Shown: piece by piece, positions 1 to 52,680 of the stretch
How positions within the stretch are numbered: position 1 is the first letter of the stretch
Layout: every line of letters begins with the position of its first letter
From: Gammaproteobacteria bacterium
Lineage (GTDB): Bacteria > Pseudomonadota > Gammaproteobacteria > Natronospirales > REEB76
Length of the DNA: 52,680 nt
Reading direction: 5' to 3'
NCBI GenBank assembly: GCA_035690065.1
Contig: DASSKW010000095.1
Span: forward strand, 1 to 52,680
The notes under the pieces: model-generated
Told to the model about the DNA's origin: nothing
The model's database searches: none
The model's input: only the letters and a program-made list of their open reading frames with translations
Program-made: the position numbers and the translations under genes

Positions 1-97
1 GACCAATATCCGCTTCTCGCCACAGGGCAGCATGGCCGGCAAGACCGGCGGCACTGCACCGAGTTTCAGCATCACGTTCAAAGTCATCATCAAATAG
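1..97 (+). CDS. 3' end (partial) of a DUF11-repeat secreted surface protein, paralog of the next gene
   Basis: The frame starting at nt 2 reads TNIRFSPQGSMAGKTGGTAPSFSITFKVIIK then stop (TAG 95-97). This is nearly the same C-terminal peptide as the 193..3354 product (TNIKFSPQGSMAGKTGTAPSFNIAFKVIIK). Confidence 0.7.
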   Translation, partial: TNIRFSPQGSMAGKTGGTAPSFSITFKVIIK

Positions 98-192
98 GCC
101 GCCGCCGCGGAGTTGGCAATCCACTCCTTATTTAAGTTAACATAAGCCAAATAATCATTTCATGGCCGCACTCCGGTGAGGTTCCACAATTA

Positions 193-3100
193 ATGCCAAG
201 GGGTTACAAGATGGCCGCCGCCTTGTACCGACAACGCAGCAAATTTTATCGCTTGGCCATACGCCTGTTGGCCTTACTCGGGGTATCTGTATCCGCCCTG
301 TTGCTGATAATGCCCACGGCACGAGCCGGGACCACAGTAGCCTTGCACAGCAGTTTTGCGGGAACCATCAATTTTGTCACTACCGGCAACACCCTGCGCG
401 CGGAGTCCAACACGGGCGCCGGCACCAATCCTGCATGTCAACTTTTATCGGGCAATTCAGGTACGTCGGTAGATGCAGGAACCAGTAGTGAAACCCTTTC
501 AGGCATTCCCAGCGGATCCACGATCGTGGCCGCATATCTTTATTGGGCCGGCTCCGGTGCGACATACGACTACACAGTGACGCTTAACGGCAACTCGGTA
601 ACAGCTCCTGCAACCCGTCAGTACAACGACCTGTTCGGACCCGGCACCTATAACCTGTATTTCTTCAGCGGCGTTGCCGACGTCACCGGCATCGTCAGCA
701 GCACAGTCGGCGGCGGCGGTGGAACCTATGTATTCACCTTTGGCGGTCTGTCGGTGGACAACACTCCAGCCGATAACTGTGCCTATCAGGCGGTGGTGGC
801 CGGCTGGACTCTGGTGGTGTTTTACTCCAATCCTGCGGAAAGAAACCGCGTGATCAACGTTTATGAAGGCTTCCAGGCCTTCCGCAACAACAGCATTACC
901 CTGACGCCCAGCAACTTTAAAATCCCCAATTCAAACATCGATGGCAAATTCTCCGTGATCACCTGGGAAGGCGATCCGGAAGCGCCTTCCAATACTGGCG
1001 AAACCCTGGAATTCAACGGCAATATTCTCTCCGACGCCTGCAATACGGACGGCAATCAGTACAACTCCACCATCAATACGCTGATCTGTACCGGCAATCC
1101 TGCGACGGATGATGTGTTTTACGGCGTCGATCTTGATACGTATGACGTGAACAGCTATCTGACGCCCGGCGAAACCAGCGCCACCACCTTGTACCAATCA
1201 GGCAATGATCTGGTCTATCTATCAGCCCAAGTTATCAGCGTCACCAATACGCCGGTTGCCGATCTAGCGATCACCAAATCGCACCCCGGCAACTTCTCAG
1301 CTGGCAGCAATGGTGTCTACACCATCGCGGTCCACAACAACGGTCCTGCCGCCACTTCAGGCACAACCACCGTGACGGATACGCTGCCGACCGGGCTCAC
1401 CTACATCTCTGGTACCGGTACCGGCTGGACTTGCGGCGCGGCCGGCCAGAATGTCACCTGTACCACCACCAGTATCATCGCCAATGGTGCCAATGCCAAT
1501 CCGATCACCCTTACCGTCGCGGTAGGCAGCTCGGCGGCGAACCCGACCAACAACACCGCGACTGTCGCGGTGGATAGTTCGATGTTCGATAACGTCAGCA
1601 GCAATAACAGCAGCACAGACACCGCCACCGTTCTGAAACCTGACCTGTCCACCTCGACCAAGGACGTGGTGGACACCAACGGCGGCGATTCCAATCCGGG
1701 CGACACACTGGAATATACCATCACCCTGAATGAAACCGGTGGCGTCGTTGCCAATGGTGTCAGCGTCACGGACGACATGCCGGCCGGAATCACTGGTTTC
1801 ACCGTGGTCAGCAAACCCGCTGGCAGTACTGATTCCTGGGCCAGTACCGGTGGCACCAATGGCACCGGTTATCTGAATGTCACCGGCATCAGCGTGCCGG
1901 CCAACGGCAGCGCCACCATCGTCTACGATGTCACGGTGGCAGCAACCGATGCGCCGGGCGACACGATCGACAACACGGCGACTATCACCAATCCGAATGG
2001 TCCTGGCGCGACACCCGCAGCACCCACCGTGACAGTTTCTCAATCGCAAGTGCCGGCCTCTGGCAACAAACTGCTGTATGTGTATGACGATGCTTCGATG
2101 ACCCGCACACCGCAGACCGGTACCGGCACCGGCGCCGTCACCATCAATCAGACAGCCGCCAATAACTGGACCCTGACCACGGCATTACAGAAACCATTGA
2201 CGTTGATTGCCAATTCCACGGTCAGTGTGACCCTGAATGTGGAGTGCACCAGTATCCGGTTTGGAAATTGCAGAAATGGCGGTAACCTGCACTGGAATGC
2301 GGCGCTGTACGATAACACCGTCTCTGGAGGTACGCAGATAGGCAGCATCTCACCAGATGCCAGTTTCAATGACACTAATTACACTCAGGAAACCGCCAAC
2401 ATCGCGATCGGCGCGGCGGATGTCACGGTCGCAGCCGGACACAAACTGATCTTGGAAATCACCAATGACAGTGGCAGCAACCGCGCGATGCGCATTGAGC
2501 AATACAATGGCGGCGACCTCAGCATCGTCAGTCTCGACGTCTCCACGGTCATCAACGTGGACAGCGTGAATGTCTACAGCGCAACGTACCCGAGCACCAG
2601 CACTCAATCCGTGTATGAAACCAATCAGACTGTCTACATCCGCGCGGTGGTCAGTGACCCGTTCGGCAGCGCAGACATCGACCCCGCTACCGGCGGTACC
2701 GCCCCGACCCTGACCCTTGCGGATTCCAGCGGTACCGATCAGCTGACGGCAGTCAACATGACCCAGGTCGCGGATTCCGGCGCTGCCACCAAGACCTTCG
2801 AGTACAGTTACACCCTGCCCTCGTCACCACCCAGCACGCTGGCACTCGGCAACTGGACGCCGTCCGTCACGGCCTGGGAAGGCACCGAACACACCATCAG
2901 CCACACCGCAGATGGTGCTTTCGACGTCGAAGCACCCAACCTGCTGGTGATGAAAGCCGTGTCTGCAGTCTCCGATCCGATCGAGGGCACCACCCGGCCC
3001 AAAGCCATGCCCGGCGCGACCATGCAATATCTTGTGAACGTCAGTAATCAGGGCAAAGGGCCGGCGGACAGCAACAGTCTTGCGATCACCGATCCGGTTC

Positions 3101-3354
3101 CCGCTGACAGCAGTTTCGTGGTCGGCAGTGTGGTGTTCACCGATGGTTCGACCAGTAGCGGACTGACCATGAGCGCGGCGAACGTCAGCTATTCCAACGA
3201 CAATGGTGCTACCTGGACCTACACGCCGGTGGCCGGAGGCGATGGCACCGACCCGAATGTGACCAATATAAAGTTCTCGCCGCAAGGCAGCATGGCTGGC
3301 AAGACCGGCACTGCGCCTTCCTTCAACATTGCCTTCAAGGTCATCATCAAATAA
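193..3354 (+). CDS. large secreted DUF11-repeat surface protein (adhesin-like)
   Basis: 1053-aa ORF with a signal-like N-terminus (LLALLGVSVSALLLIMPTARA). It has DUF11-type repeats: ADLAITKSHPGNFSAGSNGVYTIAVHNNGPAATSGTTTVTDTLPTGLTY, TKDVVDTNGGDSNPGDTLEYTITLNETGG, and MKAVSAVSDP...GATMQYLVNVSNQGKGPADS. The N-terminal beta-rich domain carries an AAYLYWAGSG motif. The start could also be ATG 211. Confidence 0.8.
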   Translation: MPRGYKMAAALYRQRSKFYRLAIRLLALLGVSVSALLLIMPTARAGTTVALHSSFAGTINFVTTGNTLRAESNTGAGTNPACQLLSGNSGTSVDAGTSSETLSGIPSGSTIVAAYLYWAGSGATYDYTVTLNGNSVTAPATRQYNDLFGPGTYNLYFFSGVADVTGIVSSTVGGGGGTYVFTFGGLSVDNTPADNCAYQAVVAGWTLVVFYSNPAERNRVINVYEGFQAFRNNSITLTPSNFKIPNSNIDGKFSVITWEGDPEAPSNTGETLEFNGNILSDACNTDGNQYNSTINTLICTGNPATDDVFYGVDLDTYDVNSYLTPGETSATTLYQSGNDLVYLSAQVISVTNTPVADLAITKSHPGNFSAGSNGVYTIAVHNNGPAATSGTTTVTDTLPTGLTYISGTGTGWTCGAAGQNVTCTTTSIIANGANANPITLTVAVGSSAANPTNNTATVAVDSSMFDNVSSNNSSTDTATVLKPDLSTSTKDVVDTNGGDSNPGDTLEYTITLNETGGVVANGVSVTDDMPAGITGFTVVSKPAGSTDSWASTGGTNGTGYLNVTGISVPANGSATIVYDVTVAATDAPGDTIDNTATITNPNGPGATPAAPTVTVSQSQVPASGNKLLYVYDDASMTRTPQTGTGTGAVTINQTAANNWTLTTALQKPLTLIANSTVSVTLNVECTSIRFGNCRNGGNLHWNAALYDNTVSGGTQIGSISPDASFNDTNYTQETANIAIGAADVTVAAGHKLILEITNDSGSNRAMRIEQYNGGDLSIVSLDVSTVINVDSVNVYSATYPSTSTQSVYETNQTVYIRAVVSDPFGSADIDPATGGTAPTLTLADSSGTDQLTAVNMTQVADSGAATKTFEYSYTLPSSPPSTLALGNWTPSVTAWEGTEHTISHTADGAFDVEAPNLLVMKAVSAVSDPIEGTTRPKAMPGATMQYLVNVSNQGKGPADSNSLAITDPVPADSSFVVGSVVFTDGSTSSGLTMSAANVSYSNDNGATWTYTPVAGGDGTDPNVTNIKFSPQGSMAGKTGTAPSFNIAFKVIIK

Positions 3355-3376
3355 CACCAGTTTACTTCCGATAATT

Positions 3377-3538
3377 CCCTGTCATCGCGAACATGTGGGT
3401 CTTCAACTGTAAGCGAAGCGGGAAGCAATCCCGTGACGTTACCAGTCCGTACCGGGATTGCTTCGTCACTGCGTTCCTCGCAATGACAGGAGGCGCCGGG
3501 ATCAGTTCGTCACTGTATCCCTCGCAATGATGACGAGG
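3377..3538. repeat. nested palindromic REP/MITE-like element plus a tandem half copy
   Basis: Inner inverted repeat: gaagcaatccc (3422-3432) pairs with gggattgcttc (3454-3464). Outer arms: cctgtcatcgcga pairs with tcgcaatgacagg. There is also a direct repeat, ttcgtcactgNNNNcctcgcaatga, at 3462-3486 and 3506-3530. Confidence 0.5.
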
Positions 3539-3539
3539 C

Positions 3540-5339
3540 TCAGAACTGCGCTTCGTCCAGTGCCAGTACGCCAGCCGCGCCAGCCACGATGGATTCCTTA
3601 AGCGCGGCAGCCTGACTAAGTTCGTAATCGGCGTAATAACGCGCGGTCCCGAGTTTTGCTTTGTAGAATTCCGCATCTGCATCGCCCTTCGTCAACTTGC
3701 CGTGCGCCACCAGTGCAGCGCGCGCCATCTGCCAGCCACCCGCCACCGTGCCCAGTAGTTTCAGGAATGGTACTGCGCCGGCGGATGCTGCTTTGATATC
3801 GCTGTTGTAATTCGCGACCAGCCACTCGGTCGCTGTTGCCAATGCTGTAATGCTCTCCGCAAGTCGGACACGGATCACCTTCAGGTCTGCGTTGTCTGCT
3901 TTCGCCAACTGTGCATCCAGTGCGCGCATCTCCACGATCACCGCTTGCATGGCCGCGCCTTTATCGCGTGCGATCTTGCGGCCGATCAGATCCTTGCCCT
4001 GGATGCCGGTGGTACCTTCATAGATCGTCGAGATGCGGGCATCACGGAAATGTTGCGCGGCGCCGGTCTCTTCGATGAAACCCATGCCGCCATGGATCTG
4101 GATCCCCGTGGACGTGATCTCGACGGCGTTCTCGGTACACCAGGCTTTCACTACCGGGATCATCAGATCGACGAATGCCTGCGCACGTTGCCGCCGGCTT
4201 TCATCGGCATGATGAAAAGCGACATCGAGTTGTGTTGCGGTGACGTAACTCAATGCCCGCATGGCTTCGATCTTCGCTTTCATGCTCATCAACATGCGGC
4301 GCACATCCGGGTGCCGGATGATCGGTACCGGCTGGCCGCCACGTACCGAGACATCCGTGCTCTGTACCCGCTCCTTCGCGAACGCCAATGCCTGTTGCCA
4401 GGCCCGCTCAGCGATCCCGAGACCCTGTACACCGACTGCGAAGCGGGCCATGTTCATCATGATGAACATGTAAGCGAGGCCGTGGTTCTCTTCGCCAATC
4501 AGATAACCGACCGCGCCATCTTTCTCACCATAGGCAAGCACCGCGGTGGGACTGGCATGGATACCGAGTTTGTGTTCGATTGACACGCAATGCACATCGT
4601 TGCGTTTGCCCAGACTGCCATCGTCGTTGACCAGGAATTTCGGCACCAGGAACATGCTGATGCCCTTGACGCCTTCCGGTGCGTCCGGGGTGCGCGCCAG
4701 CACCATGTGCACGATGTTGTCGGTCCAATCGTGTTCGCCATAAGTGATGAATATCTTCTGACCGGTGAGCCGATAATGGTCGCCTTCGCGCACCGCCCGG
4801 GTCCGCACCTGACCCAGGTCGGAACCGGCCTGTGGCTCGGTCAGGTTCATGGTGCCGGTCCATTCGCCGGACACCATCTTCGACAGATAAATCTTCTTGA
4901 GCGTGTCCGAGCCGCGCAGCATCAATGCTTCGACCGCACCTTCCGTGAGCATCGGGCACAACGCAAATGCCATGTTCGCGGCCTGCCACATCTCGATCAC
5001 CGGTGCCGAGACGATTTGCGGCAAACCCTGCCCGCCGTATTCCGGATCCAGCGCCAGCCCGTTCCAGCCGTCGGCGACAAAGCGCAGGTAGGCATCCTTG
5101 AAACCCGGTGGCGTCGTGACCGCATCGCCGTTAAGTTTGGCCCCAGTCTTGTCGCCCACGGTATTGAGCGGCGCCAGCACGTCGGCGGCAAAGCGCCCCG
5201 CCGCTTCCAGTACCGTCTCCACCAGTTCCGGGGTGACTTCTTCACAACCGGGGAGTTTGCTGACGGCGTCAAGGTCCGCCAATTCGTTGATCACAAACTG
5301 CATGTCGCGCAGGGGGGCGATGTAGTCAGCCACGGGCAA
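3540..5339 (-). CDS. acyl-CoA dehydrogenase, long (~600 aa) FadE/DmdC-like form
   Basis: 599-aa ORF with the N-terminus MPVADYIAPLRDMQFVINE. It contains LTEPQAGSDLG and IHGGMGFIEETGAAQHFRDARISTIYEGTTGIQ, which are typical ACAD motifs. Confidence 0.9.
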   Translation of the reverse strand: MPVADYIAPLRDMQFVINELADLDAVSKLPGCEEVTPELVETVLEAAGRFAADVLAPLNTVGDKTGAKLNGDAVTTPPGFKDAYLRFVADGWNGLALDPEYGGQGLPQIVSAPVIEMWQAANMAFALCPMLTEGAVEALMLRGSDTLKKIYLSKMVSGEWTGTMNLTEPQAGSDLGQVRTRAVREGDHYRLTGQKIFITYGEHDWTDNIVHMVLARTPDAPEGVKGISMFLVPKFLVNDDGSLGKRNDVHCVSIEHKLGIHASPTAVLAYGEKDGAVGYLIGEENHGLAYMFIMMNMARFAVGVQGLGIAERAWQQALAFAKERVQSTDVSVRGGQPVPIIRHPDVRRMLMSMKAKIEAMRALSYVTATQLDVAFHHADESRRQRAQAFVDLMIPVVKAWCTENAVEITSTGIQIHGGMGFIEETGAAQHFRDARISTIYEGTTGIQGKDLIGRKIARDKGAAMQAVIVEMRALDAQLAKADNADLKVIRVRLAESITALATATEWLVANYNSDIKAASAGAVPFLKLLGTVAGGWQMARAALVAHGKLTKGDADAEFYKAKLGTARYYADYELSQAAALKESIVAGAAGVLALDEAQF

Positions 5340-5421
5340 GCTCCTGAAATGACTGGGAAAGCGGCCCTGAGACCGGCCGCAGGAGGGTATTTTACAGGTC
5401 CGGCTCCGGTACGTCGAAGGT

Positions 5422-5931
5422 TCAGTCCAGAGAGGGCGTATCCATCAACTGATGGAACAGGCTGGATTCGCGCTTGTAGAAACCCTCGGTGTGAAACGAG
5501 TCGCCGAGTTTCAGGTGCTCATAATCCAGATGGTGGCACATCTCGTGCAGGAAGGTCCGCAGGAAACTCTTGAACGCGACCACCTGCTTGCGTTGCGCGG
5601 TGCGCATCCAGAGCGTGACCTTCGCCACCTTGATGCGGCCCTCGACACCTTCGTACAGACCGTGCAGTTCTCCATAGTCATTGGATGGGCGCTTCGAGAG
5701 TACCTTGATAGTGACCGGCGGGATACTGAAACGCTTCACCATACCGGCAGCGAGATCGTTACAGATCGCTTCCACCTGTGCCCGTTGATCGGTCTGCAAA
5801 GCATCGGAAATCTGCGCTGCCAGGGGTCGCAACGGGACGGGGTCCGGCAACAGAATCCGTTCCACCTTGTCGCTGGCGTCATAGATGCGCCTGTTGGCGG
5901 CGCTGAGACGGTTGTAATAATTAAAGACCAT
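5422..5931 (-). CDS. hypothetical protein with an HExxH zinc-metallopeptidase-like motif (DUF45/SprT-like?)
   Basis: 169-aa ORF containing FLHEMCHHLDYEHLKLGDSFHTEGFY. Its ATG (5931-5929) overlaps the pmbA TAA (5933-5931) by 1 nt. Confidence 0.6.
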   Translation of the reverse strand: MVFNYYNRLSAANRRIYDASDKVERILLPDPVPLRPLAAQISDALQTDQRAQVEAICNDLAAGMVKRFSIPPVTIKVLSKRPSNDYGELHGLYEGVEGRIKVAKVTLWMRTAQRKQVVAFKSFLRTFLHEMCHHLDYEHLKLGDSFHTEGFYKRESSLFHQLMDTPSLD

Positions 5932-7280
5932 TATTCTCCAGCGATGGTCATCTCACCGATCAGAATCGAGCCGGTACGGATACCGCCACGCACATCGACA
6001 TCGCTGCCGACCGCGATCACGTTCCGGTACATCTCCCTGAGATTGCCGGCGATGGTAATCTCTTCGACTGGATACACGATCTCGCCATGTTCGACCCAGA
6101 AGCCAGCCGCACCACGCGAATAATCGCCAGTGACGCCGTTCACGCCCTGCCCGATCAGTTCTGCCACCACCAACCCGGTATCCATCTGTTTGAGCAATCC
6201 GGCGTAATCAAGTTCTCCTGGACGCACGATCAGGTTACGGATCCCGCCGGCGTGGCCGGTAGTTTGCAGTCCCAATTTGCGTGCCGAATAACTGTCCAGC
6301 AGATAGGTACTCGCTACTCCAGCGTCCACGATCTCGCGATCCCGCGTCGCGACGCCCTCGTTGTCGAACGCGGCACTGGCGAGCGCCCCGCGCAGATGCG
6401 GCCGCTCCGAGAGCTGCACGAATTCCGGGAATACCTGCTGACCCATACCGCCCAACAGGAACGATGCCTGACGATACTGCGCGCCACCCCGTATCGCACC
6501 GAGGAAATGCCCCAGGAATCCGCGCGCCATTTCCGGCACGAACAGGACCGGCGCCTTGCGCGTACCGAGTTTGCGGGCGCCCAACCGTGCCACGGTGCGT
6601 TCCGCGGCGCGCCGTCCAACTGTCTGTGCAGACTCCAGCTCGCTCGCATCACGCGCGGTGCTGTACCAGTAATCGCGTTGCATGCTGTCGCCTTCGCTGC
6701 CGATGACCGAACAACTCAGACTGTGGCTCGTGCTTTCATAGCCACCGACGAAACCATGGCTGTTGCCGTACACCCGCAAGCCGCGATGCGAGCTCACGCT
6801 CGCACCTTCGGAATTGGTGATGCGCGGATCGAATTCGCGCGCCGCGGCTTCGCATTCTTGCGCCAGTTCGATAGCGGTATCCGGCTCCAGTGCCCAGGGA
6901 TGGCACAGATCGAGATCCGCCGGATGTTTCGCCATCAACGCCGCATCGGCCAGACCGGCGCAATCGTCTTCAGCGGTATAACGCGCGATACTCGCGGCTG
7001 CGCGCACGGTTTCCGTGATTGCCGCGGACGACAGATCCGAGGTACTGGCCGACCCCTTGCGCTGACCGAAATAGACGGTGATGCCCAGACCCCGATCGCG
7101 CTGGTATTCGAGTGTCTCCACGTCGCCCATCCGCACACTCAGGTTGAGCCCGGACTCGATACTGATACCCGCCTCTGCCTGAGTCGCCCCCTGGCTGCGG
7201 GCTTCCTGCAGTACTTGTCCGACCAGCGATTCGAGATCGGACCGGGTATAGCTGGTAGTATCATCGCGCGGTGTGGACAT
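5931..7280 (-). CDS. pmbA: metalloprotease PmbA (TldE)
   Basis: 449-aa ORF. It contains GISIESGLNLSVRMGDVETLEYQRDRGLGITVYFGQRKGSASTSD and the C-terminal GDYSRGAAGFWVEHGEI motif of the PmbA/TldD family. It is divergent from yjgA, as in enterobacteria. Confidence 0.93.
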   Translation of the reverse strand: MSTPRDDTTSYTRSDLESLVGQVLQEARSQGATQAEAGISIESGLNLSVRMGDVETLEYQRDRGLGITVYFGQRKGSASTSDLSSAAITETVRAAASIARYTAEDDCAGLADAALMAKHPADLDLCHPWALEPDTAIELAQECEAAAREFDPRITNSEGASVSSHRGLRVYGNSHGFVGGYESTSHSLSCSVIGSEGDSMQRDYWYSTARDASELESAQTVGRRAAERTVARLGARKLGTRKAPVLFVPEMARGFLGHFLGAIRGGAQYRQASFLLGGMGQQVFPEFVQLSERPHLRGALASAAFDNEGVATRDREIVDAGVASTYLLDSYSARKLGLQTTGHAGGIRNLIVRPGELDYAGLLKQMDTGLVVAELIGQGVNGVTGDYSRGAAGFWVEHGEIVYPVEEITIAGNLREMYRNVIAVGSDVDVRGGIRTGSILIGEMTIAGE

Positions 7281-7324
7281 GAAATTCCTGAAGACACTGG
7301 TGAGAAAGGCGGCATTGTAACCCG

Positions 7325-7813
7325 ATGGATTTCGAAGACGACATCCGGCCCAGCCGGGGCCAGCTCAAACGTGAGGTGGAAGCCTTGCAACGGCTCGGCG
7401 AAGAGCTGATTACCCTGCCTGAAAATCAGTTGGCAGCAGTGCCGCTCCCGGACAGATTGCGCGATGCGGTGGAGTTCGCGCGCAGCATCACCAGCCACGG
7501 CGCGCTCAAGCGACAGCGTCAATACATCGGCAAATTGATGCGGGATGTCGATCCGGCACCGATACGCGCCCGGCTGGATGAATTCCACAATTCCAGTCGG
7601 CTCGCCAAAGTACGTTTCCAGCAGACCGAGCGCTGGCGCGACCGGCTGGTCGCCGAAGGCGACGCCGCGCTTACGGAATTCATGGACCAGTGCCCCGCTG
7701 CAGACGGTCAGCAACTGCGCCAGTTGATGCGCGCCGCCATCGAGGAAGCCCGAACCGATCAGCCGTCCCGGCATGCCCGGGCACTGTTTCGCTATATCCA
7801 GAGCCTCGGTTGA
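7325..7813 (+). CDS. yjgA: ribosome-associated protein YjgA (DUF615)
   Basis: 162-aa ORF containing RPSRGQLKREVEALQRLGEELITL and a DAVEFARSITSHGALKRQRQYIGKLMR signature. It is divergent from pmbA. Confidence 0.85.
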   Translation: MDFEDDIRPSRGQLKREVEALQRLGEELITLPENQLAAVPLPDRLRDAVEFARSITSHGALKRQRQYIGKLMRDVDPAPIRARLDEFHNSSRLAKVRFQQTERWRDRLVAEGDAALTEFMDQCPAADGQQLRQLMRAAIEEARTDQPSRHARALFRYIQSLG

Positions 7814-8000
7814 ATCCGCCAAGACTCGCCCTGCCGCACGCCTGAGGGTAAAATGCACAGATGAAGGTGCCACTAAAAACAGCGGATTTTGTTTCCCGGC
7901 AAGGCGCGGAAGAGCGAGGAACCGGAGCGTACATTCGAGTACGTGGGGCTTCCGAGGTCGCACGCACCGCCGCCGCAGAGCAAAAGATGCGTTTTGAGGG

Positions 8001-8495
8001 GTGCCTGTGAAAGCACTCGTCGGCGTAATAATGGGCTCCAAGTCGGACTGGGACACCCTGCAGCACACGGCCAGGATCCTGGAACAGTTGGGCGTAGCCC
8101 ACGAGACGCGTGTAGTCTCGGCACACCGCACCCCCGATCTCCTGTTTGAATATGCCGCGACTGCCGCAGAACGCGGACTGGAAGTGATCGTCGCCGGCGC
8201 CGGTGGCGCGGCTCACTTGCCGGGCATGGTGGCGGCCAAGACTTCATTGCCGGTGCTCGGCGTACCGGTGAAATCGAAAGCGCTCAAGGGCATGGATTCG
8301 TTGCTCTCCATCGTGCAGATGCCGGCCGGCGTACCGGTGGGCACGCTTGCCATCGGCGAGGCTGGCGCGGTGAATGCCGCGCTGCTGGCGACTGCCATCC
8401 TCGGCAACAAGTATCCGGATATCCGCAAGAAGCTGGACGAGTTTCGCCAGAACCAGACGGAGTCCGTGCTCAAGCAACCCGATCCGTCAAAATAA
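8001..8495 (+). CDS. purE: N5-carboxyaminoimidazole ribonucleotide mutase
   Basis: Contains [40 protein letters not shown] and [15 protein letters not shown]. It has a GTG start and lies upstream of purK. Confidence 0.95.
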
Positions 8496-8499
8496 TCTT

Positions 8500-8559
8500 G
8501 CGGGAGCGGCGATATTGCGCCGCGATATTCGAATCGCAGTCGAGACGACCGCTCCCACC
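8500..8559. repeat. inverted pair of REP elements (family GGTGGGAGCGG-N-CCGCGAT) in the purE-purK spacer
   Basis: gcgggagcggcgatattgcgccgcgat (8500-8526) faces atcgcagtcgagacgaccgctcccacc (8533-8559). The second copy is the reverse complement of ggtgggagcggtcgtctcgactgcgat, which recurs almost exactly at 37089-37115. Confidence 0.65.
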
Positions 8560-8579
8560 ATAGAACAGCAAAGCGGAAA

Positions 8580-9701
8580 ATGCGTAAACAATCACTCCGT
8601 CAGCCAGATTCCATACCCAGAACAATCGGTATCGTCGGTGCCGGACAACTCGGCCGCATGCTGGCGCTATCCGGCTACCCGCTCGGATTGAAGTTCATCT
8701 TCCTCGACAAGAGCGCCGATGCTCCCGGCGGACAAATCGGCGACATCCTGCTGGGCGAATTCACCGACGCCGACAAGATCGCGCAACTCGCCGCGCAAGT
8801 GGATGTGCTCACCTATGACGTGGAGAACGTCCCGGTTGCCGCCTTGAGCAGACTCCCGAAAGACAAACCGTTCCTGCCACCGGTCGCCGCGCTTGCCGCA
8901 GGTCAGGATCGGCTCTCGGAAAAGACCCTGTTCCGCGAACTCAAGATTCCAACCCCGGAATTTCGTGCCATTGAATCCATGCCGGATCTGGAAGAGGCGA
9001 TTCAGAAAATCGGTTATCCCGCCGTACTGAAAACCCGCCGTCTCGGTTACGACGGCCGCGGCCAGCGCTTCATCCGCAGTCCTGCGGAACTCGGTAGCGC
9101 CTACAACGCGCTTGCCGGCGTGCCGCTGATCCTCGAACAGTTCATCGCCTTCGAACGCGAGGTCTCGGTCATCGGCGTGCGCAACCATCTGGGCGACACC
9201 GCCTTCTATCCGCTGTCCGAAAACCGGCACCGCGACGGCATCCTGCGTCTGTCCATCGCGCCCTATCCTGACAAGAAACTGCAGAGTCAGGCGCAACGAT
9301 ACGCCAAGCGCATCATGCAGCACTTCGACTACACCGGGATATTGACCATCGAGTTCTTCGTTCGCAAGGGTAAACTCATCGCCAACGAGACCGCGCCGCG
9401 CGTGCATAATTCCGGTCACTGGACCATCGAAGGTGCCGTCACCAGTCAGTTCGAAAATCACATCCGCGGCATCCTCGGGCTACCGCTCGGCGACACCTCG
9501 CCAGTGGGATATTCCGCGATGGTAAATTTCATCGGCGAGATGCCGCCGCTGGCGGAAGTGCTGAAAATACCCGGTGCGCATTATCACGATTACGGCAAGG
9601 ACGCGCGGCCCGATCGCAAACTGGGGCACGCGACGCTGGTGTGCAAGACACGCAAGGAATTGCTCGCCAGGCTGGACCGTTTCCCGGGTCTGGTTCCTTA
9701 G
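8580..9701 (+). CDS. purK: N5-carboxyaminoimidazole ribonucleotide synthase (ATP-grasp)
   Basis: 373-aa ORF containing IGIVGAGQLGRMLALSG, YPAVLKTRRLGYDGRGQ and APRVHNSGHWTIEG motifs. Confidence 0.95.
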   Translation: MRKQSLRQPDSIPRTIGIVGAGQLGRMLALSGYPLGLKFIFLDKSADAPGGQIGDILLGEFTDADKIAQLAAQVDVLTYDVENVPVAALSRLPKDKPFLPPVAALAAGQDRLSEKTLFRELKIPTPEFRAIESMPDLEEAIQKIGYPAVLKTRRLGYDGRGQRFIRSPAELGSAYNALAGVPLILEQFIAFEREVSVIGVRNHLGDTAFYPLSENRHRDGILRLSIAPYPDKKLQSQAQRYAKRIMQHFDYTGILTIEFFVRKGKLIANETAPRVHNSGHWTIEGAVTSQFENHIRGILGLPLGDTSPVGYSAMVNFIGEMPPLAEVLKIPGAHYHDYGKDARPDRKLGHATLVCKTRKELLARLDRFPGLVP

Positions 9702-9834
9702 CTGCTGCAGACATGCGCTCTTTGCGCACTCGTTGACACCCCAGCCTGGCCATACTTGTGTGATTTCGCCAGCCCTGGACAATTAAGCCATTTATGCTAA
9801 TGCAGTTGGCATAATCTGCTTAATTGACGATGCC

Positions 9835-10602
9835 ATGGATACCTTGCGCGAACAATTTCTGGAACGCCTGACCCGGGAACTTTTCCATAAGAAAGGGGAA
9901 GGTTTCGTATTGAAAGGCGGAACTGCCATCCGCGCATTATTCGGCGAGCAGCGACTCACCAAGGTTATCGATCTGGATTTCACCAATCCCAGACGCACTG
10001 CCGATTCCCTGCATCACAGCATCCATCGTGCCATCGAGATCGCGGCACGCGGCCTGCCCATCCGGAATCTGCATACCTCGGAACCCGGCAAGGCAGAATC
10101 CAGCCCACGCTGGAAAGTCAATTTTGAAGACACCGAAGGGCGTCCCCACCATGTCGAAATAGAAGTCTCGCGCGACCCTGCACGCGCGGTACCCGGTGCC
10201 GTCACACAGATACCTTTCGTACCGCATGCAGCTAAAGGCATCGCACGTTACTGGGTCGATATCTATGACCGGTCTGCATTGATTGCCAGCAAGCTTGCGG
10301 CATTACTCGGTCGCAGCGTACCGCGCGATGTCTATGACATGGATCTGCTTAATGACGCGGCCAATCCTCCGTCCACTGCGCTCATCAACTGGGCCATAGA
10401 CCGCGCCGATCTGGCCGGACGGGATCCCATCACAATACTCTGGGAGCATCTTGAAGAATTGAGCTGGGCCCGTTTCCAGACGGAACTGCTCGACACGCTT
10501 ACGCCTGCGAATGCTGAACGCGTTGACGAAACCGAATGGACTGCGATGAAACTGCGGGTCGGTGAATATGCCGAAGACCTGCTCCGGCTTGCCTCATCAT
10601 GA
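9835..10602 (+). CDS. nucleotidyltransferase AbiEii/AbiGii-family toxin (DUF1814)
   Basis: 255-aa ORF containing FVLKGGTAIRALFGEQRLTKVIDLDF, which is the GGTA ... DxD nucleotidyltransferase core typical of AbiEii. Its stop overlaps the next ORF's start in an ATGA junction. Confidence 0.75.
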   Translation: MDTLREQFLERLTRELFHKKGEGFVLKGGTAIRALFGEQRLTKVIDLDFTNPRRTADSLHHSIHRAIEIAARGLPIRNLHTSEPGKAESSPRWKVNFEDTEGRPHHVEIEVSRDPARAVPGAVTQIPFVPHAAKGIARYWVDIYDRSALIASKLAALLGRSVPRDVYDMDLLNDAANPPSTALINWAIDRADLAGRDPITILWEHLEELSWARFQTELLDTLTPANAERVDETEWTAMKLRVGEYAEDLLRLASS

Positions 10603-11285
10603 AACCCTGGCAGATCACGCTCGAGGATCGGCTTGCCGCTGCAGACGCACCTGCGGTCTTGAGCCGCGATCTGCTGGCACGCTTTGCGCGCGCCGGCCGG
10701 GAAAGCCCACTCCCGTCCAGCAGCCTCACCTACTGGCTGAAGAATGCCAAAGCCCGCGGCAAACTTCAGCCTGTACAACGTGGTTTATTCCTGAACCGTT
10801 TCCGGGTACCGCCGGGGCAACTGGCGGACACCGCCGCATGGCTGCAAAACGACGCGATCCTCTCGCTCAACACCGTGCTGGGCGATAGCGGTGTACTCAA
10901 CAATCCATCGCATGTAATCACCGCAGTGGTACCGGTAGATCCGCGTGTGCCGCCGCCAAGTCTGGGAAGACACCGCACCCAGGCCGGTACCCTGCATTTC
11001 TTCGGTATTCCGCGCCGCGTCGTCGAAGCCGGTGCTGACAGCGATCGTCTTGCTTCGGATCGCCCACATGAACAACCGCGTGCAACACCGGAAAAGGCGT
11101 TGCTCGACTGGCTGTATCTGGCAGCCAGTCCCCGCAGCCACCGCACCTGGCCCCCGCATCAAGATATCGATATGGATTTGCTCGATTCAAAGCGACTGCG
11201 GAAACTGGCCGTTGCGGCGGGTATGAAAGAAGTGCTCGAAACCTGGTTGAAAACGACTTCGCGACAGCCCGTCCAGGTCAGCTGA
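10599..11285 (+). CDS. AbiEi-like antitoxin / wHTH protein (tentative)
   Basis: 228-aa ORF. The N-terminus has ..LKNAKARGKLQPVQRGLFLN (an RGxY/F-type wHTH tail). Further motifs are AILSLNTVLGDSGVL and ATPEKALLDWLYL, typical of the AbiEi C-terminal domain. It joins the toxin ORF through an ATGA overlap. Confidence 0.55.
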   Translation: MKPWQITLEDRLAAADAPAVLSRDLLARFARAGRESPLPSSSLTYWLKNAKARGKLQPVQRGLFLNRFRVPPGQLADTAAWLQNDAILSLNTVLGDSGVLNNPSHVITAVVPVDPRVPPPSLGRHRTQAGTLHFFGIPRRVVEAGADSDRLASDRPHEQPRATPEKALLDWLYLAASPRSHRTWPPHQDIDMDLLDSKRLRKLAVAAGMKEVLETWLKTTSRQPVQVS

Positions 11286-11294
11286 TTATTATCC

Positions 11295-12734
11295 TCAGCC
11301 CGTGCCACCCACCGTCAGACCATCCACTCTCAAAGTAGGCTGCCCGACGCCGACCGGCACGCTCTGGCCTTCCTTGCCACAGGTGCCGACACCGTCGTCG
11401 AGCTTGAGATCGTTGCCGATCATGGAGACGCGCGTCAGGACATCGGGCCCGTTGCCGATCAGCGTCGCGCCGCGCACCGGGCGTGTCACCTTGCCGTCTT
11501 CGATCAGATAAGCTTCGCTGGCAGAGAACACGAACTTGCCGCTGGTGATGTCCACCTGCCCGCCGCCGAAGTTCACCGCGTACAAGCCTTTCTTCACCGA
11601 ACGGATGATCTCCTGCGGATCGTGTTGTCCGGGCAGCATGTAGGTGTTGGTCATGCGCGGCATCGGCAGATGCGCGAACGATTCGCGGCGGCCATTGCCG
11701 GTCGGCGCGACATTCATCAGGCGTGCGTTGAGTTTGTCCTGCAGGTAGCCTTTCAAGATCCCATTCTCGATCAACGTGGTGCAATGCGTCGGCGTGCCTT
11801 CGTCATCGACATTCAGCGAACCGCGCCGGTTCGGCAGCGTCCCATCGTCCACGATGGTGCACAGCTCGGACGCGACTTTCTGACCCACGCGACCGGAGAA
11901 TGCCGAGGTCCCCTTGCGGTTGAAGTCTCCTTCCAGACCGTGACCGATGGCTTCGTGCAACAGGATGCCGGGCCAGCCTGCTCCCAGTACCACAGTCATG
12001 TTGCCGGCGGGTGCCGACACCGCTTCCAGATTCACCAGTGCGGTACGCACGGCTTCGCGCGCGTATCCGAACGCGCGTTCGGAATCGAGAAAATATTCGT
12101 AGCCGACGCGGCCACCGCCGCCGGCGTAACCCTGCTCGCGACGGCCATCCTGCTCTGCGATCACGCTGACATTGAAACGCACCAGTGGCCGCACATCTGC
12201 GGCAAGGGTGCCGTCACTGGCCGCCACCAGCACCACATCCTGGACGCCGGACAGACTCACCATCACCTGCTTGATGCGCGGATCGAGACGCCGTGCTTCC
12301 GCGTCCACCTGCATCAGCAGTTTCACCTTGTCTTCGTCCTTGAGCGTCGCGACCGGATCGGTCGGCAGATACAACTGGCGGTTGGGTTCGCCGTGCCACG
12401 CCTGCAAGCCATTCTGTCCACCCTGCTTGGCGATCGCACGCGCCATATCGGCGGCACGCGTCAGCGCCGGCAACACGATCTCGTCCGAATAGGCAAAGCC
12501 GGTCTTCTCGCCGGAAATCGCTCGCACCCCGACGCCTTGTTCCAGGTTGTAACTGCCGTCTTTGACGATGCCGTCTTCCAGCGACCATGATTCGTGCCTG
12601 GTGCTCTGGAAATACAGATCGGCGGCATCCACCTTGTAACTCAGGATGCGATCCAGCACCTTGCTCAGCTGCTGCTCGTCCATACCAGCGGACGACAACA
12701 GGTTATTCCGGGCGATCTGCAGGGCGTTGTTCAT
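11295..12734 (-). CDS. tldD: metalloprotease TldD
   Basis: The ORF-track 587-aa frame was trimmed to ATG 12734, giving [13 protein letters not shown].. (480 aa). It contains [19 protein letters not shown] and [11 protein letters not shown] (HExxxH). Confidence 0.95.
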
Positions 12735-12814
12735 GGATAATTCGCAGTGATGATGGCGGGCGAGAACGTTACTTCCCGCGATGGGTTGAATATGGGGATG
12801 ACGATGAGGTAATT

Positions 12815-13630
12815 CTACCCCAGCCGACGATGCGCCAGCGCCGGGAACCGTTGCCGCAGACGGATCTGTGCTTCCGTATCCAGACTGGCCATGACAATAC
12901 CCGGCTCCGCAGCCCGCTCGGCGAGGATCTCGCCCCAGGGTTCCACGATCATGCTGTGTCCCCAGGTCTCGCGGCCATTCGCGTGCTGTCCGGTCTGGGC
13001 GGCTGAGATCACGAAGGCCAGGTTCTCGACCGCACGTGCCCGATTGAGCAATTCCCAATGCACCCGTCCGGTGCTGCGCGTGAAGGCCGACGGTACCGCG
13101 AACAGAGTCGCACCCTGTGCGGTCAGGGTACGGAACAGTTCCGGGAAACGCAGGTCATAGCACACCGCCAGACCGAGCCGACCGAACGGCGTATCCGCGA
13201 CGACTGCGCGGTCGCCTGGCTGCATGCGCGCCGATTCGTGATACGCCTCACCCGCCGCATTCACGCTGACATCGAACAGATGGATCTTGTCGTAAACTGC
13301 AACACGCTTGCCTTGCGGATCATACAACGGACAGCGCGCATAGACCTTGTCGCCGCCCGCGACTACCGGCAATGTTCCGCCCACGATCCAGGCGTGCAAT
13401 GTCTGTGCCTTGTCGCCAAGAAAATCCTGGATCTGGCCACTACCATCGACCTCACCGGCACGCACGCGTTCCTCATCGTTACGCGCCATGAGTGCGAAGT
13501 TCTCCGGCAACACGATGAGTTGCGCACCCTGTGCTGCGGCCTGCGCCATCAAACGCCCGGCTTCGCGCAAGTTGGCAGTGACATCTGCGCCGGAATTCAT
13601 CTGGATCGCGGCAACCCGGTGCTGACTCAT
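12815..13630 (-). CDS. carbon-nitrogen hydrolase (nitrilase superfamily) family protein
   Basis: Trimmed to ATG 13630, giving [17 protein letters not shown]. It contains [11 protein letters not shown] and [15 protein letters not shown], which supply the Glu and Cys of the catalytic-triad motifs. It sits next to tldD, as in many proteobacteria. Confidence 0.85.
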
Positions 13631-13968
13631 GGCTCCACCGACAGCGTCACCGAATTCTCGTCCTGACCGCTGATACGCCTCTCGATCGCGGCTGACGGGA
13701 TACCGAGCGATACCAGCCAATCCTGCACTTCGCTCGACCACAGACTGCCGATGTCGTCACCGGAATGCAGGATCACGATGTGATAGTCAGGATGCTTCAT
13801 CCAGTCCTGTACCGCTGCGCGTACCGGCGCCATCGCCGCCATCTCTGCGCCGCTGCGTGGCTGCGCCCATTCATCGGCCGTGATGGTGAAGGTATCCGCC
13901 TGCGCGGAAGCGACAAACCCGGCCACGCACAAGACCCACACGGCCATTTTCAACAAAGGTAATTTCAT
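13627..13968 (-). CDS. small secreted hypothetical protein
   Basis: 113-aa ORF with the signal peptide MKLPLLKMAVWVLCVAGFVASAQA. It has ATGA overlaps with yhdP upstream and with the C-N hydrolase downstream. Confidence 0.6.
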   Translation of the reverse strand: MKLPLLKMAVWVLCVAGFVASAQADTFTITADEWAQPRSGAEMAAMAPVRAAVQDWMKHPDYHIVILHSGDDIGSLWSSEVQDWLVSLGIPSAAIERRISGQDENSVTLSVEP

Positions 13969-16900
13969 GGTTGAGCTGCCTGCGGCTGCGACGCCGATTG
14001 TGCTGCTGGTGCTTTCATTTTCTTGTTGGGTGATTCAGCGACTTTCTCCAGCTTGGGATTATCCCACGGTCCGGTGAGGTGATAACGCACTTCTCCGACT
14101 GCGGTGAGAGGTTTCTTGAAGACTTCCGTCAGCAGCCACACCACCGCGCCCACGCCCACGCCGCCAGCCAGCGCGCCGATGATCGGCAAGGTCGGTCCCA
14201 CACTCGCGTCCACGATCAGCGCTTCGTCGAAATCCTGTTTGGCAAGCCCGATTCGTCCGATCATGTGGATCTTGGCGGCTGGTCCCGAGATGGTCAGATC
14301 GCGGGTATAGGCGTCGCCGTCCTGAAGCGTGAAATTGCCTTCGATGCTGTCATACGCAAACCCTTTACCGAACACGTCGCTGAAATTCAGCAACAGGCGA
14401 CGCGGCAGCGCATTGATACTGAGCAGACCGAATACCCGCCCTGCCCCGGGTTGCACTTCGAGCAACTGGCCGTTGGTAAGTTTGATATGCAGCTTGCCAT
14501 CCAGGGACTGGACGATGTTGTCGAACGGACCACCCTTCCAATCTATATCCGCCTCCAGGCTAGCCTTGTCACCGGTGATGCCCGGCGCATAACCGAAGGC
14601 CTTGAGAGTCTTTTCGATATCGGTGCTGGTGATATTCCCGCTCAGATGTGAATGTTGCGTACCGTCCGGTTGTAGCGTCCAACTGCCGTTGGCCTCCGTC
14701 TTGAATGCGCGGCCATCCACGGCAAAATCCGCCAGATTGATACCGTCCGGACGCGGCGTTAAGACCGCATGTACCTGGGTCAACGATACCCCACTGAATT
14801 GCAGCAGTTTGCTGCTGAAGCGCAACGCAGGGATACGCCGCGGATCATAAGCAGGCTGTGTGATCGATGCTGTATCGGGCGTCGTCACGGCCTTGTGTTC
14901 GATCATCACATGGTCCATGTCCGCGATGATCGGGTGTTGTGCATCCACCGCGAACGGCAGGCTGATGTGCCCGCCGATCGCTGCACTGGCCAGCTTGATG
15001 TGCCAGGCATCCTGCCCCCGGTCCAGTAACAGATGCAGGCCATTGATCGACTGTCCGAAACCTGAGAAATGTTCGACGCTCATATCCACATGCTGCAGGT
15101 ATGGCGGCAACTGTGGCATATCGATGCCATCGTCTCTACCGTCGGTTCCCGTATATGAGAGCCAGGCAGCGGTATCGAACTCGTCGAGCTTGCCGCTGAG
15201 AGTCAGGCCCGCGGTGGATGGCAATGTGGTCTCGCCGCTACCTGCTTCAACCGTACCCCGATCGAACTGCCACCGATTGGCCTGTGAGACGAATTGCAGT
15301 CTCGCTGCCGCGCGTTGCGCATACTGCCATCCAAATTCCAGTTTGTCGCCATCCTGGATCTGCAGTGTTGCTGCCAGCGGTGCACTGGTGTCTGCCGGTT
15401 TTGTAAACGGCAGCGGCAAATTGATAGCAAGACCCTTCAGACTGGAATCCAGTCGTAACGACAATCCCGCTGTCCCGGCAGCAGGATCGTTCGGGATGCG
15501 TCCGTGTACAGTCCAATCGGCATGTCCCTGCAATGCATCCTTGACCGGTAAGCCGAATGCTGCCACCAACGCGGTGCCATCTGCGCTGCCAAGAGCCTTG
15601 AACAACGATGTATCGCCATCTCCTTTGCCGCCGGGGTACACGTCGATGACGACCGGAGCACCAAGCAGCATGCCTTGTACGCCATCCGCAGAGATACCGG
15701 TGCCGGTAAAATGCACGGCACCGTGCAGCTTGGTGAGCGCCCATGCCGGAGCGTCTTGCACACTGACTGCGACATCGCCGAGTTGTGCCATGCCATCCAG
15801 CTTGAAATCGGCCAACCGGTCCACGGGCAATACCAGATGCAAGCTGACATCGCTGCGACCACTGACATTCACCGTATCCAGATAGGAACCGAAACGCTCC
15901 TTGAGAGGACCACGACGCAGGAAATCCAGCGATGCTTGCGCACTGCCGCGCGCGCCGCCATCGACACGCAGGACACCTTCGCGCAGATCGGCAAACCCGG
16001 CCCTGGCACCGGTGATGTCATCGCCCAGGATATTTCCACCGCGCACTACCGCACTCAGACCCTGATTGCGGAATTCAACATCGGCATCCAGGTTCTGGAG
16101 TCTGGGCCACCCGTCCGCATAATCGAGCACGCCATGCACCAGGTGGAAACGGATATCGAACAGACCCTGACCCTTGTCATAAGGAAAATCCGCCAGCTTG
16201 CCATGCACGCTGAGACTGCCCTCCGGTACCTGCCCCCTCACGATCGCAGTGTCGAGCCAGTCCACGACTTCTTTCGGCATGATACCGACCGGGAAATACG
16301 CAGATTTGTTGCGGGCATCCACATTGGCGACCGTGGCATCCAGGTCGAGTCGCGGCGAACTCCCGTCAGCCGGGAACAGGAAACTGCCCCTGGCCCTGGC
16401 GGAACCGTCCTGATTCTTTATCTCAATGTCGTCGCTCGCAATTCGCCAACCGGTCGAGTCATGTGTGAAACTGAACCCGGCATCCAGCGTCCCTGCATAC
16501 AAGGGCCCACGAAACAGCTGCGGGAACGTCACGGAACCATTGCGCGTCGCAAGCGTCAGGCTGCCGCCGGTCTGATCCAATGCGAGTTCACCGTCCATGC
16601 CGGTAAATCCCGGGATCCCGGCATCGGCCTGTGCACCCAGGTCCTGAAATTGGCCGCGCACCGACCAGGTATCAAGCTTGTTGCCTTGCCAGCGTGCTGC
16701 AAATGCGAACTTCGAGACATCACCCTGTGGTGCCACGCGTTGCAGACGCTGCAATCTGTCGAGCAGTATCGGCGGCAGCCAGCTTATCAAGGTGTCGATA
16801 TCCTGCAGCCGCAGGAAACTGGCATCTCCCTGCCATACGTCTCCCTGAGTATCCGCGTCATAGGCAAGATTGAAATTGCTCGTTGGCCAGGTTACGCCGG

Positions 16901-17870
16901 CTTGCGTCAAGGTGATATCGCGTCCATTTAATTTCCAACCTGCCGCAACCCGCATCCATTCGACATCGCCAGCAAGCGTCGCGAAACCATGTACAGAACC
17001 CCCGGCAGGCAGTAAATCACGGCCTTTGATGCCGGTCTTGAATTGCTTCAGCGTGGCGCCATTTCCCGCCACTTCGGCGCGCAGATCGAGGATGCCATCC
17101 ACAAAACGGTGCTGGTATTGCGGCCAATATGACAGCAGTATCGGTACTTCCAATCCTGTACCGTCGATACTCGCGTGCCACTGCCAGGATTCCGGATGCA
17201 GGCCTGCGCCTGTCACCTCGGCATCGAACTGCAGGCTATTGCCGAAGGCGGGTGGTAATTGCAGCTTGCCGGAGATACGGTGATCGTCAGCGGCATTATC
17301 GAGTTTGATGTTTACCCTGGTAAAGACAAACGGAGTGGCGCGCCGACGTCTATCCAGCAGCGTGATACTGCCTTCGCGCACCATGATCTCGGCGCGCTGC
17401 TGGAAGGCATCATTCAACCCGCTGCGCCAATCGACCTGCCGTTCCCCGGCGCTATTCTCGCCGGAGCCCTGCAGGTTGTAGCGACCCGCGGAATCGCGGA
17501 TCACGCTTATTTGCGGTTCGACCAGGATGATGCGGCTGGGAGTCGAGAAGCTGCCGTGCAAGACTGCTTGCAGTGTCAGCCCCAGACGGATCTCGCGGGC
17601 AGTGATGATGACGTGCTTGCCATCGTGGGAATAAAGCTTGACATCGTTCAGCGTAACCTCGGGACCGTACCAGTCCCAGCGCGCGCCCATGCCGGCGATG
17701 CTCACCGGCCGGTCCAATACGCGCGCCGCCCATTGTTCGACGTCGGCGCGATAACTCGGCACCAGAGGCGCCAGCAGACGGAATATCCCGATTACAGTCG
17801 CGAGCGCGATCACCACCGCAGCAAATGCCGCAGCAAAACCTTTCCATAACCGGCGTTGCCAGGTCTTCAT
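13965..17870 (-). CDS. yhdP: YhdP-family AsmA-like envelope lipid-transport protein
   Basis: 1301-aa ORF with a single N-terminal TM segment (FAAAFAAVVIALATVIGIF) and a long beta-rich body. It holds the conserved rng-yhdP-...-tldD position. Confidence 0.85.
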   Translation of the reverse strand: MKTWQRRLWKGFAAAFAAVVIALATVIGIFRLLAPLVPSYRADVEQWAARVLDRPVSIAGMGARWDWYGPEVTLNDVKLYSHDGKHVIITAREIRLGLTLQAVLHGSFSTPSRIILVEPQISVIRDSAGRYNLQGSGENSAGERQVDWRSGLNDAFQQRAEIMVREGSITLLDRRRRATPFVFTRVNIKLDNAADDHRISGKLQLPPAFGNSLQFDAEVTGAGLHPESWQWHASIDGTGLEVPILLSYWPQYQHRFVDGILDLRAEVAGNGATLKQFKTGIKGRDLLPAGGSVHGFATLAGDVEWMRVAAGWKLNGRDITLTQAGVTWPTSNFNLAYDADTQGDVWQGDASFLRLQDIDTLISWLPPILLDRLQRLQRVAPQGDVSKFAFAARWQGNKLDTWSVRGQFQDLGAQADAGIPGFTGMDGELALDQTGGSLTLATRNGSVTFPQLFRGPLYAGTLDAGFSFTHDSTGWRIASDDIEIKNQDGSARARGSFLFPADGSSPRLDLDATVANVDARNKSAYFPVGIMPKEVVDWLDTAIVRGQVPEGSLSVHGKLADFPYDKGQGLFDIRFHLVHGVLDYADGWPRLQNLDADVEFRNQGLSAVVRGGNILGDDITGARAGFADLREGVLRVDGGARGSAQASLDFLRRGPLKERFGSYLDTVNVSGRSDVSLHLVLPVDRLADFKLDGMAQLGDVAVSVQDAPAWALTKLHGAVHFTGTGISADGVQGMLLGAPVVIDVYPGGKGDGDTSLFKALGSADGTALVAAFGLPVKDALQGHADWTVHGRIPNDPAAGTAGLSLRLDSSLKGLAINLPLPFTKPADTSAPLAATLQIQDGDKLEFGWQYAQRAAARLQFVSQANRWQFDRGTVEAGSGETTLPSTAGLTLSGKLDEFDTAAWLSYTGTDGRDDGIDMPQLPPYLQHVDMSVEHFSGFGQSINGLHLLLDRGQDAWHIKLASAAIGGHISLPFAVDAQHPIIADMDHVMIEHKAVTTPDTASITQPAYDPRRIPALRFSSKLLQFSGVSLTQVHAVLTPRPDGINLADFAVDGRAFKTEANGSWTLQPDGTQHSHLSGNITSTDIEKTLKAFGYAPGITGDKASLEADIDWKGGPFDNIVQSLDGKLHIKLTNGQLLEVQPGAGRVFGLLSINALPRRLLLNFSDVFGKGFAYDSIEGNFTLQDGDAYTRDLTISGPAAKIHMIGRIGLAKQDFDEALIVDASVGPTLPIIGALAGGVGVGAVVWLLTEVFKKPLTAVGEVRYHLTGPWDNPKLEKVAESPNKKMKAPAAQSASQPQAAQP

Positions 17871-17885
17871 CCCAACTGTCCCTGC

Positions 17886-19355
17886 CTACATGGGAACAAC
17901 ATCGAACTGTTCCTGCGTATATAGCGCTTCGGTCTGTAGCCGGATCGGTTTGCCGATCTGCGTCTCCAGTTCCGCCATCCCGGCAGACTCTTCGTCCAAT
18001 AACAGATCGACTACAGCCGGTGAGGCCAACACCCGCAACTCCTGGACATTGAACTGACGCGTGACCCGCACGATCTCGCGAAAGATGTCGTAACAGACCG
18101 TCTCGGGCGCCTTCAGCGAACCGCGTCCCTGACAGGTTGGACAAGGCATGCATAGCACATGTTCAAGACTCTCGCGGGTCCGCTTGCGCGTCATCTCTAC
18201 CAGCCCCAGAGCGGAGACTTCACTCACCTGGGTCTTGGCATGATCCTTGGCCAGAGCCTGCTCCAGCGCCTGTAACACCAGTTGCTTGTGTTCATCCTGA
18301 TGCATGTCGATGAAGTCGATGATGATGATGCCACCCAGATTACGCAACCGGAGCTGGCGTGCGATCGCCTGGGTCGCTTCCAGGTTGGTCTTGAGGATGG
18401 TCTCTTCGAGATTGCGGTGTCCTACATACGCGCCGGTATTCACGTCGATGGTGGTCATCGCCTCGGTCTGGTCCAGGATCAGATAACCACCCGACTTGAG
18501 TTGCACCTTGCGTTCCAGCGCTTTCTGTATCTCATCTTCGATACCGTACAACTCGAAGATGGAACGCGCGCCCGTGTATTGTTCGATACGCGGCGCCATC
18601 GCGGGTATGAACTTCTCGGCGAACAGGCGGATACGGGCGTGGGCCTCGGCGGAATCCACCTGCACCTGTTCCACTTCGGTGCCAAACAGGTCGCGCAGGA
18701 TACGGACCGCGAGCGGCAGATCCTCATGCACCAGTTCACCGGGCTTTGCCTCTGCAGCATGCGTGTCGATCGCTTCCCAGAGCCGGTTCAGGAACAGCAT
18801 GTCGGCACGCAAGGCTTCCGGTTGTGCGCCTTCGCCGGCGGTCCGCACGATGTAACCCCCCGCCGCCACCGACGGCGCGAACGCAGTCAACAACTCACGT
18901 AACCGTTCGCGCTCTGCTTCATCTTCGATACGCGTGGACAAGCCAATATTCTTTCCGGCTGGCAGGTACACCAGATAGCGTGACGGGATACTGATGTGTG
19001 TGGTCAGACGCGCGCCCTTGCTGCCAAGCGGATCTTTCAGGACCTGCACCAGGATTTCCTGCCCTTCGTGCAACAGTTCACGGATATCCACCGGCTCCGC
19101 ATGCTCGTCCTCATGATCGGCATAGGCGACCTTGGCGATATCGCTGGCGTGCAGAAACGCAGTCCGCTCCAGTCCCGCATCGATGAAGGCGGCCTGCATG
19201 CCGGGCAACACCCGCGACACCTTGCCTTTGTAGATATTACCGACCAGACCCCGACGTCGCGTGCGCTCGATATAGAGCTCCTGCAACACACCGTTTTCCA
19301 GCAGCGCCACCCGCGTCTCGCGCGGCGTGACGTTAATCAGGATTTCATCACTCAT
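17886..19355 (-). CDS. rng: ribonuclease G
   Basis: 489-aa ORF starting MSDEILINVTPRETRVALLENGVLQELYIER, followed by GNIYKGKVSRVLPGMQAAFIDAGLERTAFLH (S1 domain). It lies downstream of maf. Confidence 0.93.
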   Translation of the reverse strand: MSDEILINVTPRETRVALLENGVLQELYIERTRRRGLVGNIYKGKVSRVLPGMQAAFIDAGLERTAFLHASDIAKVAYADHEDEHAEPVDIRELLHEGQEILVQVLKDPLGSKGARLTTHISIPSRYLVYLPAGKNIGLSTRIEDEAERERLRELLTAFAPSVAAGGYIVRTAGEGAQPEALRADMLFLNRLWEAIDTHAAEAKPGELVHEDLPLAVRILRDLFGTEVEQVQVDSAEAHARIRLFAEKFIPAMAPRIEQYTGARSIFELYGIEDEIQKALERKVQLKSGGYLILDQTEAMTTIDVNTGAYVGHRNLEETILKTNLEATQAIARQLRLRNLGGIIIIDFIDMHQDEHKQLVLQALEQALAKDHAKTQVSEVSALGLVEMTRKRTRESLEHVLCMPCPTCQGRGSLKAPETVCYDIFREIVRVTRQFNVQELRVLASPAVVDLLLDEESAGMAELETQIGKPIRLQTEALYTQEQFDVVPM

Positions 19356-19387
19356 GTGTCAGTTTCGAACCTAAGGGGTGAGGAGTA

Positions 19388-19441
19388 AGGAGTGGCAACA
19401 GATGCGACACTCCACACTCCTGACACCTCACGCTCTGAACA
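19388..19441 (-). promoter_or_regulatory. imperfect 17-bp inverted repeat in the maf-rng spacer (possible processing or attenuation hairpin)
   Basis: gtgaggagtaaggagtg (19388-19404) pairs with cactcctgacacctcac (19425-19441) at 15 of 17 positions. The arms are rich in GGAG/CTCC. Confidence 0.3.
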
Positions 19442-19445
19442 TCAC

Positions 19446-20042
19446 TCAAACCTGCTTCATCATTATCTCCAGTCCTGCCTGACGCAGAAGTTCCGCGGTC
19501 TCAAACAACGGCAATCCCATGACGCCGGAATAACTGCCGACAAGACCCGTGATGAACACTGCACCGAGCCCCTGGATAGCATAACCGCCGGCCTTGTCAG
19601 CCGGTTCACCCGTATCCCAGTATGCCTCGGCCTCGGCTGGTGCGAGGTCGCGAAACCTCACCTCGCTGGTACTGAGTGCCTCCAACAAACCATCCGCTGT
19701 CCACAGTGCAACGGCCGACAATACCTGATGACTGCGCCCGGCAAGCCGTGCCAGCATCGCCAGCCCCTCCCCACGATCATGCGGTTTGCCAAGGATCCTG
19801 TTGCCCACCACCACTGACGTATCGGCGGCCAGTAACGGCGCTGGCGGCGACCCGCCGAATGTTCGCACTGCAGCCATGGCCTTATCATGCGCCACACGTC
19901 GCACATAGTGTTCCGGGGATTCAGCAGGTCGGACATTTTCATCTACCGGTGCAGTCACGATCTCGAAATCCAGTCCCAACTGCCGCAACAATTCTGCGCG
20001 GCGCGGCGATTGGGATGCGAGATAGATGAAACTGTTTTTCAA
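19446..20042 (-). CDS. maf: Maf-like nucleoside triphosphate pyrophosphatase
   Basis: 198-aa ORF containing IYLASQSPRRAELLRQLGL and GGYAIQG motifs. Confidence 0.9.
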   Translation of the reverse strand: MKNSFIYLASQSPRRAELLRQLGLDFEIVTAPVDENVRPAESPEHYVRRVAHDKAMAAVRTFGGSPPAPLLAADTSVVVGNRILGKPHDRGEGLAMLARLAGRSHQVLSAVALWTADGLLEALSTSEVRFRDLAPAEAEAYWDTGEPADKAGGYAIQGLGAVFITGLVGSYSGVMGLPLFETAELLRQAGLEIMMKQV

Positions 20043-20061
20043 CGTCGCAAACTCCAGCTAT

Positions 20062-20532
20062 TCATGCGCGATGATATGGATGGTGTTTGAGGATCGACAA
20101 CGCCCGATACAACTGCTCGGCAACCACGACTCGCACCAGTCCATGCGGCAGCGTCAATGGCGAAAGTGACCATCGGGTCTCGGCACGTTCGGTACAGACA
20201 GGCGCCAATCCATCCGGGCCGCCGATCAATAACGCAAGATCACGGCCGTCCTGTAACCAGCGATCGAGTTTCTTGGCCAGCTCTTCGGTACTGAAAGCGC
20301 GCCCCTGTACCTCGAGCGCGATGACATGCGCGCGGCCCGGAATTGCCGCCATCATGCGCGTACCTTCTTCGGCGATGGCTTTCACGCTGTCGCCACTGCG
20401 CCGGCTGGCACCCAGCGGGATCTCTTTCAAGGTCAGCCGGCATTCCGGCGGCAGCCGTGCCGCATATTCGTCGAATCCCTGATTGATCCAACCCGGCAAA
20501 CGCGTACCGGCGGCCAGCAGGTGGATCTGCAT
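20062..20532 (-). CDS. rlmH: 23S rRNA (pseudouridine1915-N3)-methyltransferase RlmH
   Basis: The ORF-track 206-aa frame was trimmed to ATG 20532, giving MQIHLLAAGTRLPGWINQGFDEY.. (156 aa). The C-terminus is SLSPLTLPHGLVRVVVAEQLYRA. Confidence 0.93.
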   Translation of the reverse strand: MQIHLLAAGTRLPGWINQGFDEYAARLPPECRLTLKEIPLGASRRSGDSVKAIAEEGTRMMAAIPGRAHVIALEVQGRAFSTEELAKKLDRWLQDGRDLALLIGGPDGLAPVCTERAETRWSLSPLTLPHGLVRVVVAEQLYRALSILKHHPYHRA

Positions 20533-20534
20533 GT

Positions 20535-20909
20535 TCAGCGCCGTTTGCGGGCTGCGGTCGAAGGTGCTGCAGTCTCCGCGGCAGACTCCTGCATGCTCCA
20601 GAGTTTTTCCAGATTGTAGAAATCGCGCACCTGCGGCCGCATCACATGCACGACGACGTCGCGCAGATCCACCAGCACCCATTCGCCTTCCTGTTCGCCT
20701 TCGACACCCATGGGCTTCACGCCCGCTTCCCGGGCCTTGTCGAGCACGCTGCTGGCCAGCGATTTGACATGGCGATCGGAATTCCCGCTTGCCACCACCA
20801 TGAAATCAGTAAGCGGTGTACTACCGCGGACGTCGAGCGCACGCACCTCCACGCCTTTCATGTCTTCGAGTGCCGCTACCACCAGATCGCGCAATTGTTC
20901 GGGAGTCAT
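20535..20909 (-). CDS. rsfS: ribosomal silencing factor RsfS (iojap)
   Basis: Contains LEDMKGVEVRALDVRGSTPLTDFMVVASGNSDRHVKSLA and WVLVDLRDVVVHVM..RDFYNLEKLW. The start was chosen at ATG 20909 (GGTG upstream, no overlap with nadD). The ORF track extends to 20945. Confidence 0.9.
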   Translation of the reverse strand: MTPEQLRDLVVAALEDMKGVEVRALDVRGSTPLTDFMVVASGNSDRHVKSLASSVLDKAREAGVKPMGVEGEQEGEWVLVDLRDVVVHVMRPQVRDFYNLEKLWSMQESAAETAAPSTAARKRR

Positions 20910-20916
20910 CCTGTGT

Positions 20917-21555
20917 TCACCTTTTTGCATAGCATTTCGATTCAATCAGTATGTCGCGCACCGCTGCCGGCACCAGATAACGCGGGTCGCGCCCGGCGGC
21001 GATGCAATCGCGTACCAGCGTGGCGGATATCTCCAGTTGCGTTACCGGTTGCAACAATACGCAGCCGGACTCAACGCGCGTCAACTCCGTCGCTGAAGCG
21101 CTCAAGCGCGGAGTCACCACTTCCCCCAGCACACCTTCGTTCCTGAAGGTCCAGCCGGGACGGTGCGCCACTACCACGTGCGCCAGTTCAAACAGGCGTT
21201 GCCATTGATGCCAGGCAGGAAACCCCAGAAACGCATCCATGCCGACGATCAATGACAACGCAGCGCCAGGATATTCCCGGCGCAGCTCCGCCAAGGTGTC
21301 GACTGTGTAGCACGGCTGGGTACGGGTGATCTCGCGTTCGTCCACATGAAAACGGGATTCATCTGCCAGTGCCGCCTTGAGCATCGCGAGGCGCAGAACG
21401 GCAGATGCCACCGGCATGTTCCGGTGGGGCGGCATGCCGGTCGGAATGAAACGGACCTGATCCAGGGAAAGCGCATCGAGTATCTCCAGCGCGGGCCGCA
21501 AATGACCCAGATGAACCGGATCGAAGGTCCCGCCGAAGATGCCGATTCTTCTCAT
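20917..21555 (-). CDS. nadD: nicotinate-nucleotide adenylyltransferase
   Basis: Starts MRRIGIFGGTFDPVHLGHL (the GxFxPxHxGH motif). 212 aa. Confidence 0.93.
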   Translation of the reverse strand: MRRIGIFGGTFDPVHLGHLRPALEILDALSLDQVRFIPTGMPPHRNMPVASAVLRLAMLKAALADESRFHVDEREITRTQPCYTVDTLAELRREYPGAALSLIVGMDAFLGFPAWHQWQRLFELAHVVVAHRPGWTFRNEGVLGEVVTPRLSASATELTRVESGCVLLQPVTQLEISATLVRDCIAAGRDPRYLVPAAVRDILIESKCYAKR

Positions 21556-21575
21556 GCCGTGTGGTGCTGTTCCTG

Positions 21576-22586
21576 CTAATTCGGGCTGGGCAAATGCAGG
21601 CCTGCCAGGCTGCCGACCAAGTTTAACAGTTCGTCCCAGGGCTGCCCCCGGGCCTGACCTTTCGTGACGCGATCCACCCGCGCGGCACGGGCCAGGAGGC
21701 GCTGCCAGTCACGGGCCTTGCCACGTTTAAGGGCTTGCTGAAACAGTGGTCGACGTTGCTGCCAGACCCGGCCCAGTACCTGCTGCGCAGGGGTGCCGGC
21801 TTCGATCTGCCAGGCCAGGTTGGCCAGTTCGCGGAGTGTGTAGGTCAGCGCACCGATGATCATGGGCGGCTCGGTGCCTTCCTGCCTTAAGCCGTCGAGA
21901 ATCCTGATGGTCCTGGCCCGGTCACCCGCCAGCGCCGCATCCACCAACTTGAAGGCATCGAAACGGGCGCTATCGGCAGTCGCTTCACGCACCGCCTCCG
22001 CATCCACAGGCCCGGGCCCGCGCAATAACAGCAGTTTCTCGACTTCCTGCACCGCAGCCAGCAGATTGCCCTCGACCCGCTCGGCCAGGAGCGTCACCGC
22101 ATCGGCATCGGGGACCAGGCCGCGGCTGCGCAGGCGCCGCTCCAGCCAGGCCGGTAATTGGCGGGCATCCACCGGCCACACCTGGATCATCACCCCGGCC
22201 TGTTCCAGCGCCGTCACCCAGGCACCCCCGCCGCGTTCCAATTTGCCGCAGGTGACCAGCAGGATGGTGTCGGGAGCAGGATCAGCAGCAAAAGCCTTGA
22301 GTGCCTCGGCACCCTCATCGGCCGGTTTGGTGTTGCCGAGACGGACATCCAGCACCCGCCGGGAGGCGAACAGGGACAGGTTGGCGCTGGCGTTGCTGAG
22401 CAGATTCCAGTCGAAACCCCGTTCGGCTTCGAAGACTTCCCGCTCGGTATAACCCTGGGCGCGAGCCGCAGCCCGCACCGCATCGGCAGCTTCCTCACGC
22501 TGCAACGGCTCCTCGCCCGAGATCAGATAGATCGCAGCGAGATTGGCTTTGAGCTGGCCCGCGAGCCTTTCAGGCGCGAGCTTCAA
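21576..22586 (-). CDS. holA: DNA polymerase III subunit delta
   Basis: The frame has no ATG near the conserved N-terminus. TTG at 22586 gives (M)KLAPERLAGQLKANLAAIYLISGEEPLQ, the typical HolA start. It sits upstream of nadD. Confidence 0.85.
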   Translation of the reverse strand: MKLAPERLAGQLKANLAAIYLISGEEPLQREEAADAVRAAARAQGYTEREVFEAERGFDWNLLSNASANLSLFASRRVLDVRLGNTKPADEGAEALKAFAADPAPDTILLVTCGKLERGGGAWVTALEQAGVMIQVWPVDARQLPAWLERRLRSRGLVPDADAVTLLAERVEGNLLAAVQEVEKLLLLRGPGPVDAEAVREATADSARFDAFKLVDAALAGDRARTIRILDGLRQEGTEPPMIIGALTYTLRELANLAWQIEAGTPAQQVLGRVWQQRRPLFQQALKRGKARDWQRLLARAARVDRVTKGQARGQPWDELLNLVGSLAGLHLPSPN

Positions 22587-22705
22587 ACAATTGATCCGGT
22601 ATACAGGTAACGCATGCCGCCCATGATAATGGCCGGCACCGCCAGGTACCACACACCCAGCACCCCGCTCGGCAGATAGGCCGCGGTGCACAGGGTCAGG
22701 CCCAT
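22583..22705 (-). CDS. possible unannotated 40-aa hydrophobic peptide
   Basis: ATG 22705 to TGA 22583 reads MGLTLCTAAYLPSGVLGVWYLAVPAIIMGGMRYLYTGSIV. GC3 is strongly biased, as in neighbouring genes. The ORF starts 7 nt after the czcA-like stop, and its stop overlaps the holA TTG start. Confidence 0.3.
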   Translation of the reverse strand: MGLTLCTAAYLPSGVLGVWYLAVPAIIMGGMRYLYTGSIV

Positions 22706-22712
22706 CCTCGGA

Positions 22713-25700
22713 TCAGACCTGCAGCCGGTCGCCCGGGCGCGCGACGAGGGCATACAACACCGGCATCAGGAACACACCGATGATCAGGCGCGTGATCATG
22801 CCGCTGACGATGACCAGCGCGAACGGTCGCTGTGAATCCGTACCCACGCCGGTGGCGATCGCTGCCGGCAGCAAACCGAGCGCTGCGACCAGGGCCGTCA
22901 TCATGATCGGCCGCAAGCGCAGGATCGCGGCTTCACTGATCGCCGTGCTGAGAGGCATCCCGTCGCGCCGCAGTTCGTTGACGCAGGAGATGTAAACCAC
23001 GCCCGTCAACACGGAGACTCCGAACAGGACGATGAATCCGATCCCGGATGATACCGAGAACGGCGTACCGGTAGCCCACAATGCGACGATGCCACCGACC
23101 GGTGCCGACAGCAGCACGCCCAGCACAGTGATGAACGGAAACTTGAAGTTGCCATACAGCACGAACAGCAAACCGAAGATCAGCATCACGGTCAACGGCA
23201 GAATCACATCGAGCTGCGCGCGTGAGGCTGTGTACTCCTTGTATTCGCCGCCCCAATCCATCCGGTAACCTTGTGGCAACTTGATCTGCTTCGCGACCTG
23301 CTGAATCGCGTCATTGACCGCGCCCGCGAGATCGCGCCCGGCCACCGAGAACTGCACGCCGATGTAGCGCGAGTTGTCCTCACGGTAGATGAACGAAGCC
23401 CCGTTCGCGACCTGGATATCTGCCAGATCCTTGAGCGGGATCTCCTGCCCGGTGGGAGTGGCCACGGGAATATTGCCTATCGCCTGCGGGTTGTCGCGAT
23501 ATCTGGATTGCAGACGCACGACCAGATCGAACTGTTTTTCACCCTGCACCACTTCGGTCGCCACATCGCCGCCGATGGCGGCCTTGATCAGGCCGTTGAT
23601 GTCAGAGACGTTCAAGCCGTAGCGGGCGATGCTGGCACGATTGATCCTGATCGCCAGATTGGGTTGCCCCAATTCGTGTACCAGGGTCACGTCGGTGATG
23701 CCGCGCACGTGTTGCAGAACCTGTTCGATGGCCTTGCCTTTCTTCTGCAAGGTCACCAGATCGGGGCCGAATATCTTGACTGCCAGTGCGCTCTTCAGGC
23801 CGGTCTCCGCCTCGTCCACTGCATCTTCGGCAGGTTGAGTGTAATTGAAGTTGATGCCGGGGAAGACCTGGAGTTTCCGGTCGATCGCATCGATCAATGC
23901 CTGTTTGTTGCGGTACTTGCCATCCCACTGCGAATAGGGTTTCAGGCCGACGAAAAATTCCACATTGAAGAAGCCGGTCGAATCGGTGCCGTCGTCGGGA
24001 CGACCGAGTTCCGAAGTGACTGTGGTAACGACCGGAAATGAGCGCAACACGTCACGGATCTGCGGCGTGATCTTCGCCGCTTCGTCATAAGAGATGGTGT
24101 ACGGCATGGTCGCGCGCACCCACAATGCCCCTTCGTCCAGATGCGGCATGAATTCGGCACCGATCCGCGGCACCAACAATAGTGAAAGCACCAGCAGGAC
24201 GGCCGAGACGGATGTCGTCCACCAAGGATGGCGAAGCACAAGCTCAAGCCAGCGAATGTACGCGGACTTGATCTTCTCGAAGATGACGTTGCGCCGCTCG
24301 CGCACGCCCTTGCGCATGAACAGCGCACACAGCACTGGTAGCAGGGTCAGGGTCACGATCAGCGAGCCGATCAGCGCGAAGATCATGGTATCGGCCATCG
24401 GTTTGAACAGCGTGCCGGAAGGGCCAGTCAATACATAGATCGTCAGGAAGCTCGCGACGATTACCGCGACTGCGTAAACCAGCGGGCGATCGACTTCCGA
24501 AGCCGCCTTCTGGATGACCGCCTTGATATCGATCGGCTCGCCGCGTTGTACAGCCAGCTCACGGAAGATGTTCTCGACCATGAAGATCGCACCGTCCACG
24601 AGGATGCCAAAATCCACGGCTCCTATGGAAAGCAGATTGGCCGAAGCGTTCTTCATATTCAGACAGAAGAATGCGAACAGCAGCGCCAGCGGGATGGTGA
24701 CAGCGACGATCAGGCCGGCGCGGATGTCGTACAGGAAGAAGACCAGCACAGCGATCACCAGCACCATGCCCAGCAACAGGTTGTGCTCCACCACCTGCGT
24801 GGTTTCTGCAATCATGTCACTCAGGTCGTAGAAGGCATGGATCCGGATATCCTTGGGCAGCACTCCATCATTCAGCTCCCTGGTCTTGGCTTCGACCCGC
24901 TTGAGCACGTCCTGGGTCTTTTCCCCAGTACGCATCAGAATCACGCCTTCCACGGCATCATTCTGACTCATATACCCGAATTCACCGAGACGTGGAGCGA
25001 TACCGATCTTCACGCTACCGACATTCCTGACCAGGATCGGGGTGCCATCGTGCACCGCCAGGACTACATCACCGATGTCCTCGATCGTCGTGAGCCGCCC
25101 CAGCCCGCGCACGTAGAAGAACTGTCCACCCTGCGAATAGAAACCACCGCCGGAGTTTCCGTTGTTGGCCGCCAGCGCGGCCTCCACCTGCGCTACTGTC
25201 AGGCCGAGCGCGGCGATCCTGACAGGATCCAGCAACACCTGATACTGCATGTCGCCGCCACCGAAGGCCGAGTCGTCGGCTACGCCGGAGAGAGACCGAT
25301 ATTGCGGCGCGATGACCCAGTCCTCCCAGGTCTTGAGTTCCATCGGTGAACGGTCGGTACTTTGCAACACGTAGCGATAGATGAGACCCGATGGCGAAGA
25401 CAGCGGCGACACCGATGGCGTCACCCCGTCGGGTAAATCGATCGAACTCAAACGATTGAACACGCGCTGGCGCGCGAAGTAGTTGTCGGTACCATCCCGG
25501 AACGTCATGGTGACATCCGAGAGCCCGTACAACGAGATCGACCGGTTGCTGACCAGTTTTGGAATACCGCTCATCCCCAGCTCCACCGGAACCGTGATCA
25601 GCCGTTCCACTTCTTCGGCGGAATGCCCTGGCCACTGCGTGACGACTTCCACCATCGGTGGCGAAAGATCGGGGTAAGCATCCATCGGCAGGTGCTTCAG

Positions 25701-25838
25701 CGCCCACACTCCAGCGCCGACCAGCAATAGCGACAGCAATATCATCAGCGCCCGTTGCTCCAGTGCGAAGGCCACGATCCGGTTGATGATCGACGTCGGA
25801 TCCGGCTGCGGACTATTCGGTGAATGAATCTCGTTCAT
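22713..25838 (-). CDS. heavy-metal efflux RND pump, CzcA/CusA family (HME-RND)
   Basis: 1041-aa ORF. The N-terminus INRIVAFALEQRALMILLSLLLVGAG is typical of CzcA. The TM4 motif AVDFGILVDGAIFMVEN has the D-x5-D-x6-E spacing of CzcA. Confidence 0.92.
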   Translation of the reverse strand: MNEIHSPNSPQPDPTSIINRIVAFALEQRALMILLSLLLVGAGVWALKHLPMDAYPDLSPPMVEVVTQWPGHSAEEVERLITVPVELGMSGIPKLVSNRSISLYGLSDVTMTFRDGTDNYFARQRVFNRLSSIDLPDGVTPSVSPLSSPSGLIYRYVLQSTDRSPMELKTWEDWVIAPQYRSLSGVADDSAFGGGDMQYQVLLDPVRIAALGLTVAQVEAALAANNGNSGGGFYSQGGQFFYVRGLGRLTTIEDIGDVVLAVHDGTPILVRNVGSVKIGIAPRLGEFGYMSQNDAVEGVILMRTGEKTQDVLKRVEAKTRELNDGVLPKDIRIHAFYDLSDMIAETTQVVEHNLLLGMVLVIAVLVFFLYDIRAGLIVAVTIPLALLFAFFCLNMKNASANLLSIGAVDFGILVDGAIFMVENIFRELAVQRGEPIDIKAVIQKAASEVDRPLVYAVAVIVASFLTIYVLTGPSGTLFKPMADTMIFALIGSLIVTLTLLPVLCALFMRKGVRERRNVIFEKIKSAYIRWLELVLRHPWWTTSVSAVLLVLSLLLVPRIGAEFMPHLDEGALWVRATMPYTISYDEAAKITPQIRDVLRSFPVVTTVTSELGRPDDGTDSTGFFNVEFFVGLKPYSQWDGKYRNKQALIDAIDRKLQVFPGINFNYTQPAEDAVDEAETGLKSALAVKIFGPDLVTLQKKGKAIEQVLQHVRGITDVTLVHELGQPNLAIRINRASIARYGLNVSDINGLIKAAIGGDVATEVVQGEKQFDLVVRLQSRYRDNPQAIGNIPVATPTGQEIPLKDLADIQVANGASFIYREDNSRYIGVQFSVAGRDLAGAVNDAIQQVAKQIKLPQGYRMDWGGEYKEYTASRAQLDVILPLTVMLIFGLLFVLYGNFKFPFITVLGVLLSAPVGGIVALWATGTPFSVSSGIGFIVLFGVSVLTGVVYISCVNELRRDGMPLSTAISEAAILRLRPIMMTALVAALGLLPAAIATGVGTDSQRPFALVIVSGMITRLIIGVFLMPVLYALVARPGDRLQV

Positions 25839-27025
25839 TGGGATTGGATGAAACGCAGGAAGATGCCACCGTCGACTACGACCTTCTCGCCAACCTTGAG
25901 ACCCTCGGTGATGACGGTCAGGTCGCCGTCACGATAACCTGGCGTCACGTGCTGGCGTGCGTAACTGCCGTCGGGTCGCACGACGTACACAAAGGGCAGG
26001 TTGTCGTCATCGCGCAGGATCGCTGAAACCGGTATCGCGAAGCCCGTATTTTCGTCACTGGAATGTATCCGTACCTCCACATACATCTGTTTCTTGAGCA
26101 GGTCGCCCGGATTCTCGACGACCACGCGCGCCAGTACCGACTGGGTATTGGGATCGACCTCCGCCGCCACGTTGGTGACTGTTCCAGTCAAACGCTTCAT
26201 CCCGGGACCGATTGACACTGTTGCGTGATCGCCGGGATGGACCGAACCGATATCGGACCCGAATATCTGCGCCATCACCCAGACGCGCGAAAGTTCGGCG
26301 ATGGTGAAACACGGAGAACTGCCCGCCTGCAACAATTGCCCGGGTGTGATCGACTTCTCCACCACCGTCCCTGCAATCGGCGACCGGATCACACCTGTCA
26401 CTTCGATTACCGGCCGCCCTTGCTGAATATCCGTGATCGTCTGCGTATCGACCTGCAGTGCACGCAACGCCTGTAATGCCGCATCGCGATCGGATGCCGC
26501 ACCGATGGCATCGGCCTGCGCCTGTGCATTCTCGCGTTGCGAAATCGCATGATGTGCCACGAGATCCCGGTCGGTTGCAGCGAGCTGATCAGCAGCGCTG
26601 GCCGCCGCTAGCGCCTTCTGGTATGCGCCGATAGCGGCCGCGAAATCGGGCGAGGCCACTGCGGCAAGCGCCTGGCCTTTTCTGACTTTCTGCCCGAGGG
26701 TCACCAGTAGTTTCGTCACCGGACCGGAAAATGGTGCCAGCACACTGGTGGATTGATCATGATCGAAATCCACTACACCGGTAGTATCGACCGTGGTATG
26801 GAACTTCGATGTCGTGACAGTGAAGAGGCCGATGCGCTGCTGCTGCGCCGCAGTCAACGTCACATTGTGCGGTGTCGCCGATGTCTGCGCCTGCTTGCCC
26901 TTGCCAGACGAGCAAGCGACCAGCACCAGCACCGATGCTCCCGCCAGAACGGCAATTGCAAATCTGTGACCTTCACCATGGTGAAGATGCGTCGATGTGT
27001 ATCGAGGATGATCTTTCATGTTCAT
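25835..27025 (-). CDS. RND efflux periplasmic adaptor (membrane fusion protein, CzcB-like)
   Basis: The start is placed at ATG 27025 (ATGA overlap with the upstream OMF stop). It has a lipobox-like VLVACSS and MFP-type beta-barrel and lipoyl segments. An ATGA overlap joins it to the pump gene. Confidence 0.85.
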   Translation of the reverse strand: MNMKDHPRYTSTHLHHGEGHRFAIAVLAGASVLVLVACSSGKGKQAQTSATPHNVTLTAAQQQRIGLFTVTTSKFHTTVDTTGVVDFDHDQSTSVLAPFSGPVTKLLVTLGQKVRKGQALAAVASPDFAAAIGAYQKALAAASAADQLAATDRDLVAHHAISQRENAQAQADAIGAASDRDAALQALRALQVDTQTITDIQQGRPVIEVTGVIRSPIAGTVVEKSITPGQLLQAGSSPCFTIAELSRVWVMAQIFGSDIGSVHPGDHATVSIGPGMKRLTGTVTNVAAEVDPNTQSVLARVVVENPGDLLKKQMYVEVRIHSSDENTGFAIPVSAILRDDDNLPFVYVVRPDGSYARQHVTPGYRDGDLTVITEGLKVGEKVVVDGGIFLRFIQSQ

Positions 27026-28536
27026 TTCCTGACGAAGTTCGTGTGGTGCCACCAGCCGCCACCAAGCGCTTGATACAATGCTGCGGTATCGGCAAAGCGC
27101 TCAGCCTCAGCCTGCACCAGAGTCATGCGGGCTTGTTGGTAAGACTGTTCGGCATTGAACAATTGCAATGGATCCGCATAACCGTCCTGGGCCTGAATCT
27201 GCGTAAGATCCAACGTCTGTTTAGCGGCCTGCTCCGCCGATGCAGCCGCTTGCAACTCCCTGGCATCCTGCTCGATCGCGGTCAGGGTATCGGCAACATT
27301 CTGGAAAGCCATTAGCACCGTACTGCGGTATTGTTCGGCCGCTTCGACATAGGCGGCCTTCGCAGCGCGTTCCTGATGCAGCAGCGTCCCGCCCTCAAAG
27401 ATCGGTTGGGTGATGGCCACGGCCAGGCCCCAGAAACCGGTACCTGAATCGAATATCTTCGAGATCGCCGTCGCGGTACTGCCCGCATCGGCGGTCAATT
27501 CGATATTCGGGAACCGATTCGCCTCGGCGATTCCTATTTGAGCGCTGGCTGCATGCAGGTTCGCCTGCGCCTGCCGCACATCCGGGCGCTGCACCACAAG
27601 TTTCGAGGGCAGACTCAATGGCAAGTCCCCCGGTAACTGCAAGCTCGAAAGTTCGAATGTCTGCGGTGGAGTATCGCCCGGGAATTTGCCCACCAGCACC
27701 GCAAGCAGATGGCGTTGCTGTTCCAGTTGCTTGACCAATGGCGGCAGACTGGCATTGACTTGTGCGAGTTGTGACTCTTGTGCGGCAACATCGATCTGGC
27801 TCGCGTAGCCCTTCTGGTACTGATAGTCCAGCACCTTCAGCATCCTGGTATTGATATCGATGAGTTGATGCGTGGCGTCGACCTGCGCACTCAATGCAGC
27901 CTCCTGGACAGCTGCGACCACCACATTCGATGTCAACGTGGTCCATGCGGCTATCATCTGAAAGCGGGCGGCTTGTTCCTGCGCTTGCAGCGATTCAACC
28001 GTGCGCCGATTCACGCCGAACAGATCAGGCGCATACGAAATGCTGAGTTGCGGCGTAAACAGGTTGTATTGAAACGCCCCCGAAGTCAGGGCCGATCCGA
28101 GCGTCGTCGGCTGCCGTTGGCGGCTGGCGGAAAAGCTCGCTGCGACATTTGGAGAATATGTACCGCGTTGTGCCAGCACATCCTCGTCCGCTACGGTCAA
28201 CGCTGCTTGCGCGGCCTTGAGATCATGATTGTTATCCAGCGACTGCCGGATCAGTGCATCGAGCGGTTTGGAATGGAACAGCGTCCACCAGTCGCCGGGG
28301 ATATCACCTCCCTCGCTGAAATGCTGGGCTGTCCCGCCGGGGACGCCCGGGGTGACGGCAACGCTCTTGATCGGATGCGCCGTGTAACCACTGGTCTTTG
28401 GCGCGCTGGGCGGCTTGAAATCCGGACCCACCGCACAGCCAGCCAGCAGCAACGAAGCCAGCCCTGCCAACAAGAGTGACGACGAGAGCCGCGATAATTG
28501 AACTTCGTCGGCGCGATTCATACGCAGTATGTTCAT
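27022..28536 (-). CDS. RND efflux outer-membrane factor lipoprotein (NodT family, CzcC-like)
   Basis: 504-aa ORF. The lipobox LLLAGCAVGPDFKPP is the canonical NodT-family N-terminus. The body shows a duplicated TolC-like repeat architecture. Confidence 0.85.
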   Translation of the reverse strand: MNILRMNRADEVQLSRLSSSLLLAGLASLLLAGCAVGPDFKPPSAPKTSGYTAHPIKSVAVTPGVPGGTAQHFSEGGDIPGDWWTLFHSKPLDALIRQSLDNNHDLKAAQAALTVADEDVLAQRGTYSPNVAASFSASRQRQPTTLGSALTSGAFQYNLFTPQLSISYAPDLFGVNRRTVESLQAQEQAARFQMIAAWTTLTSNVVVAAVQEAALSAQVDATHQLIDINTRMLKVLDYQYQKGYASQIDVAAQESQLAQVNASLPPLVKQLEQQRHLLAVLVGKFPGDTPPQTFELSSLQLPGDLPLSLPSKLVVQRPDVRQAQANLHAASAQIGIAEANRFPNIELTADAGSTATAISKIFDSGTGFWGLAVAITQPIFEGGTLLHQERAAKAAYVEAAEQYRSTVLMAFQNVADTLTAIEQDARELQAAASAEQAAKQTLDLTQIQAQDGYADPLQLFNAEQSYQQARMTLVQAEAERFADTAALYQALGGGWWHHTNFVRK

Positions 28537-28725
28537 GGCCGTTTCAAGTCCGGCCAGGTAGAACCATGTTCAGGTTCCGGATACTGCAGTCACCGCAACC
28601 GGAAGCACCGCCATCCCACGCTACGACATTGGCAGACGGACGCATTGTTGATCCACTCATCGTGGACCACGCGGCCAATAATTCAGAGCACATGTGCAAG
28701 ACTCCGTTAAATTCCCAGCAACATG

Positions 28726-28748
28726 CGCATCAGCCATGGGCTGATGCG
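28726..28748 (-). promoter_or_regulatory. 10-bp-stem perfect hairpin or palindrome between the CzcI-like gene and the RND operon
   Basis: cgcatcagcc atg ggctgatgcg. It lies 10 nt downstream of the 28759 stop. No clear U-tract follows on the minus strand. Confidence 0.3.
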
Positions 28749-28758
28749 ACATCAGTTA

Positions 28759-29088
28759 TCAAACGCAGGGATTAAACGGAGGGGCGCGACTAAAGTGGGT
28801 ACGTGGGAAGACAGGGACATGAAATTCGACCGGGATCGATATCAGATATGCGTAGTGTGTGTGAACCAGTGGCGGCAATATCGCCACCCCCGGCACACCG
28901 AATGCATGGCCTGCCAGAACACAGTACTGACAGAGATTATCCTGGGAACCGATCGGGTGACTATCCTGATGTGCGGGGAATCCTGTCTGCACCATCAGCA
29001 CCACCATGGCCAGCGCCATGAACAAGCGACGCCATCGCATATCGCGCAAAGCGTACCGGTAGCGGTGCAATAGTGTCCGGTTCATCAT
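28759..29088 (-). CDS. small CzcI/DUF2946-like protein (Cys-x-x-Cys, N-terminal TM or signal segment)
   Basis: About 109 aa counted from ATG 29088. It contains RRLFMALAMVVLMVQTGF followed by HQDSHPIGSQDNLCQYCVLAGHAF. It starts 2 nt after the lptE stop. Confidence 0.5.
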   Translation of the reverse strand: MMNRTLLHRYRYALRDMRWRRLFMALAMVVLMVQTGFPAHQDSHPIGSQDNLCQYCVLAGHAFGVPGVAILPPLVHTHYAYLISIPVEFHVPVFPRTHFSRAPPFNPCV

Positions 29089-29090
29089 TC

Positions 29091-29615
29091 TCAATGACTC
29101 GGAGTCGGGCCAGCAGGACGATTAAGGGCTTCAACCCGGAACAGGATCAACTGCGCCATATCACGTTGCAGCGCAGCATATAACTCATTAGCCTGTTCGG
29201 TATCACCCAACACTTGGGCTTCATTGTAAGCGAAATTACGGGTAAGGGTGAGAGTCTGTGGTTTTATCAGAATGCCGTTGGGCGTGCTGAGCGAGAATTC
29301 CACCTGATAGGCGACTTCTTTCTCTACTGGACGACCCAGGTAATTCACCGACAGCACGCGTCTGAACCGCTGCGCTCTCAGTATCAAAAGAGTGGCGGTA
29401 GCTTTGGCCGGATCGGTAACCACGGATACGGTCGCGGTAGACAGGTTACGCCGCAGCTCTCGCTCCAGGTCATTGTTACCACCCGGGATGACAAGATAAG
29501 TTCGCTGCATCACCGGTGGCAGGTTGTCATTATTGCGTAAATGGAACCCACAACCAGCCAGCCCCGCAACAAGAAGCGCGCTCAAACACCAGACGGCAAT
29601 TGGGCGAATACGCAC
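29091..29615 (-). CDS. lptE: LPS-assembly lipoprotein LptE
   Basis: GTG 29615 overlaps the leuS TAG (TAGTG) and gives [27 protein letters not shown], the lipobox plus GFHLR that characterise LptE. It sits immediately downstream of leuS. Confidence 0.8.
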   Translation of the reverse strand: MRIRPIAVWCLSALLVAGLAGCGFHLRNNDNLPPVMQRTYLVIPGGNNDLERELRRNLSTATVSVVTDPAKATATLLILRAQRFRRVLSVNYLGRPVEKEVAYQVEFSLSTPNGILIKPQTLTLTRNFAYNEAQVLGDTEQANELYAALQRDMAQLILFRVEALNRPAGPTPSH

Positions 29616-32239
29616 TAGATCACCAGATTTACCAGTTTTCCGGGCACCACGATTACCTTGCGCACTGTCTTGCCTTCGACGAAGCGTTGCACATTTGGTT
29701 CCGCAAGTGCGGCCTGTTCGATACTCTTCCGGTCCGCTTGCGCCGGTACCGCTACCCGGCCGCGCAACTTGCCGTTCACTTGTATCACGATCTCGATGCT
29801 GTCCCGCACCAGCGCCGACGGGTCCGGCTGTGGCCAGGCAGCTGTTACCACGCTCCCTTCCCGGCCGAGCCTCTGCCACAGCACTTCACAGGTATGCGGC
29901 GCCATGGGTGTCAGCAGCAAGCTGATGGCTTCGAATGCTTCCTGCATCACCGCGCGGCCCTGCGGACTCCGATCGTCGCTGCGGGTGAGCGCGTTCAGCA
30001 ATTCCATGATCGCGGCAACTGCCGTATTGAAGGTGTACCGCCGGCCGATATCATCGCCGACTTTCGCAATCGTCGCGTGTATCTGGCGCCGCAGTTCACG
30101 CTGCTCATCACTCAGTGACGCGGTTTCAAGTCTGGGTACTGAGCCGCCATTCACGTGATCTGACGCTGCTTTCCACAAGCGCTTCAGAAAGCGGTGCGCA
30201 CCCTCGACACCGGCCTCGGACCATTCCAGCGTCTGTTCCGGTGGGACTGCGAACATCATGAACAGGCGGACTGTATCGGCACCGTATTTATCCACCAGTG
30301 CCTGCGGATCGACTCCGTTGGCCTTCGACTTGGACATGGTCCCCATACCGCCATATTCAACAGCCTTGCCGTCGGCCTTGAGGGTAGCGCCTGTAATATG
30401 GCCTTGTTCATCCTGGAGCGGTGTCACGTCGTCGGGGCTGTAATAAGCGATACCACCCGCGCTACCCTTCCTGAAATAGATGTGGTTCAGCACCATGCCC
30501 TGAGTCAACAGCCTGGTGAACGGCTCCTCGAACTTCACCAGCCCCATGTCGTACATGACCCGGGTCCAGAACCGTGAATACAAAAGATGCAGGATCGCAT
30601 GTTCGATACCGCCGATGTACTGATCCACCGGCAACCAGTGATTGACACGCTCGTCCACCATGGCTTGATCGTTGTCCGCACAGGCATAACGCATGTAATA
30701 CCAGGAGGAATCCACGAAGGTATCCATGGTATCCGTCTCACGCTTCGCCGACCCGCCGCATTTCGGGCACACACAGTTCACGAATGAATCGCACTTGGCG
30801 AGCGGATTACCGCTGCCATCCGGCGCAAGATCTTCCGGTAACACCACCGGCAGATCCTTGTCTGGCACCGGTACATCGCCACACTTCGGGCAATGGATGA
30901 TCGGGATCGGACAACCCCAGTAGCGCTGCCGCGAAATGCCCCAATCTCGCAGACGGAACACCGTGCGTTTCTCGCCCATTGCACGTTTATTCAAATCATT
31001 CGCGATGGCATCGATCGCTTCTTCAGTCGTCATGCCATCGTATCCGCCTGAATTCACGATGATGCCGTGCTCGGTGAGAGCCGTTGACATGGTTGTCACG
31101 ACCGGAGCGTCTCCGTCCCGTGGTTTGACGACCACTTTTAATGGCAACCCGTGTTTGCGTGCAAACTCGAAATCGCGCTGATCGTGGGCCGGTACCGCCA
31201 TCACTGCGCCTTCGCCGTAACTCATCAATACATAATTCGCCACCCACACCGGCAATAACTCATCAGTCAAGGGATGGCGCACGAATTGGCCGGTGGCCAT
31301 GCCCTTCTTTTCCTGGGTTGCCAACTCGGCTTCCGTAACACCGCCCTGCTTGCATTCCTCGATGAACGCGGCCAGCTCCGGGTGGTTGGCAGTTGCCGCT
31401 TCGGCAAGTGGATGCTCGGCTGCTACGGCAACATAGGTCGCACCCAACAGGGTATCTGCACGCGTGGTGAATACCTTCAGTACGCCCGCTTTGCCGATGC
31501 TCCGCTGATCGTATGGGAAATGGATCTCAACGCCTTCGCTCTTGCCGATCCAGTTGGCCTGCATGATCTTGACCCGTTCCGGCCAGCCCGGCAGCTCATC
31601 AAGTGCCTGGAGCAAACGGTCCGCGTATTTTGTTATCCCCAAGTAGTACATGGGGATCTCGCGTTTCTCCACCAACGCACCGGTGCGCCAACCGCGGCCA
31701 TCTATGACCTGCTCGTTAGCCAACACGGTCTGATCCACCGGGTCCCAATTCACCGTACCGGTCTTCTGATAGGCGATACCTTTTTCAAGCATGCGCAGGA
31801 ACAACCACTGGTTCCATCTGTAATACTTCGGGTCGCAGGTCGCAATCTCGCGTGACCAGTCGATCGCGAAGCCCAGTGATTTGAGTTGCTTGCGCATGTA
31901 ATCGATATTGTCGTAAGTCCATCTTGCAGGCGGCATACCGTTCCTGATCGCTGCATTCTCGGCCGGCAGACCGAATGCATCCCAACCCATCGGCTGCAAC
32001 ACCTCACGGCCATTCATGCGCTGATAGCGCGTGATGACATCGCCGATCGTATAGTTCCGGACATGCCCCATATGCAAGCGGCCGCTGGGATAGGGCAACA
32101 TGCACAAGCAATAGTATTTTGGAAATGAAGCCGGAACCGCAGCAGCCGAAACTCCAGCAGAATCCCAGGATATCTGGGCGGTATGCACGATCCTCTTTGG
32201 ATCGAATTCCATCATCTCGTTCTGGTCAGATTCAGGCAT
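29615..32239 (-). CDS. leuS: leucine--tRNA ligase
   Basis: The ORF-track 923-aa frame was trimmed to ATG 32239 ([17 protein letters not shown]...). It contains [21 protein letters not shown] (HIGH) and [10 protein letters not shown] (KMSKS). Confidence 0.96.
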
Positions 32240-33984
32240 CACTTGATCTCTATGTCTTTCTTTCTGAAGATAATCGCCATCAACATGGCGGAAAATGTTA
32301 CATACCAGCTCATTACAATAGAGTGCGTAAACATGGTCTCGGTCAAACCAAAGATCAATAACCCGGCAATCATCACAACTCCACAAAATCCCGCGGACCT
32401 GACCTTGTCATCGTCAGACCAGAGAGCTCTGTAAAAGAGCAAGAATGGATATCCCATGACAAGCAAATAGGAAATCAGTCCCAGTAGCCCCTGACTGGAT
32501 AGTGCATTCAGATAATCGTTATGAGGATGATCGTAACCAATGACTGAGGGGGAAATATCACCTGTACGAGCCAATTTACCTACTTCCGCCATGAATGAGC
32601 CGGTACCCGCGCCAAACAGCGGATGTTGCTTGAATATATGCCAGGCCGCTCTCCACATTTCGAGACGTTGTCCGGCAGAGCCATTTGCAAATGGGAACAC
32701 GTATTCGCCCGGGGTATTTTGTACAGGAGCAAAATATATTGTTCCGTTAGCAGGCACCCAGAAATACGCCCATGCCGGTTCTTTTACTTCCTGGGCATAG
32801 TCAACGATGCTGTATTGCTCATTATCGAATTTATCCCAATGTCGTTTCCCCCGGCGCGAGATCGATATCTTGCCACTCCCTCGAATAACAAATCTTATTT
32901 TCTGTAGTCCATCCGGAATAACCGAGCTACGCTTGACGAATACAGTGACTCTATTTCCTGTATCCAGGTTCGTCAATTTAATCATATTCCCATGTTCGCA
33001 AAATTTACTCAATCCCGACCTGGCAAGACCATCATCATCTTTGACGACGGACACACTGATACTCTTGGAATAGTTGTATTTTACAATCTCGCGAGCAAGA
33101 GCTTCAGAGAATAACTTTCTATCCATGCATCCAGCATGGTCCATGTTAATCAATTTCATATAATCAACATAGTTCTCGATATTTTGTACAGCTCCATCTG
33201 TACGATCGAGAATGATGGTTCTCGGCACCAGGAGGAACGCAAGTACTGCGAAAACCATACACATTAAAAAGACTTTTATACCGCGTTTTCCGGAACGTCT
33301 GGACAATATGATTGCTGTGACAAATAACAGCACGGGCATCGCAAGCCAACCGCCGCGCGTCTCAGACAATACGCTCGCTATCATCCCTGCCGAGAGAGCT
33401 GCTCCAGCGACAAGAAAACGCCAGATCGCCCGCGAACCCGCCGTGAACTGCAACCATGCGATCGCCATAAAAGCCATCGCCATCGAAAAATCACCGAAGG
33501 GAATGATCTCGACCACACCCCCAGCCCGGACGTAGCCCTTCGCATGCATAAATTGCCACAATGCGACGCTCAGGATAACGAATGGCGCCAAAACCAGCCC
33601 GATGAAGAGGAGACGGGGCTTCGTCAGATAACGCCGGCAGGCTATGAAAGCAGGCACAAAGAATATCAGGCGCAAGTTGCGCCCCAGTAATTTGAATCCG
33701 GTATCTGTCTTGTCGCCTATCAGATAACACAATACTATGGCTGCGTACCAACCCAGAAAGACCCAGATCAACAGGATTTCCTGTTTATTGAGTCCGATAT
33801 CCCTGACACCCCATCTGAAGATTGCATACACACCGATAATTCCAAGCAGAAACAAGACGAGAGAATCTGCTCGATTCACGGTCAGGACCGTAATCGGAAA
33901 AATCATCGCGCACGCACAAACGAGCCACTGCAATCCCGGTTCTGCATCAAACCGACGCAATATCGAAATATCTACGCCTCGCAT
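32239..33984 (-). CDS. O-antigen ligase / Wzy_C-domain polytopic membrane protein with an enlarged periplasmic loop
   Basis: About 581 aa from ATG 33984, with multiple TM helices. It contains [14 protein letters not shown] and the C-terminal GAGTGSF...[21 protein letters not shown] motif of the WaaL/PglL/Wzy_C family. A soluble insert of roughly 200 aa lies between them. The DNA is AT-rich. Confidence 0.75.
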
Positions 33985-33985
33985 T

Positions 33986-35566
33986 TCATTTCCTTTTGAA
34001 GATATACCGGTGAGGCACAGCAATGCAAAGCAATAACAAGAGCAGCAAAGACATCACGATCCAGATTCCAGTCCGGGCATAAAGCGTGCTGCCTGCATAA
34101 GGAACGACCTCATCGGTCAACACTCCCGCTTGATCCATCGGAATCCGGCTTGTCACCCGGCCCGACGGGTCAATGATAGCTGTTATCCCGGTGTTGGTAT
34201 CGCGCAGCAGGTAGCGCCCGGCTTCCAGCGCCCGCATCCGCGCGATCTCGAGATGCTGTGGTAGCGCGATGGAATCCCCGAACCAACCATCGTTGCTGAC
34301 ATTCACCAGCAACGCCGCCTGCGGCAGGGCGCGCATTATCTCATCACTGAACGCATCCTCGTAACAGATCGAGATTCCCACGGGATAACCCGCCACCCGC
34401 AGTAACGGCTGATCGCCGGCCCCGGGGGTAAAATCCGAATACGGCAGATCCATCAGCTCCAGCCACCGGCGCACCCACTCGGGCACCGGGAAAAACTCCC
34501 CAAACGGTACCAGGTGACGTTTGTTATAGACTCCATCGTGGCGACCCAGACTGATCACACTGTTGTAGTACTGTCCGCCGGCCACATCTTCGGTAGGTAC
34601 GCCAATCAGCATATCGGTGCCGTGCAGGCGTGCCGCCTGTTCCAGCGGATCCAGATAGCTTTCTTTTACGTCGTCGTAATAATCGGGCACCGCCGCTTCC
34701 GGCCAGATGATGAGTTGGCTGGTCCAATGTTCCTCGGTCAGGCGACGATACAGTTGCATGGTCGGTTCGAACGTCTCGGGCGCCCATTTGGTAGTCTGTG
34801 GAATATCCCCCTGCACCATGCTCACTGTGATCGCCGGGCCCGCGGGCTGCGTCCATTGCAGGGTTGCCAGAACTCCGCCAAGCCCCCAGATGGCCACGAG
34901 GACTCCGAGACTCACCAGTCGCGGCGTGATACGCAAGCATCGTGAACCGACACACAACAACAACCCTGCGCTAAACACCGTGACCAGAGTCACACCGAAT
35001 ACACCCATGATCGGCGCATAGCCACGTAAAGCGCTGTCGATCTGGCTGTAGCCGAGACTCAACCACGGAAAGCCACTCAGGAACCAACTCCGCACCCATT
35101 CGAGCAGGGTCCACAGTGCCGGGAACGCGCATAACCAGCGCACGGCTCCCGAACCCGGTGTCAGCCACACGGCGAGCGCGCAAGTGATTGCCAGATAGAG
35201 ACCCATCACCGCCGCCAACCCGACCAGCATCAACAGTGCAACCCAAATCGGGGCATCGGCCACCACGTGGATACTGTTATAGATCCAGTAGACGCCGAAC
35301 AGAAACTCCGCGAAACCAAACAGGAAACCGCGCCATGCCGATCGACGCAGGTTGACGCCCCCGACCAGCCAGAACAGACAGGCCGGCATCAATATCGCAA
35401 GTGGATAACAATCGAAGGGTGCAAACGCCAGCACCAGCAGCAAGCCGCAGCCAGCAGCAACGAGATCACCCCGGCTGTCGGCATGCAACCAGGCGGCAAC
35501 CAGACGAAGCCGGCCCGTGAATCCGCGTATCCTTCTATTAAGCAGTATCAGTCGTGCGGTGATCAT
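33986..35566 (-). CDS. lnt: apolipoprotein N-acyltransferase
   Basis: 526-aa ORF with an N-terminal polytopic part (LLVLAFAPFDCYPLAIL) and a C-terminal C-N hydrolase domain (IWPEAAVP, ISICYEDAF). It lies downstream of corC. Confidence 0.92.
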   Translation of the reverse strand: MITARLILLNRRIRGFTGRLRLVAAWLHADSRGDLVAAGCGLLLVLAFAPFDCYPLAILMPACLFWLVGGVNLRRSAWRGFLFGFAEFLFGVYWIYNSIHVVADAPIWVALLMLVGLAAVMGLYLAITCALAVWLTPGSGAVRWLCAFPALWTLLEWVRSWFLSGFPWLSLGYSQIDSALRGYAPIMGVFGVTLVTVFSAGLLLCVGSRCLRITPRLVSLGVLVAIWGLGGVLATLQWTQPAGPAITVSMVQGDIPQTTKWAPETFEPTMQLYRRLTEEHWTSQLIIWPEAAVPDYYDDVKESYLDPLEQAARLHGTDMLIGVPTEDVAGGQYYNSVISLGRHDGVYNKRHLVPFGEFFPVPEWVRRWLELMDLPYSDFTPGAGDQPLLRVAGYPVGISICYEDAFSDEIMRALPQAALLVNVSNDGWFGDSIALPQHLEIARMRALEAGRYLLRDTNTGITAIIDPSGRVTSRIPMDQAGVLTDEVVPYAGSTLYARTGIWIVMSLLLLLLLCIAVPHRYIFKRK

Positions 35567-36444
35567 GCCGGCTTGTTGTCGCCGGCCGGAGCAGGAATCG
35601 ATTTCCGCACCATCTCCAGCAGATGCACGCGTCGACTGTCGGCGCGGATCACCTTGAAGCGTAAACCGTTGACCTCGACTTTCTCGCCGCGCTTCGGCAT
35701 GTGGCCGAATGCATGCGTTACCAGTCCACCCACGGTATCGAATTCCTCATCGCTGAATGCAAGCCCGAAGTATTCGTTGAAATCCTCGATCGGAGTCAGC
35801 GCCTTCACCGTGTAACGTGCATCGGTATGCTTGAGGATGCTGGCTTCGTCCTCGACATCGTATTCGTCATCGATCTCGCCGACGATCTGTTCCAGCACAT
35901 CTTCGATAGTTATCAGCCCGGCCACGCCACCGTATTCATCCGCCACGATCGCCATGTGATTACGGCTGTCGCGGAAATTCTTGAGCAGCACATTGAGACG
36001 CATGCTCTCCGGCACATACGGTGCCGGCCGCAGGTATTCGCGGATATTGAACTGGGTATCTGGATTGCCAACGTAGTGCGCCAGCAGATCCTTGGCCAGC
36101 ACGATGCCGATGAGCTCGTCGCGACTATCGCCTACCACCGGAAAGCGGGAATGCCCGGATTCCACCACCACACCCGTGACTTCCCGCAAGGAGGCGTCCT
36201 TTTCCAGCACCACCATCTGCGCCCGCGGGATCATGATGTCGCGGGCCTGCATATCGGCGACCTGCAACACCCCCTCAATCATGGCCTGGGCATCGGCATC
36301 GAACAGGTTACGGCTCTGGGCGTCCCGCAGCAGCTCCAGCAGCTCCTCCCGATCACGGGGTTCGCCGGAGAGCGCCTGTCCGAGGCGCTCGAACCAGGCT
36401 CTCAGACCGGAGCCGTTACTACTGGGAGAGGGGTCGTTGTCCAT
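35563..36444 (-). CDS. corC: CBS-pair / CorC_HlyC domain protein CorC (YbeX)
   Basis: 293-aa ORF containing EGVLQVADMQARDIMIPRAQM and IVADEYGGVAGLITIEDVLEQIVGEI. Confidence 0.92.
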   Translation of the reverse strand: MDNDPSPSSNGSGLRAWFERLGQALSGEPRDREELLELLRDAQSRNLFDADAQAMIEGVLQVADMQARDIMIPRAQMVVLEKDASLREVTGVVVESGHSRFPVVGDSRDELIGIVLAKDLLAHYVGNPDTQFNIREYLRPAPYVPESMRLNVLLKNFRDSRNHMAIVADEYGGVAGLITIEDVLEQIVGEIDDEYDVEDEASILKHTDARYTVKALTPIEDFNEYFGLAFSDEEFDTVGGLVTHAFGHMPKRGEKVEVNGLRFKVIRADSRRVHLLEMVRKSIPAPAGDNKPA

Positions 36445-36513
36445 CGGTTCCAGGGATATCCAGCAAAAACAGGCCGTCAGTGTATCGGTTAAGGCGACCG
36501 GAGAAAACGCGTT

Positions 36514-36975
36514 TTACCGTTCCTGATAGGGATCAGGGTACCCCAACCCTGCAAGGATGCCGGTTTCCCGGGCTTCCATCCGCTCCGCGTCGGCTTCGAG
36601 CACATGATCGAAACCCAACAGATGCAGGGTGCCATGCACCACCAGATGGGCCCAATGCGCTTCCAGCCGCTTGCCCTGTTCTGCGGCTTCACGTGCTACC
36701 ACCGGCGCGCAGATCACCAGATCGCCCAGCAGGGCCGATTTGATCTCCGACGGCAGTTCGGCAGGAAACGACAACACATTGGTCGCGTAATCCTTGTGGC
36801 GCCAGGCCCGGTTGAGTGCAGCCCCCTCCTCCTCGTCCACGATCCGGATGCTGACTTCTGCAGCTTCAGCACGGTCGGTCAAAGCGGCAGCCACCCAACG
36901 CTTGAGTTGCGCCTGGGTCGGGACTTTGGATGCTGGCGTCGCATTTTGCAGCGACACTCGCACTTGAGAACTCAT
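36514..36975 (-). CDS. ybeY: rRNA maturation endoribonuclease YbeY
   Basis: 153-aa ORF containing the [15 protein letters not shown] zinc-binding motif. Confidence 0.93.
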
Positions 36976-36992
36976 ATCTGCCTCATCCCAGT

Positions 36993-37180
36993 CACGGCGA
37001 ACATCGTTACTCCCGCCGAGACCTTTGTTTGCGCAACATTGAGCAAACCGGCGGGACTCCTGTTGTTGGTGGAAGCGCCCCTGCTGTTGGTGGGAGCGGT
37101 CGTCTCGACCGCGATTCTAATTCACGTACGCCTGATTCACACGCTTCAATCGCGGCGAACATCGCCGCTTCCACCAACAG
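36993..37180. repeat. cluster of REP elements (same family as 8500-8559) in the ybeZ-ybeY spacer
   Basis: ctgttggtgggagcggtcgtctcgaccgcgatt (37084-37116) faces the inverted copy aatcgcggcgaacatcgccgcttccaccaacag (37148-37180). Degenerate partial copies lie at 36996-37017 and 37064-37076. Confidence 0.6.
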
Positions 37181-38165
37181 GAGCTTCGGAAGAATCGCGT
37201 TGCTCATAGGCACTGACGATACGCTGTACCAATGGATGGCGCACTACATCCGCGGCAGTAAAGAAAGTGAAACTCACGCCTGCCATATCCCGCAATAATT
37301 CGACTGCATCGCGCAACCCGGAGCGCTGGTGCCGGGGGATATCCACCTGGGTGATATCGCCGGTCACCACGGTCCGGGAACCGAAGCCGATACGGGTCAG
37401 GAACATCTTCATCTGCTCAATCGTGGTGTTCTGCGCTTCATCGAGGATGATGAACGCCTCATTCAGGGTTCGTCCACGCATGAAGGCGAGCGGCGCCACT
37501 TCGATGACCCCATGTTCCTGGAGTTTCGTCACCCGCTCGAAACCGAGCATGTCGTAAAGCGCATCGTAGATCGGGCGCAAATAAGGATCCACTTTCTCCG
37601 CCATGCTGCCGGGCAGGAATCCAAGACGTTCACCGGCTTCCACCGCAGGCCGTACCAGCACCAGCCTGCGTACCTGATCGTGATTAAGTGCCGCGACTGC
37701 ACTGGCAACTGCGAGATACGTCTTGCCGGTCCCCGCCGGACCGATGCCGAACGTAAGGTCATGGTCCGCGATATTCTGCAGATAACGGCGTTGATTCAGG
37801 CCCCGGCCGTGGATACGGCCTTCCTTGGTCGCGATGACGATGTCGCCGGCACTTGCTGCCGTACCGTCGGCAGCTTCCGGTGTCGCTGTCATGCCCGATT
37901 GCCGTAATGCAAGATGCACCGTCTCGCGGCGGATGCGCTCATGCGTGGCTGCAGCATAAAGCTGTTTCAGGATCGCAGCGACGGCCTGTATCGCTTTTGC
38001 ATCGCCGATGATGCGAAAGCGATTGCCGCGATTATTGATCTCCACGCCCAGGCCTTGCTCGATCTGGCGCAGATGTTCGTCGAACTGGCCACAGAGGTTG
38101 GCCAACCGCTCGTTATCGGCGGGTTCCAATAGAAGTTCGAGAGAGGCGGGTACGGACTCTGACAA
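37146..38165 (-). CDS. ybeZ: PhoH-like ATPase YbeZ
   Basis: 339-aa ORF with Walker A GPAGTGKTYLAV and FIILDEAQNTT. The last ~12 codons (..APVGGSGDVRRD) are encoded by a REP element. Confidence 0.93.
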   Translation of the reverse strand: MSESVPASLELLLEPADNERLANLCGQFDEHLRQIEQGLGVEINNRGNRFRIIGDAKAIQAVAAILKQLYAAATHERIRRETVHLALRQSGMTATPEAADGTAASAGDIVIATKEGRIHGRGLNQRRYLQNIADHDLTFGIGPAGTGKTYLAVASAVAALNHDQVRRLVLVRPAVEAGERLGFLPGSMAEKVDPYLRPIYDALYDMLGFERVTKLQEHGVIEVAPLAFMRGRTLNEAFIILDEAQNTTIEQMKMFLTRIGFGSRTVVTGDITQVDIPRHQRSGLRDAVELLRDMAGVSFTFFTAADVVRHPLVQRIVSAYEQRDSSEAPVGGSGDVRRD

Positions 38166-38169
38166 AACC

Positions 38170-39543
38170 CTAACCGGAAAGCGTCTGTTGCTGCGAGGAA
38201 AAATCTGTCGTCGCCGTCCGCGTAGCTATCCGTCCACGCAATGAGTTCTGTCTGACGTCGGTGATAACGACATCCACAAAGTGCCCGATGCAGCGGGTAT
38301 CGCCCGGAAAATTCACCCAGCGATTGCATTCCGTCCTGCCCGCCAGTTCGCTGGAATCTTTAGTGGAATGCCGTTCCACCAGCACCCGTTGCGTGGTGCC
38401 CAGCATGCGCTGCATATACTGCTGACCAAAACCGTGGATACGCGCCTGGAGCGCCTCCAGACGCCGCACTTTCTCTTCATGCGATACATCATCTTCGAAC
38501 GATGCGGCCGGTGTCCCCGGACGACGACTGTAGATGAAGCTGAATGCCTGATCGAACCGCATGTCCTCGACCAGTTTCATGGTCGCCTCGAAATCCTTTT
38601 CGGTCTCTCCAGGGAATCCCACGATGATGTCGGTAGACAGACTGATCTCCGGGCGTGCCTGACGCAGTTTCCTTATCTTCGCCTTGTACTCGAGTACTGT
38701 ATGGTTGCGCTTCATGGCGGCCAGGATCCGGTCAGATCCGCTCTGCACCGGCAGGTGCAGATAGTTCGCGAGTTTCGGTATCTCGGCATAGGCCCGGATC
38801 AGGCGATCGCCGAATTCCAGGGGATGCGAGGTGGTGAAACGGATGCGCTCCATACCATCGAGTGCCGCCACATATTCGATCAGAAGTGCAAGATCGGCAA
38901 CTGCGCCATCATGCATGGGCCCGCGATAACCATTTACATTCTGCCCCAGCAGTGTCACTTCCTTGACACCCTGTTCGACCAGTTCCGCGACCTCGGCGAT
39001 CACGTCGTCGAATGGGCGGCTGACTTCCTCGCCACGGGTATAAGGCACCACACAGAACGTACAGTATTTGCTGCAGCCTTCCATGATGGATACGAACGCA
39101 GTCGAGCCTTCTGCACGCGGGGGCGGCAGGTTGTCGAATTTCTCGATCTCGGGAAATGAGATATCCACCACTGACCGATGTGTCCGGCGGGTCTCTTCGA
39201 GCATCTCCGGCAACCGGTGCAGAGTCTGCGGACCAAACACCAGATCCACGAACGGCGCACGCTTGACGATGCCCTCACCCTCCTGGCTGGCGACACATCC
39301 ACCCACGCCTATGACGAGATCAGGGTTCCTCTGCTTGTACTCTCGCCACCAGCCGAGCTGGGAAAACACTTTTTCCTGTGCCTTTTCACGGATGGAACAG
39401 GTATTAAGTAACAGGATATCCGCTTCTTCTGCTATTTCCGTCTGCACGCAATCATGGGATGCCCGTAGTACCTCCACCATCTTGGCAGAGTCATACTCGT
39501 TCATCTGACATCCGAAAGTCTTGACGTGAAGCTTGAGAGACAT
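38170..39543 (-). CDS. miaB: tRNA-i6A37 methylthiotransferase MiaB
   Basis: Contains [16 protein letters not shown] and the radical-SAM motif [20 protein letters not shown] 39543 is preferred. The ORF track begins at GTG 39552. Confidence 0.95.
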
Positions 39544-39616
39544 GGAATACACGTGTTTTGCCAGCCGGTAAGCTTGGCATTTTAACCGCTGGGCACCCTT
39601 CAGGGCGACCCGGGAT

Positions 39617-41545
39617 TCAGTTTTTGACCAGTCTGACTACTTTGTTGGCGGCACCGTTCGCATCAGCGACGGATTGAGCGATCTCGGCGTCCTTACCGGG
39701 CTCGAATTCCGGGACGGTGGCTTTAAGAGCCCGGAATATCTCCTCCAGATCGCGGCCGCCAAGGCTTGTTTCCAGGCGGTGCAACTGCCCGTTCAACCGC
39801 TCCCAGTCTATGGTGCAGCACTCCGCCAGCAATAACTTGGGGTGGGTTGTCGGCTTAAGAGCCTCGCGGGCGTAGAAGAGCTCTTCATGGAGTTTTTCTC
39901 CGGGGCGCAACCCGGTGTAGGCAACCTTGATGTCTCGATCAAGTTTCAACCCACTGAGACGGATCATCTGTTCGGCCAGGTCCCGGATACGGACAGGCTG
40001 GCCCATGTCCAGCACGAATATCTCTCCGCCCCGCCCCATCGCCGCCGCCTGGAGGATCAAGCTGGCCGCCTCGGAGATGGTCATGAAGTAACGCGTGACT
40101 TCAGGATGAGTCACCGTCACCGGGCCTCCGCAGGCGATCTGTTGCTCAAACAGCGGTACTACAGAACCGGTGGACCCAAGTACATTACCGAAACGCGTGG
40201 TGATGAAATGAGCCCCGGCGTGATAACTGAGCCCCTGACAGTAAAGTTCAGCCACACGTTTGGAGGCCCCCATCACACTGACCGGATTGACAGTCTTGTC
40301 GGTGGAGATCAGTACAAAACATTCATTACCATTACGGACAGCAGCATCTGCCAGCACCTTGGTACCGACGACATTGTTCCGCACCCCCTCCAATGCATTC
40401 TCTTCCACGATGGGCACGTGTTTGTAGGCAGCCGCATGAAAGACGATCTGTGGTTTATGCCGGGCGAATAGTTCCTCTACCGCACCGGCATCCTGAACAT
40501 CGCCCAATATGAGTTGCAGACGTGATTCGAGACCCGAGCTATTCAGCTCCTGGCCCAACTTGTAGATGTTGTATTCGCTGTTATCCAGAACGATCAGCTT
40601 ACGCGGATGCCAGCAGAGAAGTTGCCGGCATAACTCCGAACCTATGGAGCCGCCACCGCCGGTCACCAGGATACATTTATCCCTGAAGAAATCACTGATC
40701 GCTTTTGAATCCAGCATCACCGGTTCGCGCCCGAGCAGATCCTCTACAGTCACCGGGCGCAATCTGGATATCTCGACTCGACCGTCTGCCAGTTCTCCCA
40801 GTGAAGGCAGCGTCCGGCAAACCACTTTGGCTTCATTGCACTGCTGCAATATCAGATCCATGACTTCGCGGGAAGCTGACGGGATCGCTATGAGGACTAT
40901 GTTGATTTCATAAGCGGATACCAGACGACGGATCTCCGACAGGTAGCCACGCACCCGAACGCCGTGCACCTCATGACCATGCTTACTGGGATCGTCATCG
41001 ACTAGCGCTACCGGCAAGAAAGGCCCGGAGTTGCGTTTCAGATCGCGAATCAGCAATTCTCCTGCGCGACCTGCCCCCACGATCAGAGCTCGTCCACCGT
41101 GTGTACCAGCATCCTCCAGATCATCCCAACTGTCCTTGAGGATACGATATACCATGCGTCCACCGCCCAGACCGAAACAAAGCAGCAGCGGATACAGCAC
41201 CAATACAGAACGCGGCACACCATCCAGTCTGCCGATCAGAAATGCAGTCAGCACTGTGGCAAGCGCGCCTACCAGCACCGCCTTGATGATGCGCACCAGA
41301 TCCGGGATGGATGCATAACGCCAGATACCGCGATAGCAACCAAAAAACCAGAAGACTAACGCGTGTACGGGTAAAGCGACTGCAACCAGCTCAAACGCAC
41401 CCCGAAGATACGTGGACGGTACGCTGCCCAGGTTGAAACGGATCCAGTAGGCGAACAGGATTGCAGCCGCAACCCACAAAAGATCGTGCGCAAATACTGT
41501 CCAGCGGTTGCGTAACAGCTGCCACCCGTTGCCATCCCTACTCAC
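39617..41545 (-). CDS. membrane-anchored nucleotide-sugar 4,6-dehydratase (WbpM/PglF/CapD family)
   Basis: 642-aa ORF with N-terminal TM helices, followed by [10 protein letters not shown] and [12 protein letters not shown] Rossmann motifs and a CapD-type core. Confidence 0.9.
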
Positions 41546-41557
41546 ACCAAATTCCTT

Positions 41558-42604
41558 TTACTCAAGCGCTCTGTTTTTGAGCAGAGCATTAACCCCCAAA
41601 CCAATCACTGCATAGGCTGCAGCGAGAAAGCCAAGACCCACCCACTGCTGGAGCGGAGCAGCTTTTAATAACAGTAATATCAAGAGGCTACAGGATACCA
41701 TGAGAGCGTACTCCCATTGAACCACCCGCCGGTGGCTCCAGCCGGCTCTTACCAATCTCTGGTAGAAATGCTCCCGATGCGCCTGCCACAGGGCCTCGCG
41801 GCGCAGGGCTCTCCGGAACAGTGTCCAACTCGCATCCACCACAAAGGGAGAAAAGATCACTAATCCCGCCCACCAGGGGAAAAGCCCCCGCCGATCAGCC
41901 ACCATGACGCAAGCCGCCGCCAGAAAGCCGACCGTACCGGAGCCTGCATCTCCCATGAATATGCGTGCCGGAGGAAAATTGAAAAGCAGAAATGCGGCAG
42001 CGGCAGCGCTGATCGTGCTACAGAAAAGCGCGTAACCCAGCCCCCCCGCTGCACCACCGAGGATCGCCATGCTGCCGAAACCGATCACAGTCATGCCGGC
42101 GGCAAAGCCGTCCATACCATCCATGAAGTTGTACAGGTTTGTTACCCATACTATCGCCAAGACACTCAGTACACCTGCCGCAATCGCCGGCAGAGACAGC
42201 GAGATGCCGGGCAACACCAGACGCTCGACAATCGTTCCCGTCAGCACAAGACCGCAGGCAGCCGCGACCTGTACCAGCAACCGCCAATGTGGAACCACAC
42301 CACGCCAGTCATCTACAGCCCCCGTTATCGCCACCAGGAATGAAATTGCAACAACCTTGCCCAACCCGATATCAAACCATCCCGATATCCACATGCATCC
42401 CATACCGGCAAGGATACCCAGCATGATGCCCAACCCGCCCACGCGTGGCACTGGCGAATCGTGCAATGAACGCCGGTTCGGAAAATCCAGCGGAATCCAG
42501 CTAAGGCGACTGTTTGTCAGCAATCTGCAGACCAGTGCCGACACCAGAAATGCCACCACCGGCGTTGCAATCAGGGTGCACAGTTTTGGTAACGTAATAT
42601 CCAC
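41558..42604 (-). CDS. polyprenyl-phosphate HexNAc-1-phosphate transferase (MraY/WecA family, WbpL-like)
   Basis: 348-aa polytopic ORF containing DDWRG and NLYNFMDGMDG motifs. Confidence 0.88.
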   Translation of the reverse strand: MDITLPKLCTLIATPVVAFLVSALVCRLLTNSRLSWIPLDFPNRRSLHDSPVPRVGGLGIMLGILAGMGCMWISGWFDIGLGKVVAISFLVAITGAVDDWRGVVPHWRLLVQVAAACGLVLTGTIVERLVLPGISLSLPAIAAGVLSVLAIVWVTNLYNFMDGMDGFAAGMTVIGFGSMAILGGAAGGLGYALFCSTISAAAAAFLLFNFPPARIFMGDAGSGTVGFLAAACVMVADRRGLFPWWAGLVIFSPFVVDASWTLFRRALRREALWQAHREHFYQRLVRAGWSHRRVVQWEYALMVSCSLLILLLLKAAPLQQWVGLGFLAAAYAVIGLGVNALLKNRALE

Positions 42605-42612
42605 GGCAGGCT

Positions 42613-43482
42613 TCAGTTGCGAGGGTACACGATCCGGAACATGCCCGGCATGAATCCAAAATCGTTGGCGGCCTGAGAATAATCAATCGTCATATCCTGC
42701 TTCAACCGTTCGATAGCGGAAGGTGACACACTACGCCATCTCGGGTGTATGCGTGCAATCCCGAGTAACAATCTCAACAATCCTTCAGGAAGCCGTAAGA
42801 ATCTTGGGGTCTTATCCAGACGTCGAAAGATGTACCGCGCAATCGCTTCAAAATCCAGGCATTCGCCGCCACCCAGGTTATAGGTGTGGGAGAATGTACG
42901 TTCATTTTCGACCACCCGCATGCAGGCATCGGCAAGATCATCGGCATGCAGTGGTTGACGCAGGCCACGCGTCTTGCTGAGCAGAGGGAATACTCCATAT
43001 CGTTTCATGAATCCGGCCATGAGTGCGATATTTTTGTCGCGTACGCCATCATAGACCATAGTCGGTCTCAATAACGTCCACTCGATATTGTTACTCGCGC
43101 AATAGTCAATAAAATTCTCTTCAGCATGTAATTGATCCGCCACCAACCTGCGATCGAATTCATGTTTCGACTTGTTTTTCATGATCACGCTGGTCGTTCC
43201 CAGCGCGACTACCCTCTTGATCGAGGTTTCGTGCAAATTGGAATTCAAGGCAATAAAGTGCGGCAGTGGCGCCAGATGCACGAGTGTAGAAACATCCCGA
43301 TCCAGCACTTCGTGCAGACGGTTCCTGGAAGAATCGAAAACCCGCCAATCCATACCTGGTTCAACTGCGTGCGCGTAACGGGACAGGGCCAGGACACGGT
43401 AACCAGTCTGCTGTGCGCGCGGGAGCAGATAATGACCAACCAGGCTGGTCGCGCCGATCACGGCCATGCTCTGCCGGATCAT
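42613..43482 (-). CDS. NAD-dependent epimerase/dehydratase-family (atypical SDR) protein
   Basis: Trimmed to ATG 43482 (ATGA overlap with the GT2 stop), giving MIRQSMAVIGATSLVGHYLL, a glycine-rich Rossmann start. 289 aa. Confidence 0.7.
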   Translation of the reverse strand: MIRQSMAVIGATSLVGHYLLPRAQQTGYRVLALSRYAHAVEPGMDWRVFDSSRNRLHEVLDRDVSTLVHLAPLPHFIALNSNLHETSIKRVVALGTTSVIMKNKSKHEFDRRLVADQLHAEENFIDYCASNNIEWTLLRPTMVYDGVRDKNIALMAGFMKRYGVFPLLSKTRGLRQPLHADDLADACMRVVENERTFSHTYNLGGGECLDFEAIARYIFRRLDKTPRFLRLPEGLLRLLLGIARIHPRWRSVSPSAIERLKQDMTIDYSQAANDFGFMPGMFRIVYPRN

Positions 43483-44453
43483 GTTGCCGTGCCTGCAACT
43501 CTGCGCAACCACATGGAGAAGATCCGCGGCGATGCCATCAGTGCGATCCCCGCAAAACGGCTCGACACTCCACACCAGACCAGCCAACGTACCCATGCAT
43601 GTCTGCAGGGTGGATAGTGCTGCCTGAAAAACCGCCACATACCGCGGTGTTTGTGCCATTCAACAAACAATGGTCTTGAGCGGCTGGAGACGCCTTTTTC
43701 GTGAACTGCGCGGGCCTGCGGCACAAACCAGACACCGTATCCGGCAGCCGCAGCACGGGCGCAAATATCGATATCCTCGAAATGCAGGAAATACCCTTCA
43801 TCCATGCCCCGAAGCCGCCTGAAAACATCTGCTTTTATTGCCATAAAAGCCCCTGAGACGGCTTCCACCCTGACTGGTCGATCCGGCAAGGGTTCACCTG
43901 TCTGATTGAATCCGGTGAGAAGCCATCGGAACAGCACCGACTCGCCCAGACCTGAAACTGGTGTGGGTAAACGACGGCGGCATCCTCGCTGCTCGGTGCC
44001 GTCCGGGTTCACAACCAGGGCGCCAACCACGCCAGCTTCCGGCAAATCATTCGCACGCCGGATCAATTCCGACACCGCCCCCGGATCCAGCAGGCAGTCC
44101 GGGTTTACCAACACCAGATATGAGGATGCGAGGTTATTCGCCCCAATATTTACTGCGCGTGCAAAACCAAGGTTTTCTCGGGTTTCAATTATTCGGATTC
44201 TATTATCACTGACTTTTTGTCTGAGGATATCCAGGCTGGCATCCTGAGAGCCATTATCAACGACGACGATTTCCCTGACGGATTCATCATTCAATAACGA
44301 ACCGACGGCCATAGTCAGATATTCGGCGGAATTGAAATTGACAAGCACCACGGCCGCGCTTTGCATATCGGACCCAGGATTATGATTCAGGTTATTCATG
44401 ATCCAGTCAAAAAGTTCATCCGGATTGATAGCCCATGCTCGCGGCAACTTCAC
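43479..44453 (-). CDS. family 2 glycosyltransferase
   Basis: Contains VVLVNFNSAEYLTMAVGSLL, VVDNGSQDAS, LVNPDCLL and FLHFEDIDICAR motifs. The exact start is uncertain (ATG 44453, 44399 or 44366). Confidence 0.85.
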   Translation of the reverse strand: MKLPRAWAINPDELFDWIMNNLNHNPGSDMQSAAVVLVNFNSAEYLTMAVGSLLNDESVREIVVVDNGSQDASLDILRQKVSDNRIRIIETRENLGFARAVNIGANNLASSYLVLVNPDCLLDPGAVSELIRRANDLPEAGVVGALVVNPDGTEQRGCRRRLPTPVSGLGESVLFRWLLTGFNQTGEPLPDRPVRVEAVSGAFMAIKADVFRRLRGMDEGYFLHFEDIDICARAAAAGYGVWFVPQARAVHEKGVSSRSRPLFVEWHKHRGMWRFFRQHYPPCRHAWVRWLVWCGVSSRFAGIALMASPRIFSMWLRRVAGTAT

Positions 44454-44527
44454 TCTGGATATTATTATTCAGCTACGCGCCTTGCGATTATTACATGCGC
44501 TGTATCTTCCAACACACAGGGCACAAT

Positions 44528-45967
44528 CTACCGCGCTACGTTTAGATGGTATTTCTTGAGTATTTCCATACCATGCGCGCAAAGTTTAGCATTCGGACAT
44601 TCCCATCTGGGCAATACGTCAGTCGTCTGGCGGCCCGCCACGATTTCTTTCAACAGTCCGGTCACTTTGGCATTACTACGTACCTGGTAGTGAGCAAGCT
44701 TCACCGTGTAATTAAGGTTGGCGATCTCGATTGCAAGGAGCAACGTCATTATGGATACCAACGGAACCCTGCGCCAGAAGCGCGCAGGTCCTGCGACCCA
44801 GTCGAGCCCGATGATCCATGCAACCCCCACCATCCACAGATGTGAATCGAATACATAACGTGGCACGATGGTGCCATGCAATGCACTATGATCACTTCCG
44901 AAACGACCTATCAAGACCTCCAATACGAATATCCCGGAATACAGTATCAACAGGAGCGGTACCCATGTGACCCGCCAGTGACGGGCGGCAAAGTAACGCC
45001 ATAACGCCCAAATCAATACTGCGCTGCCCAATACTGCAAGAATATTTTCCAGAATCGCGTGATGCCACGCTACCGCATCGATGTTGAGCATACTGTTGGC
45101 GAGCATGCCGTATATATATGCAATGGCGCCCAGCGGGTTATCGAGTACATCCAGAACTCTATACACCAGACCCCCACCGTTGCTGCGGTTGGAATCAAGC
45201 AAAACAAGATATATACCTATTGCAAAGATACCAACCATTATTAAAGGCAGAGCATGACGCCATATACGGGACCGTATTCCGGGATCAAGAAAGATCGCGA
45301 GCAGGGTCACGATGACACAAGCCCCAATCAGTGCCGGGCTTCGTGCGCCGGAAAACCCCCACACACACAATAGAAGGATGACCACCAACCAGAGCAATCC
45401 GGCACGAGTCACACCGGACGTCAGGGCGCGAGAGAAGCCACAGAGGAATGCGATTTGCAGCAGCATCTCGCCGAACCCCCCCAGGGCCAATAAAGAATAA
45501 ACATAGTTTGCCCATTGATTGAAGCTCATCAGGATCACGCCCGTCGTGAGCAGTGTGAAACTGACGAAAATACTGCGCGCACCATTAAAGCTGGTCGCCA
45601 TCTCCCGTAAAACGAGAACGACGGTCGCGGCGAGTAACGCAAGTCCGGCAAATATCTCGACCAATAGATTCAGGCCAAGGTACTTCGCATTGAAAAGAAA
45701 AAGCAGCTTGTAGCCGGGTTTTACGTGCTCCGAATGACTGCTCCAGATATCCTGCCAGTCGAGTGTACCGGAAAGATAGTTGTCCACCATATCCAGAAAT
45801 CGCCACTGGTCACGTGATATGAAACTTGCGTCGATGGACCAAGCATACCAAGACACCAGTATGAACCAGAACATCAATGGCGAGATTACAATCAGAAGCG
45901 TTTTAACATTGCCGGAAATGAGACGCTGCAAAGAGTTACTCAAGACGGTTGGTTTCATTACCATCAT
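44528..45967 (-). CDS. polytopic inner-membrane protein, function unknown (candidate GT-C glycosyltransferase or polymerase)
   Basis: 479-aa ORF with at least 10 hydrophobic segments. It has an early acidic loop (RDQWRFLDMVDNY) and a C-terminal soluble tail with ECPNAKLC. The DNA is AT-rich. An ATGA overlap joins it to the wecE stop. Confidence 0.6.
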   Translation of the reverse strand: MMVMKPTVLSNSLQRLISGNVKTLLIVISPLMFWFILVSWYAWSIDASFISRDQWRFLDMVDNYLSGTLDWQDIWSSHSEHVKPGYKLLFLFNAKYLGLNLLVEIFAGLALLAATVVLVLREMATSFNGARSIFVSFTLLTTGVILMSFNQWANYVYSLLALGGFGEMLLQIAFLCGFSRALTSGVTRAGLLWLVVILLLCVWGFSGARSPALIGACVIVTLLAIFLDPGIRSRIWRHALPLIMVGIFAIGIYLVLLDSNRSNGGGLVYRVLDVLDNPLGAIAYIYGMLANSMLNIDAVAWHHAILENILAVLGSAVLIWALWRYFAARHWRVTWVPLLLILYSGIFVLEVLIGRFGSDHSALHGTIVPRYVFDSHLWMVGVAWIIGLDWVAGPARFWRRVPLVSIMTLLLAIEIANLNYTVKLAHYQVRSNAKVTGLLKEIVAGRQTTDVLPRWECPNAKLCAHGMEILKKYHLNVAR

Positions 45968-47097
45968 TGCTCAAAAAAGCGAAACAACAGCGCAGCAATA
46001 TTGTCCACCATCGCCGGCGTCATGTCCGACCACAAAGGCAAGCGAACCAGCCGTTCTGCCAAATCATCGGTATTCTGGAGTGACCCATGCGTTCGACCAA
46101 ATCGTCGTCCGGCTGGAGAACTGTGTAGTGGAACATAATGGTGTACAGCACCGATCCCGTTCTGTTTCATGAAATCAAGCAGTCTGCGCGCATCTTCCGG
46201 TCTCCTGGTCAAGACAAAAAATATGTGTGCGTTATGCCCTACTTCCGGGGGGATCATAGGAGGTTTCAGCAAACCGCTATCGAATAGTGGTTTGAGTTTC
46301 TGCTGGTACAGGTTCCATATCTTCAGGCGGCGTGCCGTGATCTCATGTGCCGCATCAAGCTGAGACATCAGAAAGGCAGCCACCAGTTCCGATGGCAGAA
46401 ACGAGGAGCCAACGTCCACCCAGGTATATTTATCCACCTCGCCGCGGAAGAACTTGGAACGGTTCGTGCCCTTCTCCCAGATTATCTCTGCGCGCTCCAT
46501 TAATTCATCATCATTAATCAGAAGCGCGCCTCCCTCACCTGAAACTATATTTTTTGTCTCGTGAAAACTGATCGCAGCGAGCTGACCAAATGTCCCGGCA
46601 TGACGCCCGCGATAGGTCGATAACAGGGACTGGGCAGCATCCTCCACTACGGTTGCCTTGCATTCCGCAGCAATTTCCACGATCTCATCCATGCGGCATG
46701 GAACACCAGCATAATGTACCGGTGCAATTGCCTTGGTACGCGAAGTAACTGCCGCCGCAATCGCCTCCGGCGTGACATTGAGATTTACCGGATCCACGTC
46801 CACAAATATCGGGATGGCACCACGTAACACGAATGCATTAGCAGTGGAAACAAACGTGAACGAAGGCATGATAACTTCATCGCCTGGGCCAGCATTGCTG
46901 AGGATCGCACCCATCTCCAGCGCTGCGGTACAGGAATGAGTAAGCAGCGCCTTGCGACAGCCCAGCGTCTCCTCCAACCACTCCTGGCAACGACGGGTGA
47001 ACTCACCGTTACCCATCAGCCGGCCCTTCTCCATGGCCTGGCGGATATAGTCCAGTTCGTGACCCGTAAGTGCAGGCTGGGTAAAACGGATACTCAT
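45964..47097 (-). CDS. wecE: dTDP-4-amino-4,6-dideoxygalactose transaminase (WecE/RffA-type DegT family)
   Basis: 377-aa ORF, collinear from memory with E. coli WecE. Shared segments are FTRRCQEWLEE, DEVIMPSFTFVSTANAFVLRGA, VVEDAAQ, SFHETKN, EKGTNRS.FFRGEVDKYTW.D.GSS and LVRLPLW. Confidence 0.88.
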   Translation of the reverse strand: MSIRFTQPALTGHELDYIRQAMEKGRLMGNGEFTRRCQEWLEETLGCRKALLTHSCTAALEMGAILSNAGPGDEVIMPSFTFVSTANAFVLRGAIPIFVDVDPVNLNVTPEAIAAAVTSRTKAIAPVHYAGVPCRMDEIVEIAAECKATVVEDAAQSLLSTYRGRHAGTFGQLAAISFHETKNIVSGEGGALLINDDELMERAEIIWEKGTNRSKFFRGEVDKYTWVDVGSSFLPSELVAAFLMSQLDAAHEITARRLKIWNLYQQKLKPLFDSGLLKPPMIPPEVGHNAHIFFVLTRRPEDARRLLDFMKQNGIGAVHHYVPLHSSPAGRRFGRTHGSLQNTDDLAERLVRLPLWSDMTPAMVDNIAALLFRFFEQ

Positions 47098-47112
47098 CGA
47101 TAACTCCAGAGG

Positions 47113-47427
47113 CTAATTGAATCCGTACAGAATAATACCCACGAGGATGAGCATGATACCCGGTAAAACCCTGGGGGGTATTCGCTCACCCAGGAAATAA
47201 TGTGACATGCCAAGTACCAGCACATGGGTTGCTGCCGTAGCCATGTACACGAACCCGAGACTGAGTCCCCGCAAGGCAAAGAATGTGGTGACCGGTACTG
47301 CACCGAACAACAGGATCGAGAACCCCAAATCCGCACGCTTGTGGCTACGGTAATAATGTTTGAAAAGCACCATGCCCGTCGCCGTGCATAACAGCGAAAT
47401 CGTCAATGCCAGGCTGGACAGCATCAT
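47113..47427 (-). CDS. 4-TM DMT/SMR-like protein, ArnE/ArnF-like flippase subunit (A)
   Basis: 104-aa hydrophobic ORF containing ALRGLSLGFVYMATAATHVLVLGMSHYFLGERI and ILVGIILY. An ATGA overlap joins it to the upstream acetyltransferase stop. Confidence 0.65.
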   Translation of the reverse strand: MMLSSLALTISLLCTATGMVLFKHYYRSHKRADLGFSILLFGAVPVTTFFALRGLSLGFVYMATAATHVLVLGMSHYFLGERIPPRVLPGIMLILVGIILYGFN

Positions 47428-47960
47428 GAAAGATCACGCTTCCCGATCTGTCGTGACGGGACCCCGCCCACTATTACAGCGGGTGGTATATCTGTGGTTA
47501 CCACTGCACCAGCGGCCACCACTGCGCCTTGGCCGATGGATACACCCTGAAGAATGATGGCACCGGCACCGATCCAGACGCCGTCCTCGACGCGGATCGA
47601 GGCCCCCACATCCGGCAAATCCGGGTGCGCGGGATCATGGCCTGCAGCATGAAATCGTACATTCGGGGCGATGCGCACATTGTTGCCGATGGTGATGCGA
47701 GCGTCGCCCCCATAAAGTCCCGGATAGAACTCAACGCCCCGGTTGATGCTTACGTTCGAACCTATCACCACCAGCCACGGGTATTTGAAATACACCCGGT
47801 AATCGAAATGTACCCCCTGGCCGATCTTTCCAAGCAAGAGCTTGAAACCCAACCAGCGAATCGGCGGGGGCATTATCGCAAGTATGTGCTGCACGATGTT
47901 CAGAGCATACACATACCAATCGTTGACGATGCGCTTGCGATGATTGCCACTGAATAACAT
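47424..47960 (-). CDS. left-handed beta-helix (hexapeptide) acetyltransferase, WcaF-like
   Basis: 178-aa ORF. Hexapeptide repeats run from IGSNVSINRGVEF through IGNNVRIAPNVRF to VEDGVWIGAGAIILQGVSIGQGAVVAAGAVVTTDIP. Confidence 0.85.
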   Translation of the reverse strand: MLFSGNHRKRIVNDWYVYALNIVQHILAIMPPPIRWLGFKLLLGKIGQGVHFDYRVYFKYPWLVVIGSNVSINRGVEFYPGLYGGDARITIGNNVRIAPNVRFHAAGHDPAHPDLPDVGASIRVEDGVWIGAGAIILQGVSIGQGAVVAAGAVVTTDIPPAVIVGGVPSRQIGKRDLS

Positions 47961-47962
47961 AT

Positions 47963-48325
47963 CTACTCTCTACTCTGGATCGTCAACCACATCACACCTG
48001 CGGTAATGAACAAGCCACCAAGCCATTGACCGACTGCTATCTTTTCTCCATACAAGGCGGCCACCGCAATCAGCAGAGGGAAGAATACCGCAGACATAGG
48101 ATAGGTCACTGACAACGGCCACCGTCGGTGAGCATAGCCCCATAGAAGGAATCTCATCCCCTGCACGCCGAACGCAATGGCAATGAACACCACCGGGAAG
48201 ATGAAGCCCATGTTTACCGTCCGCGTTGCCTGTTTCAGCAAGATGGCTCCCAGGAGCTGCAGCAATACAGTGGCCGTAACCACGGCCAGCGCTTTCACGG
48301 TAGCGTTCAGATTCAGCTCCGCCAC
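47963..48325 (-). CDS. 4-TM DMT/SMR-like protein, ArnE/ArnF-like flippase subunit (B)
   Basis: 120-aa ORF containing RRWPLSVTYPMSAVFFPLLIAVAALYGEKIAVGQWLGGLFITAGVMWL, which resembles the PLSVAYP...GE...QW.G..LI..GV signature of ArnE/F and EamA half-transporters. Confidence 0.7.
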   Translation of the reverse strand: MAELNLNATVKALAVVTATVLLQLLGAILLKQATRTVNMGFIFPVVFIAIAFGVQGMRFLLWGYAHRRWPLSVTYPMSAVFFPLLIAVAALYGEKIAVGQWLGGLFITAGVMWLTIQSRE

Positions 48326-49047
48326 AGAGAGAGGTCCAACGTATACTGCATTGCCAGGGCAGCATTATATGGTGCAAAGTGGGCAGTCAAGGCGGCGATC
48401 GTCTTGCTTGATACAGATCGTTCACGCGGCACACTATTGAACTTCTCGTCGGTGACGGGAGATGCCATCGGGGTGAGCCCCAGGAATCGACACAAATCAT
48501 CCCATACCTGAACATCCCGCACGAACCGCTCAGTCTGCAATACCAGCAGCTTGTCCTTCCCGACCAGGTTGGCGTATTTCGTGAGAAAATTCAGATAATG
48601 CCCTCTTTCCAGATAGGCAAAAGGCGAGGCGGAAAGTCCCGCCACCTGTTGCAGATCCTGTCTGGTCGGGTCCAGCGCCTGGTCCGGCGAGCGCTTCTCG
48701 AAGCCATGCTGAACACTGAACCAGTAATTTGATATCGCACGTTCCACTGGATCACGCAGCATAGCCACACAACGTGCCCCCGGGAAGATGTTCGCAATCC
48801 GCTCTGCAACTGCCTCATATTCTATATATGAAGTGCTCTTCTCACCGCGCATGACCGTATCAGGAAGTCCGGAGAAATATCGGACTTCATAATCATTCAT
48901 ACTGGTATCCGCGTGCATATTCAGCAGATATTTTGGCTCCGGGCGTATGGGCTTGGCAAAATTTATTTCAGGGTGCAGATCCAGACTGTTTGCCAGCAGA
49001 GTGGTCCCACTGCGTTGAGCCCCGATGATAAACATGTAGCGCTTCAT
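48313..49047 (-). CDS. PAPS-dependent sulfotransferase family protein
   Basis: 244-aa ORF with a 5'-PSB loop (FIIGAQRSGTTLL) and a 3'-PB-like motif (MLRDPVERAISNYW). An ATGA overlap joins it to the upstream GT2 stop. Confidence 0.8.
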   Translation of the reverse strand: MKRYMFIIGAQRSGTTLLANSLDLHPEINFAKPIRPEPKYLLNMHADTSMNDYEVRYFSGLPDTVMRGEKSTSYIEYEAVAERIANIFPGARCVAMLRDPVERAISNYWFSVQHGFEKRSPDQALDPTRQDLQQVAGLSASPFAYLERGHYLNFLTKYANLVGKDKLLVLQTERFVRDVQVWDDLCRFLGLTPMASPVTDEKFNSVPRERSVSSKTIAALTAHFAPYNAALAMQYTLDLSLWRS

Positions 49048-49970
49048 TGAGCGCCATCCACTGATTCCTTTATCTGATACGGCGCGCCGCCACTGACCTG
49101 GGCAAGCAGACGTACGATATATTCTCCCAAAATACCGATCATCAGCATCAACATGCCATTGAAGAATGCCAGCAATACAACGAGAGTTGTCCAGCCGGGA
49201 ACTTGTGCACTATGGACAAAACTCTTGATAAGCACCGCAACACCGAAGATAAAGCTTGCAAACGACACTAACAAGCCGACAGCCATCACGAAGCGTAACG
49301 GGAAGGACGAATAGTTAAACAGGATAGTGGCTACCAGCTTGGCGATACGCAACATGCTGTAGCTGCTTTTGCCGACTCTACGCGACTGATGATCCACATC
49401 AACATTGGCTGGTGAAGCTGAAAACATCAGGGCCAGACCGGGGATATAGGGGAAAGGCGATTGGTATTCACATATACGCCTGACGACGTCCTTGTGCAGG
49501 AGCCGGAAGTTGCTCAATACCAGGCCTTCCGGTTTATCGAAGATGCGCCCATTCAACCAATTCACTACTTTCGAGCCCCAGCGCCGGTAAGAAGCATGCA
49601 TCTTGGTGCGGAAATTCCCCAGTACCAGGTCATGACCCTCGGCCGCTTTGCGAATCAGGTGCGCAATCTCTTCAGGGGGATTCTGCAGGTCATCGTCCAT
49701 CGTCACCAGCCAATCGCCGGTAGCGTAGCGGAATCCGCACAAGTTTGCGGCATGCTGGCCATAGTTACGCAGCAGGTTTATCGCCTTGATGCGACTGTCG
49801 CTACGCGCCAATCTGCTGATTATATTCCAGCTGCCATCGGCGCTCGCGTCATTGACAAGGATGATCTCGAATTCGAGTCCGCTGTTTACGAAAAATGCAC
49901 GCGTACGTTCGACGGTCTCTCCGACAATCTGCTCGCTGTTATAAACTGGAATGACGACACTGTATTTCAT
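49044..49970 (-). CDS. polyprenyl-phosphate glycosyltransferase (GT2, ArnC/GtrB/DPM1-like)
   Basis: Trimmed to ATG 49970, giving MKYSVVIPVYNSE. It contains ILVNDASADGS, MDDDLQNPPEEI and two C-terminal TM helices with MIGILGEYIVRLL. That architecture is characteristic of ArnC/GtrB. Confidence 0.85.
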   Translation of the reverse strand: MKYSVVIPVYNSEQIVGETVERTRAFFVNSGLEFEIILVNDASADGSWNIISRLARSDSRIKAINLLRNYGQHAANLCGFRYATGDWLVTMDDDLQNPPEEIAHLIRKAAEGHDLVLGNFRTKMHASYRRWGSKVVNWLNGRIFDKPEGLVLSNFRLLHKDVVRRICEYQSPFPYIPGLALMFSASPANVDVDHQSRRVGKSSYSMLRIAKLVATILFNYSSFPLRFVMAVGLLVSFASFIFGVAVLIKSFVHSAQVPGWTTLVVLLAFFNGMLMLMIGILGEYIVRLLAQVSGGAPYQIKESVDGAQ

Positions 49971-49993
49971 TATACCGATTCTCTGATATTGCT

Positions 49994-50007
49994 CCCCATG
50001 CATGGGG
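49994..50007. promoter_or_regulatory. perfect 14-bp palindrome in the divergent promoter region
   Basis: ccccatgcatgggg lies 24 nt upstream of the ArnC-like start. It sits within the 369-bp AT-rich spacer shared with the divergent 50340 gene. Confidence 0.25.
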
Positions 50008-50339
50008 CTGCGATGAATATCTGGCGCCTCCTGAGACCGTATAATCTTACTATTTCGCCTCCGACTATCCCATATTTGTCGGGCATCTTTGGGCATATTT
50101 TTATGCTGATATCAGTGCGTAACGTCCCGGGGCTCCTCTGCCATGTTCGATTGAAAGCGGATATGCTGCTGATGCTGACCGGTTCAGCCATGACAGATCT
50201 GGCCCCGTCTGGAAAGCGCCAGGCGCATGGAATCGACAAGCCAGTACCTGCACCTGATTGCCTGTCCCCTGCTACAATCGGCCCACGGGGCTCGATGCCG
50301 GATTTGTACAGATTCCAACAGTTTTCAAACTAATACCTT

Positions 50340-52094
50340 ATGTTCTCCAAGCAATTATCCGAATCACTCTCAACAGGCAGACACGTATTACTGCGGATAC
50401 GTGTCTTAATATCAGATTGGAAGAACCTGATACACCCATACATATTGTTCGCTTTGGTAGCGCTGATCGTCTGGCTCCCGGAAGGATTCAATGTCGGACC
50501 GGTCTTTGACGGCTGGATACAGCTGAACAAGTTCCTGTCAGATGGCTCTCTGCTGAGAACCGGGAATATCCGTGCGTACGCGTCCCTGCCGATGATGCTG
50601 GCGATGTATATAACGCCACACAGTTTTCACGGATGGCAATTTACCTTGCTGCTCTTTGCCATCATTCGTGGCATTGTCATATACGAGATCATCAACCGTG
50701 TCTTGCCGGGGCGGCGTATTTTCGCCGTTGCTTGCGGCCTGATCGCTTTATTTCATCCAGCCGATAATTCCTTCTTCTGGCTTGGCAATACCGGTGCACA
50801 ATTCGGATTCACTATTGCGCTATCCGCGTGCCTCTCTGCCCTGTTGTATATCCAGACGACAAGACGAGAATATCTGGCGCTGACCTTCCTGCTGCAGATA
50901 CTTGCCAGCCTCACCTATTCTGGCCACATACCGATGATGTTTGCGTTTATCATCGGCCTCTGGATTATCCACGGAGTGGCGGGGCATGACGCAGATATCA
51001 AACAATTGATTAAAGTTGCGGTCTTTCCTGTTTTCTTCATGCTATATCAGCTATCTCTGGCTTTGAAAGGGAGTGGGCGCGATGGACATGTCGCCGATAT
51101 CCACATTTCCGGGATATTGGCGGGCTACGGGCATGAAGCTATTCTCTTTGTGAAAACGCTCATTGGCTTGCTTGCATCTTTCAGATACGAATATCTTCTA
51201 TTGGGCCTTATCCCCGCTTTGTATGCGTTGATATTTCTGTGCAGATATCCGAATAAATCCGATCCTTCACCAGCTCGAAATCCAGTCAATCTTCGCTTGA
51301 GCATCACCCTGGGTGTCGGATTGTTGTTTATGGCAATTATTTGTTATCTGCCCTATTCCGTCTCTACGGTGAGGTTCGGTAATAACAGGCAATTGCTTGG
51401 TGCAGGCATTTTCTTGTACATGCTGCTTATGGCGCCAATCTTCATGCCCGTCCCTTCCGGTAATCGGATGCGCTATTTCCAGGGCGTCCTGCTCGCCTTG
51501 CTGGCGATCTTGATAGTCGGAGCGGGCATGAAAGGTCGTCGGGTGTGGGTCGACGCATATCGTCGACAGGAGCAACTGCTCAGTGGGATAGCGAAGGCAG
51601 TACCAGTCCCCAGATCGGGCACGACGATCATCGTGAACCTGAGAGACCACAAACAAGCCCGTTCAGTAGCCGGATTATTTAATCGTCCGCTCGTCTTTTC
51701 AGCTGCTTTGCGGATGATGTATGCAGATAACAGCCTGAATGGAGAGTTTTCAAGGCCCGGCAATTACTCAAATCTTTTCACGGTCCGGAATGGAGTTCTT
51801 ATTGGTAACCGTGGTTTGAAAAAGCGTGGATCCTTTGCAGTGCCATTATCGAATACCCTCCTGATGAGCTATGGAAAGAACAAGACGATAGCAGTCATTG
51901 AGGAACCCGAGCTGCGTGAAATCACGCATAGCGCAACGCCGTTATCGGATTATAAACCGATATGGGATCCGGAATCTGATAGCGAGCACACGTCTGTGTG
52001 TACCATGCTTGAAAACAGATTTCGCCCCTCATACTGTAAGATCCGGCATTACGGTAAAAATGACAACCCAGATCAGATTAAATCTCTCCCATAG
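50340..52094 (+). CDS. polytopic membrane protein with a C-terminal periplasmic domain (candidate GT-C glycosyltransferase)
   Basis: 584-aa ORF. The first ~400 aa carry at least 10 hydrophobic segments, followed by a soluble tail of ~180 aa containing AALRMMYADNSLNGEF and CTMLENRFRPSYC. The DNA is AT-rich. It is divergent from the glycan operon. Confidence 0.65.
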   Translation: MFSKQLSESLSTGRHVLLRIRVLISDWKNLIHPYILFALVALIVWLPEGFNVGPVFDGWIQLNKFLSDGSLLRTGNIRAYASLPMMLAMYITPHSFHGWQFTLLLFAIIRGIVIYEIINRVLPGRRIFAVACGLIALFHPADNSFFWLGNTGAQFGFTIALSACLSALLYIQTTRREYLALTFLLQILASLTYSGHIPMMFAFIIGLWIIHGVAGHDADIKQLIKVAVFPVFFMLYQLSLALKGSGRDGHVADIHISGILAGYGHEAILFVKTLIGLLASFRYEYLLLGLIPALYALIFLCRYPNKSDPSPARNPVNLRLSITLGVGLLFMAIICYLPYSVSTVRFGNNRQLLGAGIFLYMLLMAPIFMPVPSGNRMRYFQGVLLALLAILIVGAGMKGRRVWVDAYRRQEQLLSGIAKAVPVPRSGTTIIVNLRDHKQARSVAGLFNRPLVFSAALRMMYADNSLNGEFSRPGNYSNLFTVRNGVLIGNRGLKKRGSFAVPLSNTLLMSYGKNKTIAVIEEPELREITHSATPLSDYKPIWDPESDSEHTSVCTMLENRFRPSYCKIRHYGKNDNPDQIKSLP

Positions 52095-52153
52095 GCATCA
52101 TCGAACCGCACAATATCATCCTTACCGGGATACCCTCCTTTCTGCGCCTCAGT

Positions 52154-52680
52154 CTAGAGGACGGAAGGTATGCCTTCAGCATGATGTACGCCTGAATGAC
52201 AATACGCCGGCCTGTGGTCGACCTCCAGCATACTGCAAGCGATGCTATTGTGTGGGCCCGTATCCCTGAGTTTCTCCGGATCGTAAGCCGTCGAGATATC
52301 CTGTACTTCGATCTGCTTCTGCAACCACACCTTGTTAAATACGTGCACTGATTGATTTGTTACATAGCCCATCACAATCAGACGGTCATAGCTCGCGAAT
52401 ACCTTGTTATCGCCATGATGTTTGCGGCCAAAGAACAGATTGGTCTGGACGCCATCCGCCCCAAAGTGGACCCTGTGTTTGCCCGGGGCCTTGATGAAAC
52501 CGGCTTCTATACTATCGTCCTGGTACATAAAGCGTAGCGCCGCAGTCAACGCCCCTTCGCGGTTTGCAAATCCAGGCACGCTTTCTATCTGCTCAGGCTG
52601 CATTTGTATCAGGATGAAACTGCCTGATGCCGGATTAGGAACAGCTGTAGCGACAGCCGCCAGCAAAGACTCTGCAGCAT
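52154..52680 (-). CDS. 3' part (partial, runs off the window) of a paralog of the 50340..52094 protein
   Basis: The frame stays open to nt 52680. The tail contains TAALRFMYQDDSIEAGF and CSMLEVDHRPAYC, collinear with the C-terminal domain of the convergent 584-aa protein. Confidence 0.6.
   Translation of the reverse strand, partial: AAESLLAAVATAVPNPASGSFILIQMQPEQIESVPGFANREGALTAALRFMYQDDSIEAGFIKAPGKHRVHFGADGVQTNLFFGRKHHGDNKVFASYDRLIVMGYVTNQSVHVFNKVWLQKQIEVQDISTAYDPEKLRDTGPHNSIACSMLEVDHRPAYCHSGVHHAEGIPSVL

Follow-up and report, generated by a model that had tools for sequence, protein, structure and literature searches.

How an uncultured soil-type gammaproteobacterium would modify its envelope with the enzymes of one compact minus-strand cassette (44528-49970) is the question raised by the 52,680-nt stretch of DNA analysed here (the window). 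The original prediction was a parallel Arn/Gtr-style pathway with an added sulfation step, and this is supported: none of the checks on the GT2, the 4-TM proteins, the 479-aa membrane protein or the literature goes against it. The cassette probably encodes a three-component extracytoplasmic glycosylation system with donor-tailoring enzymes, which would add sulfated, and sometimes acetylated, Fuc4N to an envelope glycan. The features are listed in Table 1.

Table 1. Cassette genes and their surroundings in the window
Feature	Position	Strand	Basis
WbpM/PglF-type dehydratase, downstream	39617-41545	-	Pfam/NCBIfam
WecA/WbpL-type GT4, downstream	41558-42604	-	Pfam/NCBIfam
Epimerase/reductase-like, downstream	42613-43659	-	Pfam/NCBIfam
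GT2, downstream, co-directional	43479-44453	-	Pfam/NCBIfam
479-aa polytopic protein, putative periplasmic transferase	44528-45967	-	AF2 model and Foldseek
WecE-type dTDP-4-keto-6-deoxy-D-glucose 4-aminotransferase (product dTDP-Fuc4N)	45964-47097	-	NCBIfam, PDB
4-TM protein A, ArnE-like half of putative flippase	47113-47427	-	Pfam EamA, NCBIfam
LbH acetyltransferase, LacA/Maa/WcaF (O-acetyltransferase) type	47424-47960	-	Pfam, NCBIfam, PDB
4-TM protein B, ArnF-like half of putative heterodimeric flippase	47963-48325	-	NCBIfam, EamA, E. coli comparison
PAPS-type sulfotransferase, soluble, overlaps both neighbours	48313-49047	-	Pfam, PDB, motifs
Polyprenyl-phosphate GT2, two C-terminal TM helices (probable start)	49044-49970	-	Pfam, NCBIfam, PDB matches
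Divergent gap between cassette and 584-aa gene	49971-50339		ORF coordinates; 243 nt with the long GT2 ORF
584-aa polytopic protein with soluble C-terminal domain (about 185 aa)	50340-52094	+	Family Pfam matches, hydropathy
Second 584-family paralogue, C-terminal part	52154-52680	-	Convergent with the first, cut by window end

Layout and composition of the locus

The gene order predicted for the minus strand (GT2, sulfotransferase, 4-TM protein B, LbH acetyltransferase, 4-TM protein A, WecE, 479-aa protein) matches the ORF coordinates. The gene coordinates also give the predicted junctions: 4-nt overlaps at 49044-49047, 47424-47427 and 45964-45967 (the last assumes that the 479-aa gene starts at its first ATG, and the existing call begins at M4), a 13-nt overlap at 48313-48325 that hinges on the GTG start picked for 4-TM protein B, and a 2-nt gap at 47961-47962. 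The GT2 ORF reaches 50096 (49044-50096), and its orthologues and an existing 308-aa gene call begin at M43, which is probably the true start. Hydropathy agrees with the proposed architecture of two C-terminal TM helices in the GT2 (230-248 and 263-281) and four in each small protein, and gives about 11 TM in the 479-aa protein and about 10 TM plus the soluble tail in the 584-aa protein.

Two polytopic proteins had been placed across a divergent promoter. One full gene does lie there; the second is convergent with it and truncated by the end of the window, and no sigma-70-like consensus site was found in the divergent gap. The composition had been overdrawn: the distal half was put at 35-40% GC, but 44528-52680 measures 51.6% GC, and 60-nt lines at or below 40% GC make up just 4.4% of it. 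The drop relative to the flanks (59.2% for 1-31999; 56.8% for 34000-44527) is modest.

Proposed donor synthesis and loading

By profile score the cassette aminotransferase is a true WecE, as predicted. It exceeds the equivalog cutoffs of NF008687 (559.7 bits, cutoff 375) and TIGR02379 (535.6, cutoff 434.85) and aligns end to end with E. coli WecE (4piw, 2.9e-128), whereas ArnB is only 33% identical. Neither rmlA nor rmlB lies within the window.

The GT2 matches Pfam Glycos_transf_2 (2.5e-32). Its top NCBIfam match is ArnC (4e-56, full length), at 190 bits against a cutoff of 529, and its top PDB matches are ArnC (2.3e-49) followed by GtrB (2.6e-36) and DPMS. Identity to E. coli ArnC is 34% over 307 aa, both C-terminal TM helices included. 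The GT2 thus groups with polyprenyl-phosphate transferases, on the predicted ArnC/GtrB side, and not with ordinary cytoplasmic O-unit glycosyltransferases.

The putative flippase and the acetyltransferase

Both 4-TM proteins resemble ArnE/ArnF, with scores that lie below the curated NCBIfam cutoffs. Protein B matches ArnE (7e-8) and ArnF (2e-3), is 28% identical to E. coli ArnE over 95 aa (8e-5) and has a weak EamA match (0.015) similar to that of the E. coli ArnF control (0.0096). Protein A matches Pfam EamA (2.8e-6) and NCBIfam ArnE (1.2e-3) and is 31% identical to E. coli ArnE over 65 aa. EamA is matched by all eight cassette copies, with the same strong/weak asymmetry as in the E. coli ArnE/ArnF controls, and none of the eight matches Pfam Multi_Drug_Res even at E<=10. 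Drug-type SMR pumps are thus ruled out, the pair behaving like ArnE/ArnF beside the E. coli controls.

The LbH enzyme matches Pfam Hexapep (1.4e-14), the NCBIfam WcaF family (1.4e-25) and LacA (2e-21), and in the PDB LacA (9e-20) and Maa (4e-19), with sugar N-acetyltransferases far weaker. Its gene is missing from about half of the cassettes (L004, L005, L007, L008, L011 and L013), making it an optional component. Being sporadic and of the O-acetyltransferase type, it was rejected as the counterpart of the Arn N-acylation step.

The sulfotransferase

The sulfotransferase matches Pfam Sulfotransfer_3 (1e-15) and Sulfotransfer_1 (2e-7); its best PDB match is 3rnl (3e-18), followed by heparan 3-O- and N-sulfotransferases (about 1e-7 to 1e-8). 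The motifs GAQRS(G/A)TT, RPEPK, EKSTSY and LRDPxxRAxSNY are invariant in eight orthologues, and the enzyme keeps its PAPS motifs intact.

Whether it acts on the donor sugar at all can be questioned. The donor module could operate as proposed with the sulfotransferase outside it. The flipped sugar would then be plain Fuc4N or Fuc4NAc, and sulfate would go onto another cytoplasmic intermediate, such as a lipid or the non-reducing end of an ABC-transporter-type O-polysaccharide, where it would terminate the chain. In one locus (L006) an ABC-transporter polysaccharide cluster includes a second sulfotransferase, which indicates that polymer sulfation occurs in this lineage, and the WecE/GT2/GT-C set of L012 exists without any sulfotransferase. 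However, in 51 of 57 metagenome sulfotransferase loci, which come from very different environments and include some without nearby polymer genes, the gene immediately upstream and in the same orientation is an ArnC-like GT2; WecE occurs in 25 of 31. Stop/start overlaps join the gene to both neighbours in the window. A separate sulfotransferase is thus quite doubtful, and sulfation of the donor sugar is preferred.

Candidate GT-C transferases

The 479-aa protein has no Pfam, NCBIfam or PDB sequence match and could not be linked to any GT-C family (ArnT and PMT_2 included) by sequence or profile. Foldseek matches of its AF2 model (pLDDT 88.3, pTM 0.90) are GT-C enzymes at all of ranks 1-10 (ArnT first, then AftB, STT3 and PglB), with marginal E-values (best 1.2e-3, for ArnT 5f15 at prob 1.00 and TM 0.44) and TM of 0.40-0.46. 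A stretch in the acidic loop after TM1 (R52-D53-Q54-W55) is invariant, as are C457 and C463. The protein has only 24 relatives among 5.8 billion proteins. The protein is a putative founding member of an unannotated family with a predicted GT-C fold.

The modelled fold, with ArnT on top, disposes of the 479-aa protein as a Wzx or Wzy and bears on the possibility of a conventional cytoplasmic repeat-unit cluster (ECA-like or O-unit). WecE would then supply dTDP-Fuc4N for an ordinary glycosyltransferase, with the large polytopic proteins acting as Wzy, Wzx or ligase and the 4-TM proteins as an unrelated exporter. WecE is best known from ECA, and immediately downstream are genes for a WecA/WbpL-type initiating enzyme and a further GT2. 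Yet Wzx, Wzy and WaaL structures are missing from the 50 best Foldseek matches, and Wzy_C and Polysacc_synt Pfam matches are absent in both large proteins. The GT2 has the membrane-anchored ArnC/GtrB architecture, WecD/WecF equivalents were not found among the scanned ORFs, and the module recurs at loci without repeat-unit genes. A repeat-unit cluster is very improbable, and the 479-aa protein is preferably read as a GT-C transferase, as predicted.

The same prediction for the 584-aa protein fared less clearly. It has no Pfam match itself and its AF2 model is unusable (pLDDT 45). It belongs to a family of 407 representatives in which G49, W59, R78, P140, D142 and R350 are nearly invariant. Among 65 members, three match Glucos_trans_II (Pfam GtrII model; 2e-5), one PMT_2 and one DUF6056; the GT-C status of the family hangs on these few weak matches, by which the protein leans GT-C and is a probable additional GT-C-type transferase. 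The partial paralogue at the window end (about 174 C-terminal soluble codons) is 32% identical to residues 411-566 of the 584-aa protein and matches the A3 profile (E 1.7e-35). In L006 homologues of this family adjoin the cassette, in L012 they adjoin a 479-family gene, and cassettes have between one and three additional polytopic proteins of about 560 aa beside them.

Recurrence and modularity

The seven-gene cassette was seen in at least seven independent loci of uncultured Gammaproteobacteria. Loci with the cassette are L002/3, L004/5, L006/9, L007, L008, L011, L013, L015 and L016, and its chromosomal context is of two different kinds. The genes keep the same order, the GT-C proteins of independent loci are 33-55% identical to that of the window, and this recurrence is far beyond chance. 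The core of GT2, sulfotransferase and WecE is far more widespread than the whole cassette. It is joined to PMT_2-type GT-C genes in L019 and L028 (with an LPG_synthase_TM flippase-like protein in L019) and to DUF2079 proteins in L027 and L035. L012 combines WecE, an ArnC-like GT2 and 479- and 584-family genes, with a TIGR00374/LPG_synthase_TM flippase-like protein in place of the 4-TM pair. The flippase and GT-C slots are filled by differing families across loci, and such non-orthologous replacement in fixed slots is what is expected of a donor-synthase/flippase/GT-C system. Within the cassette the GT-C gene also evolves fastest, a feature shared with the type-specific Gtr enzymes: its L004 and L011 copies are 58% identical, compared with 85-96% for the remaining cassette genes and 79-91% for housekeeping genes in the flanks. 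What the data establish is which families the proteins belong to, that the 479-aa protein is predicted to fold as a GT-C, that synteny is conserved and that flippase and GT-C are replaced in a modular way.

Neighbouring genes and the possible acceptor

The four downstream genes (39617-44453, minus strand) may build the acceptor glycan. These four also border the cassette in distant L006/L009, in that case divergently oriented; L006 also has ABC-transporter polysaccharide genes, and in L019 and L028 the module has Wzy_C ligase-type genes nearby. Most cassette loci (folK-side) have housekeeping surroundings and no adjoining polysaccharide genes, so an O-antigen acceptor is only weakly supported.

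This housekeeping setting, free of O-antigen genes, would suit an Arn-like charge modification, in which the 479-aa enzyme would put Fuc4N (sulfated or zwitterionic) on lipid A phosphates or Kdo/heptose. The system would then tune surface charge and cationic-peptide resistance rather than decorate O-polysaccharide. No structure matches the 479-aa model better than ArnT, the GT2, 4-TM pair and aminotransferase are closest to Arn parts among characterised systems, and L012, the variant lacking sulfate, would yield a free amine as Ara4N does. However, sulfate would cancel the positive charge on which Arn function depends, and PmrA/PhoP-type regulators and ArnA/ArnD analogues are all absent. Up to three extra paralogous transferases and GT-C allele replacement resemble antigenic diversification and not a conserved lipid A site, and the cassette is embedded in O-unit initiation/export genes in the window and L006. 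Charge modification is therefore unlikely, and decoration of an envelope glycan is preferred.

Comparison with known systems

The Arn pathway (ArnB, ArnC, ArnA, ArnD, ArnE/F and ArnT; Ara4N on lipid A) shares with the cassette a 4-aminotransferase of the DegT family, a membrane-anchored GT2 for loading Und-P, an EamA-type 4-TM pair and a GT-C enzyme, for which ArnT is the best structural match. It differs in its sugar nucleotide (UDP-Ara4N; dTDP-Fuc4N in the cassette). The cassette lacks ArnA (decarboxylase/formyltransferase) and the ArnD deformylase and has a sulfotransferase and an optional O-acetyltransferase-type enzyme; its GT-C protein resembles neither ArnT nor PMT_2 in sequence, and all Arn equivalog scores are below cutoff.

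Gtr-type systems (Shigella/Salmonella GtrA/GtrB/Gtr-type; Klebsiella O2 Gml; C. youngae pentofuranose, PMC11127046) likewise proceed from an Und-P-sugar synthase through a flippase to a post-export GT-C enzyme, with conserved donor genes and a fast-evolving, type-specific GT-C gene. Their flippase class is interchangeable (MATE versus SMR/GtrA types; PMC11127046), as is that of the cassette, and the GtrII matches in the 584 family are a further likeness. In contrast, the cassette donor is an amino-dideoxyhexose with its own aminotransferase, sulfated/acetylated, whereas Gtr donors are plain Glc, Gal or Ribf; the cassette flippase is an ArnE/F-like pair and not GtrA, the GT-C families are new, and no phage association was seen for the cassette.

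Region 3 of the Xanthomonas campestris wxc cluster (wxcK aminotransferase, wxcL, wxcM and wxcN) provides a FucNAc side branch of the rhamnan O antigen, and mutants in wxcK or wxcN (a small membrane protein gene) are left with the main chain but without the branch (PMC4878081). The cassette resembles it in that it would add, as a side branch, an amino-dideoxyhexose made by a dTDP-sugar aminotransferase, but wxc uses a 3-amino sugar, an FdtA-type isomerase, N-acetylation and a GtrA-type protein, without a sulfotransferase or WecE. WxcL is reportedly GtrB-like. A WxcK-N-like module (DegT, GT2, FdtA, GtrA-GNAT) lies beside the 479/584-family set of L012.

The ECA Fuc4NAc branch (WecE, WecD and WecF) shares an orthologous aminotransferase, but for the cassette neither a WecD-type N-acetyltransferase nor a WecF GT56 transferase turned up. 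Its sugar would pass to Und-P via the ArnC-like enzyme, whereas ECA transfer is to Und-PP-linked lipid II in the cytoplasm. In the Rhizobium Rgt system, RgtE makes Dod-P-GalA, and the GT-C enzymes RgtA-D add GalA at several core and lipid A sites. Such use of one lipid-linked monosaccharide donor by several paralogous GT-C transferases would explain the extra polytopic proteins beside the cassette, although the sugar and GT-C families differ and Rgt has no sulfation.

Proposed pathway

We infer every chemical step, together with the topology, the acceptor and the relative timing of sulfation and lipid transfer, as follows. WecE would convert dTDP-4-keto-6-deoxy-D-glucose, supplied by RmlA/RmlB encoded outside the window, to dTDP-4-amino-4,6-dideoxy-D-galactose (dTDP-Fuc4N), and the ArnC-like GT2 would load the sugar onto undecaprenyl phosphate at the cytoplasmic face. 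The PAPS sulfotransferase would act on the still-cytoplasmic sugar, either nucleotide- or lipid-linked, at a hydroxyl or the 4-amino group, and in some cassettes (that of the window included) the WcaF/LacA-type enzyme would acetylate it. The ArnE/ArnF-like pair would flip the lipid-linked sugar, and the 479-aa GT-C enzyme would hand it to an envelope glycan in the periplasm. The likeliest acceptor would be an Und-PP-linked O-polysaccharide or LPS core begun by the adjacent WbpM/WbpL-type genes, with further acceptor sites served by the 584-family paralogues.

The claim that this combination has no characterised equivalent stands, since no O-antigen, ECA-like or other characterised cluster with this gene set was found in the literature searched; relatives occur in uncultured organisms only. 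The sugar chemistry and the transfer enzymes are undescribed, while the general type of machinery is already known: the pathway works like Arn or Gtr and belongs to neither.

Organization of the cassette and its surroundings

The cassette consists of seven minus-strand genes in the order put forward in the original prediction, and the junctions that it had listed between them (4-nt overlaps, one 13-nt overlap and one 2-nt gap) follow directly from the ORF coordinates. Orthologues of the GT2 align only from about residue 43 of the ORF and an existing gene call is 308 aa long, so the gene is probably the shorter of its two listed extents, which makes the divergent gap beside the cassette about 370 nt long. 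A promoter scan of this gap returned no site. Two polytopic genes were said to face the cassette across the gap. One is present and complete (584 aa, 50340-52094, plus strand), but the other is a convergent minus-strand paralogue that is cut at the window end, with its soluble C-terminus alone visible in the window. The description of the cassette region as AT-rich, at 35-40% GC, did not survive: the region is 51.6% GC versus 59.2% in the first 32 kb, a value that rules out an AT-rich island, and just 4.4% of its 60-nt lines have a GC content of 40% or less.

Genes of the cassette, in window coordinates
Feature	Position	Strand	Basis
GT2	49044-50096 as ORF; probably 49044-49970	-	ORF map
Sulfotransferase	48313-49047	-	ORF map
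4-TM protein, 120 aa	47963-48325	-	ORF map
Hexapeptide-repeat acetyltransferase	47424-47960	-	ORF map
4-TM protein, 104 aa	47113-47427	-	ORF map
DegT-family aminotransferase	45964-47097	-	ORF map
Polytopic 479-aa protein	44528-45967	-	ORF map

The rest of the window is Gram-negative housekeeping DNA (leuS, lptE, lnt, corC, phoH, miaB, yhdP, rng and an RND pump). The window contains no rml genes, and tRNA and Rfam scans of it found nothing. The PhoH protein that it encodes falls in a cluster with proteins of "Gammaproteobacteria bacterium" MAGs. Between lnt and leuS lies a 594-aa ORF with a Wzy_C (O-antigen-ligase-type) domain (32239-34023, minus strand) in a low-GC island (47-48% versus about 59%); it could encode a ligase or polymerase for the glycan modified by the cassette. 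An AbiEii-type nucleotidyltransferase toxin ORF (9835-10602, plus strand) overlaps a 228-aa ORF without a Pfam match (10599-11285), possibly forming a type IV toxin-antitoxin or abortive-infection pair amid housekeeping genes. A 1053-aa DUF11-repeat protein (193-3354, plus strand) is probably a large surface or secreted protein. An epimerase-like ORF (42613-43659, minus strand) overlaps the upstream GT2 ORF at 43479-44453 (minus strand) by 181 nt; its homologue in L006, a distant locus, is called at 295 aa, and the real start is therefore probably well within the ORF.

Genes for the proposed synthesis of the donor

The aminotransferase is, by sequence, a WecE orthologue: it scores 560 bits against NCBIfam model NF008687 (cutoff 375) and 536 against TIGR02379 (cutoff 435), and its match to the E. 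coli WecE structure (2.9e-128) runs from end to end. Its predicted product should be dTDP-4-amino-4,6-dideoxy-D-galactose. The best NCBIfam match of the GT2 is ArnC (4e-56, full length, under the equivalog cutoff), its best PDB matches are ArnC, GtrB and DPMS, and it shares 34% identity with E. coli ArnC across 307 residues. Two hydrophobic helices lie at its C-terminal end. These matches place the GT2 among the predicted polyprenyl-phosphate glycosyltransferases and not with cytoplasmic O-unit glycosyltransferases, in agreement with the original prediction. The cassette thus encodes a membrane-anchored GT2 of the GtrB/ArnC/DPMS family, a component of three-component Gtr-type systems, the definition of which is taken from PMC11127046.

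The sulfotransferase matches Pfam Sulfotransfer_3 and Sulfotransfer_1. In the PDB it lies closest to a bacterial sulfotransferase from structural genomics and to the heparan 3-O- and N-sulfotransferases, and its PAPS-binding motifs (5'-PSB and 3'-PB) are invariant in eight orthologues. Motifs and fold together mark it as a predicted PAPS-dependent sulfotransferase. The acetyltransferase is of the LacA/Maa/WcaF O-acetyltransferase type, and sugar N-acetyltransferases score far lower.

A candidate flippase

Two EamA-type 4-TM genes are present in every cassette, where they form a putative flippase encoded together with the synthase. The best matches of the two 4-TM proteins are ArnE and ArnF, at sub-threshold scores. 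When eight cassette copies were scanned beside E. coli ArnE and ArnF, they matched EamA only, strongly for the "A" subunit and weakly for the "B" subunit, an asymmetry that is also seen in the E. coli controls (3e-10 for ArnE and 0.0096 for ArnF). The reading of these proteins as drug-type SMR pumps of the EmrE family was rejected, as had been anticipated, since none of the eight matches PF00893 (Multi_Drug_Res) at E<=10, a model that the E. coli ArnE control does match, and no Glu is found in their TM1 segments.

The polytopic proteins

The 479-aa protein has no sequence match in Pfam, NCBIfam or (by profile search) the PDB, and has only 24 relatives, all unnamed, among 5.8 billion proteins. 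An AlphaFold2 model built from an alignment of these 24 relatives has a pLDDT of 88.3 and a pTM of 0.90. In a Foldseek comparison of the model with the PDB, ArnT is the top match (E 1.2e-3, probability 1.00, TM 0.44), after which come AftB, the oligosaccharyltransferase subunit STT3 and PglB; every one of the first ten matches is a GT-C enzyme, and there is no Wzx, Wzy or ligase among the 50 matches listed. In GT-C enzymes the catalytic acid lies in the loop after TM1. Within the 479 family R52-D53-Q54-W55 is invariant in a net-acidic loop directly after TM1, which makes D53 the predicted conserved acidic residue of the first extracytoplasmic loop. A Cys pair near the C-terminus is also invariant. 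We accept a predicted GT-C fold for the 479-aa protein, the Foldseek E-values being marginal. The original prediction had likewise preferred GT-C to Wzx or Wzy; a Wzx, Wzy or WaaL identity is rejected because GT-C enzymes alone head the Foldseek matches and because neither the 479-aa nor the 584-aa protein matches Polysacc_synt or Wzy_C in Pfam. No sequence or profile link was found from the 479-aa protein to the 584 family (hhalign) or to E. coli ArnT (BLAST and profile searches). If this reading is right, the 479-aa protein would found a GT-C glycosyltransferase family without a sequence relative in Pfam or the PDB.

The AlphaFold2 model of the 584-aa protein, from three sequences, has a pLDDT of only 45, and the Foldseek matches of this model (STT3 at probability 0.72, PimE at 0.63) are uninformative. 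A PDB profile search with the 584 family returned nothing and a word-indexed homology search with its alignment added no members; an exhaustive HMMER search gave 407 representatives. Among 65 members scanned against Pfam, three match Glucos_trans_II, one PMT_2 and one DUF6056, which we take to be GT-C families throughout, and none matches a Wzx or Wzy model. Other cassettes are accompanied by members of a third family, about 560 aa long, whose match to the 584 family covers the first 180 residues of the latter (hhalign probability 94.6%). Proteins of both families are probable GT-C enzymes.

Recurrence of the cassette and of its core

The seven-gene cassette recurs with its order kept in homologous loci from other assemblies and metagenomes (L002/L003, L004/L005, L011, L013, L007, L008, L015, L016 and L006/L009). 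Its neighbours are either folK-folB-tsaD or, as in the window, miaB and WbpM/WbpL-type genes, which makes two different chromosomal contexts. Among the cassette proteins, WecE and GT2 are the most similar to their window counterparts (60-82% identity), followed by the sulfotransferase (42-67%) and the GT-C protein (33-55%). The acetyltransferase is missing from about half of the cassettes. The 479 family occurs in only four of 185,579 species-representative genomes, all uncultured proteobacterial MAGs. Upstream of the folK-side cassettes (L004/L005/L011) there is regularly a 249-aa SDR, together with a gene of the FA_hydroxylase family (di-iron lipid hydroxylases). The SDR, Methyltransf_28 and FA_hydroxylase, which are found next to many cassettes, were dismissed as core parts, as the window has no homologue of any of them.

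A metagenome scan with the sulfotransferase yielded 156 loci from soil, lakes, sediments and oceans. Eighty were kept, and 57 of these have enough upstream DNA to be judged. An ArnC-like GT2 in the same orientation ends no more than 200 nt before the sulfotransferase start in 51 of these 57. Thirty-one loci extend 3 kb or more downstream, and 25 of them contain WecE. The flippase candidate in this wider set is either a 4-TM pair or an LPG_synthase_TM protein, and the adjoining polytopic genes are divergent members of the 479 family, members of the 584 family or the trio family (polytopic proteins beside some cassettes), PMT_2, DUF2079 or unknowns. The exact cassette is rare; its GT2-sulfotransferase-WecE core, by contrast, is found widely among environmental bacteria. 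Two distant metagenome loci, L019 (2184-15388) and L028 (3501-5522), combine this core with an LPG_synthase_TM (MprF-type) flippase-like protein and PMT_2-type GT-C proteins, one of them fused to TPR repeats; they also hold a methyltransferase, a Wzy_C protein and an asparagine-synthase-like amidotransferase.

The L012 locus has WecE, an ArnC-like GT2, a 479-family gene and the closest 584-family homologue, lacks the sulfotransferase, and carries a TIGR00374/LPG_synthase_TM flippase-like protein in place of the 4-TM pair. A second lipid-carrier module in L012 (1-5271) resembles Xanthomonas WxcK-N, with a DegT aminotransferase, a GT2, an FdtA 3,4-ketoisomerase and a GtrA-GNAT fusion, and a trio-family polytopic protein is encoded there as well. 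The site seems to collect Und-P-aminosugar modules.

L004, L005 and L011, drawn from a JGI metagenome and a MAG assembly, are three haplotypes of one locus. When the closely related L004 and L011 are compared, identity is 100% for the trio genes and 85-96% for the remaining cassette genes. It is 79-91% for the flanking housekeeping genes and falls below even these, to 58%, for the 479-family gene. The occupation of fixed slots by unrelated families, together with a GT-C gene that is hypervariable while the donor genes next to it are conserved, is the Gtr-type pattern. In L005 the cassette is nearly that of L004 (99.5% identity), but the trio genes are missing. L005 and L011 occur in one MAG assembly, which indicates that this bin contains a strain mixture or a duplication.

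Relation to known systems

In its predicted mode of action the module resembles the Arn pathway and the three-component Gtr-type systems, but it belongs to neither. Its proteins score below the Arn equivalog cutoffs (ArnB 206 against 631, ArnC 190 against 529, ArnE 33 and 19 against 92, ArnF 19 against 99). The Arn pathway also includes ArnA (UDP-GlcA decarboxylase/formyltransferase) and the deformylase ArnD, neither of which is found in the cassette or the scanned ORFs of the window. ArnT belongs to GT83 (PMT_2), whereas the 479-aa protein has no Pfam match and no BLAST or profile similarity to it and appears to resemble it in fold alone. WecE is shared with the ECA cluster, but no match to the WecD (N-acetyltransferase), WecF (GT56), Wzx or Wzy families was found in the cassette or its flanks, and the locus is not read as an ECA cluster.

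The nearest precedent is region 3 of the Xanthomonas wxc cluster, in which an amino-dideoxyhexose side branch needs an aminotransferase and a small membrane protein (PMC4878081). A module like wxc region 3 adjoins the 479- and 584-family genes in L012. In the full-text literature searched we came across no description of a system of this kind with a built-in sulfotransferase, or of an Und-P-linked Fuc4N donor. A paper on Actinoplanes places sulfotransferases and a GtrA system in separate clusters. The expectation that no characterised O-antigen or ECA-like cluster would match the locus was borne out, as no characterised equivalent was found in the literature searched. The interpretation of the locus as an Arn/Gtr-style lipid-carrier sugar module holds, with none of the results on the GT2, the 4-TM proteins, the 479-aa protein or known clusters speaking against it.

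Proposed pathway and acceptor

The mechanism that we consider probable is a three-component lipid-carrier system for periplasmic glycosylation with a sulfated amino-sugar donor. From the family assignments, the synteny, the replacement of genes in fixed slots and the fold prediction, we infer each of its chemical steps. RmlA and RmlB, encoded elsewhere, would supply dTDP-4-keto-6-deoxyglucose, which WecE would turn into dTDP-Fuc4N, and the GT2 would then make Und-P-Fuc4N. With PAPS as the sulfate source, the sulfotransferase would modify an oxygen or the 4-amine on the cytoplasmic side, either ahead of the transfer to the lipid or following it, and the optional acetyltransferase would contribute an acetyl group. 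The 4-TM pair would flip the product, the 479-aa GT-C enzyme would pass the sugar to an envelope glycan, and paralogues of the 584 family may serve further acceptor sites. The main argument that sulfation is part of the donor pathway is the near-invariant adjacency of the GT2 and sulfotransferase genes. More tentatively, the GT2-sulfotransferase-WecE core may make a sulfated lipid-linked donor of a specific kind, Und-P-Fuc4N-sulfate, possibly an N-sulfated sulfamate.

Adjoining the L006 cassette is an ABC-transporter-type polysaccharide cluster (13426-21407) that contains Wzm/Wzt-like export genes, a WecB-like epimerase, a large multidomain polymerising glycosyltransferase (1116 aa) and a second, different sulfotransferase. 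Surface-glycan sulfation may be common in this lineage. The export genes, the polymerising glycosyltransferase and the second sulfotransferase favour the O-antigen (O-polysaccharide) or core of LPS as the acceptor, as do the WbpM/WbpL-type initiation genes that flank the cassette both in the window and in the distant L006, the Wzy_C ligase-type genes near the module in L019 and L028, and a strain-level variability that looks antigenic. Lipid A or the inner core, the acceptor in the Arn pathway, is a serious rival, as most cassettes stand away from polysaccharide genes. The O-polysaccharide or core is the acceptor that we favour, with a confidence somewhat short of even.

Implications for envelope glycobiology

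If the proposed pathway is correct, the module would bring a new donor chemistry to the few known periplasmic glycan-modification systems: undecaprenyl phosphate carrying a 4-amino-4,6-dideoxyhexose that is sulfated and, optionally, also acetylated. As far as the literature searched shows, this would be the first bacterial sulfated lipid-linked monosaccharide donor. It would also provide a mechanism for sulfating envelope glycans after export. To our knowledge PAPS is confined to the cytoplasm, so that sulfate could reach an exported glycan only through a pre-sulfated sugar flipped on a lipid carrier. The module is widespread in soil, freshwater and marine metagenomes and would be served by several new GT-C families; since the core genes are common in environmental metagenomes, the finding extends past one uncultured organism. 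E. coli supplies dTDP-4-keto-6-deoxyglucose, PAPS and Und-P, and the module is therefore open to testing by heterologous expression. It is apparently a testable and undescribed piece of envelope glycobiology and not a paradigm-changing one. Sulfated surface glycans influence charge, recognition by phages and predators, and metal binding, which makes the module a candidate source of diversity in the cell surfaces of soil and aquatic bacteria.
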